A stretch of DNA of 64,000 bases, taken from contig JAXHLW010000011.1 in assembly GCA_034521815.1 (NCBI GenBank), positions 40,336-104,335 on the forward strand. The letters are read 5' to 3'. Each line of letters opens with the position of its first letter. The stretch's first letter is position 1. The notes below the pieces were generated by a model, which made no database searches, was not told where the DNA came from, and was given only the letters and a program-made list of their open reading frames with translations. This DNA comes from Trueperaceae bacterium (GTDB lineage: Bacteria > Deinococcota > Deinococci > Deinococcales > Trueperaceae). Below, one piece after another: positions 1-64,000 of the stretch. The position numbers and the translations under genes were made by a program.

Positions 1-1
1 T

Positions 2-967
2 GTCGATCGACGCGCCCAAGCTGAACGATCGGTCCTCGTCGCCCCTCGTGAACCCGGTCTCGAGCGAGAGCGTGGGCAGGACGTCCCGGACGGACGCGGC
101 CGCGCTGCGATCGGCCTCGGCGACGTCACGCAGGGCTGCCCGAACATCCGGCCGCCCGGCCCACGCCTCGTCGCTCCGCTCCGAAAGGGCGGGGGGCGCT
201 GGAAGCGGCCCTTGCGGCGAAGGCACCTGTCGTCCGAGCACCGTTTCGAGCGCCCGTCGCGCCAGCGCGAGCTGCCGCAAGGCGGCGTCCCGACTCTGCC
301 GAGCCCTCGCCAGGGCCAGCTCGGCCTCGGCGACGTCCAGGTCGCTCGCGGCTCCCGCCCTCAGGCGTTGGCGCACGGCGTCGGCCTCCAAGGCGGCCAG
401 CGTCGCCTCGTCCTCCGCCAACGCGACCGCGGTGCGAGCCCGAATCACCGTCTGGAACGCCTCCACCGCGTCGATCCGAGCGGATCGCGACGCCGCGGCC
501 AGGTCGTCCCGCGCCGCAGCGACGGACGCCCGGGCCCGTGCCAGCTCGTCCGCCCCGGCGCCGCGCAGCGCCGGATCGATGCGCACCGTCAGGCCGATCG
601 GCGCCACGTCGCCTCCGCCGAGGTCCTCCGCAGGGGCGCCGTCGGACGACACGAGCGATCCCACGCGACGGTCGTAGCCACCGGAGAGGAGAAGATCGAG
701 CGGCACGGCGGTCGCCGACGCTTGGAAGGCGGCCCGTTCCAGCGCCAACGACGCCACCCGGACGCTGGGCGCGTCGTCCACGAGCCTCAGCAGCTCCGCG
801 TAGCCCAGCGTCTCGCCGACGGCGGGCCCATCCTGAGCGTGAACGCCGGCCGCGACGACCACGAGGGCGACGACGACGAGAAGCAGGCGTGCGGGTCCAG
901 CGACGTGGCCACCGCCACGGCCCCGGGGAGGCGGCGGCTCGGTGACGAAGATCGGGTCTTGCAGCAC
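2..967 (-). CDS. TolC-family outer membrane efflux protein (runs off the window edge)
   Basis: Read manually; not in the ORF track. GTG at 967, then a signal-like stretch LLLVVVALVVVAAGVHAQ and helical TolC repeats (RQRLRAGAASDLDVAEAELALARA, GRPDVRAA, VLPTLSL). Confidence 0.75.
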   Translation of the reverse strand, partial: MLQDPIFVTEPPPPRGRGGGHVAGPARLLLVVVALVVVAAGVHAQDGPAVGETLGYAELLRLVDDAPSVRVASLALERAAFQASATAVPLDLLLSGGYDRRVGSLVSSDGAPAEDLGGGDVAPIGLTVRIDPALRGAGADELARARASVAAARDDLAAASRSARIDAVEAFQTVIRARTAVALAEDEATLAALEADAVRQRLRAGAASDLDVAEAELALARARQSRDAALRQLALARRALETVLGRQVPSPQGPLPAPPALSERSDEAWAGRPDVRAALRDVAEADRSAAASVRDVLPTLSLETGFTRGDEDRSFSLGASID

Positions 968-1028
968 GATGGAACTCCGTTCAGGGGGCTCGAGGTGGCG
1001 CACGAAGCGCGCAGAGGGGCGTGCGGCG

Positions 1029-1060
1029 ATCGCCACGAGACCGTATCGCCACGAGACCGT
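1029..1060. repeat. 16-bp tandem duplication (ATCGCCACGAGACCGT x2) upstream of the TolC gene
   Basis: Direct reading of the sequence. Confidence 0.85.
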
Positions 1061-1137
1061 AGGGACGAGCATGACGGATGGATCGGCCGCCGTCCTCCAC
1101 CCTCCGACGGAGACGGGACCGACAGCGGCACCGGAGC

Positions 1138-2325
1138 TCAGCCCAACACGTCCCGGTGGCGACGGAACACGTGAACCGCCAGCAGCGCGGCAGGCACCAG
1201 GAACGCATAGCTCGTCGCCAACGCCGGCACGATGCCGACCGCCTGCTGAAGCGCGCCGAAGGCGACGTACGCCACCCCGGCCACGCCCCAGGTGAAGCCC
1301 ATCAGCATGCCCGACGCCGTCGCGACCGCGTTGGGCGCCAGATCCTGTGCACTGAGCACCAGCAGCGGGATCGGCGCGTTCGTGAATCCTCCTGCGGCGG
1401 CCACCACGAGGTAGAACGCGACGGTGCCGGGCGTGAGCACGAGCGTGAGCAGCATCAGCGGCAAGGCCAGCGTCATCGCGCCGACGATCAGTCGGCCACG
1501 ACCGACGTACGGCTCCAACGAGCCGGCGATCACCAGCCCCGCCGACGCCGCGATCTGGTACGTGGCCAGCGTGAAGCCCAGGATGCCGGCGTCCGCCGCG
1601 AAGCCACGCACGTTCACCAGGTACAGGGGCATGGCGTTCAGGAAGCTGATGTAGGCGACGGCCCGAAGAATGCCGACCCCTGCCAGCAGGCCCACCGGAC
1701 CGGCGAACAGCTCGCGGTCGAACAGCTTGGGCCTCGCGTGACGTTCCGGCCGGGTCTGCTCCGGCGCGAGCGTCAACAGCGCGACGCCCAGCACCACCCC
1801 GATCGGAGCGAGCCACGGGATCGCCCAAGGCCCGTAGCTGCGCAGCAGCCACAGCGCGACGACCGGCATGACCGCCGACCCCAGCGGACCGCCCGAGCCG
1901 AACACGCCGATCGCCAGGCCCTTGCGTTTGCCCGCCTGCCGCGCCATGGACGCGGCGGCCGGATGGAACAGCGCCGATCCGAGACCGCCGATCGCGAGGA
2001 CCAGGAACAGCGCCCAGACGGTCGGCACGACCACGAGCAGGCTCATCAGCGAGGAGCCGACGATCAACCCCGCCGCGGCGGCGCGGCGGCGGCCCCAGCG
2101 GTCCGCCAGCGCTCCCGCGAACGCCTGCAGCACGTTCGACGAGAACGAGATCAGGGCGACGAATCCGGCCAGCGCCGCCTCGCCCAGGCCGAAGCGGATC
2201 TGGAGGGTCGGCAGGAACACCGGCAGGATGTTCGCGAAGGCGTCGTTGACGGCGTGCGCCGTGGTGAGCAGGACCGTCAGGCCGGCGGCCCCCAGGGCGG
2301 TGCGGCGAGCGACGAGACGCGTCAT
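1138..2325 (-). CDS. MFS transporter (Fsr-like)
   Basis: About 12 TM segments; HAVND, GALADRWGRR (motif A) and ALFHP motifs. ATG at 2325 lies 6 nt after TACACT. Confidence 0.85.
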   Translation of the reverse strand: MTRLVARRTALGAAGLTVLLTTAHAVNDAFANILPVFLPTLQIRFGLGEAALAGFVALISFSSNVLQAFAGALADRWGRRRAAAAGLIVGSSLMSLLVVVPTVWALFLVLAIGGLGSALFHPAAASMARQAGKRKGLAIGVFGSGGPLGSAVMPVVALWLLRSYGPWAIPWLAPIGVVLGVALLTLAPEQTRPERHARPKLFDRELFAGPVGLLAGVGILRAVAYISFLNAMPLYLVNVRGFAADAGILGFTLATYQIAASAGLVIAGSLEPYVGRGRLIVGAMTLALPLMLLTLVLTPGTVAFYLVVAAAGGFTNAPIPLLVLSAQDLAPNAVATASGMLMGFTWGVAGVAYVAFGALQQAVGIVPALATSYAFLVPAALLAVHVFRRHRDVLG

Positions 2326-2548
2326 CCGCGCAGTGTACGCAGGAACGCTGCGAGCCGCTCGTACGTCGGCGACGACGGGCACCCCGGCCAGGACTCGTCG
2401 GCCGGGACTCGTCGGTCGCCGGGGACGGTCGACGTCGGTCGTTCTCCGGCATACGCTCCGCCGTGCACGCGCTACGCGTGGGTGCGGCTCGCTCGCGCCA
2501 GGCGCTGGCCTGCGCAGACGCGGTGCGGAGCCTTCGGAGGTCGCCTTC

Positions 2549-3511
2549 ATGATCCATCCTCGCTACGTTCGCGTCTTTCTCACCCTCTCCCTCGCCTCGC
2601 TCTGCCTCGTCGCCACGGCGTCCCTCGAGCCGCTACTTCTCGGCGGCCGTCACGAGCTGGCTGCGGCCGAGACGCACGATGGCACGGTGACGGTGATCGC
2701 CGGCGACCTGACGATCGCGGCGGGCGCCCGCCTGGACGGCGCGCTGACCCTGATCGGCGGCCGGCTGGCGCTGCTCGGCACGGTGGACGGCACGGTCCAC
2801 GCGTACGGCGCGACGGTCGAGCTGCGCGACGGCTCGCGCATCGGCGGCTCGCTGGAGCTCACAGCGTCGGAGCTGGTGCGCGACGGGGGCTCGGTGGTGA
2901 CCGGCGCCGTCCATCGCGACGCGGACTGGCGTGTGGACATCGACGTTCCGCGCGACTGGGAGCGCGCCCTGCCCCGCGGCCGCACGCTGCCTTGGACGGT
3001 CCCCACCGCCGCGGTCGGTACGGACCTGCAGGCGTTCTGGATCGTGCTGCAGGCCGGGCTGATGGCGCTCCTCGCGTTCGTGCTGGCGCGCCTGGCGCCG
3101 TTCCGGCTGGACCGGATCGGCGACGCGGTCGTGGGCGACCCGGTCCGAGCTGGGCTGAGCGGTCTGCTGGCCGCCGTGGTGACGGCGCTGGCCGCCGCGC
3201 TGCTGGCCGTCACCCTGATCGGCATCCCGGTCGCGATGCTGGTGGCCCTGGCCGCGTGGCTGGCGACGCTGCTGGGCTTGGCCGCGATGGCGGACCGGCT
3301 GGGCCAGCGGACGTGGCCCGAGGGCCGCGACCGGGGAGCCCGCGCCGCCCTGGGCGGATTCCTGTTGGGCCTCGGATGGGCGGCGCTGGCCTTCGTTCCG
3401 ATCCTGGGCGGTCCCGTCCGCTCGGTCGCTGGCCTGGTCGCGCTCGGCGCCGTCGTCCGCACCCGCGTGGGAGAGGGATCGCGACGGCCGGCGACGTCCC
3501 CTGAGCGCTGA
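2549..3511 (+). CDS. Membrane protein with N-terminal bactofilin/polymer-forming-like beta-repeat and C-terminal TM domain
   Basis: GGAGG RBS, signal peptide, DGTVTVIAGDLTI/GTVDGTVHAYGATV beta repeats, then 5-6 TM helices. Confidence 0.65.
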   Translation: MIHPRYVRVFLTLSLASLCLVATASLEPLLLGGRHELAAAETHDGTVTVIAGDLTIAAGARLDGALTLIGGRLALLGTVDGTVHAYGATVELRDGSRIGGSLELTASELVRDGGSVVTGAVHRDADWRVDIDVPRDWERALPRGRTLPWTVPTAAVGTDLQAFWIVLQAGLMALLAFVLARLAPFRLDRIGDAVVGDPVRAGLSGLLAAVVTALAAALLAVTLIGIPVAMLVALAAWLATLLGLAAMADRLGQRTWPEGRDRGARAALGGFLLGLGWAALAFVPILGGPVRSVAGLVALGAVVRTRVGEGSRRPATSPER

Positions 3512-3519
3512 GGCGCGCC

Positions 3520-4302
3520 TCAGCGGCTCGCGGTGGTCTGATTGACGCTGAACACGGCTCCGAACGGGTCGGTGACGACCGCGATCCGACCGTACTCGGT
3601 GTCGAACGGGCGCACGGAGACCGTGCCGCCCGCCTCTTCGGCCGTACGGGCGGCGGCGTCGCAATCCTCGACCTCGAAGTACGGCATCCAGTGCGGGGGC
3701 ACGCCCTCCCACTCGGCGGTCATCTCGAGAATGCCGGCCACCGCCTCGTCGTCCTTCCAGAGCACGTAGTACACGGTCGGGACGGCGTCGCTCTCCAGCC
3801 GGCGGGCCTCGACGCCCATCAGCGCTTGGTAGAACGCCCGCGCGGTCTCGCCGTCGGGCACGTTCACCTCGCACCAGCCCATCGTTCCGTGCTCGTGCGT
3901 GACGCCGAACCCGTCGTGCGCCAACGGCTGCCATAGCCCGAACACCGCGCCTCCGGGGTCTTTGGCGATCGCCATGTGGCCCATGCCGGGCACCTCCATC
4001 GGTCCGTCCAGCACCGATCCCCCGAGCTCGGTCACGCGGTCGGCCATCGCCGCGGCGTCCCCGGCCGCGAGGTACACCGTCCAGGCGGGCGGCGTCGTCG
4101 CACCGTCGGGCCGCTGTCCGATCCCCGCCGCGGAACGTCCGTCGACGAGCGCCATGTGGTAGTGCCCGTACTCGGGGCCGCTGACGTCGTACGTCCAGCC
4201 GAACAGCCGAGCGTAGAACGCTGCGGCCTCCGCGGCGTCGGGCGCGACCAGATCGAACCAGCAGGGGGTGCCAGGCGTAGGTGCTCGGTCGTGACGGGTC
4301 AT
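3520..4302 (-). CDS. Two-domain VOC/glyoxalase family protein
   Basis: PCWFDL...AFYARLFGW, DPGGAVFGLWQ, HWMPYF and DPFGAVF; AAGGAGG RBS. Confidence 0.85.
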   Translation of the reverse strand: MTRHDRAPTPGTPCWFDLVAPDAAEAAAFYARLFGWTYDVSGPEYGHYHMALVDGRSAAGIGQRPDGATTPPAWTVYLAAGDAAAMADRVTELGGSVLDGPMEVPGMGHMAIAKDPGGAVFGLWQPLAHDGFGVTHEHGTMGWCEVNVPDGETARAFYQALMGVEARRLESDAVPTVYYVLWKDDEAVAGILEMTAEWEGVPPHWMPYFEVEDCDAAARTAEEAGGTVSVRPFDTEYGRIAVVTDPFGAVFSVNQTTASR

Positions 4303-4457
4303 GATGGTGTCCTCCTTCGTCCCGGAGCTCCGGGAGGCCAGCCTACGCTGCGGCGCGCCGGCGCGCCGTGCGACCGTACGTCGCCCGATCGTCACGACGC
4401 GCGCTGGCATCGCACATGTATACGCGCCCTGCCCGTTCGCCGTAGACTGCTCGGACG

Positions 4458-6263
4458 ATGGAGACGAGGGAGCCCCCGGCGGGACGACGGGCACGACACA
4501 TCAGCATGCCCTGCGCGAGAGGCTCGAGGTCTTCTCGACGCTGTTTCCCGGTGTCCTGTTCCTGTGGCGGCAGGATCCGGACGGCCGCTTCAGCGCTCCG
4601 TACGCCAGCGACGGCATCACGACCATGTTCGAGCTGTCGCCCGAGATGGTCGCCACGGACGCGTCGGCGATGATCGCGAAGATCCACCCGGGCGATCTCG
4701 ATGCGTTCCTCGCCGCGATCGACGAGTCGCGTCGCACGCTGACGCTCTGGTCGCACGAGTTTCGGATCGTGCACGACGACGGGAGCACGCGGGCGATCAG
4801 CGGACAGTCGATGCCGGAGCGTGCGCCCGACGGCTCCACCATCTGGACCGGCTTCGTGACCGACGTGACCGAGCGGCGGTTCATGCACGATCGGCTTCGC
4901 CTGATCACCGACGCTCTGCAGGACGTCGTCGTGCTGACGGACGCCGAGTCGAGGGTGAGCTTCGTGACCCCCAGCGTCCGTACCGTGTTGGGCCGTGACC
5001 CCAAGGACGTGACCGGTCGGTCGGTGCTGGAGCTGTTCGAGCAGGGCGGCCGCCAAGCCGTACGCGCGGCACTGCAATCGCCGTCCGACCAGGTGATCGA
5101 GGCGCGGGGGGCGCACGCGCTGGGGCACGAGGTGTGGCTCGAGGCGACGCTCCACCGCATCGACGGCGAGGGCACGGTGCTGGCCTGTCGGGACGTGACG
5201 CAACGCGTTCGCGACCGACGCGATCTGCAGCGAGAGGTGGCGTACCGTCGGACGCTCGTGGAGCTGACCCGCGACATGTTGTCGGCCGAGCTCGACGAGC
5301 GCTTCTATCAGCTGCTCATGGAACGCGCGATCGAGCTGGTGCCCGACGCCGAAGGCGGCAGCATGGTGCTCTGGGACGAGGAGGATCAGCGCTACGACTT
5401 CGTCGCCGCGCAAGGCTTCGATCTCTCCGTTCTCCGGACGATCCGGCTGACGCCCGAGGAGCTGGACCGAAGCGATCCTCCCCGCGTCGAGCGCATCGAG
5501 GTGCACAAGACCAACGGGCGGCTGGACGCGGCGACCCAGGCTCGGTTTCGCGCCGCGGGCCGCCTGGACGAGCTCAAGATGACGCTCTCGGTCCCGATCA
5601 CCTCGCGCGGCAGCGCTGCCGGCTTCCTGAACCTGGACAACTTCCGTCGCGCGGACGCGTTCGGCAGCGAGGCCATCGAAGCGGCCGAGGCGCTGGCCGT
5701 GCAGGTCGGGCTGGCGTTCCAGCGCCTCCAGCTCGAGGCGTCGCTCCGCGCGGAGCGGACGCGCTACCAGCACCTCGCCGGGCACGACCCGCTCACCGGC
5801 GTGCCCAACCGGCGGCTGTTCCAGGACCGCCTCACGAGGGCCCTGGCGCGAGCGAACCGCCGCGGCGGTCACGTCGGGCTGATCTACGTGGACTTGGACG
5901 AGTTCAAGACGGTGAACGACCGCCACGGCCACGCCGCGGGCGACGCGCTGCTGCGCGCCGTGGCGATGCGCCTTCGCGACACCGTGCGGGAGGAGGACAC
6001 GGTCGCTCGGCTCGGTGGCGACGAGTTCGCCGTCGTGCTGTCGGAGCTGACGGTTCCAGGACGACGCCGCGGAGGTCGTCGACAAACTCCACGGCGCGCT
6101 GAGCGACCCGTTCCGCCACGACGGGCTCGAGCTTCGTGTGAGCGCCAGCATCGGCTGCGCCGTCTTCCCCGCCGACGGCGCGGACGCCGACGATCTGATG
6201 CGGGCGGCGGACGCGGCGATGTACGAGGCCAAGCCCAAGGAGCGTCAGACCCAGCGCGACTGA
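4458..6263 (+). CDS. PAS-PAS-GAF-GGDEF diguanylate cyclase (frameshift ~6058; start uncertain, possibly a second indel)
   Basis: HDPLTG, DLDEFK, RxxD I-site (REED) and GGDEF. The C-terminus SASIGCAVFP...ADAAMYEAK continues in another frame to TGA 6263. Confidence 0.8.
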
Positions 6264-6285
6264 CCGCTGCGTGGGGTCGTCGCGC

Positions 6286-6694
6286 TCAGTGCATCCAGGG
6301 CGTGTACGCCAGCCCGATCAACAGCCCTTCGGGCCCGGACAGGCGCGCGACGGTCTGGCCCCACGTCTCGGTCTTGGCGCCGTGGATCAGGCGCTGGCCC
6401 TGCGCCTCGAGCTCGGCCGCCGCCTCCGCGACGGCGGCCTCGCTCGGCCATCTCGAACTCGATAGTGGCTTGAGGAACGGGGTACGCCTCGGGCCAGTCG
6501 TAGGTGCCGAAGCAGGTGTGCGCCGCCATCGACAGCGGCCAGACGCCCAGATGCTTCACGCCTGCGAGCTCCTCGCTGGACAGGTACTCGCCCTCGCCCT
6601 CGAGGGGCAGGCCCAGGAGGTCGCGGTAGAACGCGGTGCCCTGCTGCGCATCGGGGACGATCGGGGTGACGCCGGCGACGAATTCGATCTTCAT
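6286..6694 (-). CDS. VOC/glyoxalase family protein (frameshift ~6445)
   Basis: MKIEFVAG...AFYRDLLGLPL, continuing in a shifted frame as ETWGQTVARLSGPEGLLIGLAYTPWMH*; AAGGAG RBS. Confidence 0.75.
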
Positions 6695-6810
6695 GGTGGG
6701 CTCCTTCTGGCCGGGGCTCGCGTCGACCGGCGGCTCGTGGCGTGCGGTCCGCGCCCGACGGTCGGCGCCCGGCGGTCGGTGTCGAGTGACGGCGACCTGC
6801 AGGGTAGCGA

Positions 6811-6846
6811 GTCTACCGAAAACCATGCCTGGGATTTCCGGTAGAC
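6811..6846. promoter_or_regulatory. Imperfect inverted repeat (GTCTACCG-N20-CGGTAGAC), candidate operator in a divergent intergenic region
   Basis: Perfect 8-bp arms with further AAA/TTT symmetry inside. Confidence 0.45.
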
Positions 6847-6881
6847 ACGGGGACATCCTCGCTTGCAGAAGGAGGTCCACC

Positions 6882-7013
6882 ATGATCCAGTCCATTCCGA
6901 CCTCGGCGCTGTTCGACCGTCCCGCTCGACTCCGTCAGGAAGCCCGCCTGGTGCGGGTGCTCCGCGAGCTGCGCGCCGCAGCGGCGGCCCGCCACGCGAG
7001 GACGGACCGCTGA
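6882..7013 (+). CDS. Small hypothetical protein (43 aa)
   Basis: Strong AAGGAGG RBS before ATG; helical sequence RLRQEARLVRVLRELR. Confidence 0.55.
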   Translation: MIQSIPTSALFDRPARLRQEARLVRVLRELRAAAAARHARTDR

Positions 7014-7045
7014 CGAACGACCCGATCCGGTACGCTCGACGCATC

Positions 7046-8671
7046 ATGACCGAGACCCTGCGCACCATCACCGACGTCGCCCACGAGCTCGGGCTCGATC
7101 CCGACACCGTCCGGACGCTGGGCCGCCACAAGGCCAAGGTCCAGCTGCCTCCCGCCGGCACGTCCGACGACCCGGACCGTCAAGGCCGGCTGGTCCTCGT
7201 CAGCGCGATCATGCCCACCAAGGCGGGCGAGGGAAAGACCACCGTCAGCGTCGGGCTCGCAGACGGCCTCCGCCGCGTCGGCCGCAAGGTCGCGCTGTGC
7301 CTGCGCGAGCCGTCCCTCGGCCCGGTGTTCGGGATCAAGGGCGGCGGCACGGGGGGCGGACGGGCGCAGGTCGAGCCCGCGGCCGACATCAACTTGCACT
7401 TCACCGGCGACATGCACGCCGTCACCGCCGCCCACAACCTGCTTTCGGCGATGATCGACACCGACCTGCACTTCGGCGGCGCCAGCGGCCTGACGCCGGA
7501 GCGCGTCACCTGGCCGCGCGTCCTGGACGTGAACGACCGCGCGCTTCGGAAGGTGATCGTCTCGGCCGGGCGCGAGACGGAGCGCACGACCCGTTTCGAC
7601 ATCACGGCCGCCAGCGAGATCATGGCGGTGCTCTCGCTGGCCGAGTCCCTGGACGACCTGCGAAGCCGGATCGCCCGCATCGTGGTCGGCACCAGCGAAG
7701 ACGGCGCCGACGTCACCGCGAACGATCTGGGCGCGGTCGACGCCATGGTGGCGCTGCTGCGCGACGCGCTCGAGCCCAACCTGGTCCAGACGCGCGAAGG
7801 CGCGCCCGCCTTCGTCCACGGCGGACCGTTCGGCAACATCGCCCACGGCTGCTCCAGCGTGGTCGCGACCCGCACCGCGCTGCGCCACGCCAGCGAGGTG
7901 GTGACCGAGGCCGGGTTCGGGTTCGACCTCGGTGGCGAGAAGTTCTTGGACATCAAGATGCGCCAGTCGGGACTGTGGCCGCGTGCGGTGGTGCTCGTCG
8001 CGACGGTGCGGGCGCTGGCCGCCCACGGCGACGGCGACGTGGCGCGTGGCTTGGCGCACCTCGACCGGCAGCTGGCCAACGTGCGCGCCTTCGGTCTGCC
8101 GACGGTCGTGGCGATCAACGTGTTCGCCAACGACGACGAGGACGATCTGCGCGCGCTGGAGCGTCACTGCGAGGAGGCGGGCGTCCCGTCGGCCCGGATC
8201 ACCTCGTTCGCCGACGGCGGACCGGGCGGCGAGGCGCTGGCGGGAGCGGTGTTGGAGGTCCTCGACGCCACCGACGCCGATCCACCCCGGCCCCGCTTCC
8301 TCTACCGCGACGAGATGCCCCTGGCCGACAAGATCCGCACCGTCGCCCAGCGTCTCTACGGCGCCGGCTCGGTCACGTTCCGCGACGCCGCCGAGCGGCA
8401 GCTCGAAGCGCTGACGAAGGCGGGCCACGGCCGGCTGCCGGTGTGCATCGCCAAGACGCACCTGTCGTTCAGCGGCGACCCCAAGGCGGGCGGTCTGGCC
8501 GAGGGGTTCGATCTCGAGGTCCGCGCGGTCCGGCTCTCGGCCGGCGCCGGCTTCGTGGTCCCGCTGATCGGTCGGATCGTGACGATGCCGGCGCTGGGTC
8601 GCGACCCGGCCGCGAAGCACGTCCGGGTCGCGACCGATGGCACGATCTCGGGCCTGATGCAGGGCGAATAG
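7046..8671 (+). CDS. fhs: Formate--tetrahydrofolate ligase
   Basis: PTKAGEGKTT, LREPSLGPVFGIKGG, INLHFTGDMHA, HGGPFGNIAHG, TEAGFG and PVCIAKT motifs. Confidence 0.97.
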   Translation: MTETLRTITDVAHELGLDPDTVRTLGRHKAKVQLPPAGTSDDPDRQGRLVLVSAIMPTKAGEGKTTVSVGLADGLRRVGRKVALCLREPSLGPVFGIKGGGTGGGRAQVEPAADINLHFTGDMHAVTAAHNLLSAMIDTDLHFGGASGLTPERVTWPRVLDVNDRALRKVIVSAGRETERTTRFDITAASEIMAVLSLAESLDDLRSRIARIVVGTSEDGADVTANDLGAVDAMVALLRDALEPNLVQTREGAPAFVHGGPFGNIAHGCSSVVATRTALRHASEVVTEAGFGFDLGGEKFLDIKMRQSGLWPRAVVLVATVRALAAHGDGDVARGLAHLDRQLANVRAFGLPTVVAINVFANDDEDDLRALERHCEEAGVPSARITSFADGGPGGEALAGAVLEVLDATDADPPRPRFLYRDEMPLADKIRTVAQRLYGAGSVTFRDAAERQLEALTKAGHGRLPVCIAKTHLSFSGDPKAGGLAEGFDLEVRAVRLSAGAGFVVPLIGRIVTMPALGRDPAAKHVRVATDGTISGLMQGE

Positions 8672-8740
8672 CGCGCCGGCTGGGCTCGCCGCCGGCCGCG
8701 CGCGGCGCCGGCTGAGCGGCGGGCCCGACCCGCGCCGACC

Positions 8741-9127
8741 TCAGCTGGATTGGAGCTCTCGGCCCCCGTCGCCGTCCGCGTGCGGCTTGCCGACGTCCGT
8801 TTCGTTCTGGCTCGCCTCGGAGCCGGCAGGGTCGGCGACCTTGACCACGCTGATCGTCAGGTTCGCGACCAGCGCCGCGATCGCGCCGATCCCCGCCCAG
8901 ACGGGCAGGAGGGCGGTACCGATCACGCCCAGCGTCAGCGGGATCTCGATCAGCGTCTTGCCGTCCTCGTTCTTCAACGTGATGCGGCGGACGTTGCCCT
9001 CTCGCACCAGCTCCTTGACCTTGGAGACGACCCGCTCGCCCGAGACCTGGAACTCCTCGGTGAAGGTCCGTCCCTCTTCCCTGCTGCCCGTGTTCGTGTT
9101 CGCCTGGTCGTGATGGTCGTCGCTCAT
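8741..9127 (-). CDS. DUF4342 domain-containing protein
   Basis: KVKELVREGNVRRITLK...LIEIPLTLG is characteristic of this family. Confidence 0.8.
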   Translation of the reverse strand: MSDDHHDQANTNTGSREEGRTFTEEFQVSGERVVSKVKELVREGNVRRITLKNEDGKTLIEIPLTLGVIGTALLPVWAGIGAIAALVANLTISVVKVADPAGSEASQNETDVGKPHADGDGGRELQSS

Positions 9128-9405
9128 CGTGATCCTTCCTCTCCGGATCCGTCGGACCCGTGGGGCGTCGCCCCGTGCACACGATCGTAGGCCCGCGTCG
9201 CGAACGCCGCCTCGGCCGAAGGGTGGAGAACGGTCGGCGGCGAGGCCCTCGCGCGAGCCTGCACCGAACGGCGCTCATCCAGGCCGAGTCAGACGGCCGT
9301 AGCGCCTCAACACCTCGCGAAGCGGCTCGTGCGGGAGCGAAGGGTAGTACGCGCGGTCGACGCCATGGTGGCGCTGGGCATCGTCGATCAGCTGCCCGGC
9401 CCGAC

Positions 9406-10479
9406 TCAGGCAGCGTCCGCCGACGCGTCGCTCGCGCCCACGACGCGGTTCTTGCCCAGACGCTTGGCGCGGTACAGGCGCCGATCGGCGCGTTCGAGCA
9501 GCTCCGCGACGGTCGTCAGCGGCTCGAACGTCGCGACGCCGAAGCTGGCCGTGACCCCGACGCCGCCCGAGTAGAGGTGGCGCTGAACCTCGTCCCGGAC
9601 GCGTTCGGCCAACCTCAGCGCCTGTTCGTGGTCCGCGTCGGGAGCGATGATCAGGAACTCCTCGCCTCCCCAGCGGCCCAGCACGTCGCCGGTCCGTAGC
9701 AGCGGTCGCACGCTGCGCCCGACCTGCTCCAGGACGCGGTCCCCGACGTGGTGACCGTGAACGTCGTTGACGCGCTTGAAGTCGTCGATGTCGAAGAACA
9801 CGACCGAGAGCGCCAGGTCGTGACGGAGGGCCAGCGAGGCGTAGCGGTGCAGATTCTCCTCGATCCCGCGACGGTTCGGAAGGTGCGTGAGCGCGTCGAG
9901 GTACGCCATCTCGCGCATCTTCTCGGTCTCCATCAGGGCGCTCGCGTGATCGTCCTTGCTGCGCGCCAGCGCGTAGAGCATCAGCATCGTCACCGCCAGC
10001 GCCCCTTCGTACGCGATCAGCTGCGCTGCAGAGCCCACCGGAGCTCCGACCCGCGAGCCCACGACCAGCCAGGCGGCGGTGATCGCGACCGCGACGGCCA
10101 GCTCGGCCGCCGAGAGGATCAGCGCCGTTCGCGTGGCGAACAACAGGTACGCCAGAATCGCGAGCACGATGAAGATCATGAACACGTCGGGGGTGAGCCG
10201 CTGCGCGACCGGCAGTGCGGCGTCCGACCAGAAGAACCGCGACGCCACGATCCAGACCCAGAACAGGGCGAGGAAGACGTACGAGATGCTCATCACGGTC
10301 CGGGTCGCCAACCGCCTCCTGGCCAAGGCCCAGAACGCCCAGCACAGCTGGAGCGCCAGCACCGGATACCCGAACGCCTCCAGCGGAGACGCGGACGCGA
10401 ACCGTCCCAGCGCCAGCAGCGTCGGAACGGCCAGGGCGATCACGGCGAGCAGGAGCGGACGGTGTCGGTCCAGGTTCAT
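9406..10479 (-). CDS. Membrane-anchored diguanylate cyclase
   Basis: About 6 TM segments, DALTHLPNRR, DIDDFK, RTGD I-site and GGEEF. Confidence 0.92.
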   Translation of the reverse strand: MNLDRHRPLLLAVIALAVPTLLALGRFASASPLEAFGYPVLALQLCWAFWALARRRLATRTVMSISYVFLALFWVWIVASRFFWSDAALPVAQRLTPDVFMIFIVLAILAYLLFATRTALILSAAELAVAVAITAAWLVVGSRVGAPVGSAAQLIAYEGALAVTMLMLYALARSKDDHASALMETEKMREMAYLDALTHLPNRRGIEENLHRYASLALRHDLALSVVFFDIDDFKRVNDVHGHHVGDRVLEQVGRSVRPLLRTGDVLGRWGGEEFLIIAPDADHEQALRLAERVRDEVQRHLYSGGVGVTASFGVATFEPLTTVAELLERADRRLYRAKRLGKNRVVGASDASADAA

Positions 10480-10598
10480 GGGCCCCCTGCACGGGGCCGT
10501 GACCGGCAGAAGCAGCGAGACGCTCCGCGACGCTCCGTCATGGTGGCAAGCCCTCGCTCACGGGTCCTGTCAGTCGCTGCGGTCGCGCCGTGGGCGCG

Positions 10599-11021
10599 CT
10601 AATGCGGCAAGCGCGTCTGCAGCAGGCCGTAGGTCAGCGTCCCCAGCCAGGCGGCGGCGAACACGATCGTGAACGGCCACAGGCCGGCACCGATCAGCGC
10701 CGCGATCGGCCCGGGACAGGCGCCGGTCAGCGCCCAGCCGACACCGAACAGGACGCCGCCGCCGGCGTAGCGGCGCCAGCCGTCGGGCATCGCCTCGGTG
10801 ACGATCGGACGTCCGTCCACGGAGCGGATCTCGAGCCGGCGCACGATCCACACGCTGAGCGCGGCGACCAGCACGGCCGTTCCGATCACGCCGTACATAT
10901 GGAACGCGTGGAACCGGAACATCTCCTGAATGCGGTACCACGAGACGACCTCGCCCTTCATCAGCACGAAGCCGAAGTAGACGCCGATCGCCAGGAAGCG
11001 GGCGTCGGCCGGGATGGTCAC
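10599..11021 (-). CDS. YeeE/YedE family (DUF6691-type) sulfur-compound transporter subunit
   Basis: SWYRIQEMFRF and GWALTGACPGP motifs; GGAGG RBS before GTG 11021. Confidence 0.85.
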   Translation of the reverse strand: MTIPADARFLAIGVYFGFVLMKGEVVSWYRIQEMFRFHAFHMYGVIGTAVLVAALSVWIVRRLEIRSVDGRPIVTEAMPDGWRRYAGGGVLFGVGWALTGACPGPIAALIGAGLWPFTIVFAAAWLGTLTYGLLQTRLPH

Positions 11022-11065
11022 GGCGGACCTCCCGGCCTGCTCGTCGGCCAGCCCGTCGGCCGACC

Positions 11066-11638
11066 TCACGATCCCCCCAGCAGCAGCGGCCACAGAAGGT
11101 GCGTGGCCGCCAGCCCGCCGGCGAAGAACCCTGCGACCGCGATCGCCGAGGCGGGCTGAAGCTCCGCCAGCCCCATGATCGCGTGGCCCGAGGTGCAGCC
11201 TTTGGCCCAGCGCGCGCCGAACCCGACCAGGAAGCCGCCGACCACGGTCGCCACGAAGCCGGCCGGCGTGCGCAGGCCCTCCCAGGAGAAGATCGCCGTT
11301 GGCACGAAGCCTCCGTCCACCGTGACGCCCAGGGCCTGCAGCGCCCGGCGGGTCGCCTCCGAGACGCGCACGGGGTTCGGATCGCCGAGGACGACGCCGC
11401 CCAGCAGGCCTCCGATCGCGATGCCCGCCACGACCAGCAGGTTCCAGGCTCCCTCGCGAAGCCCGTCGTAGCGGAAGTAGCTCGCCGGCACGTTCGCGAT
11501 GGCGCAGAGGTGCCGGTACGACGACGACAGTCCGAACCGTCGTCCCCCGAACACCAGCAGCATGGGCACGACCAGGCCGATGGCGGGCCCGGCGACGTAC
11601 CAGGGCCACGGGCCGCGTAGAAGATCGAGGAGGTCCAT
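11066..11638 (-). CDS. YeeE/YedE family sulfur-compound transporter subunit
   Basis: PWPWYVAGP and GFGARWAKGCTSGH motifs. Confidence 0.88.
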   Translation of the reverse strand: MDLLDLLRGPWPWYVAGPAIGLVVPMLLVFGGRRFGLSSSYRHLCAIANVPASYFRYDGLREGAWNLLVVAGIAIGGLLGGVVLGDPNPVRVSEATRRALQALGVTVDGGFVPTAIFSWEGLRTPAGFVATVVGGFLVGFGARWAKGCTSGHAIMGLAELQPASAIAVAGFFAGGLAATHLLWPLLLGGS

Positions 11639-11762
11639 GGCCAAAAGGTTTACCAACACGGTCAACAATGCGTCAAGCGAGCCGGCCCGCTGTCGAGGCC
11701 GCGCCACCCGGCGATGCGGTCCAAGGTTCGCGCCACCGCGCTTCGTCTCCGCGCGCCGTCGC

Positions 11763-13184
11763 TCAACGCCACGGGAAGCCCATCGCCTTCCAGCCGGTCC
11801 GCATCGTCCGCAGCAGGTCGCGGGTGCGCCACGAGTCGGCCTCCGGCACCCGGCGCAGCCACGTCCACGCCATCATCCGGAGCACGCCCGACACCACGAA
11901 CAGCCAGTGGTACGCGGTCCAGGTCCCGCCGAACACGGGCGCCTCGAACCTCCCGAGCGTCACGAGCAGCGGTCCCGAGAGCACGCCCCCCAGGAAGCCG
12001 GTGACGCCGGTGCCCAGGCTGTACATGGCGATGAACACCACACGGTTCGTTCGCGGCGCCGAGACCAGGGCCAGGTTGAAGATCGCGGGACCGATCGCGC
12101 CCCACGCCACGGCGTCGAACACGGCCGACAGCCAGATCCACTCGACGCGGCCCGTGAAGCCGGCGACGATCCAGGAGAAGGGCAACAGCGCCCCGGTCAG
12201 GAAGGTGCCGATCGCCAGAACGCCCTTGTTGCCGACCCGGTCGGCGACGCGGCCCCAGCCGCTCGTCGTCCCCAGCGCGGTGATGGCGGCGATGGACGAC
12301 CAGACGGCGATCTGCGTGAAGCTGAGACCCAGCTCGCCCAAGAAGTAGGGCATGACGAACGGCGAGGCCAGCATCACCACGAACTGCCAGTAAAGCGCGA
12401 ACACCAGGAAGCGCCGGAACCCCGGCTCCCGCCACGGCAGCGTGACCAGATCGCGCCAACGAACGCGCTCCCGCGTGGTGGGCGGATCGAGCTGCGCGAG
12501 GTAGATCCCGACGCCCACCAGCGCGATCGCGACCGAGGCGACCAACACGGCCTGGAACGAGAACGGCGCACCCACCCGGTCCAGGAACGCCCCCGCAGCG
12601 AGGTTCGCGACCATCGCGACGACGCCGACGATGCCCGCGCGGAGCCCGAAGTAGCGGCCGCGCTCGCGCTCGGGCACGACGTCGCCCATCCAGGCGGCCC
12701 AGAGCGTGCCGTTCGCCGCCAGGAAGAAGCTGCTCACCAGGACCAGCACGATCAACGCCGGCGGACGCCAATCGTCCGGCATGGGCACGAGCGGCAGCGA
12801 GGCCGCCAGCAGCCAGGTCGTGCGCGAGGCCAACGCCATCGCCACCGTCAACGCCTTGCGGCGCCCCAGCACCGCGGCCAAGAACGCCACGCCCGGGCTG
12901 GCGACCTGCGCCAGCAGCGGCACCGAGCCCACCAGCGCGATCTCGGCCGGCGACGCCCCGAGGTGCAGCATGAACCCGATCAGCACGCTCCCCGACGTCC
13001 AGTTCAGGAACACCTGGGTGAGCGATCCCTCGACGACGGAGAGCCGCATGGTGCGCCGGACCTGGCGCCGAACGCCCGGCTCGAGGTCGTCCAGCCGAGC
13101 CGCGGCGCCCGGGGGCGGCGGCAGCCGGGGAGCGTCGTCAGGAGAAGGGTGAGGAGAGGCGTCGGGAGCAGGATCGCGCGTCAT
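11763..13184 (-). CDS. MFS transporter
   Basis: About 12 TM segments; WMGDVVPERERGRYFG and WGRVADRVGNK. Confidence 0.88.
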   Translation of the reverse strand: MTRDPAPDASPHPSPDDAPRLPPPPGAAARLDDLEPGVRRQVRRTMRLSVVEGSLTQVFLNWTSGSVLIGFMLHLGASPAEIALVGSVPLLAQVASPGVAFLAAVLGRRKALTVAMALASRTTWLLAASLPLVPMPDDWRPPALIVLVLVSSFFLAANGTLWAAWMGDVVPERERGRYFGLRAGIVGVVAMVANLAAGAFLDRVGAPFSFQAVLVASVAIALVGVGIYLAQLDPPTTRERVRWRDLVTLPWREPGFRRFLVFALYWQFVVMLASPFVMPYFLGELGLSFTQIAVWSSIAAITALGTTSGWGRVADRVGNKGVLAIGTFLTGALLPFSWIVAGFTGRVEWIWLSAVFDAVAWGAIGPAIFNLALVSAPRTNRVVFIAMYSLGTGVTGFLGGVLSGPLLVTLGRFEAPVFGGTWTAYHWLFVVSGVLRMMAWTWLRRVPEADSWRTRDLLRTMRTGWKAMGFPWR

Positions 13185-13399
13185 GCAGCGCGAAGTCTAC
13201 GCCACCTGCGGACGGCGTGCACGGCTCGGGCGATCGACGACCGTCTCACGGTGTCGAAGCGCTCCGGGTCGAGCCCCGGCTCGAGCAGCCCGCGAACGAG
13301 CTCGCCGACGGACGGCGCCGGCAGGGCGGCGGACGCCGGACCGGACGCGCCGATCCCGAGCGCGTCTCGCACCGCCGACCGAGCGTGGGCAGGGCTCGC

Positions 13400-14050
13400 T
13401 CAGCGCACCGCCATGTCGGGAAGCGACCGGACGACGTGCGGCGTGATGGCGCGCGCCGCGCCTGCGTCGACCACGCCGTTCGTGACGAACAGGCAGGTCG
13501 CTCCCGCCGCGATCGCCGCCCGCGCGCCGGCCTCGCTGTCCTCGACCACCAGGCAGCGATCCGCCGAGACGCCCAGGCGCCGCGCCGCCAGCAGGTAGCC
13601 GTCGGGCTCCGGCTTGCCGCGCGCCACGTCCTCGACCGAGATCCGGACGGGCAGGTGCGCTGCCCAGGCGTGCGGCTCCAGCGAGGCGCGGATCATCGCG
13701 TGCGGCGAGTTCGACACCACCGCCCGCGGCACGCCCGCCGCGGCGACCTCCTCGACCCAGACCGCGGCGTTGGGCATCGGACGCGCACGCCCCAGCGCCT
13801 CGACGAGGTCCTGGACGACGCGCTCCCAGAACGCGTCCGGTTCGCCCACGAGGCCGTAGCGGGTCTGCAGGATCGCCGTCGACGTCGCGCGATCCTTTCC
13901 GTGCAGCGAGGCGTGGGCGCTCTCCGGCAGGTCGCCGCCGAACTCGGGCACCACCGCGCGAAGCACCTCGAACCAGATCGGCTCGCTGTCGACCAGGGTG
14001 CCGTCCATGTCGAACAGCACGGCACCGTAGTCACGAGGGTCCAGCGTCAT
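13400..14050 (-). CDS. HAD-family phosphatase
   Basis: FDMDGTLVDSE (motif I), VSNS, GKPEPD and VVEDS. Confidence 0.92.
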   Translation of the reverse strand: MTLDPRDYGAVLFDMDGTLVDSEPIWFEVLRAVVPEFGGDLPESAHASLHGKDRATSTAILQTRYGLVGEPDAFWERVVQDLVEALGRARPMPNAAVWVEEVAAAGVPRAVVSNSPHAMIRASLEPHAWAAHLPVRISVEDVARGKPEPDGYLLAARRLGVSADRCLVVEDSEAGARAAIAAGATCLFVTNGVVDAGAARAITPHVVRSLPDMAVR

Positions 14051-14099
14051 CGCGTCGACTCTCCTTCTCGGGCGTGACGTCTCGGGACGGCGGTGGGGG

Positions 14100-17000
14100 T
14101 CATGCCACCTTCAGGGGAAGCGGTACGCGTCTCGCGAGGAGCCACGCGAAGTCCTCCTCGCTGAGGGGGACGCTGAAATAGTACCCCTGACCCATCGAGC
14201 AGCCCAGCGCGAGAAGCGCGTCGCGCTGTTCTGGACGCTCGATCCCTTCGGCGATCACCGTGGCGCCGATGGACGAGGCGATCTTCAGGACGGACGCGGC
14301 GATGTCGCGGCTGTACGGGTCGTCCGGCAGGCCGTGCACGAACGCGCGATCGATCTTGATGTCGTCGAACGGATAGTCCTTGAGGTACGCCAGCGACGAG
14401 TAGCCGGTGCCGAAGTCGTCGAGAGACAGCTTCACGCCCAGCGCGTGAAGCGCGTCGAGCTGGTCGCGTAGACGGGCCCGTTCGTCGGCGAAGACGCTTT
14501 CGGTGAGCTCGAGCGTGAGGCTGCTGGGCGGCACGCGGTGGCGCGCCAGGATCTCTTCGACGTCCATCAGGAACTCGCGGTCGGCCAGCTGCTCGACACT
14601 GACGTTCACGGCGATCTGGACGATGTCCAGACCGTCGTCCTGCCATGCACGAAGCGTCTTGCAGGCGCGATCGAGGACCCAGCGTCCGATCGGCACGATC
14701 AGATGGCTCGTCTCCGCGACGGGGATGAACGCTCCGGGCGAGAGGAATCCCCGAGCTGGATGGTTCCAGCGGATCAGGGCCTCGCCCGCGACGAGGCGAC
14801 CGCTGGCCAGCTGGACCTTGGGCTGGAAGTGGAGCTCGAACTCGTCGTTCTTGAGCGCTTCGCGAAGCTCGTTGGCGAGCTCGACGCGACCTCGTGCCGC
14901 CCGGTCCAGATCGGACGTGTAGGCCTGACCGTTCGTAGGCGACCCGAAGCGACTGGCGTGCAGGGCCACCTCGGCTTCGCGTAGCAGCCCACCTGGAGGC
15001 CGAGGCTCGGCCCCGAGGCGGGTGTAGCCGTAGTGGGCGCTGACGTCGAGCTCGAACCCGTCGATCACGAACGGCTCGTCGAACGAGCCGTCCCGGTTTC
15101 CGAACAGCTCGACGCTCAGCGACGCCTCAGGTGCGAGGTCCGGGAGGAGCACGGCGAACGCGTCGCCGCCGGTCCGCGCGACCAGCCCGTCCGGACCGGC
15201 CGTGGCCGCCAGCCGATCACCGATCGCCCTCAGCAGGGCGTCGCCGATCGCGAAGCCTTGGGATTCGTTCACGTTGCGCAGCTCGACGAGGTCCAGCGCG
15301 ACCAGGACGGCTCGCTCGGGCCACGGGACGCTGGTCCAGGTAGCTGGTCAGCTCGCGAGCGAGCCCGTCGCGCGTCAGGTAGCCCGTGAGAGGATCCTCG
15401 AACGCGATTCGTTCCAGAGCCGCTTCGGCACGCTTGGCTTCGGTGACGTCGATGTGCATGACGACCGCGCCCTCGAGCTCGGCATCGGTCCGAAGCGGCG
15501 TGGCCGCCAGACGGAACCACCGCTCCTCGCTGGGCGAATGGCACGGGTACTCGTACACGAACGACGACCGCTGGTCCGCGAGGACGGCGCGCAGCCCGGC
15601 CGCCACCTGAGCGCCAGAGCCTGCGTCCTTGCCGCGGGCCGCGTCGCATACCTGCAGGTAGCTGACGCCGACCTGATCGTCGTCGGCATCGTTGTCATCC
15701 GCGAACGTCCGCCAGCGGTCGTTCACGCTGGTGATCACACCCGACGCGTCCAGGACAGCGATGTTGGCGGGAAGCGAGTCGATGAGAGCCTTCCTGGTCG
15801 TGAGCTCATTGGCGAGGTGGGCCTCCTGGCTCCGCAGCCGCTCCACCATGTCCCGGCGTACGGTCACGTCCCGCAGCCCGACGGCGAGGCCCTCCCCGGT
15901 CGGATCCACCCAGATCTCGAGCCAGCGGCCGGTCGTCGGATCGAAATCGTCGAAACGTGTCGAGACGCCGTCGTCCATGGCGCGCCTGATCTCGTCGCCG
16001 ATACGGCTTTTCATCACGCCCGGCAACACGTCGTCGAGCAGCCTGCCGGCGACGGCCGTGTCGTGCCAGAGCTCGGCGATGCGGATCGCCGCGCTGTTGG
16101 CGAAGGTGATCCGCAAGGCGTCGTCGATGAGGACGAAGCCGTCGTTGAGCCGCTCCAGCGTGGCGCGCAGGCGGTGGTCGAGCTGGTGCGCCCGAAGCTC
16201 CGCCCGCTTGCGGGCGTCGACGTCCTGGAACGCTCCCTGCACGCCGGTGATCCGGCCGGAGGCGTCGCGCACCGGCTCGCCCGTCGTTCGGACCCAGATC
16301 CGCCGGCCGGTCGCGGTGACGATCTGCAGCTCTTCGTCGTACGGCACGCCGTCGCGCACGGCGCGCTCGTACGCGGCCCGAATCCGGTCGCGATGCTCGG
16401 GCGCGTAGAACACGATCGCTTCAGCGACCGTCGGCCGCGTGCCGAGCGGCACCTCGTGAATCTCGCAGACCCGGTCCGACCAGGTCAGCGCCTGCGTCCG
16501 GGCGTCCACGTGCCACCCGCCGAAACGTGCGATGCGGCTCGCGATCTCCATGACGCGGCGCTGCTCGTCCAGCGCCGCCTGGGCCTCGACACGCTCCGTG
16601 ACGTCCTGGATGACCCCCGCGACGTACATCGGGCGGCCTTCCTCGTCACGCTCGACGTCACCACCGATGTGGACGTGACGATCCTCGCCCTGCCCGGACC
16701 GCATCCGGAACGTGTCGTACGTCGGCCCTCGTCCGCCTGTCACGGTGGCATGCAGCGCCTGATATCGATCCGCGTCGTCGGGATGGATCATCTCCCGAAC
16801 CTGGTCCACCGTGGGCGGCGCGGCGTCGGGAGCGAGGCCCAGAATCCGGAGCACCTCGGCAGACACCTCGAGCTGGCCCGAGTCGACCGTTCGGCGCCAC
16901 GAGCCGATGCGGCCGATCCGCTGCGACTCGAGCAGCATCGCGGCGTGCCCCTGGAGCTCCTGCTGCCGGTCGTGCAGCTCCTGTTCGGCCGCGTCGCGCC

Positions 17001-17736
17001 GATCGAGCATCGCGTTCAGGGCGGCGCCCAGCCGCGCCATCTCGTCGCGGCCCAGCACGTTCGCCCTGGCGGAGGCGTCGCCGAGGCCCACCCGGTCCAT
17101 CACGCGGACCAGCTGCGCCGTGGGTCGCCCGAGGCGCCGATACAGGAACCACGACGCCGCCAGGCTCAGGAACGCGAACAGCACCGCGAAGCCTCCGAGC
17201 GCACGCGATACCCTCGCTACGGTCGCGTCGGCCTCGAGGTGCCGTTCACGGACCAGCTCGGCCACGACGTTCTCGATCGTCACGCCGAACGCGGCCATGC
17301 GCGTCAATGTGGCGGCCGCCGGCTCCGTCACGCCGAGCACGCCTTGCGTCGGACCGAGGAGCGTGGAACCATTCGCGCGAGGACGATCGAACGCGTCGGC
17401 GGCCAGCTCCGCCATCTCGTCGAGGGCCGCGACCGCTCGCTGGGCCGCAGGCAACGCGTCCTCCATCTCGGTCAGCTCGGACCGGACCCGCCTGAGCCGG
17501 GTCAGGAACGCCGGCAACGACGCCTCGTCGACGGCGTCGACCAGGAGCGCGTCGGCGGCCACCGAAAGCTCCGCGACGCGCACCTGCAACCCCGTGAGCG
17601 TCTCGACCTGAGCTATGTGGTCGCGCGACTGCTGCGACGCCCAGAGGGCGAGCACGATCAGCGCGACGCAGCCGACGAAGCTCAGAGCCGTCACGATCCG
17701 GGCGACCGCGACCATGCTGACGGGACGGGCGTTCAC
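14100..17736 (-). CDS. Membrane HAMP/multi-PAS, degenerate-GGDEF, EAL c-di-GMP phosphodiesterase (frameshift ~15325)
   Basis: TM-HAMP (DEMARL), several PAS domains, GGDAF, EAL, DDFGTGYSSL, KIDRAF and EGIE. The two ORFs join on removing one C. Confidence 0.85.
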
Positions 17737-18118
17737 GCGGATCCCGTCACGGGCGTCGTCGTCGACGTCGTCGTCGGCTTCGTCACGGCCCGCTGGTCCG
17801 GTGTCCTGGCCTGCCCGGCGACGCTCACCCCGCCCGTGACGCGTCCGATGACGCGTCGCACGGTGGCGCGGGTGAACGCTGACTCGTTGCCATGGTGGAC
17901 GGACGATATGTCATTCGATGGCACGGAGTCCTTACAAGCGACGCATCTGCTCACGACGCCAGCCTCCGTCCGCTTCAGGTGGTCCGGTCCACCGCACAGT
18001 GCTTTGGCACGTGCTCCACGATTGCGCATCCCCCGCCCGACACGAGCAACGTAGCAACCCGCGGCACCGCCGGGCGTGGACATGACCACATCGCGACGCC
18101 GCCCACGCCGGCATGCGA

Positions 18119-18151
18119 GCACCCCTGCGGGTGTCGTCGCCGCAGGGGTGC
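18119..18151 (-). terminator. 12-bp GC-rich stem-loop downstream of the lipoprotein gene
   Basis: GCACCCCTGCGG-N9-CCGCAGGGGTGC; no U-tract. Confidence 0.5.
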
Positions 18152-18246
18152 CCATCGCCTCGCTCAGGCCGCTCGCTCAGGCCGCGCGCTCATGCATCGA
18201 GCGCCCACACGTGTGCAGCACGTACGGACGTTCGACGCGCCGAGGA

Positions 18247-18984
18247 TCAGCCGCCCAGCTTGATCGTGCTTCCCTTCGACGTCAGCGTGAAGTCGACCGT
18301 GTAGCCCCCGATGGTCGTCTCCGACTCGATTTCGATCGCGACGCGGAAGGTGCCACGGTTGGGCGTCTCGGTGTCGCGAAGCATGAGGATCGACACGAGG
18401 CGTTCCAGGTCGTCACGATCGGTCAGCTCCACGTCCAAGACGTCCTCCAGCGGGGCCGATCCGACGTACGCGTAGGTGCACGCGAATGCACCGCACGTTT
18501 CCAGCTCGAACGGCAGGTCCAGATCGACGTCCGTCGTGAACGACACGTCGCCGTTCACGTCGTCCTGCAACGTGCCTTCCACCACGGCGCGCGTGACGGT
18601 GAACCCAGCCGGGGAGTCGGTGGCCAAGGTGCCGGTCGGGACGCTCAGCGTCACCGATTCCTGGAGCCCGGCGTTGGTGTGGAAACCGGCGAGACTGAAG
18701 CCGCGCAGGTTCTCGTCCAAGTCGGGAACGTCGAAGCTGCGGGTCACGTCGAGATGGCTGGTGCTCTGCGCCGAGAGCCCGCCATCGTCCAGCGTGGCGG
18801 TGACCGCCTGGCCGTCGACGCCCAGCGGATCGCCGACCTCCAACGGTGGCACGAACGCGGCCACCAGGCCGCAGGCGCTGAGCAGCGTCGCAGCGGCGGT
18901 GATGCCGATCGCGACCGCGAGCCTTCGCGGACGGTGTTCACGGGTCGTGGATCGTGGTGCGGGTCGTAGTGTCGAACGGATCAT
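18247..18984 (-). CDS. Uncharacterised beta-rich lipoprotein
   Basis: GAGGAGG RBS; basic n-region, hydrophobic h-region and lipobox LSAC. Confidence 0.8.
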   Translation of the reverse strand: MIRSTLRPAPRSTTREHRPRRLAVAIGITAAATLLSACGLVAAFVPPLEVGDPLGVDGQAVTATLDDGGLSAQSTSHLDVTRSFDVPDLDENLRGFSLAGFHTNAGLQESVTLSVPTGTLATDSPAGFTVTRAVVEGTLQDDVNGDVSFTTDVDLDLPFELETCGAFACTYAYVGSAPLEDVLDVELTDRDDLERLVSILMLRDTETPNRGTFRVAIEIESETTIGGYTVDFTLTSKGSTIKLGG

Positions 18985-18987
18985 GGT

Positions 18988-19024
18988 GCCTCCTCGGTGG
19001 GATGGACATCTCCACCGAGGAGGC
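18988..19024 (-). promoter_or_regulatory. SD-sequestering hairpin (riboswitch expression platform)
   Basis: mRNA reads GCCUCCUCGGUGG-N11-CCACCGAGGAGGC-ACC-AUG: a perfect 13-bp stem that hides the SD. Confidence 0.85.
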
Positions 19025-19064
19025 CCGTCGCTGGCCGTATCGGCTCGGAACGGGTTCTCTCCTG

Positions 19065-19138
19065 CGATGGCCGGTTGCGCTACTGGCTCCGCCTGCTCCA
19101 AGCGCCCAAGTACGGAACAGGCTTCATCGCCGCCATCG
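19065..19138 (-). ncRNA. Cyclic di-GMP-II riboswitch aptamer
   Basis: Minus strand reads CGAUGGC GGCGAUGAAG CCUGUUCC GUACUUGGGCGCUU GGAGCAGG CGGAGCCAGUAGCGCAACCG GCCAUCG. It shows P1 (CGAUGGC/GCCAUCG), conserved UGAAG, UUGGGCRC and GAGYYAGURGYGCAACCG, and a GCGC/GCGC pseudoknot. A TAGCTT -10 lies at 19153-19158. Confidence 0.88.
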
Positions 19139-19625
19139 AACGACGTCCTGTGAAGCTACGCGGCCGTGCTGCTACGCAGCGCAGGGACGCGTCCACGCTA
19201 CGCGCAGGGATCGCACGGGCTTCTTACATCGGCGCGTGGCCGGCATCGACGCGCTCCCCGTAGTCGCCGGGGCGCACGACGCTGGCTTCGAACAGGCGCC
19301 TGACATGATCGATCATGACGCGCGATCCGGGTTGGCGTCGGCGCCGACGACGAGCTGCAATGTGGTGACGTCCTTCATGGACGGTCCTGTCCATCGTCGC
19401 GCGAATCGAGCAAAAACTCAGCTTTTCCGGGTCGCTCGGCTTCCGGGTCGAGGGCGGTCACCTGCCGGTCTTCGCGAACCGACGACGGCAGCCTCCGAAT
19501 CGAGTGCCGTTCGCCCCCCTGGAGCGACGTCGAAAGTGTGCCACGTCACGCTCACGTGACTCTTCGTGGTCGAGCCGGCCGACGAGGACGTGCCACGCGT
19601 CGGTCGTTGCCGCGAGTGGTCTTCG

Positions 19626-20755
19626 CTACTCCCCGCGCGGGCCTGTCGCGCCGTCAGGCATGCGGTCAGGCACGCCGTCGGCCACGACCTGGTTCCGACC
19701 ACGGTCCTTCGCCGCGTACACGGACAGGTCGCCAGGCGAATCCGGCTGATCGCCGACTCGGTCGGGCGCAGCTCGGCCACGCCGAAGCTGGCGGTCACGC
19801 TCTCCTTGCCGGGGAGACGCAGGTCGAGCTCTGCGATCGCCTGGCGGCAGACGCTCCGCCGTTCAGGGTCCGCGTCCGCCGGGGACATCCCTCCTCCCGG
19901 GAGGACGACGACGAACTCCTCCCCGCCCCAACGGGCCACGGTGTCGTGGCCACGCACCGTCCGCTGCGCGACGTTCGCGATCGCCTTCAGGACGCGATCG
20001 CCGACGCTCGTGACCGTAGCGGTCGTTGACCTGCTTGAAGCGGTCGAGATCGAACCACGCCACCGACATGGGGTGCTCGTAGCGGCGAGCGCGCTCGACC
20101 TCCTGCTGCAGCCGCTCCTCGGCGCCCCTCCGGTTCATCAGGTCCGTCAGCGCGTCGCTGGTCGCCAGCGACGCCATCGTCGAGGCCCGTTCCCGCTCCG
20201 CGCTCGTGACGCGTACGATTCCGCCGATCAGCACCAACACGCTCGCTTGCACCAGCACCACCTCGATCAACGTCGTCTGGGTGCCGAGCGTCGAGAATCC
20301 GTCGATCGCGAGCAGGGCGACGGAGGCGACGACGAGCGCCGCCCAGGCACCCCACGCCACGAGCCCTGCCGCGCGTGCCGACAGCGCCAGATGCGCGAAG
20401 CCCGCGATGGCCGCGGTCCACATCGCGATTCGGACCGCGCCGTCGACGTCGCCTTCGCCTTGGCCCAGGCTCGCCGCCACGACCGCGGCCAGCGCCACCA
20501 CGAAGGCGACGACGGCGGCCGCGACCAGCGATCGCTCGAACGCCCGGGGCACGCTTCGACGCACCGCCATGACGCCCGCGGACGCCGAAGGAGCACCACG
20601 CCGACGATCACCGCGACCAGCCAGTTCGCGGTGGACCGGGAGTCGTCGAACGACCCCGCGATTCCCACCAGGAGCGCCGCGACGCCCCCGACCGGTAGGA
20701 CCACGAGGTAGATGCTCCGTTTGAGGACCGCAGTGCGAGACGGTTGCGACGGCAT
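19626..20755 (-). CDS. Membrane-anchored diguanylate cyclase (at least 3 frameshifts)
   Basis: TM region, DALTDLMNRR, DLDRFKQVND, RGHD, GGEEF, TASFGVA and YAAKDRGRNQV spread over different frames. Confidence 0.72.
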
Positions 20756-20842
20756 GACGCGCCAAAGGTAGCACGGGCGCTCCTCGCGCGAAGGGGCGTC
20801 ACGCTGGGGTGGCGCCTGCTGCCGCCGTCCTGTCTTCTGTGA

Positions 20843-20889
20843 CGCCTTTACGGCGCCTTTACGCGGGCTTCACGCTTCGCCGCTATGCT
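20843..20889 (+). promoter_or_regulatory. 11-bp-period direct repeats (CGCCTTTACG x2 plus a degenerate third copy) followed by a TATGCT -10
   Basis: Direct reading; upstream of the response regulator. Confidence 0.5.
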
Positions 20890-20939
20890 GGTGGCGACGT
20901 CCGGCGCCGATCCGGCCCGGGACGCGAAGGAGAGCTTGC

Positions 20940-21578
20940 GTGCGCCACGTCCTCATCTGCGACGCCGAACCGATGTTCCGCTACGGACTCGCCCACCAGC
21001 TGGCGCGCCGTGGCTGGACGGCGAGCGTCGCCGAGGCCGGCACGGTGGCCGAGGGGATCGCGTCCGCCCGCGAAGCTCCGCCTGCCGTGATCGTGGCTGA
21101 CGCGGTTCTGCCCGATGGCCCCATCGACGATCTGCTGGCGGACCCGTCCGTGCGCAGCGCTGGGCCCCGTGTGATCGTGGTTCCGTCCGACGCGGACAGC
21201 GCCCCGCCCCGCGGCGAGCCGGTTCACGCCGTCCTTCCACGCCACACCGGCGTCGAGCGGCTCATCCGCGCCATGGGACCGGAACAGGAGGACGGACCTT
21301 GCCTGCCCGAACGCCAGCGACAGGTCCTGGCCCTCGTCTGCCGCGGCTGGTCGAACCGTTCGATCGCCGAGGAGCTGGGCATCCGCGAGAAGTCCGTTCG
21401 CAACTGTCTCACGCGGGCCTTCCGCAGCCTCTCCGTCCAGAACCGCACGCAGGCAGCGATGCACGTCCTGAACAGCGGCCTTCGGCCCGTCGCACCCCCC
21501 GCCGCGTCACCCGCCGCGCCACCTTCGGGCGGCGATGGCCGCACGCATCACGCACGGCCCATCCGCTCGATCCGGTAG
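20940..21578 (+). CDS. NarL/LuxR-type response regulator with an atypical receiver domain
   Basis: VLICDAEP...VIVAD receiver; LPERQRQVLALVCRGWSNRSIAEELGIREKSV...NRTQAA LuxR HTH; AAGGAG RBS. Confidence 0.85.
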   Translation: MRHVLICDAEPMFRYGLAHQLARRGWTASVAEAGTVAEGIASAREAPPAVIVADAVLPDGPIDDLLADPSVRSAGPRVIVVPSDADSAPPRGEPVHAVLPRHTGVERLIRAMGPEQEDGPCLPERQRQVLALVCRGWSNRSIAEELGIREKSVRNCLTRAFRSLSVQNRTQAAMHVLNSGLRPVAPPAASPAAPPSGGDGRTHHARPIRSIR

Positions 21579-22749
21579 TCGACGCAGGCTTCGCCTCGCC
21601 GGTCGGCGCGTGCGTCCTCAGCGCAACGACGACGTCGACGAAGGCGTCGATCAGCTCCGGATCGAACTGCTCGCCCGCTTGCGCCACGAGCTCGGCGACG
21701 GTCTCGTCGTGCGTCCAGGCTCCCTTGTACGGTCGTTCGCTGGTGAGCGCGTCGTAGACGTCGACGAGGCTGAACATGCGCGCCAGCAGCGGAATCTCGG
21801 AGCCGGCTAGCCGGTCGGGGTAGCCGTGGCCGTCCCAGCGCTCATGGTGACTACGGACCACCTCCCTGGTACCGGGCGAGAGGAACGGAATGTCGCGGCA
21901 CATCTCGATCCCGATGACGGTGTGCCGGCGGATGTGCTCGAACTCGTCGTCCGTGAGCCGGCCCGGCTTCAGCAGGATCCCGTCGGGGATGGCGACCTTG
22001 CCGAGGTCGTGCAGGTACGCGCCCCAACGGAGCGCCTGCAACGTCGGCTCGTCCATCCCGAGCTTCTCGCCGAACGCGACCGCCAGCGCGACGACGCGGT
22101 CGGTGTGCCCCTTCGTCTCGTAGTCGCGGTACTCCAGGGCGACGCCCAGCGCCCGGAGGGTGGCTTCGTGCTGAGCTCGCTCCCGCTCGAGCAGGTCGAG
22201 ATTGCGCACGGCGATGGCGGCCAGCGTCGCCGTCATCATCAGGCCCGGCGTGTGCTGGTCGCGAAAGGCCGCGAGCTCGGGGCTCTGCACCTCGATCGCG
22301 CCGAAGACGCGTCCTTCGAGGCCGAACGGCACGGTCAGGCTGGAGCGTGGCGGGTTCTCTTCGAAATCGCTGCCGGTGTCGACGCGCGGCAGGCCTGCCG
22401 TGGCGACGGCCAGGTCGGGCGTGTTCACCACCTCGCCGCTGCGAATGGCGCGGCTCTGCGGACCCTGGTTGAGCGGGAGGTCGGGGAACTTGGTGAGATC
22501 GACGTTCTCCTCCAAGATCAGGTCGCCAGCGGCGTCGACCACGATGTCGGCCGAGTAGACGCAGCGGCGCATGCCGGTACCGGGTAGGTAGAGGACGACG
22601 AAGATCCCCGTGGCGGGCGAGGTACGAGCAGCGAAGCGCGTCAGGGCGCGGAACACCTCGCGCATCGAGCGCGCAGCGGCGATTCCCTGCGCGACCGTCG
22701 CGACCGGCTCCAGGTCGTTGCTCGGGAGGGGGATGGGCTCGTAGTCCAT
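21409..22749 (-). CDS. GAF + HD-GYP c-di-GMP phosphodiesterase
   Basis: ETKGHTDRV, LHDLGK, HHERWDGHGYP and DVYDALTSERPY. The 3' end is uncertain because it overlaps the convergent gene. Confidence 0.88.
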   Translation of the reverse strand: MDYEPIPLPSNDLEPVATVAQGIAAARSMREVFRALTRFAARTSPATGIFVVLYLPGTGMRRCVYSADIVVDAAGDLILEENVDLTKFPDLPLNQGPQSRAIRSGEVVNTPDLAVATAGLPRVDTGSDFEENPPRSSLTVPFGLEGRVFGAIEVQSPELAAFRDQHTPGLMMTATLAAIAVRNLDLLERERAQHEATLRALGVALEYRDYETKGHTDRVVALAVAFGEKLGMDEPTLQALRWGAYLHDLGKVAIPDGILLKPGRLTDDEFEHIRRHTVIGIEMCRDIPFLSPGTREVVRSHHERWDGHGYPDRLAGSEIPLLARMFSLVDVYDALTSERPYKGAWTHDETVAELVAQAGEQFDPELIDAFVDVVVALRTHAPTGEAKPASTTGSSGWAVRDACGHRRPKVARRVTRRGVRRAEGRCSGRASLPACGSGRRGCGRPA

Positions 22750-22936
22750 GTCGATTCTCGTAGTGTCCCACGCTCGGCCCACGCGAGGTTCGGCATCTGC
22801 GGGGATCGCCACCGTGCCTTGCAGCGCCGACCCGAAGCACCCGCGCATCGCGCGCCGGTAGCTTGTGCGACACGGGTGGTACGCTCACCGCCAACGAACC
22901 ACGAACCACGAACGCAGCGCATTCGACCACCGGGGG

Positions 22937-25242
22937 TTGAACGTGAACAGGGGTGTCCTGCATGCCGTCGTGACAACAGACGGTCGCTGGTTGCAGGTTT
23001 CGCCAGCGTTGTCCAGGTTGTTGTGGGGGCCAGGCGGGACCGTGCGTTCCCGCTCGCTGTACGACGTGATCCACCCCCGAGTCCGTCGCGTCGATGCGGA
23101 GGGTCGTGTCGGGCGCGGGCACGTCGAACGACACCTTCGGGTGCCAGCTGGTGCTGCACGACGGGTCGACCGTGTGGACGTACGTGCGGCTCGCCCGCGT
23201 CCACGACACGGCGGACGAAGCGGCAGACGAAGCGGACGACGAAGCGGCGGGCCAGACGCCCGCAGGGCGGGCGCACCTTACGTTCTCCTACCCTCTGCTG
23301 GCGTCCCGCCTGACGCCCGTCAGGTCCCCGGCGGACGACCGCTTTCGGGCGTTCTTCGAGAACAGCTTCGATGCCGCGTTCCTCACCGCTCCGGACGGGC
23401 GGATCCTCGAGGCGAACCCGGCGGCATCCGCCATGTTCGGCTACACGCTCGAGGAGCTACGCGCCAAGGGCAGATCGGCCGTCGTCGACACGAGCGATCC
23501 GCGCCTCGCCACGATGCTGCGCGAACGGGAGGCGACCGGCGCCACCCGCGGCCACCTGTCGATGCGCCGCAAGGACGGGTCGCGCTTCGAAGCGGACCTA
23601 GCGAGCAGCGTCTACACGGCCCCAGCGGCGAGGCGCGCACCAGCATCATGGTGCGAGACCTGACCGAACAGATCGAAGCGGAACAGGCCGACCGCCGCGA
23701 GACGATCGAGCTGGCCCGGCGCATCGAAGCGCTGACGGTCCAGACCAGCTTCGCGTCCAGTCCAGCAGCGATCTACCGAGCCCTGCTCGACTTCGCCATG
23801 GCCGTGTCGCCCGCCGAAGCGATGCTGATCACCGAACGAGGCGAGAACGGCGCGTCCCTCGTCGACGTCTACGCCGGCTGGAACATGGGCGGCGCCTCCT
23901 CCGAGGAAGCGCCGCCACGCATACAGTCCGCCGCGCACGATCCCGCGACGCTCGACGCCGTCCTCAGAGAAGGACGGAGCACGATCGTGGACGACCTTCT
24001 TGCCGGATCACGTCCGGGCTTCTCGCCGGTGCTCGGCCCTGCCAGCGTGGCGGAACGCTCCCGCTCGGCGGTGCTGCTGCCCATGGCGGTCCTCGGCAAG
24101 ATCGAGGGCATGGTCGAGTTCCGGTCGTCGCGACCCGGCGCGTTCGCCCAGCACCACGTGGCCCCGCTACGCCTGGCGGCGACCCTCGCAGCGATCAGCG
24201 TGAACGACCTTCGGCACCACGAACGCGAGCGGCAGGCCCGAAAGCGGGCCGAAGCCGGCTGGCGGCACCTCCAGGAGATCGTCGACCAAGCCCCGGTGAT
24301 GATGGCGACGGCAGGCGGACCGGAGCACGTCTTCACCAGCGCCAACCGGCTGTATATGGAGACGCTCGGACTCGAGGACATCGTCGGAAAGCGCGTCATC
24401 GACGTGCTTCCCGAGATCGAGGCGCAAGGCATCATCGACATCCTCGACCGCGTATACGACACCGGCGAGCCGTTCGTCGCGAACGGCATGCCGATGGACC
24501 TCGACGTTCAGGGAGAGGTCGACGCGGTTCTACTTCAACCTGGTCTACCAACCGATCCGCGACGGCGACGGCAAGGTCACCGGCATCCTGGCCAACGTGA
24601 ACGACGTCACCAGCCTGTTCCGAGCCAACGAGAGGCTGCACGCCCTCAACGTCGAGCTACGCGAAGCGTACGACCAGACCATCCGAAGCTGGGCCCTGGC
24701 GCTGGACATCTGGGACGAGGACACCGCCGGCCACAGCCAACGCGTCACCGACCTCACCGTCCGCCTGGCCACCCGCCTCGGCATCCACGGCGACGACCTC
24801 GAGCACGTCCGCCGCGGCGCGCAGCTGCACGACATCGGCAAGATGGCGATCCCCGACCGGATCTTGTCGAAACCGGGCACGCTCACGCCGGACGAATGGG
24901 AGATCATGAAGACCCACACCACCCAGGGCGCACGGTTCCTGGAACCGATCGCCTACCTCCGGCCCGCCATCGACATCCCCCGCCACCACCACGAACGCTG
25001 GGACGGCAGCGGCTACCCGGACGGCCTGGCCGGCGAGGCGATCCCCCTACCCGCCCGGATCTTCGCCGTCGTCGACGTCTACGACGCGCTCACCAGCGAC
25101 CGGCCGTACCGCGCGGCGTGGACGCACGAGCAGGCGATCGCGCACATCGAGGCCGGCACCGGCAGCCACTTCGACCCGCGGATCGCACCGGACTTTCGTC
25201 GAGATGATGGCGGACCGCGCCTCCCACGGTATGCGTCAGTAG
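22937..25242 (+). CDS. PAS-PAS-GAF-PAS-HD-GYP phosphodiesterase (about 4 frameshifts)
   Basis: PAS motifs (ANPAASAMFGY, RRKDGSRF), GAF, TAGHSQRV, LHDIGK and HHERWDGSGYP joined across frames. Confidence 0.78.
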
Positions 25243-26247
25243 GTCGGGAGTCCGGAGGCGTTCGCTTTGACGCCGAACTCCTCGCGGAAGCGCCGCGTGA
25301 TCTGGTGGAGCGCGTTCAGGCTCAGGGCGTCCCCGTACTCGCCGTCGCACGCCGCGAGCACCTGCTCGAGCTGCCCGACGTCGTTGATGCTCACCACCGT
25401 GCTGGCGACGTCGGGGCGTCAGCGAGAACCGCAGGGCCAGCTCGGTCCAGGACGTGTCCGGCTCGCCCAGCACGCGCTTCGCCTCCTCGAGCTGGTCGTA
25501 GGCGCGGTCCCATTCGGGCCCGTTCATGCGATCACCGGCGGGCAGCGCGGCGCGGTCGATCCGCTTGTCGGTCAGCAGGCCGCCCATGAGCGGCCGAATG
25601 CCGATGAAGCCCGCCCCGCGGCGTCGCAGCTCGGGGAACAGGTCCAGCATCTCCGTCTCGAGGAGATCGAAGTAGGCGACGACCCCTTCGAACAGGCCGG
25701 TCTCGAGGGCCGCGCGGGCGTACCCGACCGTGTAGGGAAACGTCGCGAGGTGGCCGATCTTGCCTTCGGACGTCAGCTCCTCGACGACTTCCCCGAGCGG
25801 CTCGACGATGCTCGGGAAGGTCGGCCAGCCGCTGCGGCTCGCCCGCCTCCTGGTAGGCCACGCGCGCGGTCCAGCGCTGCCACGCTGCAGGTGCTGCACC
25901 ACGGCGATCCGCTCGGCGTGCAGGTCGCGCAGCGCATCCTCCACCTGGGCGCGAAACGCCGCCTTGTCGAAGCGCTCCTCTCCCCAGTCGGGAACGTTGA
26001 CCTTGATGACGTGATGCACCTCGTCACGCTTGGGGTAGCGCGCCATGACCTCGCCGGTCGCCCAGCGGGTCCCGTACTCGTAGCTCGAGTGGACGCAGTT
26101 CACGCCGCGCTCGAGCGCCTCCTCCAGCGCATGCATGCCGTTCAGGCTCTTCTCGTCGCGACCCGGCTCCTTCGCCGCGAAGCGCATCGTGCCGAAACAG
26201 ACTTCCGACACGCGAAGGTCCGTGCTTCCGAACTGTCGGTACTTCAT
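25236..26247 (-). CDS. Aldo/keto reductase (frameshifted)
   Basis: MKYRQFGSTDLRVSEVCFGTM, EGKIGH and RPLMGGLLT; AGGAGG RBS. Confidence 0.82.
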
Positions 26248-26263
26248 GGTTCGCCTCCTCGTT

Positions 26264-27304
26264 TCACGTCCCGTCGTCGCTGCGCGCGGTGGCTCCGCGC
26301 GCCGGGACGGTCGACTGGCGCACTCGTTGACGACCGCGTGCGACCTTCTCACGGTACATGGCCCGGTCGGCGTGCTCGACGAGATCGTCGACGCTCGTCG
26401 CATCGTCGGGATACGTCGCCGACCCGACGCTGATGCCCAGCTCGATGTCGGGCGCCACGGCGAGGACGCGCCCCGTCGATCGCCGCTCGGATCCGGCTCG
26501 ATCACGGTCGCGCTACCGTCGCGGCCCCGGAGGAGGACGCCGAACTCGTCACCACCGAGACGAGCCACGGTGTCGCCGTCCCGGACGGTGGCGAGAAGGC
26601 GGATGGCCACCTCCAGGAGAACCGCGTCGCCGACCGAATGACCGTACCTGTCGTTGACCGCCTTCATCCCGTCCAGATCCGCCATGAGCACCTGACAGAA
26701 CACGCCCTCGCGGTCGGACGCGATCCAGGACGAGAGGCGGTCACGGAAGAACGCCCGGTTCGCCAGGCCCGTCAGGTCGTCCCGCGTGGCGCGACGGAAC
26801 AGCTCGTTGCCCTGTACGGCCGTGGCGTGGTGAAGCGCCGCGGCGATCAAGCCGGACATGAGCTCCAGCAACGCCACGTCCTCCGAGGCGAAGGCGTCGG
26901 CACGGGCGGCATAGACCTTCAGGACCCCGACCGGGCTCTCGCTGTACAGTGAGCGGTACCACGACCATCGAGATAGCGCCCACCTTGCGGGCCGCGACCA
27001 GGTCGACCCGCGGATCGGTCGCCGCGTCGTCGCAGACCAGGGTGACGCCCTCGCGCACGCACCGCCCGGAGAGGCTGGTGGCGGCGTCGAGGCGCAGACC
27101 CAGGTGCGGCTCGGCCGTGCCGGCGACCGCCCGGTACACCATCTCATCGCCTTCGAGCAGCTCGACGGCAGCGCCGTCCGCCTCCGTCAGCGTCAACGCT
27201 CGCTTCGCCACGACGTCCATGACGCCGTCGAGATCCAGTCCCAGCCGAGCGATGCTCGTCTGCGTCTCGATCACGGCCAGAAGCTGATCGGTGGTCGGCT
27301 GCAT
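26264..27304 (-). CDS. GAF-GGDEF diguanylate cyclase (frameshifts ~26950 and ~26480)
   Basis: GAF (SLSGRCVREG, DPRVD), DDLTGLANR, RDGD, GGDEF and ADRAMYREK. Confidence 0.8.
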
Positions 27305-27397
27305 GCGAAATCCCTCCGAACGTCGCGAGTCTACCCAGCGGCCATCGGGTACGCTCGTCGTCCTGTGCACGTCCAGCGGCCCGGTCTTCGTGGGCGG

Positions 27398-27712
27398 TCA
27401 GCCGACCAGCCTCAGCCCGACGATGCAGACGATGAGGCCCGCCAGCAGCGCGATCTTCACGAGCGACACCGCATCGGTGCCGGTCGCCATGCCGTACGCG
27501 ACCGTGAGCGCTGCACCGACGCCGACCCAGACCGCGTACGAGGTGCCGGTCGGCAAGCTCCGCATCGCGTACGCCAAGCCCGCCATGCTCGCGCTCAACG
27601 CGACGAAGAAGACGACGCTCGGCCCCATGCGCGAGAAGCCCTCGGACCGTCCGAGCGCCGTCGCCCAGACGGCCTCCAAGACGCCGGACACCAGAAGCAC
27701 GAACCATGCCAC
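27398..27712 (-). CDS. SMR family exporter, SugE/Gdx (guanidinium exporter)-like
   Basis: 104 aa, 4 TM segments. MAWFVLLVSGVLEAVWA carries G10, E13 and W16; GTSYAVWVGVG. Confidence 0.85.
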   Translation of the reverse strand: MAWFVLLVSGVLEAVWATALGRSEGFSRMGPSVVFFVALSASMAGLAYAMRSLPTGTSYAVWVGVGAALTVAYGMATGTDAVSLVKIALLAGLIVCIVGLRLVG

Positions 27713-27723
27713 CTGACCGACCC

Positions 27724-29016
27724 TCAGCTCTCGGAGAACCGGAACGGCAACGCTTCCAGCACCCGCGCGTAGTTCGCCAGCAGCGTCTCCTCGTCGTCCG
27801 CCCCCAGCCATAGCTGCGCGACGGCGTAGCTGTAGCTGTCCTGCTCCGGTAGCTCGCTCAGGCGCATGCCTTCGCGCACCTGCACGGCGATGCGGGTACC
27901 GGGCACCAGCGCTTCGGCGGCTCGGGTCTCGGCCGGCGTGGGGCAGCGTTCGACCGTCGCGTCGCCGGTGAACACGCGATGGAAGAAGTTCGCCGACACC
28001 GCGTACTCGCCCTCGCGGTGCGGCATGGCGGGGCGCCGGCCCAGCCCCAGGTCCACGGTCACCTGCTGATGGCTCAGCCCGTCCACCTGCTCGAACAGGT
28101 CGCAGTGGTCCTTCGCGATGCGCGTGTTGATCTCCAGGAGCCAGACGTGATCCTGCACCTCGTCCCAGAAGAACTCGATGTTGAACGCCGCATCGTCGTA
28201 GCCGACGTGCGTCATCACGCGGCGCGCGAGCTCGCGCATGCGCGCCTGCACCGGCTCCGGCAGCCGGGACGGGTAGAGGTAGTGGAAGAAGCTCAACACG
28301 TGCGGGTAGCGGATGGAATCCACGATGCCGTAGGCGACGACCTCGCCGTCCTGCACGTACCCCTCCAGCGTGCACTGCCAGCCGCCGATCATCTGCTCGG
28401 CCATGCAGGCGTGCCCCGCCACCGCACGGATTTCGGCGGGAAGCTCGGCCTGGGCCAGCACGTGGTCGAACGGCTCGGCGATCGAACGGATCCCGGCGCG
28501 AAGGCGCTCGATCGCCACCGCGAAGTCCTCCGGGCTGTCGATGCGGAACCCGAGCCAGGAGCCCGACGATTTGACCGGCTTGACGAAGAACGGGAACGAG
28601 AGGCCAGCCGCGCCGATCCGGTCGAGGACGTCGTCGTCGAACGGGTCGAACCAGGTGAAGCCGGGGACGGCTTCTGGAATCACCTCGCGCTGGGCGAGAC
28701 GGCTCCAGTACTTGTGCTGGCACTTCAGCAGCGCCTCGAGCCGCACCGAGCGGACGCCGAACCGCGGGCACAAGAACGGCAGCATGGTCGAGACCGGGAA
28801 GTCCATATAGCCGATGATCGCGTCGACCGTTCCCGCCTCGCCGGCGATCCGCGCCTCGGCTTCCGCCAGCATCGCCTCGATGTCCCATTCGTCCGTGTCG
28901 TAGATGGCGGCGGGGTCGATGACGCCGTGGAAGGTCACGTCCTCGACCCCCCGCAGGCGTTTCAGGCGCTCGTGGTTGAGATCGTTGAGGCCGACGACGA
29001 ACACGTTCTTGGGCAT
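27724..29016 (-). CDS. Uncharacterised ATP-grasp ligase
   Basis: FPFFVKPVKSSGS, EQMIGG, FNIEFF and LLEINTR ATP-grasp motifs; GAGGAG RBS. Confidence 0.85.
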   Translation of the reverse strand: MPKNVFVVGLNDLNHERLKRLRGVEDVTFHGVIDPAAIYDTDEWDIEAMLAEAEARIAGEAGTVDAIIGYMDFPVSTMLPFLCPRFGVRSVRLEALLKCQHKYWSRLAQREVIPEAVPGFTWFDPFDDDVLDRIGAAGLSFPFFVKPVKSSGSWLGFRIDSPEDFAVAIERLRAGIRSIAEPFDHVLAQAELPAEIRAVAGHACMAEQMIGGWQCTLEGYVQDGEVVAYGIVDSIRYPHVLSFFHYLYPSRLPEPVQARMRELARRVMTHVGYDDAAFNIEFFWDEVQDHVWLLEINTRIAKDHCDLFEQVDGLSHQQVTVDLGLGRRPAMPHREGEYAVSANFFHRVFTGDATVERCPTPAETRAAEALVPGTRIAVQVREGMRLSELPEQDSYSYAVAQLWLGADDEETLLANYARVLEALPFRFSES

Positions 29017-29085
29017 GGCACGCTCCTCGGGTGGCGCGGCGCCGGTGGCCGGCGCCACCGGAAGGGTGCGGTCGATACCGGCCGC

Positions 29086-31708
29086 TCAGTCGGAGGTCGG
29101 GGCCTTCGTCCGGAAGGTGCGGCCCTTCAGCCGCGCGATCGTGCCGTCGATGTCGTCCACGAGAAGCAGGAGCAGATCGCCGGGAGCCGCGGCGTCCATG
29201 GCGCGGCCGATGGCCGCGTACTCGTCCATGACGAACTCCACGCGGGCGCACCCGGCTCGGGAGGCGCCCCGCGCCATCAGCTCGGCGGACTCGCCGACGC
29301 GCCGGCCGCGCGGGTCCGTCTCGCACACGAAGAGCTCGTCGCACATCGCGGCCAGATGCGCTCCCAACGCCTCCAAATCCTCGTCCCGCCGGTTGCCCGG
29401 CGCGCTGGCCACACCGATGCAGCGTTCGACCGTCAAGCCCCGGACGAGCGGCTCGAGGGCCCTGATGGCGGGCACGTTATGCCCGTAATCGAGGAGACAG
29501 CGCACGCCGTCGGCCTCGATGAGGTTGGTGCGTCCGGGCAGCTGCGTGGGCGTGGGATGGAAGGTCTGCAGGCCCATGCGGATGTCGCCCAGGGTGAGCC
29601 CCAGCGCGTGCCCGGCCGCCGCGGCGGCCATCGCGTTCTGGACGTTGAACGGGGCGTGGCCTTCGAACGCGATCGGTACGTCGTTCACGTCGACGATCTC
29701 CGCCTCGACGCGCCCCTGCCGCATCACGATCCGCCCAGAGGCCACGGTGAAGACGGTGCCGTGATCGGCGACATGACGGGCCAGGACGTCGGCGTCCGGA
29801 TCCAGCGAGAAGTAGACGATGCGGCCACGCGACCACGGGACGCCGTGCTCCATCACGCGTGGATCGTCCGCGTTGAGGACGCAGGTGCCCTCGGGCTTGA
29901 CGGCGTCCACGACGACGGTCTTGCAGCGGGCGAGCTCGTCGAGCGTCTCGATGTCGCGCTCCCCCAGGTGATCGCTGTCGATGTTCAGCAGGACGCCGAC
30001 GTCGCAGGCGTCGAAGCCGAGCCCCCGCCGCATGATCCCGCCCCGGGCGACCTCCAGGACGGCGTGATCGACGGTGGGCTCGCGCAGCACCACGCCGGCC
30101 GCCATCGGTCCCGAGTAGTCGCCGCGCATGACGATGTGATTGTCGATCTCGATGGTCCCCGTGCAGGCCAACCCCACCTGGCGCCCCGCCTGGCGCAGCA
30201 GGTGCGCCAGCAGCCGCGACGTGGTGGTCTTGCCGTTGGTTCCGGTGATGGCGGTGATGGGGATGCGGCCGTCGTCCGCGGGGTCCGGGAAGAGCATGTC
30301 CACCACGGCCTCGCCCACCGGCCGGCCGGCGCCGTGCGTCGGCGCCATGTGCATGCGGAAGCCGGGACCGGCGTTGACCTCCACCACCCCCGCCGACTGC
30401 GCCTCGAGCGGCTCTGCGAGCGTCTCGGCCAGCAGGTCGATGCCGATGATGTCCAGTCCGATCAGGCGCGCGATGCGTTCGGCGGCGTACACGACCTCGG
30501 GATGCACGTCGTCGGTGCGGTCGGTCGCGGTGCCGCCCGTGGACATGTTGGCGGTCGACTTGAGCCACACGACCTCGCCCTCGGGGATCACGTGGCCGAA
30601 CGTCAGGCCCGCTTGGGCGACCAGGCGGGTCGTCTGCTCGTCGATGTGGATCTGCGTGAGCAGGTTCTCGTGTCCCACGCCTCGGCGCGGGTCGGCGTTC
30701 TCTTGGTCGATCAGCTCCTGCAGGGTCGCGGCGCCGTCGCCCACCACGTGCGCCGGCCGTCGCCTGGCGGCGGCGACCAGCTTCCCGTCGATCACCAGCA
30801 GCCGGTGGTCCTCGCCCCGGATGTAGCGCTCGACGACCACGGCGTCGTGACGCTGCCGGGCGGCCTCGAACCCTACCGTGAGCGCCTCGGGCGTGCCGAT
30901 GTCGGTCGAGACGCCACGCCCGTGGTTCCCGGAGAGCGGCTTGGTGACGACCGGATAGCCGATCGCCTCCGCCGCCGCCAGCGCCTCGGCCAGGTCGTAG
31001 CAGATGCGGCCCTCCGGCACGGGGATGCCGGCGTCCCGGAGGATCTGCTTCGTCCAATCCTTGTCGTCGGCGATGGAGGTCCCCAGGATGTTGGTGCGGT
31101 TGGTGACGGTCGCCTGGAAGCGCTGCTGCTTCGTGCCCTGACCGAGCTGGATGTAGCTGGTGTCGCTGGTCCAGTCGGTAGTGGGGAATGCCGCGTCGCT
31201 TGGCGGCGTCGACGATCGCGCCCGTCGACGGTCCCAGCATGTTGGCGTCGCGCACCGCCTTGAGGCGGTCGATGACCGGCTCCAGGTCGACCACCGCGCC
31301 GTCGAACAGGGCCCGCACCAGCGCGACCGCCTCCTCCCCCGCGGCGAGCCCGCAGGCCTCGTCACGGTAGCGGTAGACGACGTTGTAGACGTTCGGCTCG
31401 TAGCTGTCGACCGTCTTGCCGTAGCCGACGGAGAAGCCGATCATGTTCTGCAGCTCGATCGCCAGATGCTCGACGACGTGACCCGCATACGTTCCCATCG
31501 CCACGCGCTGCAGGAAGCCGCCCGGCGTCCCGATCGAGCATCGGTGCTCGTAGATGCCGGGCATGAGCGCACGAAGGCGATCGGGCAAGCCCGGCACCAT
31601 GTCGCTGGTGCGATCGTGCAGGTTCTCGATGTCCAGCCGCAGGTAGATCGCCGGATACCGGCTGTAATAGTTGGGACCGCGCAGGGCGCGGTGCTCGAGG
31701 ATCTTCAT
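29086..31708 (-). CDS. cphA: Cyanophycin synthetase CphA1 (frameshift ~31170)
   Basis: N domain LRGPNYYS...EHRCS...GHVVEH; ATP-grasp KPLSGNHGRGV and EVNAGPGFRMH; Mur-ligase domain ITGTNGKTTT and DYGHN. About 870 aa once joined. Confidence 0.93.
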
Positions 31709-31721
31709 TCCTTCTTCGATA

Positions 31722-32567
31722 TCACGCCGGATCGTCTTCGTGAGGTACGGGCCACTCATCGTGTGCGTGAATGAAGGCGCGCCGCTTCACGTCGTAGCCA
31801 TAGCCACTGGCGAGTGCGTGCATGATCACGTGCTCGACCGCGACCGGCTCGCCCACCTCGAGATCGACCACGTTCGTGTGGCGCAGCTGGCTGCTGTCCA
31901 CGACGATCACCAGGCCCGGCCCGACCGCCTCGAGCACGGGGCCGGGATGGATCACCACGGCGGCGTCTTCCCCGATGCCCACCCCGACGTACTCGGGGTT
32001 GGTGGTGCCCACCTCCATCAGCCGCGTGAAGCGGCCACGTTCCAGGAAGTGGCTGTCGATCACGATCCCGCGCGCGAAGGCCAGGCCCGCCGCCATCTTC
32101 ACCGCGCCCTTGCGGAGCGCGTTGGCGGCGTCGCCGTCGTAGATCATGGTGGCCGTCAGCGCCGCAGCGCCCGCGCTGGTCCCGGCGACCACGGCGCCTG
32201 CGGCATGGCGTTCACGGATCGCCGTCAGGAACGGCGATCCGCCGAGAACGTTGGTGAGCCGCAGCTGATCGCCGCCACTGATGAAGATCAAGCCGCACGC
32301 GTCGAGGATCGCCAGCTGCGCCGGGTCGTGGGCCGCCGCCCGGTCGGGCACGTCCAGGTGGTGCACGGCCCGTGCGCCGAACGCCTCGAAGGCGTGGAGG
32401 TAGGCGGAGAAGGCGTCGGCGGGATAGCGGCTGGCGGTGGTGATCACGCCGACATCGAACGGCTCTCCGGGCACGAGGTCGAGGACGCGCTTGAGCACGG
32501 CCGACTCGGTGGTCCGGTCCTCGGCGCCGCCGATGGCGATCAGGGCACCGCTCTTTGGAGGGGTCAT
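31722..32567 (-). CDS. cphB: Cyanophycinase (peptidase S51)
   Basis: IGGAED, GGDQLRL, GTSAGA (Ser), IDSHF (His) and GIGED (Glu). Confidence 0.93.
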   Translation of the reverse strand: MTPPKSGALIAIGGAEDRTTESAVLKRVLDLVPGEPFDVGVITTASRYPADAFSAYLHAFEAFGARAVHHLDVPDRAAAHDPAQLAILDACGLIFISGGDQLRLTNVLGGSPFLTAIRERHAAGAVVAGTSAGAAALTATMIYDGDAANALRKGAVKMAAGLAFARGIVIDSHFLERGRFTRLMEVGTTNPEYVGVGIGEDAAVVIHPGPVLEAVGPGLVIVVDSSQLRHTNVVDLEVGEPVAVEHVIMHALASGYGYDVKRRAFIHAHDEWPVPHEDDPA

Positions 32568-32648
32568 CGGTCGTCACGATAGCCCGGACGGCGGGCCGCG
32601 GTGGTATGCGACGCGCTAGAGCGCACGACGGGTCGGTCCAGGCACGGC

Positions 32649-33483
32649 TCATTCGATGACGCGGTGGAGAAAGCCGTCCTTCCCTTTCCGCTTCACCTCG
32701 TACATGAGCTCGTCGGCCTGCACGATCGCCGCGGACGGATCGTCAGGAGGGCTTGCGAAGGTGAGGACCCCGACGCTGAAGGTGACGGGATAGCCTTCGT
32801 CTCGCGTCGCGCTCCGCAGCGCCTCCGACAGACGTTCGATCGTGGCGCGTGCGTTTTCCGGCCCGGTTTCGGGCAGCAGGAGCATGAACTCGTCGCCGCC
32901 TAGGCGACCAGCGAGATCGACGTCCCGCACGTGCTCCTGAAGCGTGCGTGCGATGCGCTGCAGCAGCCGGTCGCCGGCCTGGTGGCCGTACGTGTCGTTC
33001 ACCGCTTTGAAGTCGTCGATGTCGATGTACCCGATCGTGAGGGGGTGGACGTAGCGTTGCGCCCTCTCTACCTCCCGCACCAGGTTCTCGAGGAACCAAC
33101 CGCGGTTGGCGAGTCCGGTGAGATTGTCGGCTGCGGCTATGCACCTCGGCAAGGGCGAGCTGGGTGCGAAGCTCCCCGACCAGCCAGGCGACCAGTGCGA
33201 GCGTGGAGAGGCGCATGACGAGGTTCCAGGCCGGGAGGAGTTCGGAGCTCGACTTGGGAAGGTACGGGACGTGGGCGACCGTCCAGATGACCGCACCGAT
33301 CGCGGCCAGCGTCATGCCCGCGGTCCGCGGGCCGCGCCAGCTGGCGATCAGCACCGGCAGGACGTAGAAGCTGGAGTAGGCCAGGTCCGGATCGGTGACG
33401 AGATCGATGAACCCGACCGCTGCCACGATCACGACCGCAGCGCCGACGACCAGCCACGCCGGAGCGTTCGCGATGGACGTCAT
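32649..33483 (-). CDS. Membrane-anchored diguanylate cyclase (frameshift ~33135)
   Basis: About 4 TM segments, DNLTGLANR, DIDDFK, RDVD, GGDEF and ADELMYEVK. Confidence 0.82.
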
Positions 33484-33759
33484 GACTCGACGGCTCAGAA
33501 CGTGCGACTCCAGCTGTCCGGCCAGCGCTCGATGCCGATGTTGCCGGCGTCGGCGCGATACCGGAAGGCGCGTACCGGAGGCGCGGGCCACGGAGGCGAC
33601 CTCGATCAGCACCTGTCCCGTCCGACCCGTGGCTCGGGCACCTCGCCCAGCTCGACGTGCCCCGGTCCTCCTGCGACGTTCATGACGGCCTGCACATTGA
33701 GCCACCTCTCGATCGTCCGTCACGATAGCGCAGCCGCTGGCCGCCGCCCTGTCCTCGGC

Positions 33760-34917
33760 TCACGCCGCTCCGTGCCGCCGTCCGGGCGGCACGACCGACA
33801 GGACGGCGGCCAGCACCGCCGGCGCGGCCGCCGCTACCGTCGCCAGGGGACGTCCCAGCGACGTCGCGACGACGCCGTAGAGGACCGGGCCGACGGCGAA
33901 ACCGGCCGCGATGCAGACGATCGTGGCGGTGAAGCCGGTCGTCGGCCGGCCTGGGAACACCTTCTGGCTCCACATCGCGATGAAGGCGAAGCCGGTGGTG
34001 AACGCCACGCCGAACGCCGCGGCGGACCCCAGCGCTCCAGCAGGCGTCCCCGCGAACGCCAGCAGCGAAGCGAGGGCGGCGACCAAACCCAGCCAGGTGA
34101 CGGCGAGCGGCCGGCCCAAGGCGAACCGGTCCGCGATTTCGCCGCCGAACGCGCCCACCACACCCCCGCCCAGTCCGAGCGCACCCCACATGGCGGCCCC
34201 GATCCAGGTCGGAAGCCCGGCCGCCTGCGCCGCCTCGGGTGCGTAGGCGAAGTAGGCGCCGGAGGTCATCGACGCCAGCGCCGCCACCGCGAACAACCGG
34301 AGAGCCGCTGGGGCGACCAGGCCGGCCCATCCGTACCCGGCCCTGGTCGCGCGAACCGGCGCACCGGACGGGAGCACCGCCGCGTTCACGGCGGCCGCGG
34401 CCAGGCCGACGAAGGCGAAGGCGGCCCAAGCGAGACGCCAGGAGCTCCCCGTGACGGCGACGAGCAGGCTGGCGATCAGCAATCCGACCGGAGAGCCGGC
34501 GTTCACCAGCGCCAACGCCCGCCGTTGGCGGCCGCGCGGAACCTGCTCCGCGATGGCGTCCGAGTACGGGGCCCACGCCCCGCCGGCACTGGTCCCGGCC
34601 AGGATCATGCCGATCGCGAACGGCGCGGTCGTCTGTGCTGTGGCGACCAGCACGGCGCCCACGGCCAGCAGGACGCAGCCGGCGACCACCGGCAGCCGCG
34701 GCCCGAAACGCGCCTCGATCACCCCGGTCGCGACGGTCGCGACCAGGTAGCCGAGCTGCGCAGCGCCGGCCACGTAGCCGATCGTGTCCAGGCCGATCGC
34801 GAACTCGGTGCGGAACCACGGTACGAACAGGCCGTACGCTTGCCGACCCAAGCCGTAGGTCGCAGCCAGGGCCAGCAAGCCGGCCAAGCCGACACGGACG
34901 GTGGACCTCTCGGGCAC
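33760..34917 (-). CDS. YbfB/YjiJ-like MFS transporter
   Basis: YGLGRQAYGLFVP N-terminus; about 12 TM segments. Start is approximate. Confidence 0.78.
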   Translation of the reverse strand: MPERSTVRVGLAGLLALAATYGLGRQAYGLFVPWFRTEFAIGLDTIGYVAGAAQLGYLVATVATGVIEARFGPRLPVVAGCVLLAVGAVLVATAQTTAPFAIGMILAGTSAGGAWAPYSDAIAEQVPRGRQRRALALVNAGSPVGLLIASLLVAVTGSSWRLAWAAFAFVGLAAAAVNAAVLPSGAPVRATRAGYGWAGLVAPAALRLFAVAALASMTSGAYFAYAPEAAQAAGLPTWIGAAMWGALGLGGGVVGAFGGEIADRFALGRPLAVTWLGLVAALASLLAFAGTPAGALGSAAAFGVAFTTGFAFIAMWSQKVFPGRPTTGFTATIVCIAAGFAVGPVLYGVVATSLGRPLATVAAAAPAVLAAVLSVVPPGRRHGAA

Positions 34918-35078
34918 GGACGCTCCCGCCTGCGAGCGACGCTGAAGACCCCACGGACGCCTCGCACCGACGAGCGTACCGCGCATCGCCCGCGGGTCGG
35001 GACCGGCCCGGGTTCTGCCGGCGCTTCGGCGGCGAGGGGAACGAGGCACGCCCGGGCCGGCGACGGTGGGGGCGGTGC

Positions 35079-35108
35079 TTGACCTGGCGCCTCGCCGCGC
35101 CCTAGCAT
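35079..35108 (+). promoter_or_regulatory. Sigma70-type promoter of the rbs operon
   Basis: TTGACC-N18-TAGCAT. Confidence 0.65.
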
Positions 35109-35122
35109 GGATCCACGCACGA

Positions 35123-35138
35123 GGTGAAACGTTTCACC
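35123..35138. promoter_or_regulatory. LacI/RbsR-type operator
   Basis: Perfect palindrome GGTGAAACGTTTCACC just downstream of the -10, with the AAACGTTT LacI core. Confidence 0.85.
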
Positions 35139-35221
35139 GTCGACGCCGTCGGCTCCTTGACGCGACGCTCGGCGGCGAGGCTCGGTGGCGAGGCTCGGAC
35201 CGTGTCCAAGGAGGACCCAAG

Positions 35222-36235
35222 GTGGCCAAGCTCGAGGACGTGGCACGCGAAGCCGGCGTATCGATCGCCAGCGCCTCGTACGCGCTCAGCGGCGGCAAGC
35301 CGGTGAGCGCGGCACTCAGGCGCCGCGTGCTGGACGCGGCGACGCGCGTCGGCTACGTCCCGCACCGCCAGGCCCGCACCCTCCGGACCGGTCGTAGCCA
35401 GACGTTCGGCGTCGTGCTCCCCGACCTCGTCAACCCGTTCTTCACGGCGCTCCTGCAGGCGATCGAGCGGGCGGCACGCGAAAGCGGCTACGGCACGCTG
35501 GTCGCCGGTGGGGGCGGTGACGGCGCCTCCGAAGCGGCGGCGCTGGACCTGCTGGCCGAACACCGCGTCGACGGGCTGGTGTGGGTTCCCGCCGGCGACC
35601 CTGGCGCGATCCCGCAGGTTCCCACCGTCACCGTCGACCGCGCCGCCCCCGACTGCGACGGGGTCGCTGCCGATCACGACGAGGCCGGCCGGCTGGTGGC
35701 CCGCCATCTCAGAGGCGCCGGTCGGCGCCGTCCCGTGGTGCTGCACGGGCCCTCGGACGTTCCCACCGCACGGGCCCGGTCCCGAGGCTTCCGGGACGCC
35801 TGGACAGGCGAGATCGCCTTCGAGGCCGAGGTGCCGTTCGACCATCGCATTCCTGCCGCCGTGGTCCGCCGGCTGGCCGACGCCGAAGCCGACTACGACG
35901 CCGTGGCGTGCGCGAACGACGCGGTCGCCCTCGGCGTGCTCCGGACCCTTCAACGCAGCGGCCGGCGCGTGCCGACGCAGGTGGCCGTCGTCGGCGTGGA
36001 CGACATCGCCTTCGCCGAGCTGGCCGAGCCGCCGCTGACGACCGTACGGCAGCCGGTCGATGCGCTCGGCGCCGAAGCGGTCCGCCTGCTGACCGACCGC
36101 CTGGCCGGCGTCGGCGGGCCGGCGCGCCGCGTGACGCTGCCGGTACGGCTGGTGGTCCGCGCCTCCAGCCCGGCGTCGCCCGCCGGGGCGGCCAGGACCG
36201 ACGGCGGGCCCGGCGCCCGGTGGGCCGCACGATGA
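35222..36235 (+). CDS. rbsR: LacI family repressor (RbsR-like)
   Basis: AKLEDVAREAGVSIASASYALSG HTH, NPFF and PPLTTVRQP; first gene of the rbs operon. Confidence 0.85.
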   Translation: MAKLEDVAREAGVSIASASYALSGGKPVSAALRRRVLDAATRVGYVPHRQARTLRTGRSQTFGVVLPDLVNPFFTALLQAIERAARESGYGTLVAGGGGDGASEAAALDLLAEHRVDGLVWVPAGDPGAIPQVPTVTVDRAAPDCDGVAADHDEAGRLVARHLRGAGRRRPVVLHGPSDVPTARARSRGFRDAWTGEIAFEAEVPFDHRIPAAVVRRLADAEADYDAVACANDAVALGVLRTLQRSGRRVPTQVAVVGVDDIAFAELAEPPLTTVRQPVDALGAEAVRLLTDRLAGVGGPARRVTLPVRLVVRASSPASPAGAARTDGGPGARWAAR

Positions 36236-37140
36236 TCGTCGTGATCGGCAGCCTGAACCTCGATCTCGTGGCGCGGGTGTCGCGGATGCCGGAGCCGGGC
36301 GAGACGGTTCTGGCGCTCGGCTACGACGAGCACGCGGGAGGCAAGGGCGCCAACCAGGCGGTCGCGGCGGCACGCAGCGGAGGGCGCGTCGCGATGGTGG
36401 GCCGCATCGGCCGCGACGAGGCCGGACGACGGCTGCGAGCCGGCCTGGAGGCCGACGGCGTCGACGTCGCCGAGGTGCGCGAGGTCGACGCGCCCACGGG
36501 ACGGGCCCTGATCGAGGTGGACGAGAGCGGGCAGAACCGGATCGTCGTGGTCGCGGGCGCGAACGCCGCGTGGGGACCGGACGACCTGCCGAGCGCGGCG
36601 CTCGACGGCGCCGACCTGATCGTCCTGCAGCGCGAGGTGCCGGACGCCGTCGTCGCCGCCGCCGTTCGCCGCGGGTCGGCGGCGGGCGCGACGGTGGTGC
36701 TCAACCTGGCGCCGGCGGGCGAGGTCGCGGCCGAGGTGCTCGCCGAGGTCGGCGTGCTGATCGTGAACGAGAGCGAGGCGGGGCACCTTCTGGGCGCCGC
36801 CGCCAAGACCGTCGCGGCAGGGCCGGTCGCCGCGGCGGAGCGTCTCGCGGAGCGCTTCGGAGGCGACGTCGTGATCACGCTCGGCGCGGACGGCGCCGTG
36901 CACGCCGGACGGTCCGGGACCGGCACGGTCGCCGGTCTTCCGGTGCGGGTCGTCGATACGACCGGTGCCGGCGACGCCTTCGTGGGGGCGCTCGCGGCTC
37001 GCCTGGACGACGGGGCTGCGCTGGCCGACGCGGTGCGGTTCGGCTGCGCGGCCGGCGCCCAGGCGACCACGCGGGCAGGCGCCCAGTCGTCGCTGCCGAC
37101 CCGCGACGAGATCCGGGCTCGCTTGGGAGAGGACGACTGA
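36232..37140 (+). CDS. rbsK: Ribokinase
   Basis: GSLNLD, GGKGANQAVAAAR, NESE and DTTGAGDAF. Confidence 0.92.
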   Translation: MIVVIGSLNLDLVARVSRMPEPGETVLALGYDEHAGGKGANQAVAAARSGGRVAMVGRIGRDEAGRRLRAGLEADGVDVAEVREVDAPTGRALIEVDESGQNRIVVVAGANAAWGPDDLPSAALDGADLIVLQREVPDAVVAAAVRRGSAAGATVVLNLAPAGEVAAEVLAEVGVLIVNESEAGHLLGAAAKTVAAGPVAAAERLAERFGGDVVITLGADGAVHAGRSGTGTVAGLPVRVVDTTGAGDAFVGALAARLDDGAALADAVRFGCAAGAQATTRAGAQSSLPTRDEIRARLGEDD

Positions 37141-38585
37141 TGCTCGCGATGCACGACATCGTGGGGCGCTTCGGCGGCGTGCTGGCCCTGAGCGGGGTCG
37201 ACTTCGAGCTTCGTCAGGGCGAGGTCCACGCGCTGGTCGGCGAGAACGGGGCGGGCAAGTCGACGCTGATGAAGATCCTCTCCGGCGTTCAGCCCCCCAG
37301 CGAGGGCCGGATCGTCCTCGACGACCGACCGGTCGCCTTCCGCGGCGTCCACGACGCCCAGGCAGCGGGTCTGGCGATGGTCTACCAGGAGCTGGCGCTC
37401 GTCCCCCACCTCACCGTGGCCGAGAATCTGTTCCTCGGCCGCCTCTCGCCTTGGGTCCGACACCGCGATCTGGCGAAACGAGCGAGAGGGCTGCTCGCGG
37501 AGGCGGAGCTCGACCTCGATCCGACCAGGCCCGTCTCGTCGCTGCCGATCGGCGAGCAGCAGCTGGTCGAGATCGCCAAGGCCCTCGGACGACGAAGCCG
37601 CGTGCTGATCCTCGACGAGCCCACCGCCGCGCTGTCGTCGCAGGAGACCGACCGACTGTTCAAGATCCTGAGGCGGCTGAGGGAGGGCGGGACCAGCATC
37701 GTCTACATCTCGCACCGGCTGGAGGAGATCTTCGCCATCGCCGACCGCGTCACGGTGCTCCGGGACGGAGCACGGGTCGCCACGCACGACGTCGCCGAGG
37801 TGGACGCCGATCGGATCGTCACGGACATGGTCGGCCGCGAGGTGGCGCGTTTCCACCGCGACGGCACGCGACGGGACGCCGTGCGGGCGCGGTTCTCGTA
37901 CCACGCGCCGGGCCTGGACGCCGGCGAGCTGGTGCTGCACGAGGGCGAGATCGTGGGAGCGGCCGGCGTGACCGGCTCGGGCCGCAGCCGTCTCTGTCGC
38001 ACGCTCTTCGGCGCCGACGGCGAGGCCACGCTGGACGGAGCGCAGGTCCGCTCGCCGCGGAACGCGCTGGATCGCGGCGTGGCCTACGTGCCCGAGGACC
38101 GCAAGGGCGAGGGCCTGTCGCTGATCGCCAGCGTCGAGGCGAACCTCGGTCACGCCATCCTGCCGACCCTCGCGCGCGTCGGCGTGATGCGCCCCGGCGC
38201 CGAGCGTGCCAACGCACGGACCTGGATCGAGCGGCTCGGCATTCGCCCGCCCGAGCCGGCGAAGGAGGTCGGCACCCTGTCCGGCGGCAATCAGCAGAAG
38301 GTCGTCGTCGGCAAGGGACTCGCGTCGGGACCGCGCGTGCTGCTGATGGACGAGCCGACGCGCGGCGTCGACGTCGGCGCGCGCGGCGAGCTGTACGAGG
38401 TCCTCGACGAGCTCGCCCGCGAGGGGCTGTCGCTGGTGCTGGCCTCGAGCGACACCGACGAGCTGATCCAGATCTGCGACCGCATCCTGGTGTTCAGGCA
38501 CGGTACGGTCGCCGTCACCCTGCACGCTCCCTTCGACCGCGAGGAGGTGGTCGCCCATGTCACCGGCGCGCGCATCGTGGCGTGA
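37140..38585 (+). CDS. rbsA: Ribose ABC transporter ATP-binding protein
   Basis: [22 protein letters not shown] and DEPTRGVD. Confidence 0.9.
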   Translation: MLAMHDIVGRFGGVLALSGVDFELRQGEVHALVGENGAGKSTLMKILSGVQPPSEGRIVLDDRPVAFRGVHDAQAAGLAMVYQELALVPHLTVAENLFLGRLSPWVRHRDLAKRARGLLAEAELDLDPTRPVSSLPIGEQQLVEIAKALGRRSRVLILDEPTAALSSQETDRLFKILRRLREGGTSIVYISHRLEEIFAIADRVTVLRDGARVATHDVAEVDADRIVTDMVGREVARFHRDGTRRDAVRARFSYHAPGLDAGELVLHEGEIVGAAGVTGSGRSRLCRTLFGADGEATLDGAQVRSPRNALDRGVAYVPEDRKGEGLSLIASVEANLGHAILPTLARVGVMRPGAERANARTWIERLGIRPPEPAKEVGTLSGGNQQKVVVGKGLASGPRVLLMDEPTRGVDVGARGELYEVLDELAREGLSLVLASSDTDELIQICDRILVFRHGTVAVTLHAPFDREEVVAHVTGARIVA

Positions 38586-39507
38586 GTGGCTGGCCCGTTT
38601 CGGGCTGGTCCTCGCGCTGCTCGCCCTGATCGCAGTGCTGTCGTTGCTGTCCGACCGCTTCATGTCGGTCCCCAATTTGCTCAACGTGCTGCGCCAGATC
38701 GCCATCAACGCCCTGATCGCGTTCGGGATGACCACCGTGATCCTCGGGCGCGGCATCGATCTGTCGGTGGGGTCGCTGCTGGCCTTCGTCGGCGTGGTCA
38801 CCGCCACGCTGGCGGTGCAGGGCGTGCCCGCCTGGCTGGCGATCGTGGCCGGTCTGGCGGTGGGAACGGGCCTGGGCGCCATCAACGGCGCGTTCGTGGC
38901 CTACGCCGGGATCGCCCCGTTCATCGTGACGTTGGCCGGATTGACGATCTTCCGCGGCATGGCTCTCGCCTTCACCGACGGGCGACCCGTCACCGGTCTG
39001 CCGCCGCTGTTCTCGGGCATCGGCTACGGCACCTTCCTGGGCCTGCCGATGCCGGTCTGGATCATGCTGGCGTTCTTGTTCCTCACCCATTTCCTGCTGC
39101 GGAACACGGCGCTCGGTCGCGCGATCTACGCGATCGGCGGCAACGAAGAAGCCGCCCGCCTCGCCGGCATCCCCGTTCGGCGGGTGACGGCGTTCACCTA
39201 CGCGTTCAGCGGGTTCGCGGCCGCCCTCGCGGCCGTCGTGCTGACCGGTCGCCTCAACTCGGCCCAGCCCACCGCCGGCGTGATGTTCGAGCTCGACGCC
39301 ATCGCGGCCGTCGTGGTCGGCGGCACCTCGCTGTTCGGAGGTCGGGGCGGGGTGTTCGGCACGTTGGTCGGTGCGCTGATCATCGGCGTGATCAACAACG
39401 GCATGAACCTCCTGAACGTTCCGAGCTTCTACCAGCAGATCGTGAAGGGAGGTGTGATCCTGGCCGCGCTGCTCATCGACCGAGCTTTGACCGCCCGCCG
39501 AACCTGA
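38557..39507 (+). CDS. rbsC: Ribose ABC transporter permease
   Basis: GIDLSVGS, GGNEEAARLAG and ELDAIAAVVVGGTSL. Confidence 0.9.
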   Translation: MSPARASWREWLARFGLVLALLALIAVLSLLSDRFMSVPNLLNVLRQIAINALIAFGMTTVILGRGIDLSVGSLLAFVGVVTATLAVQGVPAWLAIVAGLAVGTGLGAINGAFVAYAGIAPFIVTLAGLTIFRGMALAFTDGRPVTGLPPLFSGIGYGTFLGLPMPVWIMLAFLFLTHFLLRNTALGRAIYAIGGNEEAARLAGIPVRRVTAFTYAFSGFAAALAAVVLTGRLNSAQPTAGVMFELDAIAAVVVGGTSLFGGRGGVFGTLVGALIIGVINNGMNLLNVPSFYQQIVKGGVILAALLIDRALTARRT

Positions 39508-39551
39508 ACGCTCGCCTCGGGCGCCGACCGGTGCCCGGAAACGGAGATTCC

Positions 39552-40442
39552 ATGCGACGCATCGCACTCGTTTTGGCCGCCACCCTGCTCGGCGCCGCCC
39601 TGGCGCAAGGCACCGTGGGGCTGTCCCTCTCCACCCTGAACAACCCGTTCTTCGTGACCCTGCGCGACGGCGCCCAGGCGGCCGCCGACGACGCCGGCCT
39701 GAACCTGCTCGTGACCGACGCGCAGGACAGCGTGAGCACCCAGGTCTCCGACATCGAGGACCTGATCATTCGCGGCGTGGACGTGCTGATCATCAACGCG
39801 ACCGACGCTGCGGCCGTCGTCCCCGCGGTCATGCAGGCCAATCAGGCCGGCATTCCCGTCATCGCGGTCGACCGTGGCATCGACGGTGGCGAGCTCGCCT
39901 ACTACGTCGCGTCCGACAACGCCGCCGGCGGCCGGGCCGCAGCGGAGCACATCTGCGAGGCCCTCGGCGGCGAAGGCGACGTCGTCGAGCTCGAGGGGAT
40001 CCCCGGAACGACCGCCGCACGCGCCCGCGGCGCCGGGTTCAACGCCTACCTGAGCGAATCGTGCGCCGGTCTGACGGTCGTGGCCCGCCAGACCGCCAAC
40101 TTCAACCGCGCCGAGGGCCTGAGCGTGATGGAGAACATCCTGGTCGCCCAGCCCGAGATCGACGCCGTCTTCGCCCACAACGACGAGATGGCGCTGGGCG
40201 CCTTGCAGGCGATCCAAGCGAGCGGCCGCGACATCATGGTCGTCGGGTTCGACGCGACCGACGACGCGCGGGCCTCGGTCGAGGCGTGCGAGATGGAGGC
40301 CACCGTCGCCCAGCTGCCTGACCAACTCGGGGCGACCGCCGTCGAGCTGGCGGCCGACCTGATCGCCGGTGAGGCGGCGCCCGCCGAGGTCGAGAACGTG
40401 GCGGTCGCGCTCGAGCTGGTCACCGAGCCGGCCTGCGACTGA
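39552..40442 (+). CDS. rbsB: Ribose ABC transporter substrate-binding protein
   Basis: Signal peptide, STLNNPFF, ANFNR, AHNDEMALGA and GFDA. Confidence 0.9.
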   Translation: MRRIALVLAATLLGAALAQGTVGLSLSTLNNPFFVTLRDGAQAAADDAGLNLLVTDAQDSVSTQVSDIEDLIIRGVDVLIINATDAAAVVPAVMQANQAGIPVIAVDRGIDGGELAYYVASDNAAGGRAAAEHICEALGGEGDVVELEGIPGTTAARARGAGFNAYLSESCAGLTVVARQTANFNRAEGLSVMENILVAQPEIDAVFAHNDEMALGALQAIQASGRDIMVVGFDATDDARASVEACEMEATVAQLPDQLGATAVELAADLIAGEAAPAEVENVAVALELVTEPACD

Positions 40443-40449
40443 CGTCGCG

Positions 40450-40848
40450 ATGAAGGCCGCCGGTCTGCTGCACGCCGAGCTGTCGCGGATCGTCGCGTCG
40501 CTCGGGCATGGCGACACGGTGGTGATCGCCGACGCCGGCCTGCCGGTCCCCTCGGGCGTGCCGGTCGTCGACCTCGCGGTCGCCCCCGGCGTGCCGTCGC
40601 ATCTCGCGGTGCTGCGCGCCGTGCTCGGCGAGCTGGTCGTCGAGCGCGGCCTGGCCAACGCCGAACAGTCGACGGTCGTGCCCGAGGCGGCTGCGGCCCT
40701 GGATGCCGCCTGGCCGGACGACGTGCCTCTGGAGCGCATCGATCACGAGACGCTGAAGCTGCGCTCCCGCTCGGCCCGGGCGATCGTCCGGACCGGCGAG
40801 TTCACGCCGTACGCCAACGTGATCGTGGTGGCGGGCGTGCCGTTCTGA
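40450..40848 (+). CDS. rbsD: D-ribose pyranase
   Basis: LGHGDTVVIADAGLP and VRTGEFTPYAN. Confidence 0.93.
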   Translation: MKAAGLLHAELSRIVASLGHGDTVVIADAGLPVPSGVPVVDLAVAPGVPSHLAVLRAVLGELVVERGLANAEQSTVVPEAAAALDAAWPDDVPLERIDHETLKLRSRSARAIVRTGEFTPYANVIVVAGVPF

Positions 40849-40898
40849 CCTTGCGTCGCACGCGCTGCGCCGCGCGCCCTGCCCACCTGCACGTCCAT

Positions 40899-40925
40899 GC
40901 TCCCCGGCGAGGCTCGCCGGGGAGC
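40899..40925. terminator. 12-bp stem-loop between convergent rbsD and cupin genes
   Basis: GCTCCCCGGCGA-GGC-TCGCCGGGGAGC. Confidence 0.6.
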
Positions 40926-41019
40926 CGATCTCTTGGCGCATCGGAACGACCGCGACCACCGTGGTCTCGCGAACAGGCGGTAGGCGCTCGCTCGGAGCGG
41001 CGTTCCACGCGCCTCGACC

Positions 41020-41442
41020 TCAGTGGTCTTCGGCCGCGTCTCCTTCCGCCTTCGTGGCGTGAACGGTGCCGTGCGGATGCTCGGGTGGCGCGTAGATCGA
41101 GTAGATCTTCAGGGGCTCGTCGCCGACGTTGGTGATGTTGTGCCACTTTCCGGCCGGGACGAGCACGACCCAGTCGTCCCCGATCTCCTGATCGAAGTCG
41201 AGGTCGTCCTCGGCGTCGCCCATCTGGACGCGACCTTTGCCCTCCTCGATGCGGAGGAACTGGTCGATCTCCTGGTGCACTTCGAGGCCGATCTCGCCGC
41301 CCACGGGAATGCTCATGAGCGTCAGCTGGAGGTTCGTGCCGGTCCACAGCGCCGTACGGTAGTTCGGGTTCTCGACCGTGGCCGTCTCGATGTTGACCGT
41401 GTAGGGGCTGGGCCCGTGATCCTTGAGCTGGACGTCCGCCAT
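41020..41442 (-). CDS. Cupin domain protein
   Basis: LWTGTNLQLTLMSI, EIGLEVH, VPAGKWHN and IYAPPEHP; AAGGAGG RBS. Confidence 0.88.
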   Translation of the reverse strand: MADVQLKDHGPSPYTVNIETATVENPNYRTALWTGTNLQLTLMSIPVGGEIGLEVHQEIDQFLRIEEGKGRVQMGDAEDDLDFDQEIGDDWVVLVPAGKWHNITNVGDEPLKIYSIYAPPEHPHGTVHATKAEGDAAEDH

Positions 41443-41571
41443 GGCTCCTCCTTGGAATGAAACGTTGGCGGCCCGCTCCCCCTTCGGTTCGGACTTCATT
41501 GTAGCGCGCGACGGATGCGCCCTTGCCCTCGGACTGGGGGACGTTCGCCTCTGATCTCGGAGCCGGCATGC

Positions 41572-41589
41572 TGGTGCAATGTTTCACAT
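41572..41589 (+). promoter_or_regulatory. Rex-like operator overlapping the pflB start codon
   Basis: TGGTGCAATGTTTCACAT matches TTGTGAAATATTTCACAA at 14 of 18 positions; an AT-rich island in GC-rich DNA. Confidence 0.65.
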
Positions 41590-43871
41590 GAGTCGTTCCG
41601 CACTTCTTACCCCCACCCCCGACGTCCCCGTCGACCCGCCCTCGGGACTCGACGCCTGGCGCGGCTTCGCCCCCGGTCCCTGGACCGAGGGCATCCACGT
41701 TCGAGACTTCATTCAGCGCAACTACGCCGTCTACGAGGGCGACGCCGCCTTCCTGGCGCCCGCCACCGAACGCACCCGCGCCCTGTGGAAGCGCCTCGGC
41801 CTGCTGTTCGAAGAGGAGCGCCGCCGCGGCGTCCTCGACGTGTCGCAGGTGCCCAGCAGCATCACCGCGCACCAGCCCGGCTACATCGACCGGGACGCCG
41901 AGCTGATCACCGGCCTGCAGACCGACGCGCCGCTCAAACGTGCCATCTTCCCCAACGGCGGCTTCCGCATGGTCGAGGCGGGCCTCACCGCCTACGGCTA
42001 CGAGGTCGATCCCGGTCCTCCGCGAGATCTTCACCAAGTACCGCAAATCGCACAACGACGGCGTCTTCGACGCCTACACGCCCGAGATCCTGGCGGCGCG
42101 CCGCTCCGGCATCGTCACCGGCCTGCCCGACGCCTACGGCCGCGGCCGCATCATCGGCGACTACCGGCGCGTGCCGCTCTACGGCGTCGACCGTCTGATC
42201 GAGGCGAAGAAGGCCGAGAAGGCCGGCCTCGACGGGGTCCCCGCCAGCGACGCCGTGATCCGCGACCGCGAGGAGCTGTCCGAGCAGATCCGCGCGCTGA
42301 AGGAGCTCGAGGAGATGGCCGCCGGCTACGGCTACGACCTCTCCGGTCCGGCCACCACGGCGCGCGAGGCGATCCAGTGGCTCTACTTCGCGTACCTGGC
42401 CGCCGTCAAGGAACAGAACGGCGCGGCGATGTCGCTGGGCCGCACCTCGACCTTCCTGGACGTCTACCTGCAGCGCGACATCGAGGCGGGCCTCCTCACC
42501 GAAACAGGGGCGCAGGAGCTGATCGACGACTTCGTGATCAAGCTGCGCATCGTGCGCTTCCTGCGCACCAAGGAGTACGACGCCCTGTTCTCGGGCGACC
42601 CGACCTGGGTCACCGAGGTGATCGGCGGCGTGGGCCTGGACGGACGGCCGCTGGTGACCAAGACCAGCTTCCGCTTCCTGAACACGCTGCGCACCCTGGG
42701 TCCGGCGCCCGAGCCCAACCTGACGGTGTTCTGGTCGCCCGCGCTGCCGGACGGCTTCAAGCGCTTCTGCGCCGAGCTCTCGATCGAGACCAGCTCCATC
42801 CAGTACGAGAGCGACGAGCTGATGCGCCCCAGCTACGGCGACGACACCGGCATCGCGTGCTGCGTCTCGGCCATGGAGCTGGGCAAGCAGATGCAGTTCT
42901 TCGGCGCGCGGGTCAACCTGGCCAAGTGCCTCCTCTACGCCCTCAACGGCGGCCGCGACGAGATCACCGGCGACCAGGTCGGCCCCGCGATGGAGCCGCT
43001 GCAGGGCGACGTGCTGGACGCGAGCGAGGTGCGTGAGCGCTTCGACCGCATGATGGACTGGCTGGCGGACGTGTACGTCGGCGCCATGAACGTCATCCAC
43101 TACATGCACGACAAGTACGCCTACGAGCGGATCGAGATGGCGCTTCACGACTACGATCCCAAGCGCACGATGGCGTTCGGCGTGGCCGGCCTGTCGGTGG
43201 TCGCCGACAGCCTCTCGGCCATCGCCAACGCCCAGGTGCGACCCATCCGGGACGAGAGCGGCCTGATCGTCGACTTCGAGACGACGGGCGACTTCCCGAC
43301 CTTCGGCAACAACGACGACCGGGTCGACGCGGTCGCCTCGGACGTTCTGGCGACGTTCATGGAGAAGCTGCGCCAGCGGCCCACCTACAGGGACGCCGTC
43401 CACACGCAGTCCGTCCTGACGATCACCTCCAACGTGGTGTACGGCAAGTACACCGGCAACACGCCCGACGGCCGTCGCCGCGGCGAGCCGTTCGCGCCGG
43501 GCGCCAACCCGATGCACGGCCGCGACGAGCACGGCTTCCTGGCCTCCGCGCTGTCGGTCGCCAAGCTGCCCTACGAGCACGCCCAGGACGGCATCTCGTT
43601 CACCGCCAGCCTGGTGCCGGACGGCCTGGGCGCGACGCGCGACGAGCGGGTCACCAACCTCTCGAACGTGCTGGACGCCTACTTCACCGAGAGCGGCTTC
43701 CACGTCAACATCAACGTCCTGGACCGCGAGACGCTGCTCGACGCGATGGACCACCCGGAGAACTACCCGCAGCTGACGATCCGCGTCTCGGGCTACGCGG
43801 TCAACTTCGTCAAGCTGACGCGAGAGCAGCAGCTGGACGTCGTCAACCGGACGTACCACGGACGGATGTAG
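41588..43871 (+). CDS. pflB: Pyruvate formate-lyase (frameshift ~42012)
   Basis: [23 protein letters not shown] (active-site Cys pair) and TIRVSGYAV (glycyl-radical site). Confidence 0.95.
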
Positions 43872-43878
43872 TCCGGCC

Positions 43879-44712
43879 GTGGAGAGCGTCTGCCCCGCCC
43901 TCGCCTCGGCGCGCAGCCCTGCGCCCTCGGCCCGCGCTGACGCGCGGACCGAGGGCGAGCTGGTCAAGGGAGGGGTGGGCCAGGGCGAGGTGGGCTACGT
44001 CCATTCGTTCCAGACCGGCTCGGCGGTGGACGGGCCGGGCCTGCGCTTCGTGCTGTGGACGACCGGCTGCCTGATGCGGTGCCTGTACTGCCACAACCCG
44101 GACACGTGGGACCTGAAGCACGGCCGTCCCCTTACGCTGGACGAGATGATGGCCGAGATCGAGAAGTACGAGCGCGCCTTGAAGATCACGGGCGGGGGCG
44201 TCACGGTGAGCGGTGGCGAGCCGCTGGTGCAGGCACCGTTCGTGACGCGGCTCCTTCGCGCCTGCAAGGAGCGCGGCCTGCACACCGTGCTGGACACCAA
44301 CGGCTACCTCGGCGACCGCATCAGCGACGACGGGCTGAACGACGTCGACCTGGTCCTGCTGGACGTCAAGTCGTTCGACGCGGCCACGCACCAGCACGTC
44401 ACCGGCATGGGCGTCGACGCCGTGCTGCGGTTCGCGCGGCGCCTCTCCGACGCCGGGAAGCCCGCCTGGATCCGCTTCGTCCTGGTTCCCGGCCTCACCG
44501 ACGCGCCCGACAACGTCGACCGCCTCGCCGGCTTCGTCGCGACCTTGGGCAACGTCGAGCGCGTCGAGGTCCTCCCGTTTCACCAGATGGGCGCCGACAA
44601 GTGGACCCTCCTGGGCCGTCCCTATCCGCTGGCCGACACCGCACCCCCCGACCGGGCGCTGATCGCCCGCGTCGAATCCCAGTTCGCGGCGCACGGGCTG
44701 CCCGTTCGCTAG
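43879..44712 (+). CDS. pflA: PFL-activating enzyme (radical SAM)
   Basis: VDGPGLRF, GCLMRCLYCHNPDTW, SGGEPL and LPFHQMG. Confidence 0.95.
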   Translation: MESVCPALASARSPAPSARADARTEGELVKGGVGQGEVGYVHSFQTGSAVDGPGLRFVLWTTGCLMRCLYCHNPDTWDLKHGRPLTLDEMMAEIEKYERALKITGGGVTVSGGEPLVQAPFVTRLLRACKERGLHTVLDTNGYLGDRISDDGLNDVDLVLLDVKSFDAATHQHVTGMGVDAVLRFARRLSDAGKPAWIRFVLVPGLTDAPDNVDRLAGFVATLGNVERVEVLPFHQMGADKWTLLGRPYPLADTAPPDRALIARVESQFAAHGLPVR

Positions 44713-44725
44713 CCGGAGCCCCTCC

Positions 44726-46036
44726 ATGTCCGTCAAGAACACGTCCGTCAAGAACACGCCCGTCAAGAACAGGCCCGCCAAGAACCGTTGGCTCATCGTC
44801 CTGTCCGCCGTCGTCATCCACCTCTCCATCGGCTCGGCCTATATGTACAGCGTGTTCAAGCGACCCCTGGCCGACGCCCTGGGCTGGAGCAGCACCGAGA
44901 CGTCCCTGGCCTTCACGGTCGCCATCTTCTTCCTGGGACTCTCCGCCGCCGTGTTCGGGCCGTTCGTGGAGCGACGCGGCCCCCGTGCGTCGGCGCTCGT
45001 GGCCGCCGTGCTGTTCGCCGGCGGTCACGCCATCGCGGGCGCGGCGGTGGCCGCCGGCAGCCTCTGGCTGTTCTACCTCGGTTACGGCGTCGTCGGCGGG
45101 ATCGGGCTGGGGATCGGCTACATCTCGCCCGTCTCGACGCTGGTGAAGTGGTTCCCCGACCGGCGCGGCATGGCCACCGGGATGGCCGTGCTGGGCTTCG
45201 GCGCGGGCGCCCTCCTCGCCAGCCCGATCGCGGCGCGGCTGATCCAATCGGTCGGCATCTCGCAGACGTTCTTCGTCCTGGGCGCCGTGTTCCTGGTCCT
45301 GATGGCCTCCGGGGCGAGCTACATCGCCAGGCCGCCGGAAGGCTGGGCGCCCGCCGCGGCGGCGAGCGGGACGAGGCGGACCCGGGTGACCGAGGACCTG
45401 GCCCAGCTCACCGCGCGGGAGGCCCTGCGCACGCCGCGCTTCTGGATGCTGTGGGTGATGATGTTCATCAACATCTCGGCAGGCATCATGCTGATCTCGG
45501 TGGCGTCGCCGCTGGCGCAGGAGCAGATCGGCATGACGGCCGTGGCGGCCGCGGCGATGGTCGGGCTGATGGGCCTGTTCAACGGCGCCGGGCGCATCGG
45601 CTGGGCCTCGGCGTCCGACTACCTGGGGCGCGAGAACGTGTTCATCCTGTTCTTCGCCGTGCAGCTCGCAGCGTTCCTGCTGCTGCCGATGACCTCGAAC
45701 GCGCTCCTCTTCCAAATCCTGCTGTTCACGGTGCTGACGATGTACGGCGGCGGCTTCGCGTCGCTCCCCGCCTTCATCGGCGACCTGTTCGGAACGAAGC
45801 AGCTGGCCGCCATCCACGGCCTCCTGCTCACCGCCTGGTCGATGGCGGGCATCGTGGGACCGATGGTCGTGGCCTTCGTCCGGGACAGCACGGGCAGCTA
45901 CGAGCTGTCGTTCTACCTGTTCGCGGGGCTGCTGCTCTTGGCCCTGGTCACGTCGCTCGGCATGGCGGCGAACCTTCGGAGCATCCGGCAGCGGAACGCG
46001 CGGACGGGCACGGAGGGGTCGCTGGTCGAGGCGTAG
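44726..46036 (+). CDS. OFA (oxalate:formate antiporter)-family MFS transporter
   Basis: KWFPDRRGMATG, NGAGRIGW and YGGGFASLPA. Confidence 0.88.
   Translation: MSVKNTSVKNTPVKNRPAKNRWLIVLSAVVIHLSIGSAYMYSVFKRPLADALGWSSTETSLAFTVAIFFLGLSAAVFGPFVERRGPRASALVAAVLFAGGHAIAGAAVAAGSLWLFYLGYGVVGGIGLGIGYISPVSTLVKWFPDRRGMATGMAVLGFGAGALLASPIAARLIQSVGISQTFFVLGAVFLVLMASGASYIARPPEGWAPAAAASGTRRTRVTEDLAQLTAREALRTPRFWMLWVMMFINISAGIMLISVASPLAQEQIGMTAVAAAAMVGLMGLFNGAGRIGWASASDYLGRENVFILFFAVQLAAFLLLPMTSNALLFQILLFTVLTMYGGGFASLPAFIGDLFGTKQLAAIHGLLLTAWSMAGIVGPMVVAFVRDSTGSYELSFYLFAGLLLLALVTSLGMAANLRSIRQRNARTGTEGSLVEA
44728..44787 (+). repeat. 15-bp tandem repeat x4 in the 5' end of the OFA gene (SVKNT/PVKNR)
   Basis: GTCCGTCAAGAACAC x2, then GCCCGTCAAGAACAG and GCCCGCCAAGAACCG. 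Confidence 0.9.
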
Positions 46037-46080
46037 CGGACCGCGCGCCATGCCGGCCAAGCTCGAGGCCAGAAGCGCGA

Positions 46081-46358
46081 CGACAGCAAAGCCGCCGACC
46101 AGACATTTCAAATTGCAGGACGCCGCCTGCGCATCCCATCGCTGTGCCTCGCGCTGTCTTGCGCCTCCGGAGCGAATCCATCACGTCCTCGGACATGTCG
46201 TTGCGCGCCCAGATCCGCTCGAGCAGATCAAACCCAGATCCCGACGCAGAGCGGCCTCAGACGATTTCGCTGTCGCGCCTGCCGGTGCAGGCCGCGCGAA
46301 CCCTCACGGCCTTCCAGACCTCTTCATCGATCGTTAGCGTCGTGCGGATCTTCGCCAT
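46081..46358 (-). pseudogene. Decayed RHH antitoxin plus a trace of a PIN toxin start
   Basis: MAKIRTTLTIDEEVWKAVRVRAACTGRRDSEIV* continues in shifted frames as EAALRRDLG and FDLLERIWARNDMSED, followed by NVWSAALLS. Confidence 0.6.
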
Positions 46359-46551
46359 ACCTGCGCCATAGCATCTGATGCCGCTAGGTGAGGTCGGCAC
46401 TCGCTCCCGCCGACTCCACCTGGTTCCCGGACCAGATCACCCCTCAGGTACCCGTAGCGCGTGACGGCGTGGGCCTCTCCCGAGCTCGCGAAGGCCGATG
46501 ACCTACCCCCGCCCATGTACACCGTCGATACCGCGTGCTAAGGATGCGAAC

Positions 46552-47132
46552 ATGAGACGCCTCAGCAGCAGTCCTCGTCCTGGCCCTCGCCACCGGTGCG
46601 CTGGCGCAGGGCGGCTATACGCCGAGGAGTACAGCGCCAACGCCCGCACCGCCCTGGCGCGACAGCTGTGCGACGACGAACGCGCCGACAGCGACGCGCT
46701 TCGCTCCCTCGACCCGGCCGTGTACGTGCTGCAGCTCGGAGAGCGCACGCTGCCGGCGTGCAAGGCCGTGCTGCGCCTCGACCCGCCACCCCGCCGCCGC
46801 GCACGTCCCGAAGCCCCTGCGAAGCCGTCGTCCCCGAGAGCGAGGCAGTCGTGCGGATGGAACGAGCTCGCACGATGCCCGACCAGCGTCGACGCGTATC
46901 GAGCAGCACCTGAACTACCTCCGTCACGTCACCGAGGCGGCAGGGGGCACGTTCAGCGACGTCGTCACCGACCCCGGCGAGAACGTCGCGCCCTGGACCG
47001 CGGCGGACGCCGACGCGCTCCTGTTCCGCGTCCTGGCGCCGCCCGACATGCGTGCCATCCTCGTCTTCGCCACCTACCGCGAGCCCGCGACCGGCGAGAC
47101 GGAAGTTCCTCGTCACCACCCACCCGTTCTAG
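46552..47132 (+). CDS. Secreted hypothetical protein (several frameshifts)
   Basis: Signal peptide MRRL..AAVLVLALATGALAQ after a frame change; coding-like segments end FLVTTHPF*. Confidence 0.45.
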
Positions 47133-47457
47133 CCCGGCGCCCGCACGGCGCTGCCACACCCTCGCTGCGCCCGGCCTCGCTCGTCGTGTGCAGGACGACA
47201 CCCGCCAGACCCACGTCGAAGCCGGTGTCGGTCTGGAGCACGGCGAACGGGTAACCGAGGTGCCGCATGGTGATGCGCGCCATGTGGATGCGCCATCCTC
47301 CCGTGGCCAGCATGTCGGAGGCGCAACGACTGGCGATGCGCATCGACAGAGGCACACGCCTCCCGCTACTCCTTCTTCTTCGATACGAGCGGTCATGGAA
47401 GGCCCGTCTTGCAGAGACATTGCGGACTGTCAACGGCCATTGGTTCGTGGCTCTACG

Positions 47458-47808
47458 TCACTCTTGGTGATCGTCGACCGTGAACGGCAGGTTCTGCAAC
47501 TCGACGAGCCGTTCTAGGTCGTCGGCGGACTCCCACGTGTCGCGCTTGAACGCCTGATGGAAGGCATCGATGCCGTGCGTGGAGTCACGGGCGACAGTCT
47601 GCGAACGCTCGAAATCGTTCGCGGCCATGATGCCGATCAGGTAGTCGCCGTCATCTCGACGATCCATGAAGAAGCATTCGAGGATCACGCCTTCATCCCG
47701 AAGCGTCTCGAGCGCTTCTTCCTTGCGCCGCATGATTTCCTCGGCCCACGCCCGCACACGGTCACCGGAGTTGGGCTTGAGTTTGATGCGAAACGCACGC
47801 GTCTCCAT
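47458..47808 (-). CDS. DUF6176-like protein
   Basis: RIKLKP...RKEEALETLRDEGVILECFF...IDAFHQAFK; TAGCTT 6 nt before ATG. Confidence 0.7.
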   Translation of the reverse strand: METRAFRIKLKPNSGDRVRAWAEEIMRRKEEALETLRDEGVILECFFMDRRDDGDYLIGIMAANDFERSQTVARDSTHGIDAFHQAFKRDTWESADDLERLVELQNLPFTVDDHQE

Positions 47809-47817
47809 GGCCTTAAG

Positions 47818-47976
47818 CTAGCACGTCACGACGATGGCCCTTCGGATGCGGCAGCCGCGGGAGCAGTACCGCACCTCGTCCCACACCCCGCGCCGACGCC
47901 ACTTCCCGCGGTTGGAGAAGGGCCGCCCGCAGGCCGCGCACGTCTTCGTCTCGGTCGGCCTCGCCCGCGGCGTCAT
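47818..47976 (-). CDS. DUF2256 small Cys-rich protein
   Basis: KTCAACGRPF...KW...WDEVRYCSRGCR; ATGA overlap with the photolyase stop. Confidence 0.88.
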   Translation of the reverse strand: MTPRARPTETKTCAACGRPFSNRGKWRRRGVWDEVRYCSRGCRIRRAIVVTC

Positions 47977-49237
47977 CGCTGATCCGGCCCGACGCGTTTC
48001 CAGAAGGCGCTGAACGAGCGCGGCGCCGAGCCGTGTGGCCACCGTTGCGCGAAGGCGCGTGGGGCCGGATCGCCGGCGCCCGGCCAGTGCGCGACCGCCG
48101 GGTGCGCGCGGTGCCGCACCGCGGCCGCCTCGCCGCGCTCGGCCGCTGCGACGCGTTCTGCGAGGAGCGGCCGCGCGTCCGCGACCGCGACGCGCAGGCC
48201 GGGCACCTCGCGCGCGGCGGTCAGGACCCACGCCAGCCGATCGCGGCTCCACGGGTGCCGGGAGAACAGGGCCGGCTCCAGCGGCAGCCAACGCTGGGCG
48301 TCGTCGTCGGCTCGCCAGGTCGGATCGAGAGCCCACGGGTGGTACGCGAGCAGCGGCCTGTCCGGGTCGAGCTGCGGCGGTGGCAGGTCCGGCAGCGTCG
48401 CCGGGCAGGTCCAGGTCCACCGGTTCGGCCAGGGCCGCGGGCACAGGACCCTCCAGGAGCTCGGAGGCCGGTCGGTCGAGGAAGGTGCCGCGTTGCTCGT
48501 GGTCAGAGAAGCGGTCGAGGTTCGCCTGATTCGCGAGGTAGGGCTTGTGCGAGCCGGTGCCCGCGACCCACTGCCACGACAGCGTGTTGGAGGCGAGGTC
48601 GCCGTCGAGCAGGTGGAAGAAGAACCAGGACGCTCCGGCGCGCCAGTCCGCGCCGGCCACGTGACACGCCCACGCTGGCCAGCCACATGCGCGCGTGGTT
48701 GTGAACGTAGCCGCCTTGCACCAACGCCCGGACGGCGTCGTCGAGAGCGTCGATCCCCGTGCTGCCCTCGACGATCGCTCGGGGCAGGCGGCGCGGATGG
48801 AACGCGGCGCTCCGGCGCGGCTGCGGCCCGAACCGGTCGGTGAAGATCGAGCGCCCCTCGCGCTCGTAGACCAGCTGGAAGAACTCCCGCCAGGCGAGCT
48901 CTTGCGCGAACTTCCCGGCGGCGTCCGGTGCGGCGATCTGCAGAACGTCCGGTGCGCTCGCCAGACCGTGCGTCAGGTACGGGGAGAGACGCGACACCGC
49001 GCCGCGCAGATGGTTCCGCGTCCGCGCATACGTGGACGGATCGACCGCACGCGCCCGCTCCAGCGCGGCGGCACGCGTGGGCGGGAACGCGGCCGCGACG
49101 TCCGGCCGGAGGGCCAGCTCGGAGGCGGACACGCGCGAGGGAGCGCTCGAGGTAGCGCTTCGAGAATGGCCGCGGTCGGCGGGCCACGCCGTGGGCGCGC
49201 ATTCAGTCGTCAGCGCCGCAGTCGCGTCGGCGCTCAC
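47973..49237 (-). CDS. Photolyase family protein with N-terminal FAD domain (NewPHL-like; frameshifts ~48670 and ~48400)
   Basis: FPPTRAAAL, YARTRN, VSRLSPYLTHG, KFAQELAWRE, GYVHNHARMW and LLDGDLASNTLSWQWVAG, then a short C-terminal domain ending SFSAFWK. Confidence 0.82.
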
Positions 49238-49406
49238 GCGACGGCAGGATGAAGCTCGGAGGTCGACGCCGCCGTGCCCCTGGCCCGCGAACCCCCAACA
49301 TCCGCTCGATCACGAGGCAAGGTGCAGTGCGTGCGTAATGGGCGTGCAATGGGCGTCTCCGTACTCTCCCTCCACGACGCGCACGCGTCGCGGGAGGGAG
49401 CGCCTG

Positions 49407-49717
49407 ATGAGCGTGAGGAAGCGCATCGTCCGCACGATCGTCCTGGGTCTCGTGGGAACGACCCTGGCGTTCGCGCATCCGACCGACCCCGGCGTCGGCA
49501 GCCCCAGCAACCTGTCGGAGATGCAGCAGGAGAGCTTGCGTTCGTGCGGTACCGGATCGCGCGAGCGGCTACCAGAACTCGACTCCGTCCAGGCACGCAC
49601 GCTGACCGGCGAGGAGGAGATCGGCAGGAGAAGATGTCCGCCAAGGCGTTCATGATCTTCGACCAGCGAGGCGTTCTTACAGACGCCGATCTCGCAGACG
49701 GCGACCTCGCAGACTAG
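49407..49717 (+). CDS. Small secreted hypothetical protein (frameshifted)
   Basis: GGGAG RBS; MSVRKRIVRTIVLGLVGTTLAFA signal peptide. Confidence 0.4.
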
Positions 49718-49805
49718 CGGCCGCCGCCCGAGAACGAGAGCCCCAGGATCCCTGCGGCTCTCGTTCTCATGCGGCCGACGACGCGGACGCGAACGCCCGG
49801 ACCCC

Positions 49806-50832
49806 TCAGCGAGGCACGAACGCGAGCCAGCGCCGGGGGTTCCTCGTCGGTGAGGGTATGCACGTCGTCCTCGCTGAGCCCCTCGGCCAGGAGCATCTCT
49901 CGCACCCGCACGGGGACGTGCGCGAGCCCGGGCGCGCCGACGTGGCCGTAGCCGGGCCAGTACGACCTGCGTGCGAGGTCGCCGCTCAGCACGATCCGGT
50001 CCAGGAGCCCCTCGGCGGCGAGCCCCACGACGACCCGCACGCGCTCCTCGTCGCTCAGGTACTTCTCCTTCGACCACTGGTCCAGCCCGAGGTGAACGCC
50101 GACGTCGGCGATCTCGAGCAGGTAGGGCAGCTCCGGCCGGAAGTCGAGGTGGCCGATCAGGACGGCCCTCGGCTCGACGCCGGCGTCGCAAAGGAAGCGC
50201 GCCTGCTCGAGAGCCCAGTCGGCCTTCTCCGTGTGCGTGCCGATGGGGGCGCCCGTCGCGAGGTGCGCGGCCGCGGCCGCGCGCGAGCCCACGTCGTTCT
50301 CCGTCGCTGGGACCGCCCGCACCGCTGGACCCCTTGATCAGTCCCGGCGCGCGCGGTCGATCGTTCGTCCGGAGCATCGCCGCCGGAGAGGTCCAGCTCG
50401 GCCGGCGGACGGTAGAGAAGCATCCCGCTGCGCACCTCCGTCACCATCCACGCCACGATCTCGTCGTCGCGGTGGCGGCCGACGATCCCGTCCGCGAAGC
50501 GGCCCTTGTCGAAGCCGGTGGCGGCCACGATGCGGACGCCGCTCGCCTCCGCCAGCCGGGCGAGGGCACCCGCGTCGCGTCCGTAGTCCACCGTCGTCAT
50601 CTCGACCGACGGCGCCGCCGCCGGCGCGGCGGAAGGAGGCCAGCTCGCGGACCGCGGCCTCCTCGTCATCCAGGTGCAGGTCCTCGTCCGTCACGATGGC
50701 GGGCGGGCGGGCGATCAGGTGCTCGTGGCCCAAAACGAGCCCCAGCTCGGTGGGCGACACGTCGCCCAGGACGGTCCGCACGACGGGCGTGCGCGTCCCA
50801 CCGGGCGTGGCCCGCACGGCCTCGCCCGTCAC
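49806..50832 (-). CDS. Phosphotriesterase-homology (PTE/PHP) amidohydrolase (several frameshifts)
   Basis: VRTVLG, GHEHL, EMTTVDYGRD, AATGF, LIKG, THT, GHL, SGD and NPRRWL. Confidence 0.82.
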
Positions 50833-52126
50833 AGCAGCGCCCCTAGCTCGAGCAGCCGCTCGCGCAGGAGGGCCACGTCCACGTCTCGTGGCGAGCCGTC
50901 GCCCGCGAGCGCGGCAGCGACGCCCGCCGCCTGCCCCATCGCCAGGCACTGCCCGATCGAGCGCACCGAGGCGTGGGCGTCGTGCGACGCGGAGAGGCAG
51001 CGACCGGCCACGACCACCCCGTCGACGCCGCGCGGCAGCAGGCAGCGGTAGGGGATGTCGTACGTCTCGCCGTCGGGCAGGTACTCCCAGCGCGTGTCGC
51101 CGCCGGCATGATGCTCCTCGATGGGGGCGCCGCAGCGGGCGATGCGCGTCGCTCGAAGCTGGCGGCGCTCAGGACGTCCTCGCTCGTGAGCCAGTACTCG
51201 CCGCGGATGCGTCGGCTCTCGCGCACGCCGATCTGCACGGCGAGGCCCATCATCTCGGCCTGCTCGTAGCCGGGGATCCGGTCGCGCAGGAAGCGCGCGT
51301 ACTCGAACGCCTGCCTTCGTCCCTCCCGCTCCGCGCGGCTCAGGGCGTCCGGGTCGGTGGCGTCCACCCCGGCGACGCGCGTCATGTTCGTGTGCATGAC
51401 GCCGGCGAACGGCGTCACGTGCGACGAGCCCTCGCGACGGGGCAGCTCGTAGTCACCGCTCTGGGCCGCCTCCCGCATGCGCGCCCACAGCTGGTCCTTC
51501 GGCAACGCCTTCGCCCGCTGGACGTCGACGTTGATCATGCGGAAGGTGGTGGTGAGCGATTGCGCGGTGCCCGCCGCGCCGGCGTCCTCGAGCTCGCCGC
51601 CGGCCCGGGCGACCACGTCGGCGTCCCCCGAGGCGTCGACCACGGCGCGCGCCCGGACCACCCGCAGCCCCTGCTTCGTGGCCACGATCGCCCCCACGGC
51701 CCGGCCGGCCTCCAGCAGCACGTCCGTGAACAGGACGTGGTGCAGCACGTGCACGCCCGCCTCGGCGGTGAGCTCGTCCCAGACGAGCTTCAGGGTGTCC
51801 GGGTCGTACGTCAGCCCGGCCCCCGCGCCGTAGGTGTTGGGGCGCTTGAGCAGGGTGCCGCGGCGGCGCAGGCCGTCCACCACCCGGTCCGGGACGCCGC
51901 CGACGACCTTCCTCTCGACCTTGCCGGGCGTGTAGAAGCCGTAGAAGGTATCGAGCACCATCGCCCCGGTGCCGCCGAGGAAACCGTAGCGCTCGATCAG
52001 CAGCACGTCGGCCCCCTGCTCCGCGGCGGCGACGGCGGCGGCGGAGCCGGCAGAGCCGCCGCCGACCACGAGCACGTCGCAGGCGTGCACCTCGGGAATC
52101 GCGACGCGGTAGTCCAGATTCGTCAT
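50829..52126 (-). CDS. FAD-dependent oxidoreductase (FAD_oxidored-type; frameshift ~51150)
   Basis: DVLVVGGGSAG, ERYGFLGG, DASGDAD, GVRESRRI, YDIPYRCL, AGRCLS and MGQAAG. Confidence 0.87.
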
Positions 52127-52149
52127 CGTGGCTCCTCTCATCCCGACAC

Positions 52150-52917
52150 TCATCCCGACACGCTCCAGCCGCCCGCCACCTCCAGCTGGGTTCCGGTGAC
52201 GAAGCGAGACGCGTCGGAGGCGAAGTAGAGCGCCGCCTCCGCGACGTCGTCCGCCTGGCCGGGACCTGCGGCGAGGGGCTGGCGCCGCTCCAGGTAGCTC
52301 ACGATGGCGGGGTCCTCCTGGGCGCGCCTGCTCATCGGCGTGGCGATGAGGCCGGGCGCGACGGCGTTGACGCGGATGCCGAAGCGGGCGTAGTAGGAGG
52401 CCATCGAGCGGGTCAGGGCGAGGATCGCCCCTTTCGAGGCGGCGTAAGCGTGGGTGGCGAAGTGCTCCGAGTTCGGCGCGTAGGCGAGGACGGAGGCGGT
52501 ATTGACGATCGCGCCCCCGCGACGCTCCACCATGGGGCGCAGGGCTGCGCGGCACATCAGGAAGGTCGAGCGGGCGTTGCTGTCCATCACCATGTCCCAG
52601 CCCTCGGCGCTGGCCTCGTGCGTGGGCCCGTCGCCGAAACGGCGGCCGGAGAGGCCGGCGACGTTGACCAGGACGTCCAGTCGGCCGAAGGCGTCCAGCG
52701 CCTCGCGCACCACCGCGTCGCACACGGCTTCGTCCCGCAGGTCGCCGGTGGATCCGTGCAAGCCGGCGTGCTGCTCGGTGAGCCCCTCGACGCGCGCCGG
52801 GTCCTTGTCGACGATCCAGACGCTCGCGCCCTCCGCCAGGAACCGGCGCGCCGTCGCGGCACCGATTCCGGACGCGCCGGTGACGATCGCCGCCCGCCCC
52901 GTGAGGTCAGCCGCCAT
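52150..52917 (-). CDS. SDR family oxidoreductase
   Basis: VTGASGIG, NVAG, YAASK, RVNAVAPG and VTGTQLEVAGG. Confidence 0.92.
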   Translation of the reverse strand: MAADLTGRAAIVTGASGIGAATARRFLAEGASVWIVDKDPARVEGLTEQHAGLHGSTGDLRDEAVCDAVVREALDAFGRLDVLVNVAGLSGRRFGDGPTHEASAEGWDMVMDSNARSTFLMCRAALRPMVERRGGAIVNTASVLAYAPNSEHFATHAYAASKGAILALTRSMASYYARFGIRVNAVAPGLIATPMSRRAQEDPAIVSYLERRQPLAAGPGQADDVAEAALYFASDASRFVTGTQLEVAGGWSVSG

Positions 52918-53698
52918 AGACGACCTTCACCCGGTCACGATAGTCGTCGTAGCTCTCCTCGAAGCGGCGGGCCGAGGCCTCGGCCCCCATCTCGTAGGCG
53001 GACGCCAGCACCAGGGGCGGCTGGCCGAGGGCGGCGAGGCGCTCCGCGACCAGCACCTTCAGGCAGTTGACGACGGCGGTGTTGCCGATCGTCGAGCCGG
53101 GACCCACCCGGACGTCGACACCGGGAACGTCCACCATGCTGTCGCCCGGAACGGCGCAGTTGTCGATCGTCAGGTCGGCGATGTCCTCGAGCATGAGGCC
53201 CGAGCTGTGTTCGCTCTCCAGCACCTTGGCGTACTCGCGTGCCAGCACCGCGACGACCTTGAGCCCGCGCCGCTTGGCACCGAGCGCGACGTCGAGGACG
53301 ACGCCCTTGTTCCCCGAGGTGGAGAACACGATCATGACGTCCCGCTCCCGGAACACGAAGTTGCGGAGGATGGGCTCGCCCAGGCCCTCCATCCGTTCGA
53401 TCGCCATCGCCTGCCGCTGCCCGTTCGCACCGACGACCTGGTGATGGTTGGTGAGCGACAGCTCGACGATCGGGTGGAAGCCCGGGAAGGAGCCGTAGCG
53501 CGGGAAGACCTCCTCGACCGCCATGCGGGAGTGCCCGGAGCCGAACAGGTGGACCAGGCCGCGCCCTGCGATGCAGTCGGCGCACCACTCGGCCGCCTGG
53601 CGGATCCTGGGCAGCTCGTGGTCCCGCACCCGGGCGAGGATGTTCTCTGCCTCGCGCAGGTACGTCAGGGCGACGTCGGGGCGTTCGCTGTCGGTCAT
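52907..53698 (-). CDS. SIS-domain sugar isomerase
   Basis: HLFGSGHS, FSTSG, IDNCAVPGD and GPGST. Confidence 0.87.
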   Translation of the reverse strand: MTDSERPDVALTYLREAENILARVRDHELPRIRQAAEWCADCIAGRGLVHLFGSGHSRMAVEEVFPRYGSFPGFHPIVELSLTNHHQVVGANGQRQAMAIERMEGLGEPILRNFVFRERDVMIVFSTSGNKGVVLDVALGAKRRGLKVVAVLAREYAKVLESEHSSGLMLEDIADLTIDNCAVPGDSMVDVPGVDVRVGPGSTIGNTAVVNCLKVLVAERLAALGQPPLVLASAYEMGAEASARRFEESYDDYRDRVKVVYGG

Positions 53699-53767
53699 GG
53701 GTCCTCCCTTTCGCCCGGCGTCCGCGCCGACGGTCGTCGCTGTCCGTGCAGGGGACGACGTCGGCGC

Positions 53768-53797
53768 TGGACATCCAGTGGTCCGTACCACTATACT
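53768..53797 (+). promoter_or_regulatory. Promoter (TGGACA-N18-TATACT) with an embedded GntR/HutC-type operator AGTGGTCCGTACCACT at 53777-53792
   Basis: 6-bp palindromic arms resembling DasR/NagR dre sites. Confidence 0.75.
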
Positions 53798-53922
53798 CGC
53801 CCGGACGACGAAGCGACGCACCCGTCGAGGCGTTGCCGCGCGCACGCCCGATGGGGACGCGACCGATCCGCCTGTCGCGCCCTCGGCCGGACGAGGGTCG
53901 GCAGGGTGCCCGAGGGAGCGCA

Positions 53923-54033
53923 ATGGACTTCGGCATCGCGGAGGAGCGAGTGCACGCCGACGAGGTGGCGCCGCCCTTCCAGGACCCCGTGCAGTACCGG
54001 ATCCACCGCCTCGAGACGGACGCCTCGTCGTGA
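53923..54033 (+). CDS. 36-aa small ORF translationally coupled to the dehydrogenase
   Basis: GAGGGAG RBS; stop overlaps the next start (GTGA). Confidence 0.4.
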   Translation: MDFGIAEERVHADEVAPPFQDPVQYRIHRLETDASS

Positions 54034-55158
54034 GCGAGGTCGACGCCTACGGCCTGAGCGAGCGCGGGGCCGCCAGCGAGGTGCCCGCTCCCCAGCTCGA
54101 CTACCAGCCGCCGCGACCGCGCGACGTGGGACGCGGCATCGGCCTGATCGGCTGCGGAGGCATCGCCGCGCACCACCTGAACGCCTACCGCCAGGCGGGC
54201 TTCCGCGTCGTGGCGCTGTGCGACCGCGACCCAGGGAAGCTCGAAGCCCGCCGCCGAGAGTTCTTCCCAGACGCCGCGACCTACCTCGGTGCAGACGACC
54301 TGCTGGCGGACGACGCGGTGGAGGTGGTCGATGCGACCCCCCACCCCGGCGATCGCGCGATCCTGATCGAGGACGCGCTGAGGGCCGGCAAGCACGTCCT
54401 CAGCCAGAAGCCGTTCGTGACCGACCTGGACCTCGGGGAGCGCCTCGCGGATCTCGCCGGGGAGCGGGACCGGAAGCTGGCGGTCAACCAGAACGGGCGA
54501 TGGGCGCCGCACTTCTCCTACGCCCGCGCGGCGGTGCGGGAAGGTCTCCTCGGCCCGCTCTCGAGCATCGACGTCTCGCTGCACTTCGACCACAACTGGA
54601 CCGCCGGAACGCCGTTCGAGCGGATCCACCACCTGATCCTCTACGACTTCGCGATCCACTGGTTCGACATCGTTCAGGTGCTCGTCGGGGAGCCGGCCCA
54701 GCGGGTGACGGCCAGCGTGCACCGTTCGCCGACGCAGCGCGCGCGGCCGCCGCTGCTCGCGCACGCCCTCGTGGACTTCGGGAGCGCCCAGGCGACGCTG
54801 GCCATGAACGGCGACACCCGGCTCGGTCAGAGCGACCGCACGGTGATCGCGGGCTCGCACGGGACGCTGGCGAGCGAAGGGCCCGACCTGAACGAGCAGC
54901 GCGTCACCCTCTTCCGCGAAGACGGCTACGCACGGCCCGCTCTGCACGGGGCCTGGTTCGACGACGGCTTCCGCGGCGCCATGGCCGAGCTGCTGTGCGC
55001 GATCGAGGAGGACCGCACACCCGAGAACGACGCCCGAGCCAACCTGGACAGCCTGGCGCCTGTGCTTCGCGGCCATCGCCAGCGCAGACGCCGGGGAGCC
55101 GAGGCGTCCCGGCCAGGTCCGCAGCCTCCCGGCCAGCGTGTTCAGCGCCGGAGGGTGA
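54030..55158 (+). CDS. Gfo/Idh/MocA oxidoreductase (frameshift ~55058)
   Basis: GLIGCGGIA, GKHVLSQKPF, VNQNGRW and DFAIHWFD. Confidence 0.87.
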
Positions 55159-55913
55159 AGTCCGCGCTCCCGCCGGTCAGTCTCGATCCGGAAGCGACAG
55201 CGGTCCGCCCGGGCGTAGCGACGCGTGAATTCGATGCCCGTCCCGCTCTCGCCCCGGGCGAGCCGCTCGGTGAAGAGGACGTCGGACCTCTCCGGCAGGC
55301 CCAGCGCGCGCGTGATTCCCGCATCGGCACGCCGTACCTCGAGCGTCTCCCAGCCCAGGACCAGGCGGACGCCGTACTCCCGCTCGAGCACGTCGTACAG
55401 CGATCCGGAGAGGTCGTGACCGAGAACGTTCGGTGTGTGCAGGTGGGCGAGGTGGCACACCTCCACCATGAGCGGCAGGCCGTCGGCCATCCGCAGCCGC
55501 CGAATCATCGCGACCGCCCCGCCCGGGGGCAGGTCCAGGGCGCGTGCGACGTCCGGATCGGCCGTCTGCAGCGCCGTGTCGAGCACGCGCGACGAAGCGC
55601 GCACGCCGAGGGCTCGCATGTTCTCGGTGAAGCCGCGGAGCTGGTCGAGCCGCTGCTCGACCTTCGGCTGCGCGACGAAGGTTCCGCGTCCCTGGCGGCG
55701 CACCAGCCATCCCGCGTGCTCCAGCTCGTCCACCGCCTGGCGCAGCGTGGCCCGAGAGATGCGCAGGCGGCCACTCAGGATCCGCTCGGAAGGGATCGGC
55801 GTGCCTACGGGCCACGACCCCTCGACGGATGCCCCCAGCAGCCAGTCCTTCAGCTGGCGGTAGAGCGGCACCCCCGAGGCGGGGTCGAGCTTCGGCAGGG
55901 GCGGACGGTCCAT
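55142..55913 (-). CDS. GntR family (HutC/UTRA) regulator (frameshift near the C-terminus)
   Basis: PLYRQL, IPSER, ISRATLRQA and RQGRGTFV; UTRA domain with SLYDVLE. Confidence 0.88.
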
Positions 55914-55934
55914 CGGTACCTCGCGTGAGTCCTA

Positions 55935-55957
55935 ACTGGTTCGTACCAGACTATACT
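55935..55957 (+). promoter_or_regulatory. Second GntR/HutC-type operator ACTGGTTCGTACCAGA followed by a TATACT -10
   Basis: Shares TGGTyCGTACCA...CTATACTCG with the 53777 site; lies between the divergent GntR and ROK genes. Confidence 0.75.
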
Positions 55958-55968
55958 CGGCGGCGACC

Positions 55969-56965
55969 ATGAACGTCGCACCCGAACCGTCCGAAACTCT
56001 CCGCACCCGTCATCGGGATCGACGTGGGAGGCACCAGCATCAAGCTCGGCGTCCTGCGGGAGGGCGGCAGCGCCCTCGAGCTGTTCCGCAGCCTGCCTAC
56101 CGGCGCCCACCGACACCGCGACGAGGTGCTTGGCGACCTCGCCGGGGCGGTCCGGTCGCTATTGGCCGAGGTGGAGGCCGCCGGCATCGGGCCGTCGCGA
56201 TCGGCGTGGGGCTTCCCGCCGCCATGTCGCGCGACGGTCGGATCGAGGTGCTGCCGAACTTCGCGCCCGGCTGGAGCGGCGTGCAGGTGGCGGACGAGCT
56301 GCGGTCGCGGACGGGCATCGCGGGCGTCGTCGTCAACGACGCCCGCGCGTTCACGTTGGCCGAGGCGACGTTCGGAGCCGCGGCGGGCACGCGCGCAGCC
56401 TTCGGCGTCACGCTCGGCACCGGCGTCGGCGGCGGCCTGGTCCTGGACGGCGAGCTCTACACCGGCCCGTCCGGGAAGGCCGGCGAGTTCGGGCACCACG
56501 TCGTGGACCGGCACGGGCCGCTGTGCGGCTGCGGCAGCCACGGCTGCCTCGAGACCTACGCCTCGGCGACCGCGCTCGTGGCCAGCGTGACGCGGCCGTT
56601 CCTCCGCGGCACCGCCGCCCGCCTGCGCGAGCTGACCGACGGACGGCTCGAGGCCGTGACGCCGCCGCTCATCGCGGAGGCCGCCGCCCTGAGGAGACGA
56701 CGTGTGCCGCGAAGCGTTGGACCGGGTGGCGACGGTGCTCGGCGTGGCGATCGCCAACGTCGCCACCCTGGTGGCGGTCGAGAGGGTGGTGATCGGCGGC
56801 GGCATGGCGGGACTCGGCGACAGCCTGTTCGTGCCGTTGCGCGACACGCTGCGCGCCTACGCTCCCGTGGTGGGCGACGATCTGCCCACGGTGGTGCCGG
56901 CCCGGCTGGGCGACACGGCCGGAGCGCTCGGGGCGGCGCTCGTGGCCCGCCGGTCGCCGGCGTGA
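55969..56965 (+). CDS. ROK family sugar kinase (about 3 frameshifts)
   Basis: IDVGGT, NDARA, LGTGVGGG and GEFGH...CGCGSHGCLE; no N-terminal HTH. Confidence 0.85.
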
Positions 56966-57045
56966 GCCGTGCGGTCGGCCCGGCGCGGGTCGTGCCCGAC
57001 CGCGCCTACGCCCCTCCTACGCACGCCCCGCCGCGAACGACCGCT

Positions 57046-57813
57046 CTAGGCATGCGCGCCGGTGATGATGCGCTCCACCTCTTCGACCGTCGTCGACTTG
57101 GGATCGATGTCGTCGGCGACCACCTTGCCGCGGCGCAGCACCACGATCCTGTCCACCACCTTGAAGACGTGATGGATGTTGTGCGCGATGAAGATGCTCG
57201 AGTGCCCGCTTTCGCGGGTCTCGCGGATGAAGCGCAGGACCCCCTGCGTCTCCTCCACGCCGAGGTTGTTCGTCGGGCTCGTCGAGGATGATCAGGTCGC
57301 TGTCGAAGTAGAGGGCGCGCGCGATCGACACCGCCTGGCGCTCGCCGCCCGACAGGTAGCTCACGGGCGTCGTCGCAGGGATGTCCTTGCTGATGCCGAT
57401 CCTCTTCAGGAGCGTCCCCGCCACCTCGTTCATCTTCCGCTGGTCCATCCTGTTGAGGAGGGCCGGTCCCGTCGTCGGCTCCCGTCCCAAGAACAGGTTG
57501 CGTGCGATGGAGAGCTGCGTCGACGAGCGCGGAGTTCTGGTGGATCGTCTCGATGCCCAGGTCGATGGCGTCGGTCGTGTCACGGATCCGCACCTTCTGG
57601 CCGCGCATGTAGATCTCCCCGGCGGTGGCGCGCACCGTTCCCGCCAGGATCTTGATGAGCGTCGACTTGCCCGCGCCGTTGTCGCCCAGCAGGCCGACGA
57701 TCTCCCTCTTCTCGCACGGTGAAGTCCACGCCGTCGAGCGCCCGGACGGGACCGTAGGACTGCCGGATCCCCTCCATGCGCACCAGCTCGCCACTCGGAC
57801 CCGCGGCGGTCAT
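57046..57813 (-). CDS. Sugar ABC transporter ATP-binding protein (frameshifted)
   Basis: [22 protein letters not shown] and IAHN. Confidence 0.85.
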
Positions 57814-58799
57814 CTCGTCGCCGCCGGGTTCCTGCGCTCCAGGAACGACTGGAGCGCCATCATCGCGAGGATCGTCACGCCGATGAAGATGTTGTACGCG
57901 AGCCCCGGCACGCCGATCAGGACGATGCCGTTGCGCATCATCCGCAGCATGAGCACCCCCAGGACCGTGCCGACGATCGTGCCGCGGCCACCCATGAGGG
58001 CCGTGCCGCCGATCACGACCATGGCGATCACCTCCAGCTCGTAGCCGGTGCCGCTGTTGGGGTTGGCGGCGGACACGCGCATCGAGCTGGCGATGCCGGC
58101 GAAGCCCGACAGGAACGCGGTGAGGATGAACAGCCACGTCTTCGTGGCGGCCACGCCCACGCCGCGCGCCCGGGCGGACTCGGGGTTGCCGCCCGCCGCC
58201 TGGATCCAGTTGCCCACCTTCGTCTGCGTCAGCAGGTAGGCGAGCACGATGGCGAAGCCGATGAACCAGAGGAGGGTCGCGTAGACGCGGAAGTCGCCGA
58301 TGTAGAAGGCTCCCGCGACGAGGCTCAGGAGCCACCCCTCCGCGTCCCAGGTGCGCTGCGGAAAGCCGCTGGTCGTGTACAGCGCCGTGCCGCGGATCGT
58401 CATCATCATGCCCAGCGTCACCAGGAACGACGGGATCCGCAGCCGCGTGACGAACCAGCCGTTCACGAAGCCGACGGCGGCCGCCACGGCGAGCGCGATG
58501 ACGAACGCGGGCGCAAGCGGCATGACGCCCTCGTTGAACAGCGTCCACATCACGATGGGGGTGAACCCGAACACCGAACCGACGGACAGGTCGAACTCGC
58601 CCGAGGTCATCAGCACCGTCATGCCCAAGGCGATCATTCCCAGCTCGGGGGAGAAGGCCAGCACGTTGCTGATGTTGCCCGTCGACAGGAAGTGCGGCGA
58701 CAGCATCGCGAACACCGCGATCTCGACGATGACGAGCGTGAGCGGAAGCAGCTCGGGCGTGGTCGTCCACCACCCGACGAGGCGGGACGGGATGCGCAT
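57810..58799 (-). CDS. Sugar ABC transporter permease
   Basis: EFDLSVGS, IPSFLVTLG and YELEVIAMVVIGGT. Confidence 0.9.
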   Translation of the reverse strand: MRIPSRLVGWWTTTPELLPLTLVIVEIAVFAMLSPHFLSTGNISNVLAFSPELGMIALGMTVLMTSGEFDLSVGSVFGFTPIVMWTLFNEGVMPLAPAFVIALAVAAAVGFVNGWFVTRLRIPSFLVTLGMMMTIRGTALYTTSGFPQRTWDAEGWLLSLVAGAFYIGDFRVYATLLWFIGFAIVLAYLLTQTKVGNWIQAAGGNPESARARGVGVAATKTWLFILTAFLSGFAGIASSMRVSAANPNSGTGYELEVIAMVVIGGTALMGGRGTIVGTVLGVLMLRMMRNGIVLIGVPGLAYNIFIGVTILAMMALQSFLERRNPAATR

Positions 58800-58835
58800 G
58801 GTGCTCCTCACGAACCTCTCCCGTTGCAGAGGACG

Positions 58836-58860
58836 AGGCTGGTAGGAATTCTACCAGCCT
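58836..58860. other. 10-bp stem-loop between the binding-protein and permease genes (possible mRNA stabiliser)
   Basis: AGGCTGGTAG-GAATT-CTACCAGCCT. Confidence 0.55.
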
Positions 58861-58949
58861 CCATTCGATCGAGTCTTCCGGGCACCGGCCCGGCGTGCCT
58901 ACGCGTCGTCACCATCGTGGAGAACGCCGCGCCGGCCCCTGGACGGTGG

Positions 58950-59885
58950 TCAGTTCCCGCCCGTCATGATGTCGAGGTAGGTCTGGGCGGTGTCGGCCTC
59001 GTAGAGGGTGCCGACGACGATGTCGAACCCGGGGGGCACGCCGTTGGCCGCCATCGAGGCCACGGAGAGTCCCATGTAGCTCGTCGCCTGCGGATCCTGC
59101 CACATCGCGGCCTGCACGTAGCCGTCGAGGACCTCCTGCGCGGTATCGGCCGAGTTGCCCCAGCCCACGACCGGGATGTCGCCCGGCTGCACGCCCACCT
59201 GGTCGAAGACGCGCGCGATGCTGCCGGTCACCAGGTCGCCGAGGCCGATGATGGCGTCGATGCGGCCCTGGTTCGCCAGCAGGTAGTCGGACATCCGCGT
59301 GATGATCTCGGCCTGGTCGAGCGTCGCCTCGGTCACTTCGTACTCGACCCCGAGCGGATCGAAGACGCTCGCGATGCCCTCCGTGGCGAGGGTCTGGTAC
59401 GTCGCCCCCGGCACCTCGACGGGCATCCACACGAACGACCCCTCCTCGACGTGGCCGTTGTCGACGAGGTACTGCGCCCAGCGCCGGCCGGTGTCGACCG
59501 TGTCGCCACCGACGTACGCGTCGCGCCCGCTGTCGGCGTCCTCGGTGTTGATGATGACGACGGGGATGTCCCGCGCGTGCGCCTCTTCGATCACCTGGTC
59601 CAGCGCGCCCGGATCCGGCGTGCTGGAGACGATCGCCGCGGCACCCGCCGTGATGGCGGCGCGGAACGCCTCCTGGTGGTTGGGGACGTCGCCGCTGTGG
59701 AAGGACGTGTTCACCTGGTTGCCGGTGACGTCGGACCACAGCTCGGCGCCCTCGAGGAAGTACGTCCAGACCGGATCGGCCGGGTCACCGTGCGAGATCC
59801 AGTAGTACGTGTCGTCCTGAGCGGACGCGGAGAGGACCAGTCCGAGGAACAGGGTGGCCAGGAGAGTCGTGAGGGCTTTGGGCAT
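58950..59885 (-). CDS. Sugar ABC transporter substrate-binding protein
   Basis: Signal peptide, ISHG...DPVW, IPVVIINT and WQDPQATSY. Confidence 0.88.
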   Translation of the reverse strand: MPKALTTLLATLFLGLVLSASAQDDTYYWISHGDPADPVWTYFLEGAELWSDVTGNQVNTSFHSGDVPNHQEAFRAAITAGAAAIVSSTPDPGALDQVIEEAHARDIPVVIINTEDADSGRDAYVGGDTVDTGRRWAQYLVDNGHVEEGSFVWMPVEVPGATYQTLATEGIASVFDPLGVEYEVTEATLDQAEIITRMSDYLLANQGRIDAIIGLGDLVTGSIARVFDQVGVQPGDIPVVGWGNSADTAQEVLDGYVQAAMWQDPQATSYMGLSVASMAANGVPPGFDIVVGTLYEADTAQTYLDIMTGGN

Positions 59886-60020
59886 GCGGGTTCCCTTCTT
59901 GCTGCAGGTGGACGTCGACAAGCACGCTGCGGCAGATCCGCCCGTCTTCCGTCGACACCCGATCTCGCCGAGATCGGCGCCGTCGTGCGACGGTGTAGCG
60001 AGTTGTCGTCTACGCTTCGA

Positions 60021-60049
60021 AGCCTAAGTCGCGGCGGGCACCGTGTCAA
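60021..60049 (-). promoter_or_regulatory. Sigma70-type promoter of the ABC operon
   Basis: TTGACA-N17-TAGGCT on the minus strand. Confidence 0.75.
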
Positions 60050-60306
60050 GAACGTGGACGCGCCTCTCGACCGCTTCGTCGAGTTCCCTGGCCCCTTTTT
60101 CAGCAGAGCGCAGCGGTCCGTGAGGACGTGCGGCTGACCAGGCGGTCCGGGCACCGCCTGTGAAGGGTACGGATCGACGCGACGCAGGCGTGCGCCCCGC
60201 TCATGACGAGCGGATAGCGAGGCCCGGGCCGCACGACGAGCGCGTACCGCATGTCATCGTGGGTGGTAGCAATCCATGCCATGATGTGCTGATACGGGAG
60301 GCCGAG

Positions 60307-60570
60307 ATGCGCGACAGAGCGATGAAGAAGATGCACCTGCCCCTGCCGCCCGACCTGCACGCCCGGCTCAAGGAGGAATCCGAGGCGTCGGGCACGTCCA
60401 GCACCGTCCTCGCCCGCAAGGCGGTCGAGGAGTGGCTCGAGTGGCGCCGTCGCGAGCGGGTCGCGGAGGACATCCGCGCCTACGCGCGCGAGATGGCCGG
60501 GACCGAGGCCGACCTCGACGAGGACCTCGAGGAAGCCGGCATCGAGGCTTGGCTCGCGAACGACCGATGA
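60307..60570 (+). CDS. Ribbon-helix-helix antitoxin
   Basis: KKMHLPLPPDLHARLK...LARKAVEEWL, an acidic C-terminus, and an ATGA overlap with the toxin. Confidence 0.8.
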   Translation: MRDRAMKKMHLPLPPDLHARLKEESEASGTSSTVLARKAVEEWLEWRRRERVAEDIRAYAREMAGTEADLDEDLEEAGIEAWLANDR

Positions 60571-60915
60571 GGCGCGGCGAGGTCTACTGGGTGGACCTTC
60601 GGCCTCGGTCAGGCAGCGAGCAGCGCGGTCGTCGTCCCGTCATCGTCGTCTCGCACGACGGATTCAACCGGACCGACACGTGGTCGAGCATCATCGTCGT
60701 GCCCATCAGCACGTCGGCGCGGCAGCGGCGGAGGGGCCCTACTGGCCGTTCCGCTCCCTGGGGTCGAGAGCGTGCAGGAGGGCTCCGTAGCCCTGTGCCA
60801 TCAGGTCACCACGGTCGATCGCACGAAGTTCGGCGAGCGCATCGGCCTCTTGTCCGGGGAAGCGATGCACTCCGTGAACGCCGGCCTCCTGGCCGCCCTG
60901 GACCTCGATGCGTGA
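60567..60915 (+). CDS. PemK/MazF family toxin (frameshift ~60745)
   Basis: MRRGEVYWVDL.PRSGSEQRGRRPVIVVS, VVPIST and ALCHQVTTVD. Confidence 0.87.
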
Positions 60916-60959
60916 GCACCATGTCCTAGAGACGTAGGAAGGGACCTGCCGTCGCCTCT

Positions 60960-61085
60960 GGGAAACATCCCGGGCAGGCGCGGCGCCAGTGCGACGACGG
61001 CCCGGACGATGCCCTCGGCCGATACCGCCTCGGACGTCCCCGCCGCCAAGTCCTGCACGAAGGTTTTATCAATCTTGACGACGTC
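60960..61085 (-). pseudogene. Orphan EAL-domain fragment
   Basis: DVVKIDKTFVQDL...IVRAVVALAPRLPGM matches the EAL C-terminal motif. Confidence 0.55.
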
Positions 61086-61144
61086 CTCGGTCGGACCGCC
61101 AGGGAACTACAGCCCGACATGGAGCGCTTCATGCGGCCCGTGTC

Positions 61145-64000
61145 TCAGATGTTGCGCAAGGCGGTGGTGAGAACCTGGTCGAGCGGCGCGGGGCGGCCGA
61201 ACAGGAACCCCTGGAAGGCGTCGACGCCCAGGTCGAGGAGCGTGGCCGCGTCCTCCTCGGACTCGACGTGCTCGGCCACGACGCGCATCCCCGAGTGCGA
61301 GGCGATCTCGACGGTCGCGCGAATGATCGCCTTGGACACCGGATCGTTGGTGCAGCCGTCGACGAACTGGCCGTCGATCTTCACGATCTCGGGCATCAGC
61401 GACCGGAGGTGCTCGAAGGAGCTGGCGCCGCGCCCGAAGTCGTCGAGCGCGAGCTTGGCGCCAAGCACGCGCACGCCGCTGACGAACCTGGCGGCGGCGG
61501 CCAGATCGGTGATCGTCGCGGACTCGGTCACCTCGAACACGAGGGATCCCAGGGACGCTGTCGCCTCCCCGGCCTGGTCGCGGACGAAGCCGAGGAAATC
61601 GAGATCGCTCAGGGTGAGCGCGCTGACGTTCACGTGAAGGTCGAGCACGCGCACACGGGGATCCGCAGCCGCAGCCACCTGGATCTGGGCGAGCGCCTTC
61701 GCGATCACGACGCGGTCCAAGCGGCGCACGAGGCCGAAGCGCTCGGCGGCCGGCAGGAACTCGGCCGGCTGCATGATCCGGTCGTCCGGCGCGCGCAGGC
61801 GGGCGAGAACCTCGACGCCCACGGGGCGCCGGTCCTTGACGGACGCGATCAACTGTCCGTAAAGCACCACGCGGTCTTCGTGGAGCGCGGCGGTAAGGTC
61901 GTTGACGGCCGAGAAGTCCTTGCGGGTCGCGCGGGTAGCGTCGTCGCTCTGGAACACGTACACGCCGTTGCCGCCACGCGCTTTGGCCTCGTAGAGTGCG
62001 ATGTCGGCGTTCGCCATCGCTTCGACGATCGTGTCGCACCGGTCGCGCTCTAGGAGCACTGCGCCCACCGACAGCGAAACCGTGTAGCGGCGCCCGCTCC
62101 ACGTAAGCCCGTAGTCCTGCATCGTGCGCACCAGCCGTGCGGCCAAGGCCTCGCCTTCGGCCAACGTGCAGTTGCGTACCAGGACGCCGAACTCGTCGCC
62201 GCCCAAGCGACCGAAGACGTCGCGGGTGCGCACCAGGCGCTTCACCGCACGCGACATGTCGCGCAGTACCTGGTCGCCGGCGGCGTGCCCCGACGTGTCG
62301 TTGATGATCTTGAACCGGTCGAGGTCCAGATACAGCAGCACGTGGGTTTCGCCGTGCGCCTTCACACCTTCGAGCGTGCGCTCCAGCTCGCGCTCGAAGG
62401 CACCGCGGTTGAGCGTGTCGGTCAGCCCGTCGTAGTTGCCGCGCCGTTCGACCTCGGCCACCAGACGCTCGCGCTCGCTGACGTCGCGAAGCACCACCAC
62501 CACGCCCTCGGGGACGTTGTCGGCGTCCCGCAACACGTGCGTCGCGTAGTCGACGACGTGGCGGAGCTCGCCGGTGGTCGCGATCAGTGGCGTGATGGAG
62601 CGCATCGGCTCGCCGGTCCGGAGCGTGTCGATCGCGAGGTTCGGCAGGTACGTGCGGCCACCGTCGGCGCTGAGCTGCACCACCTCGTCGAGCGAACGGC
62701 CGACGAGGTCCGCGGTCGACCGACCGGTCAGGTCGGCGGCGGCGTCGTTGGCGTACTCGATGACGCCGTGGGCGTCGGTCGTGAGGACCGCTTCGCCAAG
62801 CGCAGCCAGCGTCGACCAGGCCAGCTGCCGCTCTTCGAGGACACGCTCCAGGCTGCGCGCGCGCTCACTGACATCGAAGAAGGTCAGGACGGCGCCGATA
62901 CGTTCGCCCTCGTGAGTGGCGTAGGCCGCCACCCGCGCCTCGAAGGTCGCGTCGCCGAAGGCCACGACCACCCGCTGCGTCCGGCCGTTCGCGATCGCGA
63001 CGCGCGCTGCCTCCGACAGGTCGGTGCCGACGGTGCCGTGCCATGCGACCGACGCCAGCGGGTCGCCAGGCAGCAGGCCATCGATGTCGGCGATCTGCGC
63101 CAGGTTCATGCTGGCGCGCCGCACGCGCAGGTCCGAATCCAGCACGAGCATCGGCAGGTCCACCCCACGCTCGATGTTCTGGACGTCGAGCGACAGCCGC
63201 TGCAGCTCGACGTTGCGGGCCTCGAGCTCGTCGTTGAGGGTGCGCAGCTCCTCGCTCGCCGACTGCAGCTCCTCGTTGGTCGTCTGCAGCTCCTCGTTGG
63301 TCGAGAGCATCTCTTCGTTGGCGCTCTGCATCTCCTCGTTCGCCGTCTCGAGCTCCTCGTTGGCGTTCTCGAGCTCGCCGACCGTCGTCTGCAGGCTCGC
63401 GCGGGTGTCGGCGAGCTCGGCCTCGAGGGTGCGGACGACGGCGTCGTCGGATGGCGTGGGCGCGCCCTCGGTGGACGCCGCGGCGCGTTCGATGGGGACG
63501 CGGTCGATCGTGACCAGCAGCACCCCGTCGGTTTCGTCGCTCACGGGATGGACCTCGAGGCTCACCCGTTCAGGCGCAGCGCCATCCAGCCTCGGTGTGC
63601 GCAGGGCGACGAACGACGCCGAGCCCTCGCGGCGCGCCTTGTAGATCAGGGTGCGGAGGGGCGCACGAAGGTCCTCGTCGATGAGGCCCAGGAGGTCGAG
63701 GCTCGCGCCACCGCTGCGGAGGTGGACGAACTGTCCCGCCCGGCCCAGCGTGTGCAGCACCTCGTTGTGCTCGTCGATAAGCAGTGCTGCGTCGACGCGC
63801 ACCTCGGCGAGCTTGGCCCACATCGCTCGTTCCCGGCGTTCGACATCGGTGACGCCCTTCGGCGGCCGTCGGACGGCGCCGAGCGGCGGTGGGGACGGTA
63901 CGGGTTCGGGTGGGCGCGCGCGACCCCGGCAATCCGGTGGTATACCGACCCCTTGTCGGCGTCCGGGGAAAACCAACTCGAGTATCGGGCCACCGATTCG
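61145..64000 (-). CDS. CheR-type/coiled-coil/PAS/GGDEF/EAL hybrid (N-terminus outside the window; frameshift ~63900)
   Basis: ESV...F...VYHR CheR tail, [25 protein letters not shown] coil, PAS, RTRD, GGDEF, EVL, DDFG and KIDGQF. Confidence 0.87.

Follow-up and report, generated by a model that had tools for sequence, protein, structure and literature searches.

The c-di-GMP-II class of riboswitches (GEMM-II, RF01786; PDB 3Q3Z; C. difficile Cdi-2) is the closest described relative of the RNA analysed here. One account describes the class as typical of clostridia and deinococcus (PMC9495176), and, according to another report, the class II riboswitches studied in C. difficile control transcription termination or splicing and act as ON switches (PMC6366702). 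In solved structures, the lower base of the ligand stacks on the nucleotide at Rfam position 12, residues A69, A70 and G73 belong to the recognition strand of 3Q3Z, and a class II aptamer with a one-nucleotide deletion in P1 binds cGAMP (PMC13715770). Tandem c-di-GMP-II riboswitches have been catalogued as well, with 59 doublets and 9 triplets in one survey (PMC9481103). The leader described below differs from these in having a single aptamer. The c-di-GMP-II-GAG variant (RF03169) belongs to the same clan and shares the fold; to our knowledge, its ligand has not been established. Outside the class, the TPP riboswitch of E. coli thiM is a translational OFF switch that sequesters the Shine-Dalgarno (SD) sequence and builds its anti-sequestor from the 3′ strand of P1. 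A literature search linking Truepera, c-di-GMP and riboswitch found nothing, and published supplementary gene-association tables may list the gene family considered here.

The window, i.e., the whole stretch of 64,000 nucleotides that was analysed, comes from a salt-loving Trueperaceae bacterium of a radiation- and salt-tolerant lineage. The initial annotation had proposed a class II aptamer, and cmscan of the whole 64-kb window bears this out. RF01786 is the sole match at or above the gathering score, located at 19143–19060 on the minus strand (as are all features below) with 77.4 bits, far above the cut-off of 53.5, an E-value of 9.1e-16 and coverage of model positions 1–84 out of 84. On the same stretch, the variant models RF03169 and RF03170 reach 62.0 and 56.5 bits, respectively, 15–21 bits below RF01786. 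The triad that tells canonical aptamers from the GAG and GCG variants reads GCA (19080–19078), which, with RF01786 as the best model of the clan, places the aptamer outside both variant groups. The whole ligand-recognising strand is canonical (GCAACCG), with GCGCAACCGG at 19080–19071, and the pseudoknot (P4) strands GCGCU (19105–19101) and AGCGC (19081–19077) are complementary. Full-length model match, pseudoknot and recognition strand are thus shared with the described members of the class. In an alignment of 15 lipoprotein-linked leaders, the pairs of P2 and P3 are maintained and the two helices show covariation, two P3 pairs having changed on both strands. The 5′ strand of P1 (19138–19132) consists of the core CGAUGG and C19132, which can pair with G19071. 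All six core pairs are present in each of the 15 leaders; five of them are invariant, and the U-A pair is U-G in two. Judged by its sequence, the lipoprotein gene carries in its 5′ leader a class II c-di-GMP riboswitch that is both genuine and complete, and the RNA is predicted to bind c-di-GMP.

The gene begins at ATG 18984 and ends with the stop codon at 18247, as annotated, and a translational platform that hides the SD, likewise proposed earlier, is found in front of it. The SD GAGGAGG occupies 18995–18989, with its GGAG ending 5 nt before the ATG. The strand GCCUCCUCGGUGG (19024–19012) pairs with CCACCGAGGAGGC (19000–18988) to give a 13-bp hairpin that ends 3 nt before ATG 18984 and, with an inner 3-bp extension, spans 19024–18988 (local fold −31.4 kcal/mol). 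The hairpin is present in the minimum free energy (MFE) fold of 18960–19160, which has −87.6 kcal/mol and a z-score of −3.1, with 0 of 200 shuffles as good. Folding predicts a comparable sequestor, i.e., a local hairpin that pairs at least three of the four GGAG bases, for 14 of the 15 leaders, at −17.5 to −31.4 kcal/mol. The sequence GGAGGCACCAUG at the SD is common to the leader of the genome's second riboswitch. Between aptamer and sequestor, the MFE fold contains a middle spacer hairpin (19054–19024) formed by CCCGU and ACGGG with an inner GCCG/CGGC stem, which shows changes on both sides at four pairs over the 15 leaders. The anti-SD strand CUCCUCGGUGG (19022–19012) can pair either with the SD strand or with the 3′ strand of P1, as seen in the folds and the alignment.

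Three helices compete for these shared strands. The first is P1 of the aptamer, formed by CGAUGG(C) at 19138–19132 and (G)CCAUCG at 19071–19065. The second is a proposed anti-sequestor, in which CCAUCG-C-AGGAG (19070–19059), i.e., the 3′ strand of P1, would pair with CUCCU-CGGUGG (19022–19012). The third is the sequestor itself, in which GCCUCCUCGGUGG at 19024–19012 would bury the SD by pairing with CCACCGAGGAGGC at 19000–18988. In the proposed mechanism, when ligand is missing, the newly transcribed anti-SD strand would at once displace the weak P1; the P1 3′ strand would then hold the anti-SD, leaving the downstream SD accessible. Upon binding of c-di-GMP, P1 would be locked, and the free anti-SD strand would capture the SD and block initiation at ATG 18984. 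Because the anti-sequestor competes with P1, the direction of the switch, which had been left undecided in the annotation, becomes predictable: c-di-GMP quite probably turns translation OFF. We put a probability of about 0.6 on the explanation as a whole, namely a class II riboswitch of a monocistronic lipoprotein gene that most likely works as a translational OFF switch. The identity of the aptamer, the hairpin and the conserved complementarity of the three helices are computed features, and translational control and its direction are predictions. The leader resembles the thiM type in its mutually exclusive P1, anti-sequestor and sequestor and in the SD hairpin beside the start codon, whereas the aptamer class and ligand differ and switching in the window is read from sequence. 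Related wiring was found elsewhere: the SD abuts P1 in the genome's second riboswitch and lies inside the P1 3′ strand at five Deinococcaceae-like homologue loci.

The initial annotation had noted an alternative helix in which AGGAG (19063–19059) pairs with CUCCU (19022–19018), stacked on CCCGU (19054–19050) with ACGGG (19028–19024). All four elements are in place and this helix is real, but it turned out to form just the outer segment of a longer helix. The P1 3′ strand (19070–19059) is complementary to the anti-SD strand (19022–19012) over 11 bp, and the full helix also uses CCAUCG with CGGUGG, the latter invariant in 15 of 15 leaders. From 9 to 11 of the 11 pairs stand in every leader. In the alignment, 92.7% of the anti-sequestor cells are paired vs. 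37–61% when the partner strand is slid by 1–3 columns, and RNAalifold predicts the helix de novo from the 15 leaders. When the downstream platform is searched for partners of the P1 3′ strand, the anti-SD gives the best duplex in 14 of 15 leaders, and the energy of this duplex is reached by at most 3 of 500 dinucleotide shuffles in 8 of 15. In L012–L015, a U-to-G change shifts the register of the helix, which then has a C-G pair and a bulged A and still comprises 11 bp. One leader, L017, lacks both a good sequestor and a good anti-sequestor. Covariation was not seen in the anti-sequestor among the 15 leaders (7 of 11 pairs invariant, none changed on both sides), so its conservation could be a by-product of P1 and the sequestor, which share its letters. 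The case for the putative helix is made up of conservation, slid controls, shuffles and energies.

In transcripts that end after the anti-SD strand, 11 of 15 leaders have 10–11 of the 11 anti-sequestor pairs in their unconstrained MFE structure, and none of the 15 retains a P1 core pair. In 14 of them, a forced anti-sequestor is more stable than a forced P1 by 1.1–7.7 kcal/mol, a margin that a tightly bound ligand could plausibly outweigh. For the full-length leader of the window, the state with P1 and sequestor is favored over that with the anti-sequestor by 14.5 kcal/mol. Over the 15 leaders, this difference ranges from −11.9 to +14.5 kcal/mol, in a comparison whose column-based constraints fit L013–L015 poorly. 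Because of the bias of 14.5 kcal/mol, the window switch would have to be controlled kinetically, during transcription, or else it may stay closed for the most part.

The opposite sign of regulation was also considered. In an ON switch, the ligand would favor the short AGGAG (19063–19059)/CUCCU (19022–19018) helix, which would stack on CCCGU/ACGGG and on the closed P1, hold the anti-SD and free the SD. The 5-bp helix does exist, its AGGAG lies outside the conserved 6-bp core of P1 and is compatible with a folded aptamer, and four class II riboswitches of C. difficile are described as ON switches (PMC6366702). However, five base pairs would have to outcompete a 13-bp hairpin of −31.4 kcal/mol, nothing couples formation of the short helix to the ligand, and CGGUGG, despite its invariance in 15 of 15 leaders, would get no role in the ligand-dependent step. 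An ON switch is therefore unlikely. Compared with the C. difficile riboswitches, the OFF switch proposed here has a translational platform with three competing helices and the opposite predicted sign, and its aptamer has C rather than A at position 12.

This last difference concerns the pocket floor. The conserved A atop P1 (Rfam position 12) is replaced in the window by C19132. In a MAFFT alignment, all 15 lipoprotein-linked leaders, and L030 as well, have C at position 12, whereas 24 of the 25 further Trueperaceae aptamers that were compared have A, so the affinity for the ligand, or its identity, is uncertain. The departure affects a single position and leaves the RF01786 score well clear of the cut-off. 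It could mean that the architecture is as described while the aptamer departs from canonical c-di-GMP sensing, C19132 forming a Watson-Crick pair with G19071 in place of the usual non-canonical A-G. The consistent C in these leaders would agree with this, as would the shift of a class II aptamer to cGAMP by a single-nucleotide deletion in P1 (PMC13715770) and the presence of homologous genes behind GAG variant aptamers in Deinococcaceae-like genomes. On the other hand, the base-recognising GCAACCG is canonical, RF01786 outscores both variant models, a change in a stacking floor need not alter specificity, and GGDEF, EAL and HD-GYP genes surround the window locus. We regard an altered ligand or affinity as distinctly improbable.

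Transcription of the locus was examined by consensus scans and in RNA libraries. The letters of the −10 box TAGCTT named in the initial annotation are present at 19158–19153, but a sigma-70-type scan of 17900–19700 gave 0 promoter-like sites. Reading of the 14 related leaders shows a TAnnnT box ~36–38 nt ahead of the aptamer and, after the box, a 5′ hairpin, which the window leader lacks. A terminator scan of the same 17900–19700 region likewise returned none; two strong GC-rich hairpins with no U tract follow the stop codon at 18245–18100 (fold −86 kcal/mol, z-score −3.1) and form a candidate transcript end. The genes on either side run in the opposite direction or differ in L004, L006, L007 and L011, so the lipoprotein gene reads as a monocistronic unit. 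One 440-nt RNA-library contig of a relative (X12) matches both 19120–19012 and 18915–18673, which is compatible with a joint transcript of leader and gene, with DNA carry-over possible; the RNA evidence comprises assembled Logan contigs from two RNA-library runs, from which starts and strands are not readable. A pile-up of RNA-library matches on 19067–19138 derives from other aptamer copies. The hairpin might be a constitutive translational damper or thermometer, with the aptamer acting mainly on transcript elongation or stability (e.g., through Rho access), as no alternative structure of the window leader approaches the sequestor in stability and a transcriptional effect would, given no intrinsic terminator, have to be factor-dependent, but the three-way complementarity, which 14 of 15 leaders retain at energies mostly within a few kcal/mol of each other, and the relatives that place the SD directly in or beside P1 make this improbable.

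The gene (18984–18247, stop included) encodes a protein of 245 amino acids, P0001, annotated as an uncharacterised, beta-rich lipoprotein with a close Cys pair, and this description holds. Its signal RPRRLAVAIGITAAATLLSAC38 has a positively charged n-region, a hydrophobic h-region and the lipobox LSAC, as expected of substrates of signal peptidase II, and lipidation at Cys38 (codon 18873–18871) is predicted. The motif CGAFAC contains Cys164 (18495–18493) and Cys169 (18480–18478). A total of 47 homologues were found; C38, C164 and C169 are invariant in 46 aligned sequences, and C38 is so in alignments of 20, 46 and 56 sequences. Pfam gives 0 families for P0001 and for 56 family members, and NCBIfam gives only a sub-threshold signal-peptide match for P0001. 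The best hit of a sequence profile search against PDB has an E-value of 0.13, Foldseek against PDB with the P0001 model reaches TM ≤0.20, and an ESM Atlas search gave no usable lead on function. The AlphaFold model is mostly beta, and P0001 is predicted to be a lipid-anchored beta-sandwich protein. The model bears a weak likeness to beta-sandwich domains such as the N-terminal domain of PNGase F, carbohydrate-binding modules and viral jelly rolls (best Z of 6.5 in the VIA structural comparison, rmsd of 4.1 Å over 125–128 residues), with scores in the range of a common arrangement only, no sequence relation found and no function transferable. A role as an envelope or biofilm factor had also been suggested. 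The lipoprotein signal is the sole basis for the envelope part, and the biofilm part found no support. If the switch is OFF, P0001 belongs to the low-c-di-GMP state and would be made when c-di-GMP is low.

The initial annotation had proposed looking for the same RNA upstream of homologues. RF01786 matches of 64–79 bits precede 14 of 15 homologue loci in public Trueperaceae genomes and metagenomes, and the fifteenth has just 135 nt of upstream DNA, too short to tell. All homologues at least 52% identical to P0001 with enough upstream DNA carry the RNA; at 44% identity or less it is absent, save for one homologue at 26%. An operon or island conserved together with c-di-GMP genes was considered and rejected: among the relatives, only the closest ones (L012–L015) share the PAS-GGDEF-EAL, GGDEF and LuxR neighbours, which are absent in L004, L006, L007, L008, L011 and L018. 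The lipoprotein family spans Deinococcota, and c-di-GMP-II-GAG (RF03169) precedes its members at 5 of 28 Deinococcaceae/Thermaceae-like loci examined, with the GAG triad seen in the aptamers of L080 and L083. These variant leaders share with the window the downstream family and an SD tied to P1, whereas the window triad is GCA rather than GAG and its score is 62.0 bits with RF03169 vs. 77.4 bits with RF01786. It is possible, if doubtful, that the family is a recurrent and perhaps ancestral output of c-di-GMP-II-type aptamers across Deinococcota, with both aptamer types hiding the SD on ligand binding. In this tentative scheme, a canonical aptamer with a C-for-A floor would serve Trueperaceae and the GAG variant would serve Deinococcaceae-like genomes. 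If it is true, the whole phylum would share the protein as an envelope factor of the low-second-messenger state, and orthologous genes controlled by the canonical and the variant aptamer would offer a direct handle on the ligand of the variant.

The riboswitch class and its presence in the phylum are already known, and knowledge of the class itself is left unchanged. What the locus adds is a set of 15 well-conserved leaders whose platform is fully translational, with competing helices readable from the sequence and a predicted sign that is opposite. Together with the phylum-wide lipoprotein family and its GAG variant leaders, they could serve as a compact system for testing the sign of the switch, the tuning of the ligand by the C-for-A floor and the GAG triad, and the envelope at low c-di-GMP. 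In general, c-di-GMP-II aptamers are widespread in the family: a total of 557 aptamer matches were counted in Trueperaceae, 115 of 128 genomes have at least one, with up to 22 in one genome, and aptamer doublets ~95 nt apart are also found.

The RNA in front of the gene for P0001, the 245-aa lipoprotein of the window (18984-18247, minus strand), is a class II c-di-GMP aptamer. A cmscan search against Rfam 15 placed RF01786 (c-di-GMP-II) at 19143-19060 on the minus strand with 77.4 bits and an E-value of 9.1e-16, over the full length of the model (positions 1-84 of 84). This match, which exceeds the RF01786 gathering score of 53.5 bits, is the single one to reach its gathering score in the entire 64-kb window. 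The variant models RF03169 (GAG) and RF03170 (GCG) are weaker on the same stretch (62.0 and 56.5 bits, respectively), and the strand recognising the ligand bases, GCGCAACCGG, has the canonical GCA form, as opposed to the GAG form seen in variant loci. The initial annotation had named the aptamer from sequence elements that all lie on the minus strand where it put them; the finding is real and its reading is right. Elements of this class are already known, also from Deinococcota (PMC9495176).

The present analysis adds a clade-specific change at the floor of the ligand pocket. In solved class II structures, an adenine atop P1, held in a non-canonical pair, carries the stacked lower ligand base, and a class II aptamer with a single-nucleotide deletion in P1 turned out to bind cGAMP (PMC13715770). 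At Rfam position 12, where the consensus is A, the window has C19132, which is able to form a Watson-Crick pair with G19071. All 15 lipoprotein-linked leaders share this C, as does the aptamer of the distant paralogue L030, whereas 24 of 25 other aligned Trueperaceae aptamers have A (the comparison set being the window genome's second strong aptamer, the best 20 of the Trueperaceae RF01786 matches, and two doublets). The sole exception, L066, stands in front of an unrelated gene. Only the inner six P1 pairs (CGAUGG with CCAUCG) are kept in 15/15 leaders. The model's outer pairs hold up poorly, and 6-9 of 11 form overall.

The same RNA is indeed found upstream of homologues, a check that the initial annotation had proposed. 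In eight of nine genome loci encoding relatives and in all six metagenome loci, an RF01786 match of 64-79 bits sits 75-80 nt ahead of the start codon; for the exception, L005, just 135 nt of upstream DNA are present. The nine loci come from MAGs, seven labelled Trueperaceae and two 'uncultured bacterium', and the window's own assembly comprises 2.63 Mb in 13 contigs at 83.5% completeness. Of 29 further loci that a wider family profile picked out in 128 Trueperaceae genomes, 7 have the aptamer. Several of these loci duplicate one another, having been arrived at twice. Counting the window, there are 15 distinct leaders with the riboswitch. Every homologue with at least 52% identity to P0001 and enough upstream DNA has the aptamer, and those at or below 44% are without it, bar L030 (26% identity). 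Neighbouring genes differ or are opposite in orientation in four relatives (L004, L006, L007, L011), so the RNA and the gene behave as a self-contained unit. One 440-nt metatranscriptome contig of a relative overlaps both aptamer and coding region, although contigs cannot prove transcription.

The leader (19160-18960) folds with -87.6 kcal/mol (z -3.1), a stability reached by none of 200 shuffles. The fold ends in a 13-bp sequestor hairpin on the minus strand (19024-19012 with 19000-18988) that holds the SD GAGGAGG (18995-18989) before the ATG at 18984, in agreement with the hidden SD described earlier. This hairpin is predicted in 14/15 leaders, with -17.5 to -31.4 kcal/mol, L017 being the exception. 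The proposed -10 box, on the other hand, stands as letters only: scanning 17900-19700 for promoters and terminators gave no site of either kind. By eye, 14 related leaders (L004-L018) carry, some 10-60 nt ahead of the aptamer, a shared TAnnnT box and then, just 5' of the aptamer, a short GC hairpin. The sequence of the window differs there (19144-19200) and appears to be without this hairpin.

The alternative AGGAG/CUCCU helix put forward by the initial annotation exists, but it is only one part of a longer anti-sequestor, in which 19070-19059 (the P1 3' strand and the adjoining AGGAG) can form 11 bp with the anti-SD CUCCU-CGGUGG (19022-19012), leaving a single C bulged. These pairs are kept at 9-11 of 11 positions in 15/15 leaders, and 92.7% of the alignment cells are paired, vs. 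36.7-61.4% with the partner strand slid by 1-3 columns. Leaders L012-L015 have a U-to-G substitution in the anti-SD that alters the register (7+4 pairs in place of 6+5) and leaves the total at 11 bp. RNAalifold, given no hint, placed exactly this 11-bp helix in the consensus of the leader alignment. Within the whole downstream platform, the best duplex site for the 12-nt P1 3' strand is the anti-SD in 14/15 leaders (-13.9 to -17.3 kcal/mol; shuffle means over the 15 leaders, -9.5 to -12.5 kcal/mol), another site winning in L017. The observed value was reached by 0-3 of 500 shuffles in eight leaders, 12-32 in five, 78 in L012, and 206 in L017. The 15 leaders reveal no covariation in the anti-sequestor, 7 of the 11 pairs being invariant and none changed on both sides, so its conservation could be a by-product of the two helices, P1 and the sequestor, that share its strands. 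The middle hairpin (19054-19024) accounts for four of the six pairs changing on both sides in the RNAalifold alignment of these leaders. RNAalifold also pairs the P1 5' AUGG with the start-codon CCAU in 15/15 leaders (alignment columns 25-28/177-180; window 19136-19133/18986-18983), which may be chance or a further contact in the ligand-free state.

In transcripts ending just past the anti-SD, the unconstrained MFE structure has 10-11 of the 11 anti-sequestor pairs in 11/15 leaders, and none of the 15 structures retains a P1 core pair. When each helix is forced, the anti-sequestor is better than P1 by 1.1-7.7 kcal/mol in 14/15 leaders; in L007, P1 is better by 2.0 kcal/mol. As modelled, the helix balance in these cut transcripts is the one expected of a switch. 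Without ligand, the P1 3' strand would capture the anti-SD and the SD would emerge free, while bound ligand would lock P1 and let the anti-SD fold onto the SD. The sign predicted by these models is OFF. The studied C. difficile class II switches are ON (PMC6366702), which counts against the OFF reading. In full-length leaders, the difference between the sequestor and anti-sequestor states ranges from -11.9 to +14.5 kcal/mol; in the window, the sequestor state is favoured by 14.5 kcal/mol, so its own leader would need kinetic control. The contribution here is a translational platform of three helices, conserved among the leaders and predicted to be OFF in sign.

The uncharacterised status of the lipoprotein holds. 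P0001 has a lipobox, LSAC (Cys38), and the motif CGAFAC; it matched no Pfam family, and NCBIfam gave a sub-threshold signal-peptide match alone. All 47 homologues (90% clusters) are named nothing beyond 'hypothetical protein'. A profile search of 1.84 billion representatives gave 106 clusters at E <= 0.001, 44 at 1e-10, and 20 at 1e-30, with lengths of about 200-270 aa except for two (103 and 322 aa). Pfam searches of 56 diverse members yielded nothing besides two single matches (E about 0.005), and the profile reached a best E of 0.13 against PDB sequences. The motif CG-x-VAAFVPP-x-x-V-x-DPLGVDG, right behind the lipid-anchor cysteine, is highly conserved. An AlphaFold model built from 46 sequences (mean pLDDT 82.7, pTM 0.72) shows, from residue 45 or so onwards, a beta sandwich in which two cysteines, invariant in the alignment, lie at the ends of a beta hairpin. 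The fold searches returned generic sandwiches only: Foldseek TM-scores were <= 0.20, and VIA gave seven chains at Z >= 5, with a best Z of 6.5 (iridovirus capsid protein, PNGase F N-terminal domain).

The family occurs in 87/128 Trueperaceae genomes and in 63/151 genomes of the phylum sample (36/82 in family f2, 20/48 in f3, and 0/8 in f4). RF03169 lies immediately before the homologue gene in 5 of 28 scanned f2 and f3 loci, with 63-71 bits; these loci (L080, L083, L088, L089, and L090, in G231, G188, G217, G226, and G247, respectively) are Deinococcaceae-like, and their SD lies within the P1 3' strand. The GAG variant is not known to have an established ligand. Seven others of the 28 loci, likewise Deinococcaceae-like (L075, L076, L077, L097, L098, L102, L103), have a tRNA gene beside the homologue in place of the aptamer. 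No aptamer was found at another four paralogue loci from Trueperaceae, one of them the window genome's second copy. This distant copy (L084, G000:C1:226252-226875; E 1.3e-28 to the family profile) has no aptamer within about 450 nt upstream. Links between the family and class II-type aptamers thus number at least three: one in the Trueperaceae clade, one in L030, and one in the Deinococcaceae-like group. The analysis therefore also adds a phylum-wide orphan lipoprotein family that is targeted repeatedly, by the canonical class II aptamer as well as by a variant.

The window genome's second strong aptamer (L002 1501-2087; G000:C13:602324-602408) scores 73.9 bits and has the SD GGAGG directly behind the P1 3' strand and an ATG 8 nt past the aptamer; the gene downstream encodes a lipoprotein of 164 aa that has an Asp-rich repeat as well as a Big_5 Ig-like domain. 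L002 and the Deinococcaceae-like loci share the wiring logic of the window, the SD adjoining the P1 3' strand in the former and lying within it in the latter. A third, weak RF01786 match (L003 1501-1587; G000:C13:1441852-1441938; 34.4 bits, which is below the cut-off) precedes an ORF of 433 aa that has a twin-arginine-like signal and matches no Pfam family. Many c-di-GMP turnover genes surround the gene in the window (9406-27147): GGDEF (9406-10479), HAMP-PAS...GGDEF-EAL (14100-17736), GGDEF (19418-20774), GAF-HD-GYP (21409-22848), and HD-GYP (24597-25589). This neighbourhood is common to the closest relatives only. Two of these genes, the second and the third, are broken across a pair of overlapping reading frames, as a frameshift, a pseudogene, or a misassembly could produce. 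RF01786 is present in 115/128 Trueperaceae genomes, with up to 22 matches per genome and 557 in total (150 listed and a further 407). Same-strand doublets about 95 nt apart occur, for example, at G062:C237:37493-37751, G082:C7:5446-5707, G061:C477:7443-7704, and G080:C34:9803-10064. Tandem class II doublets are already catalogued, chiefly in Paraclostridium (PMC9481103). The G082 doublet stands in front of a 349-aa lipoprotein.
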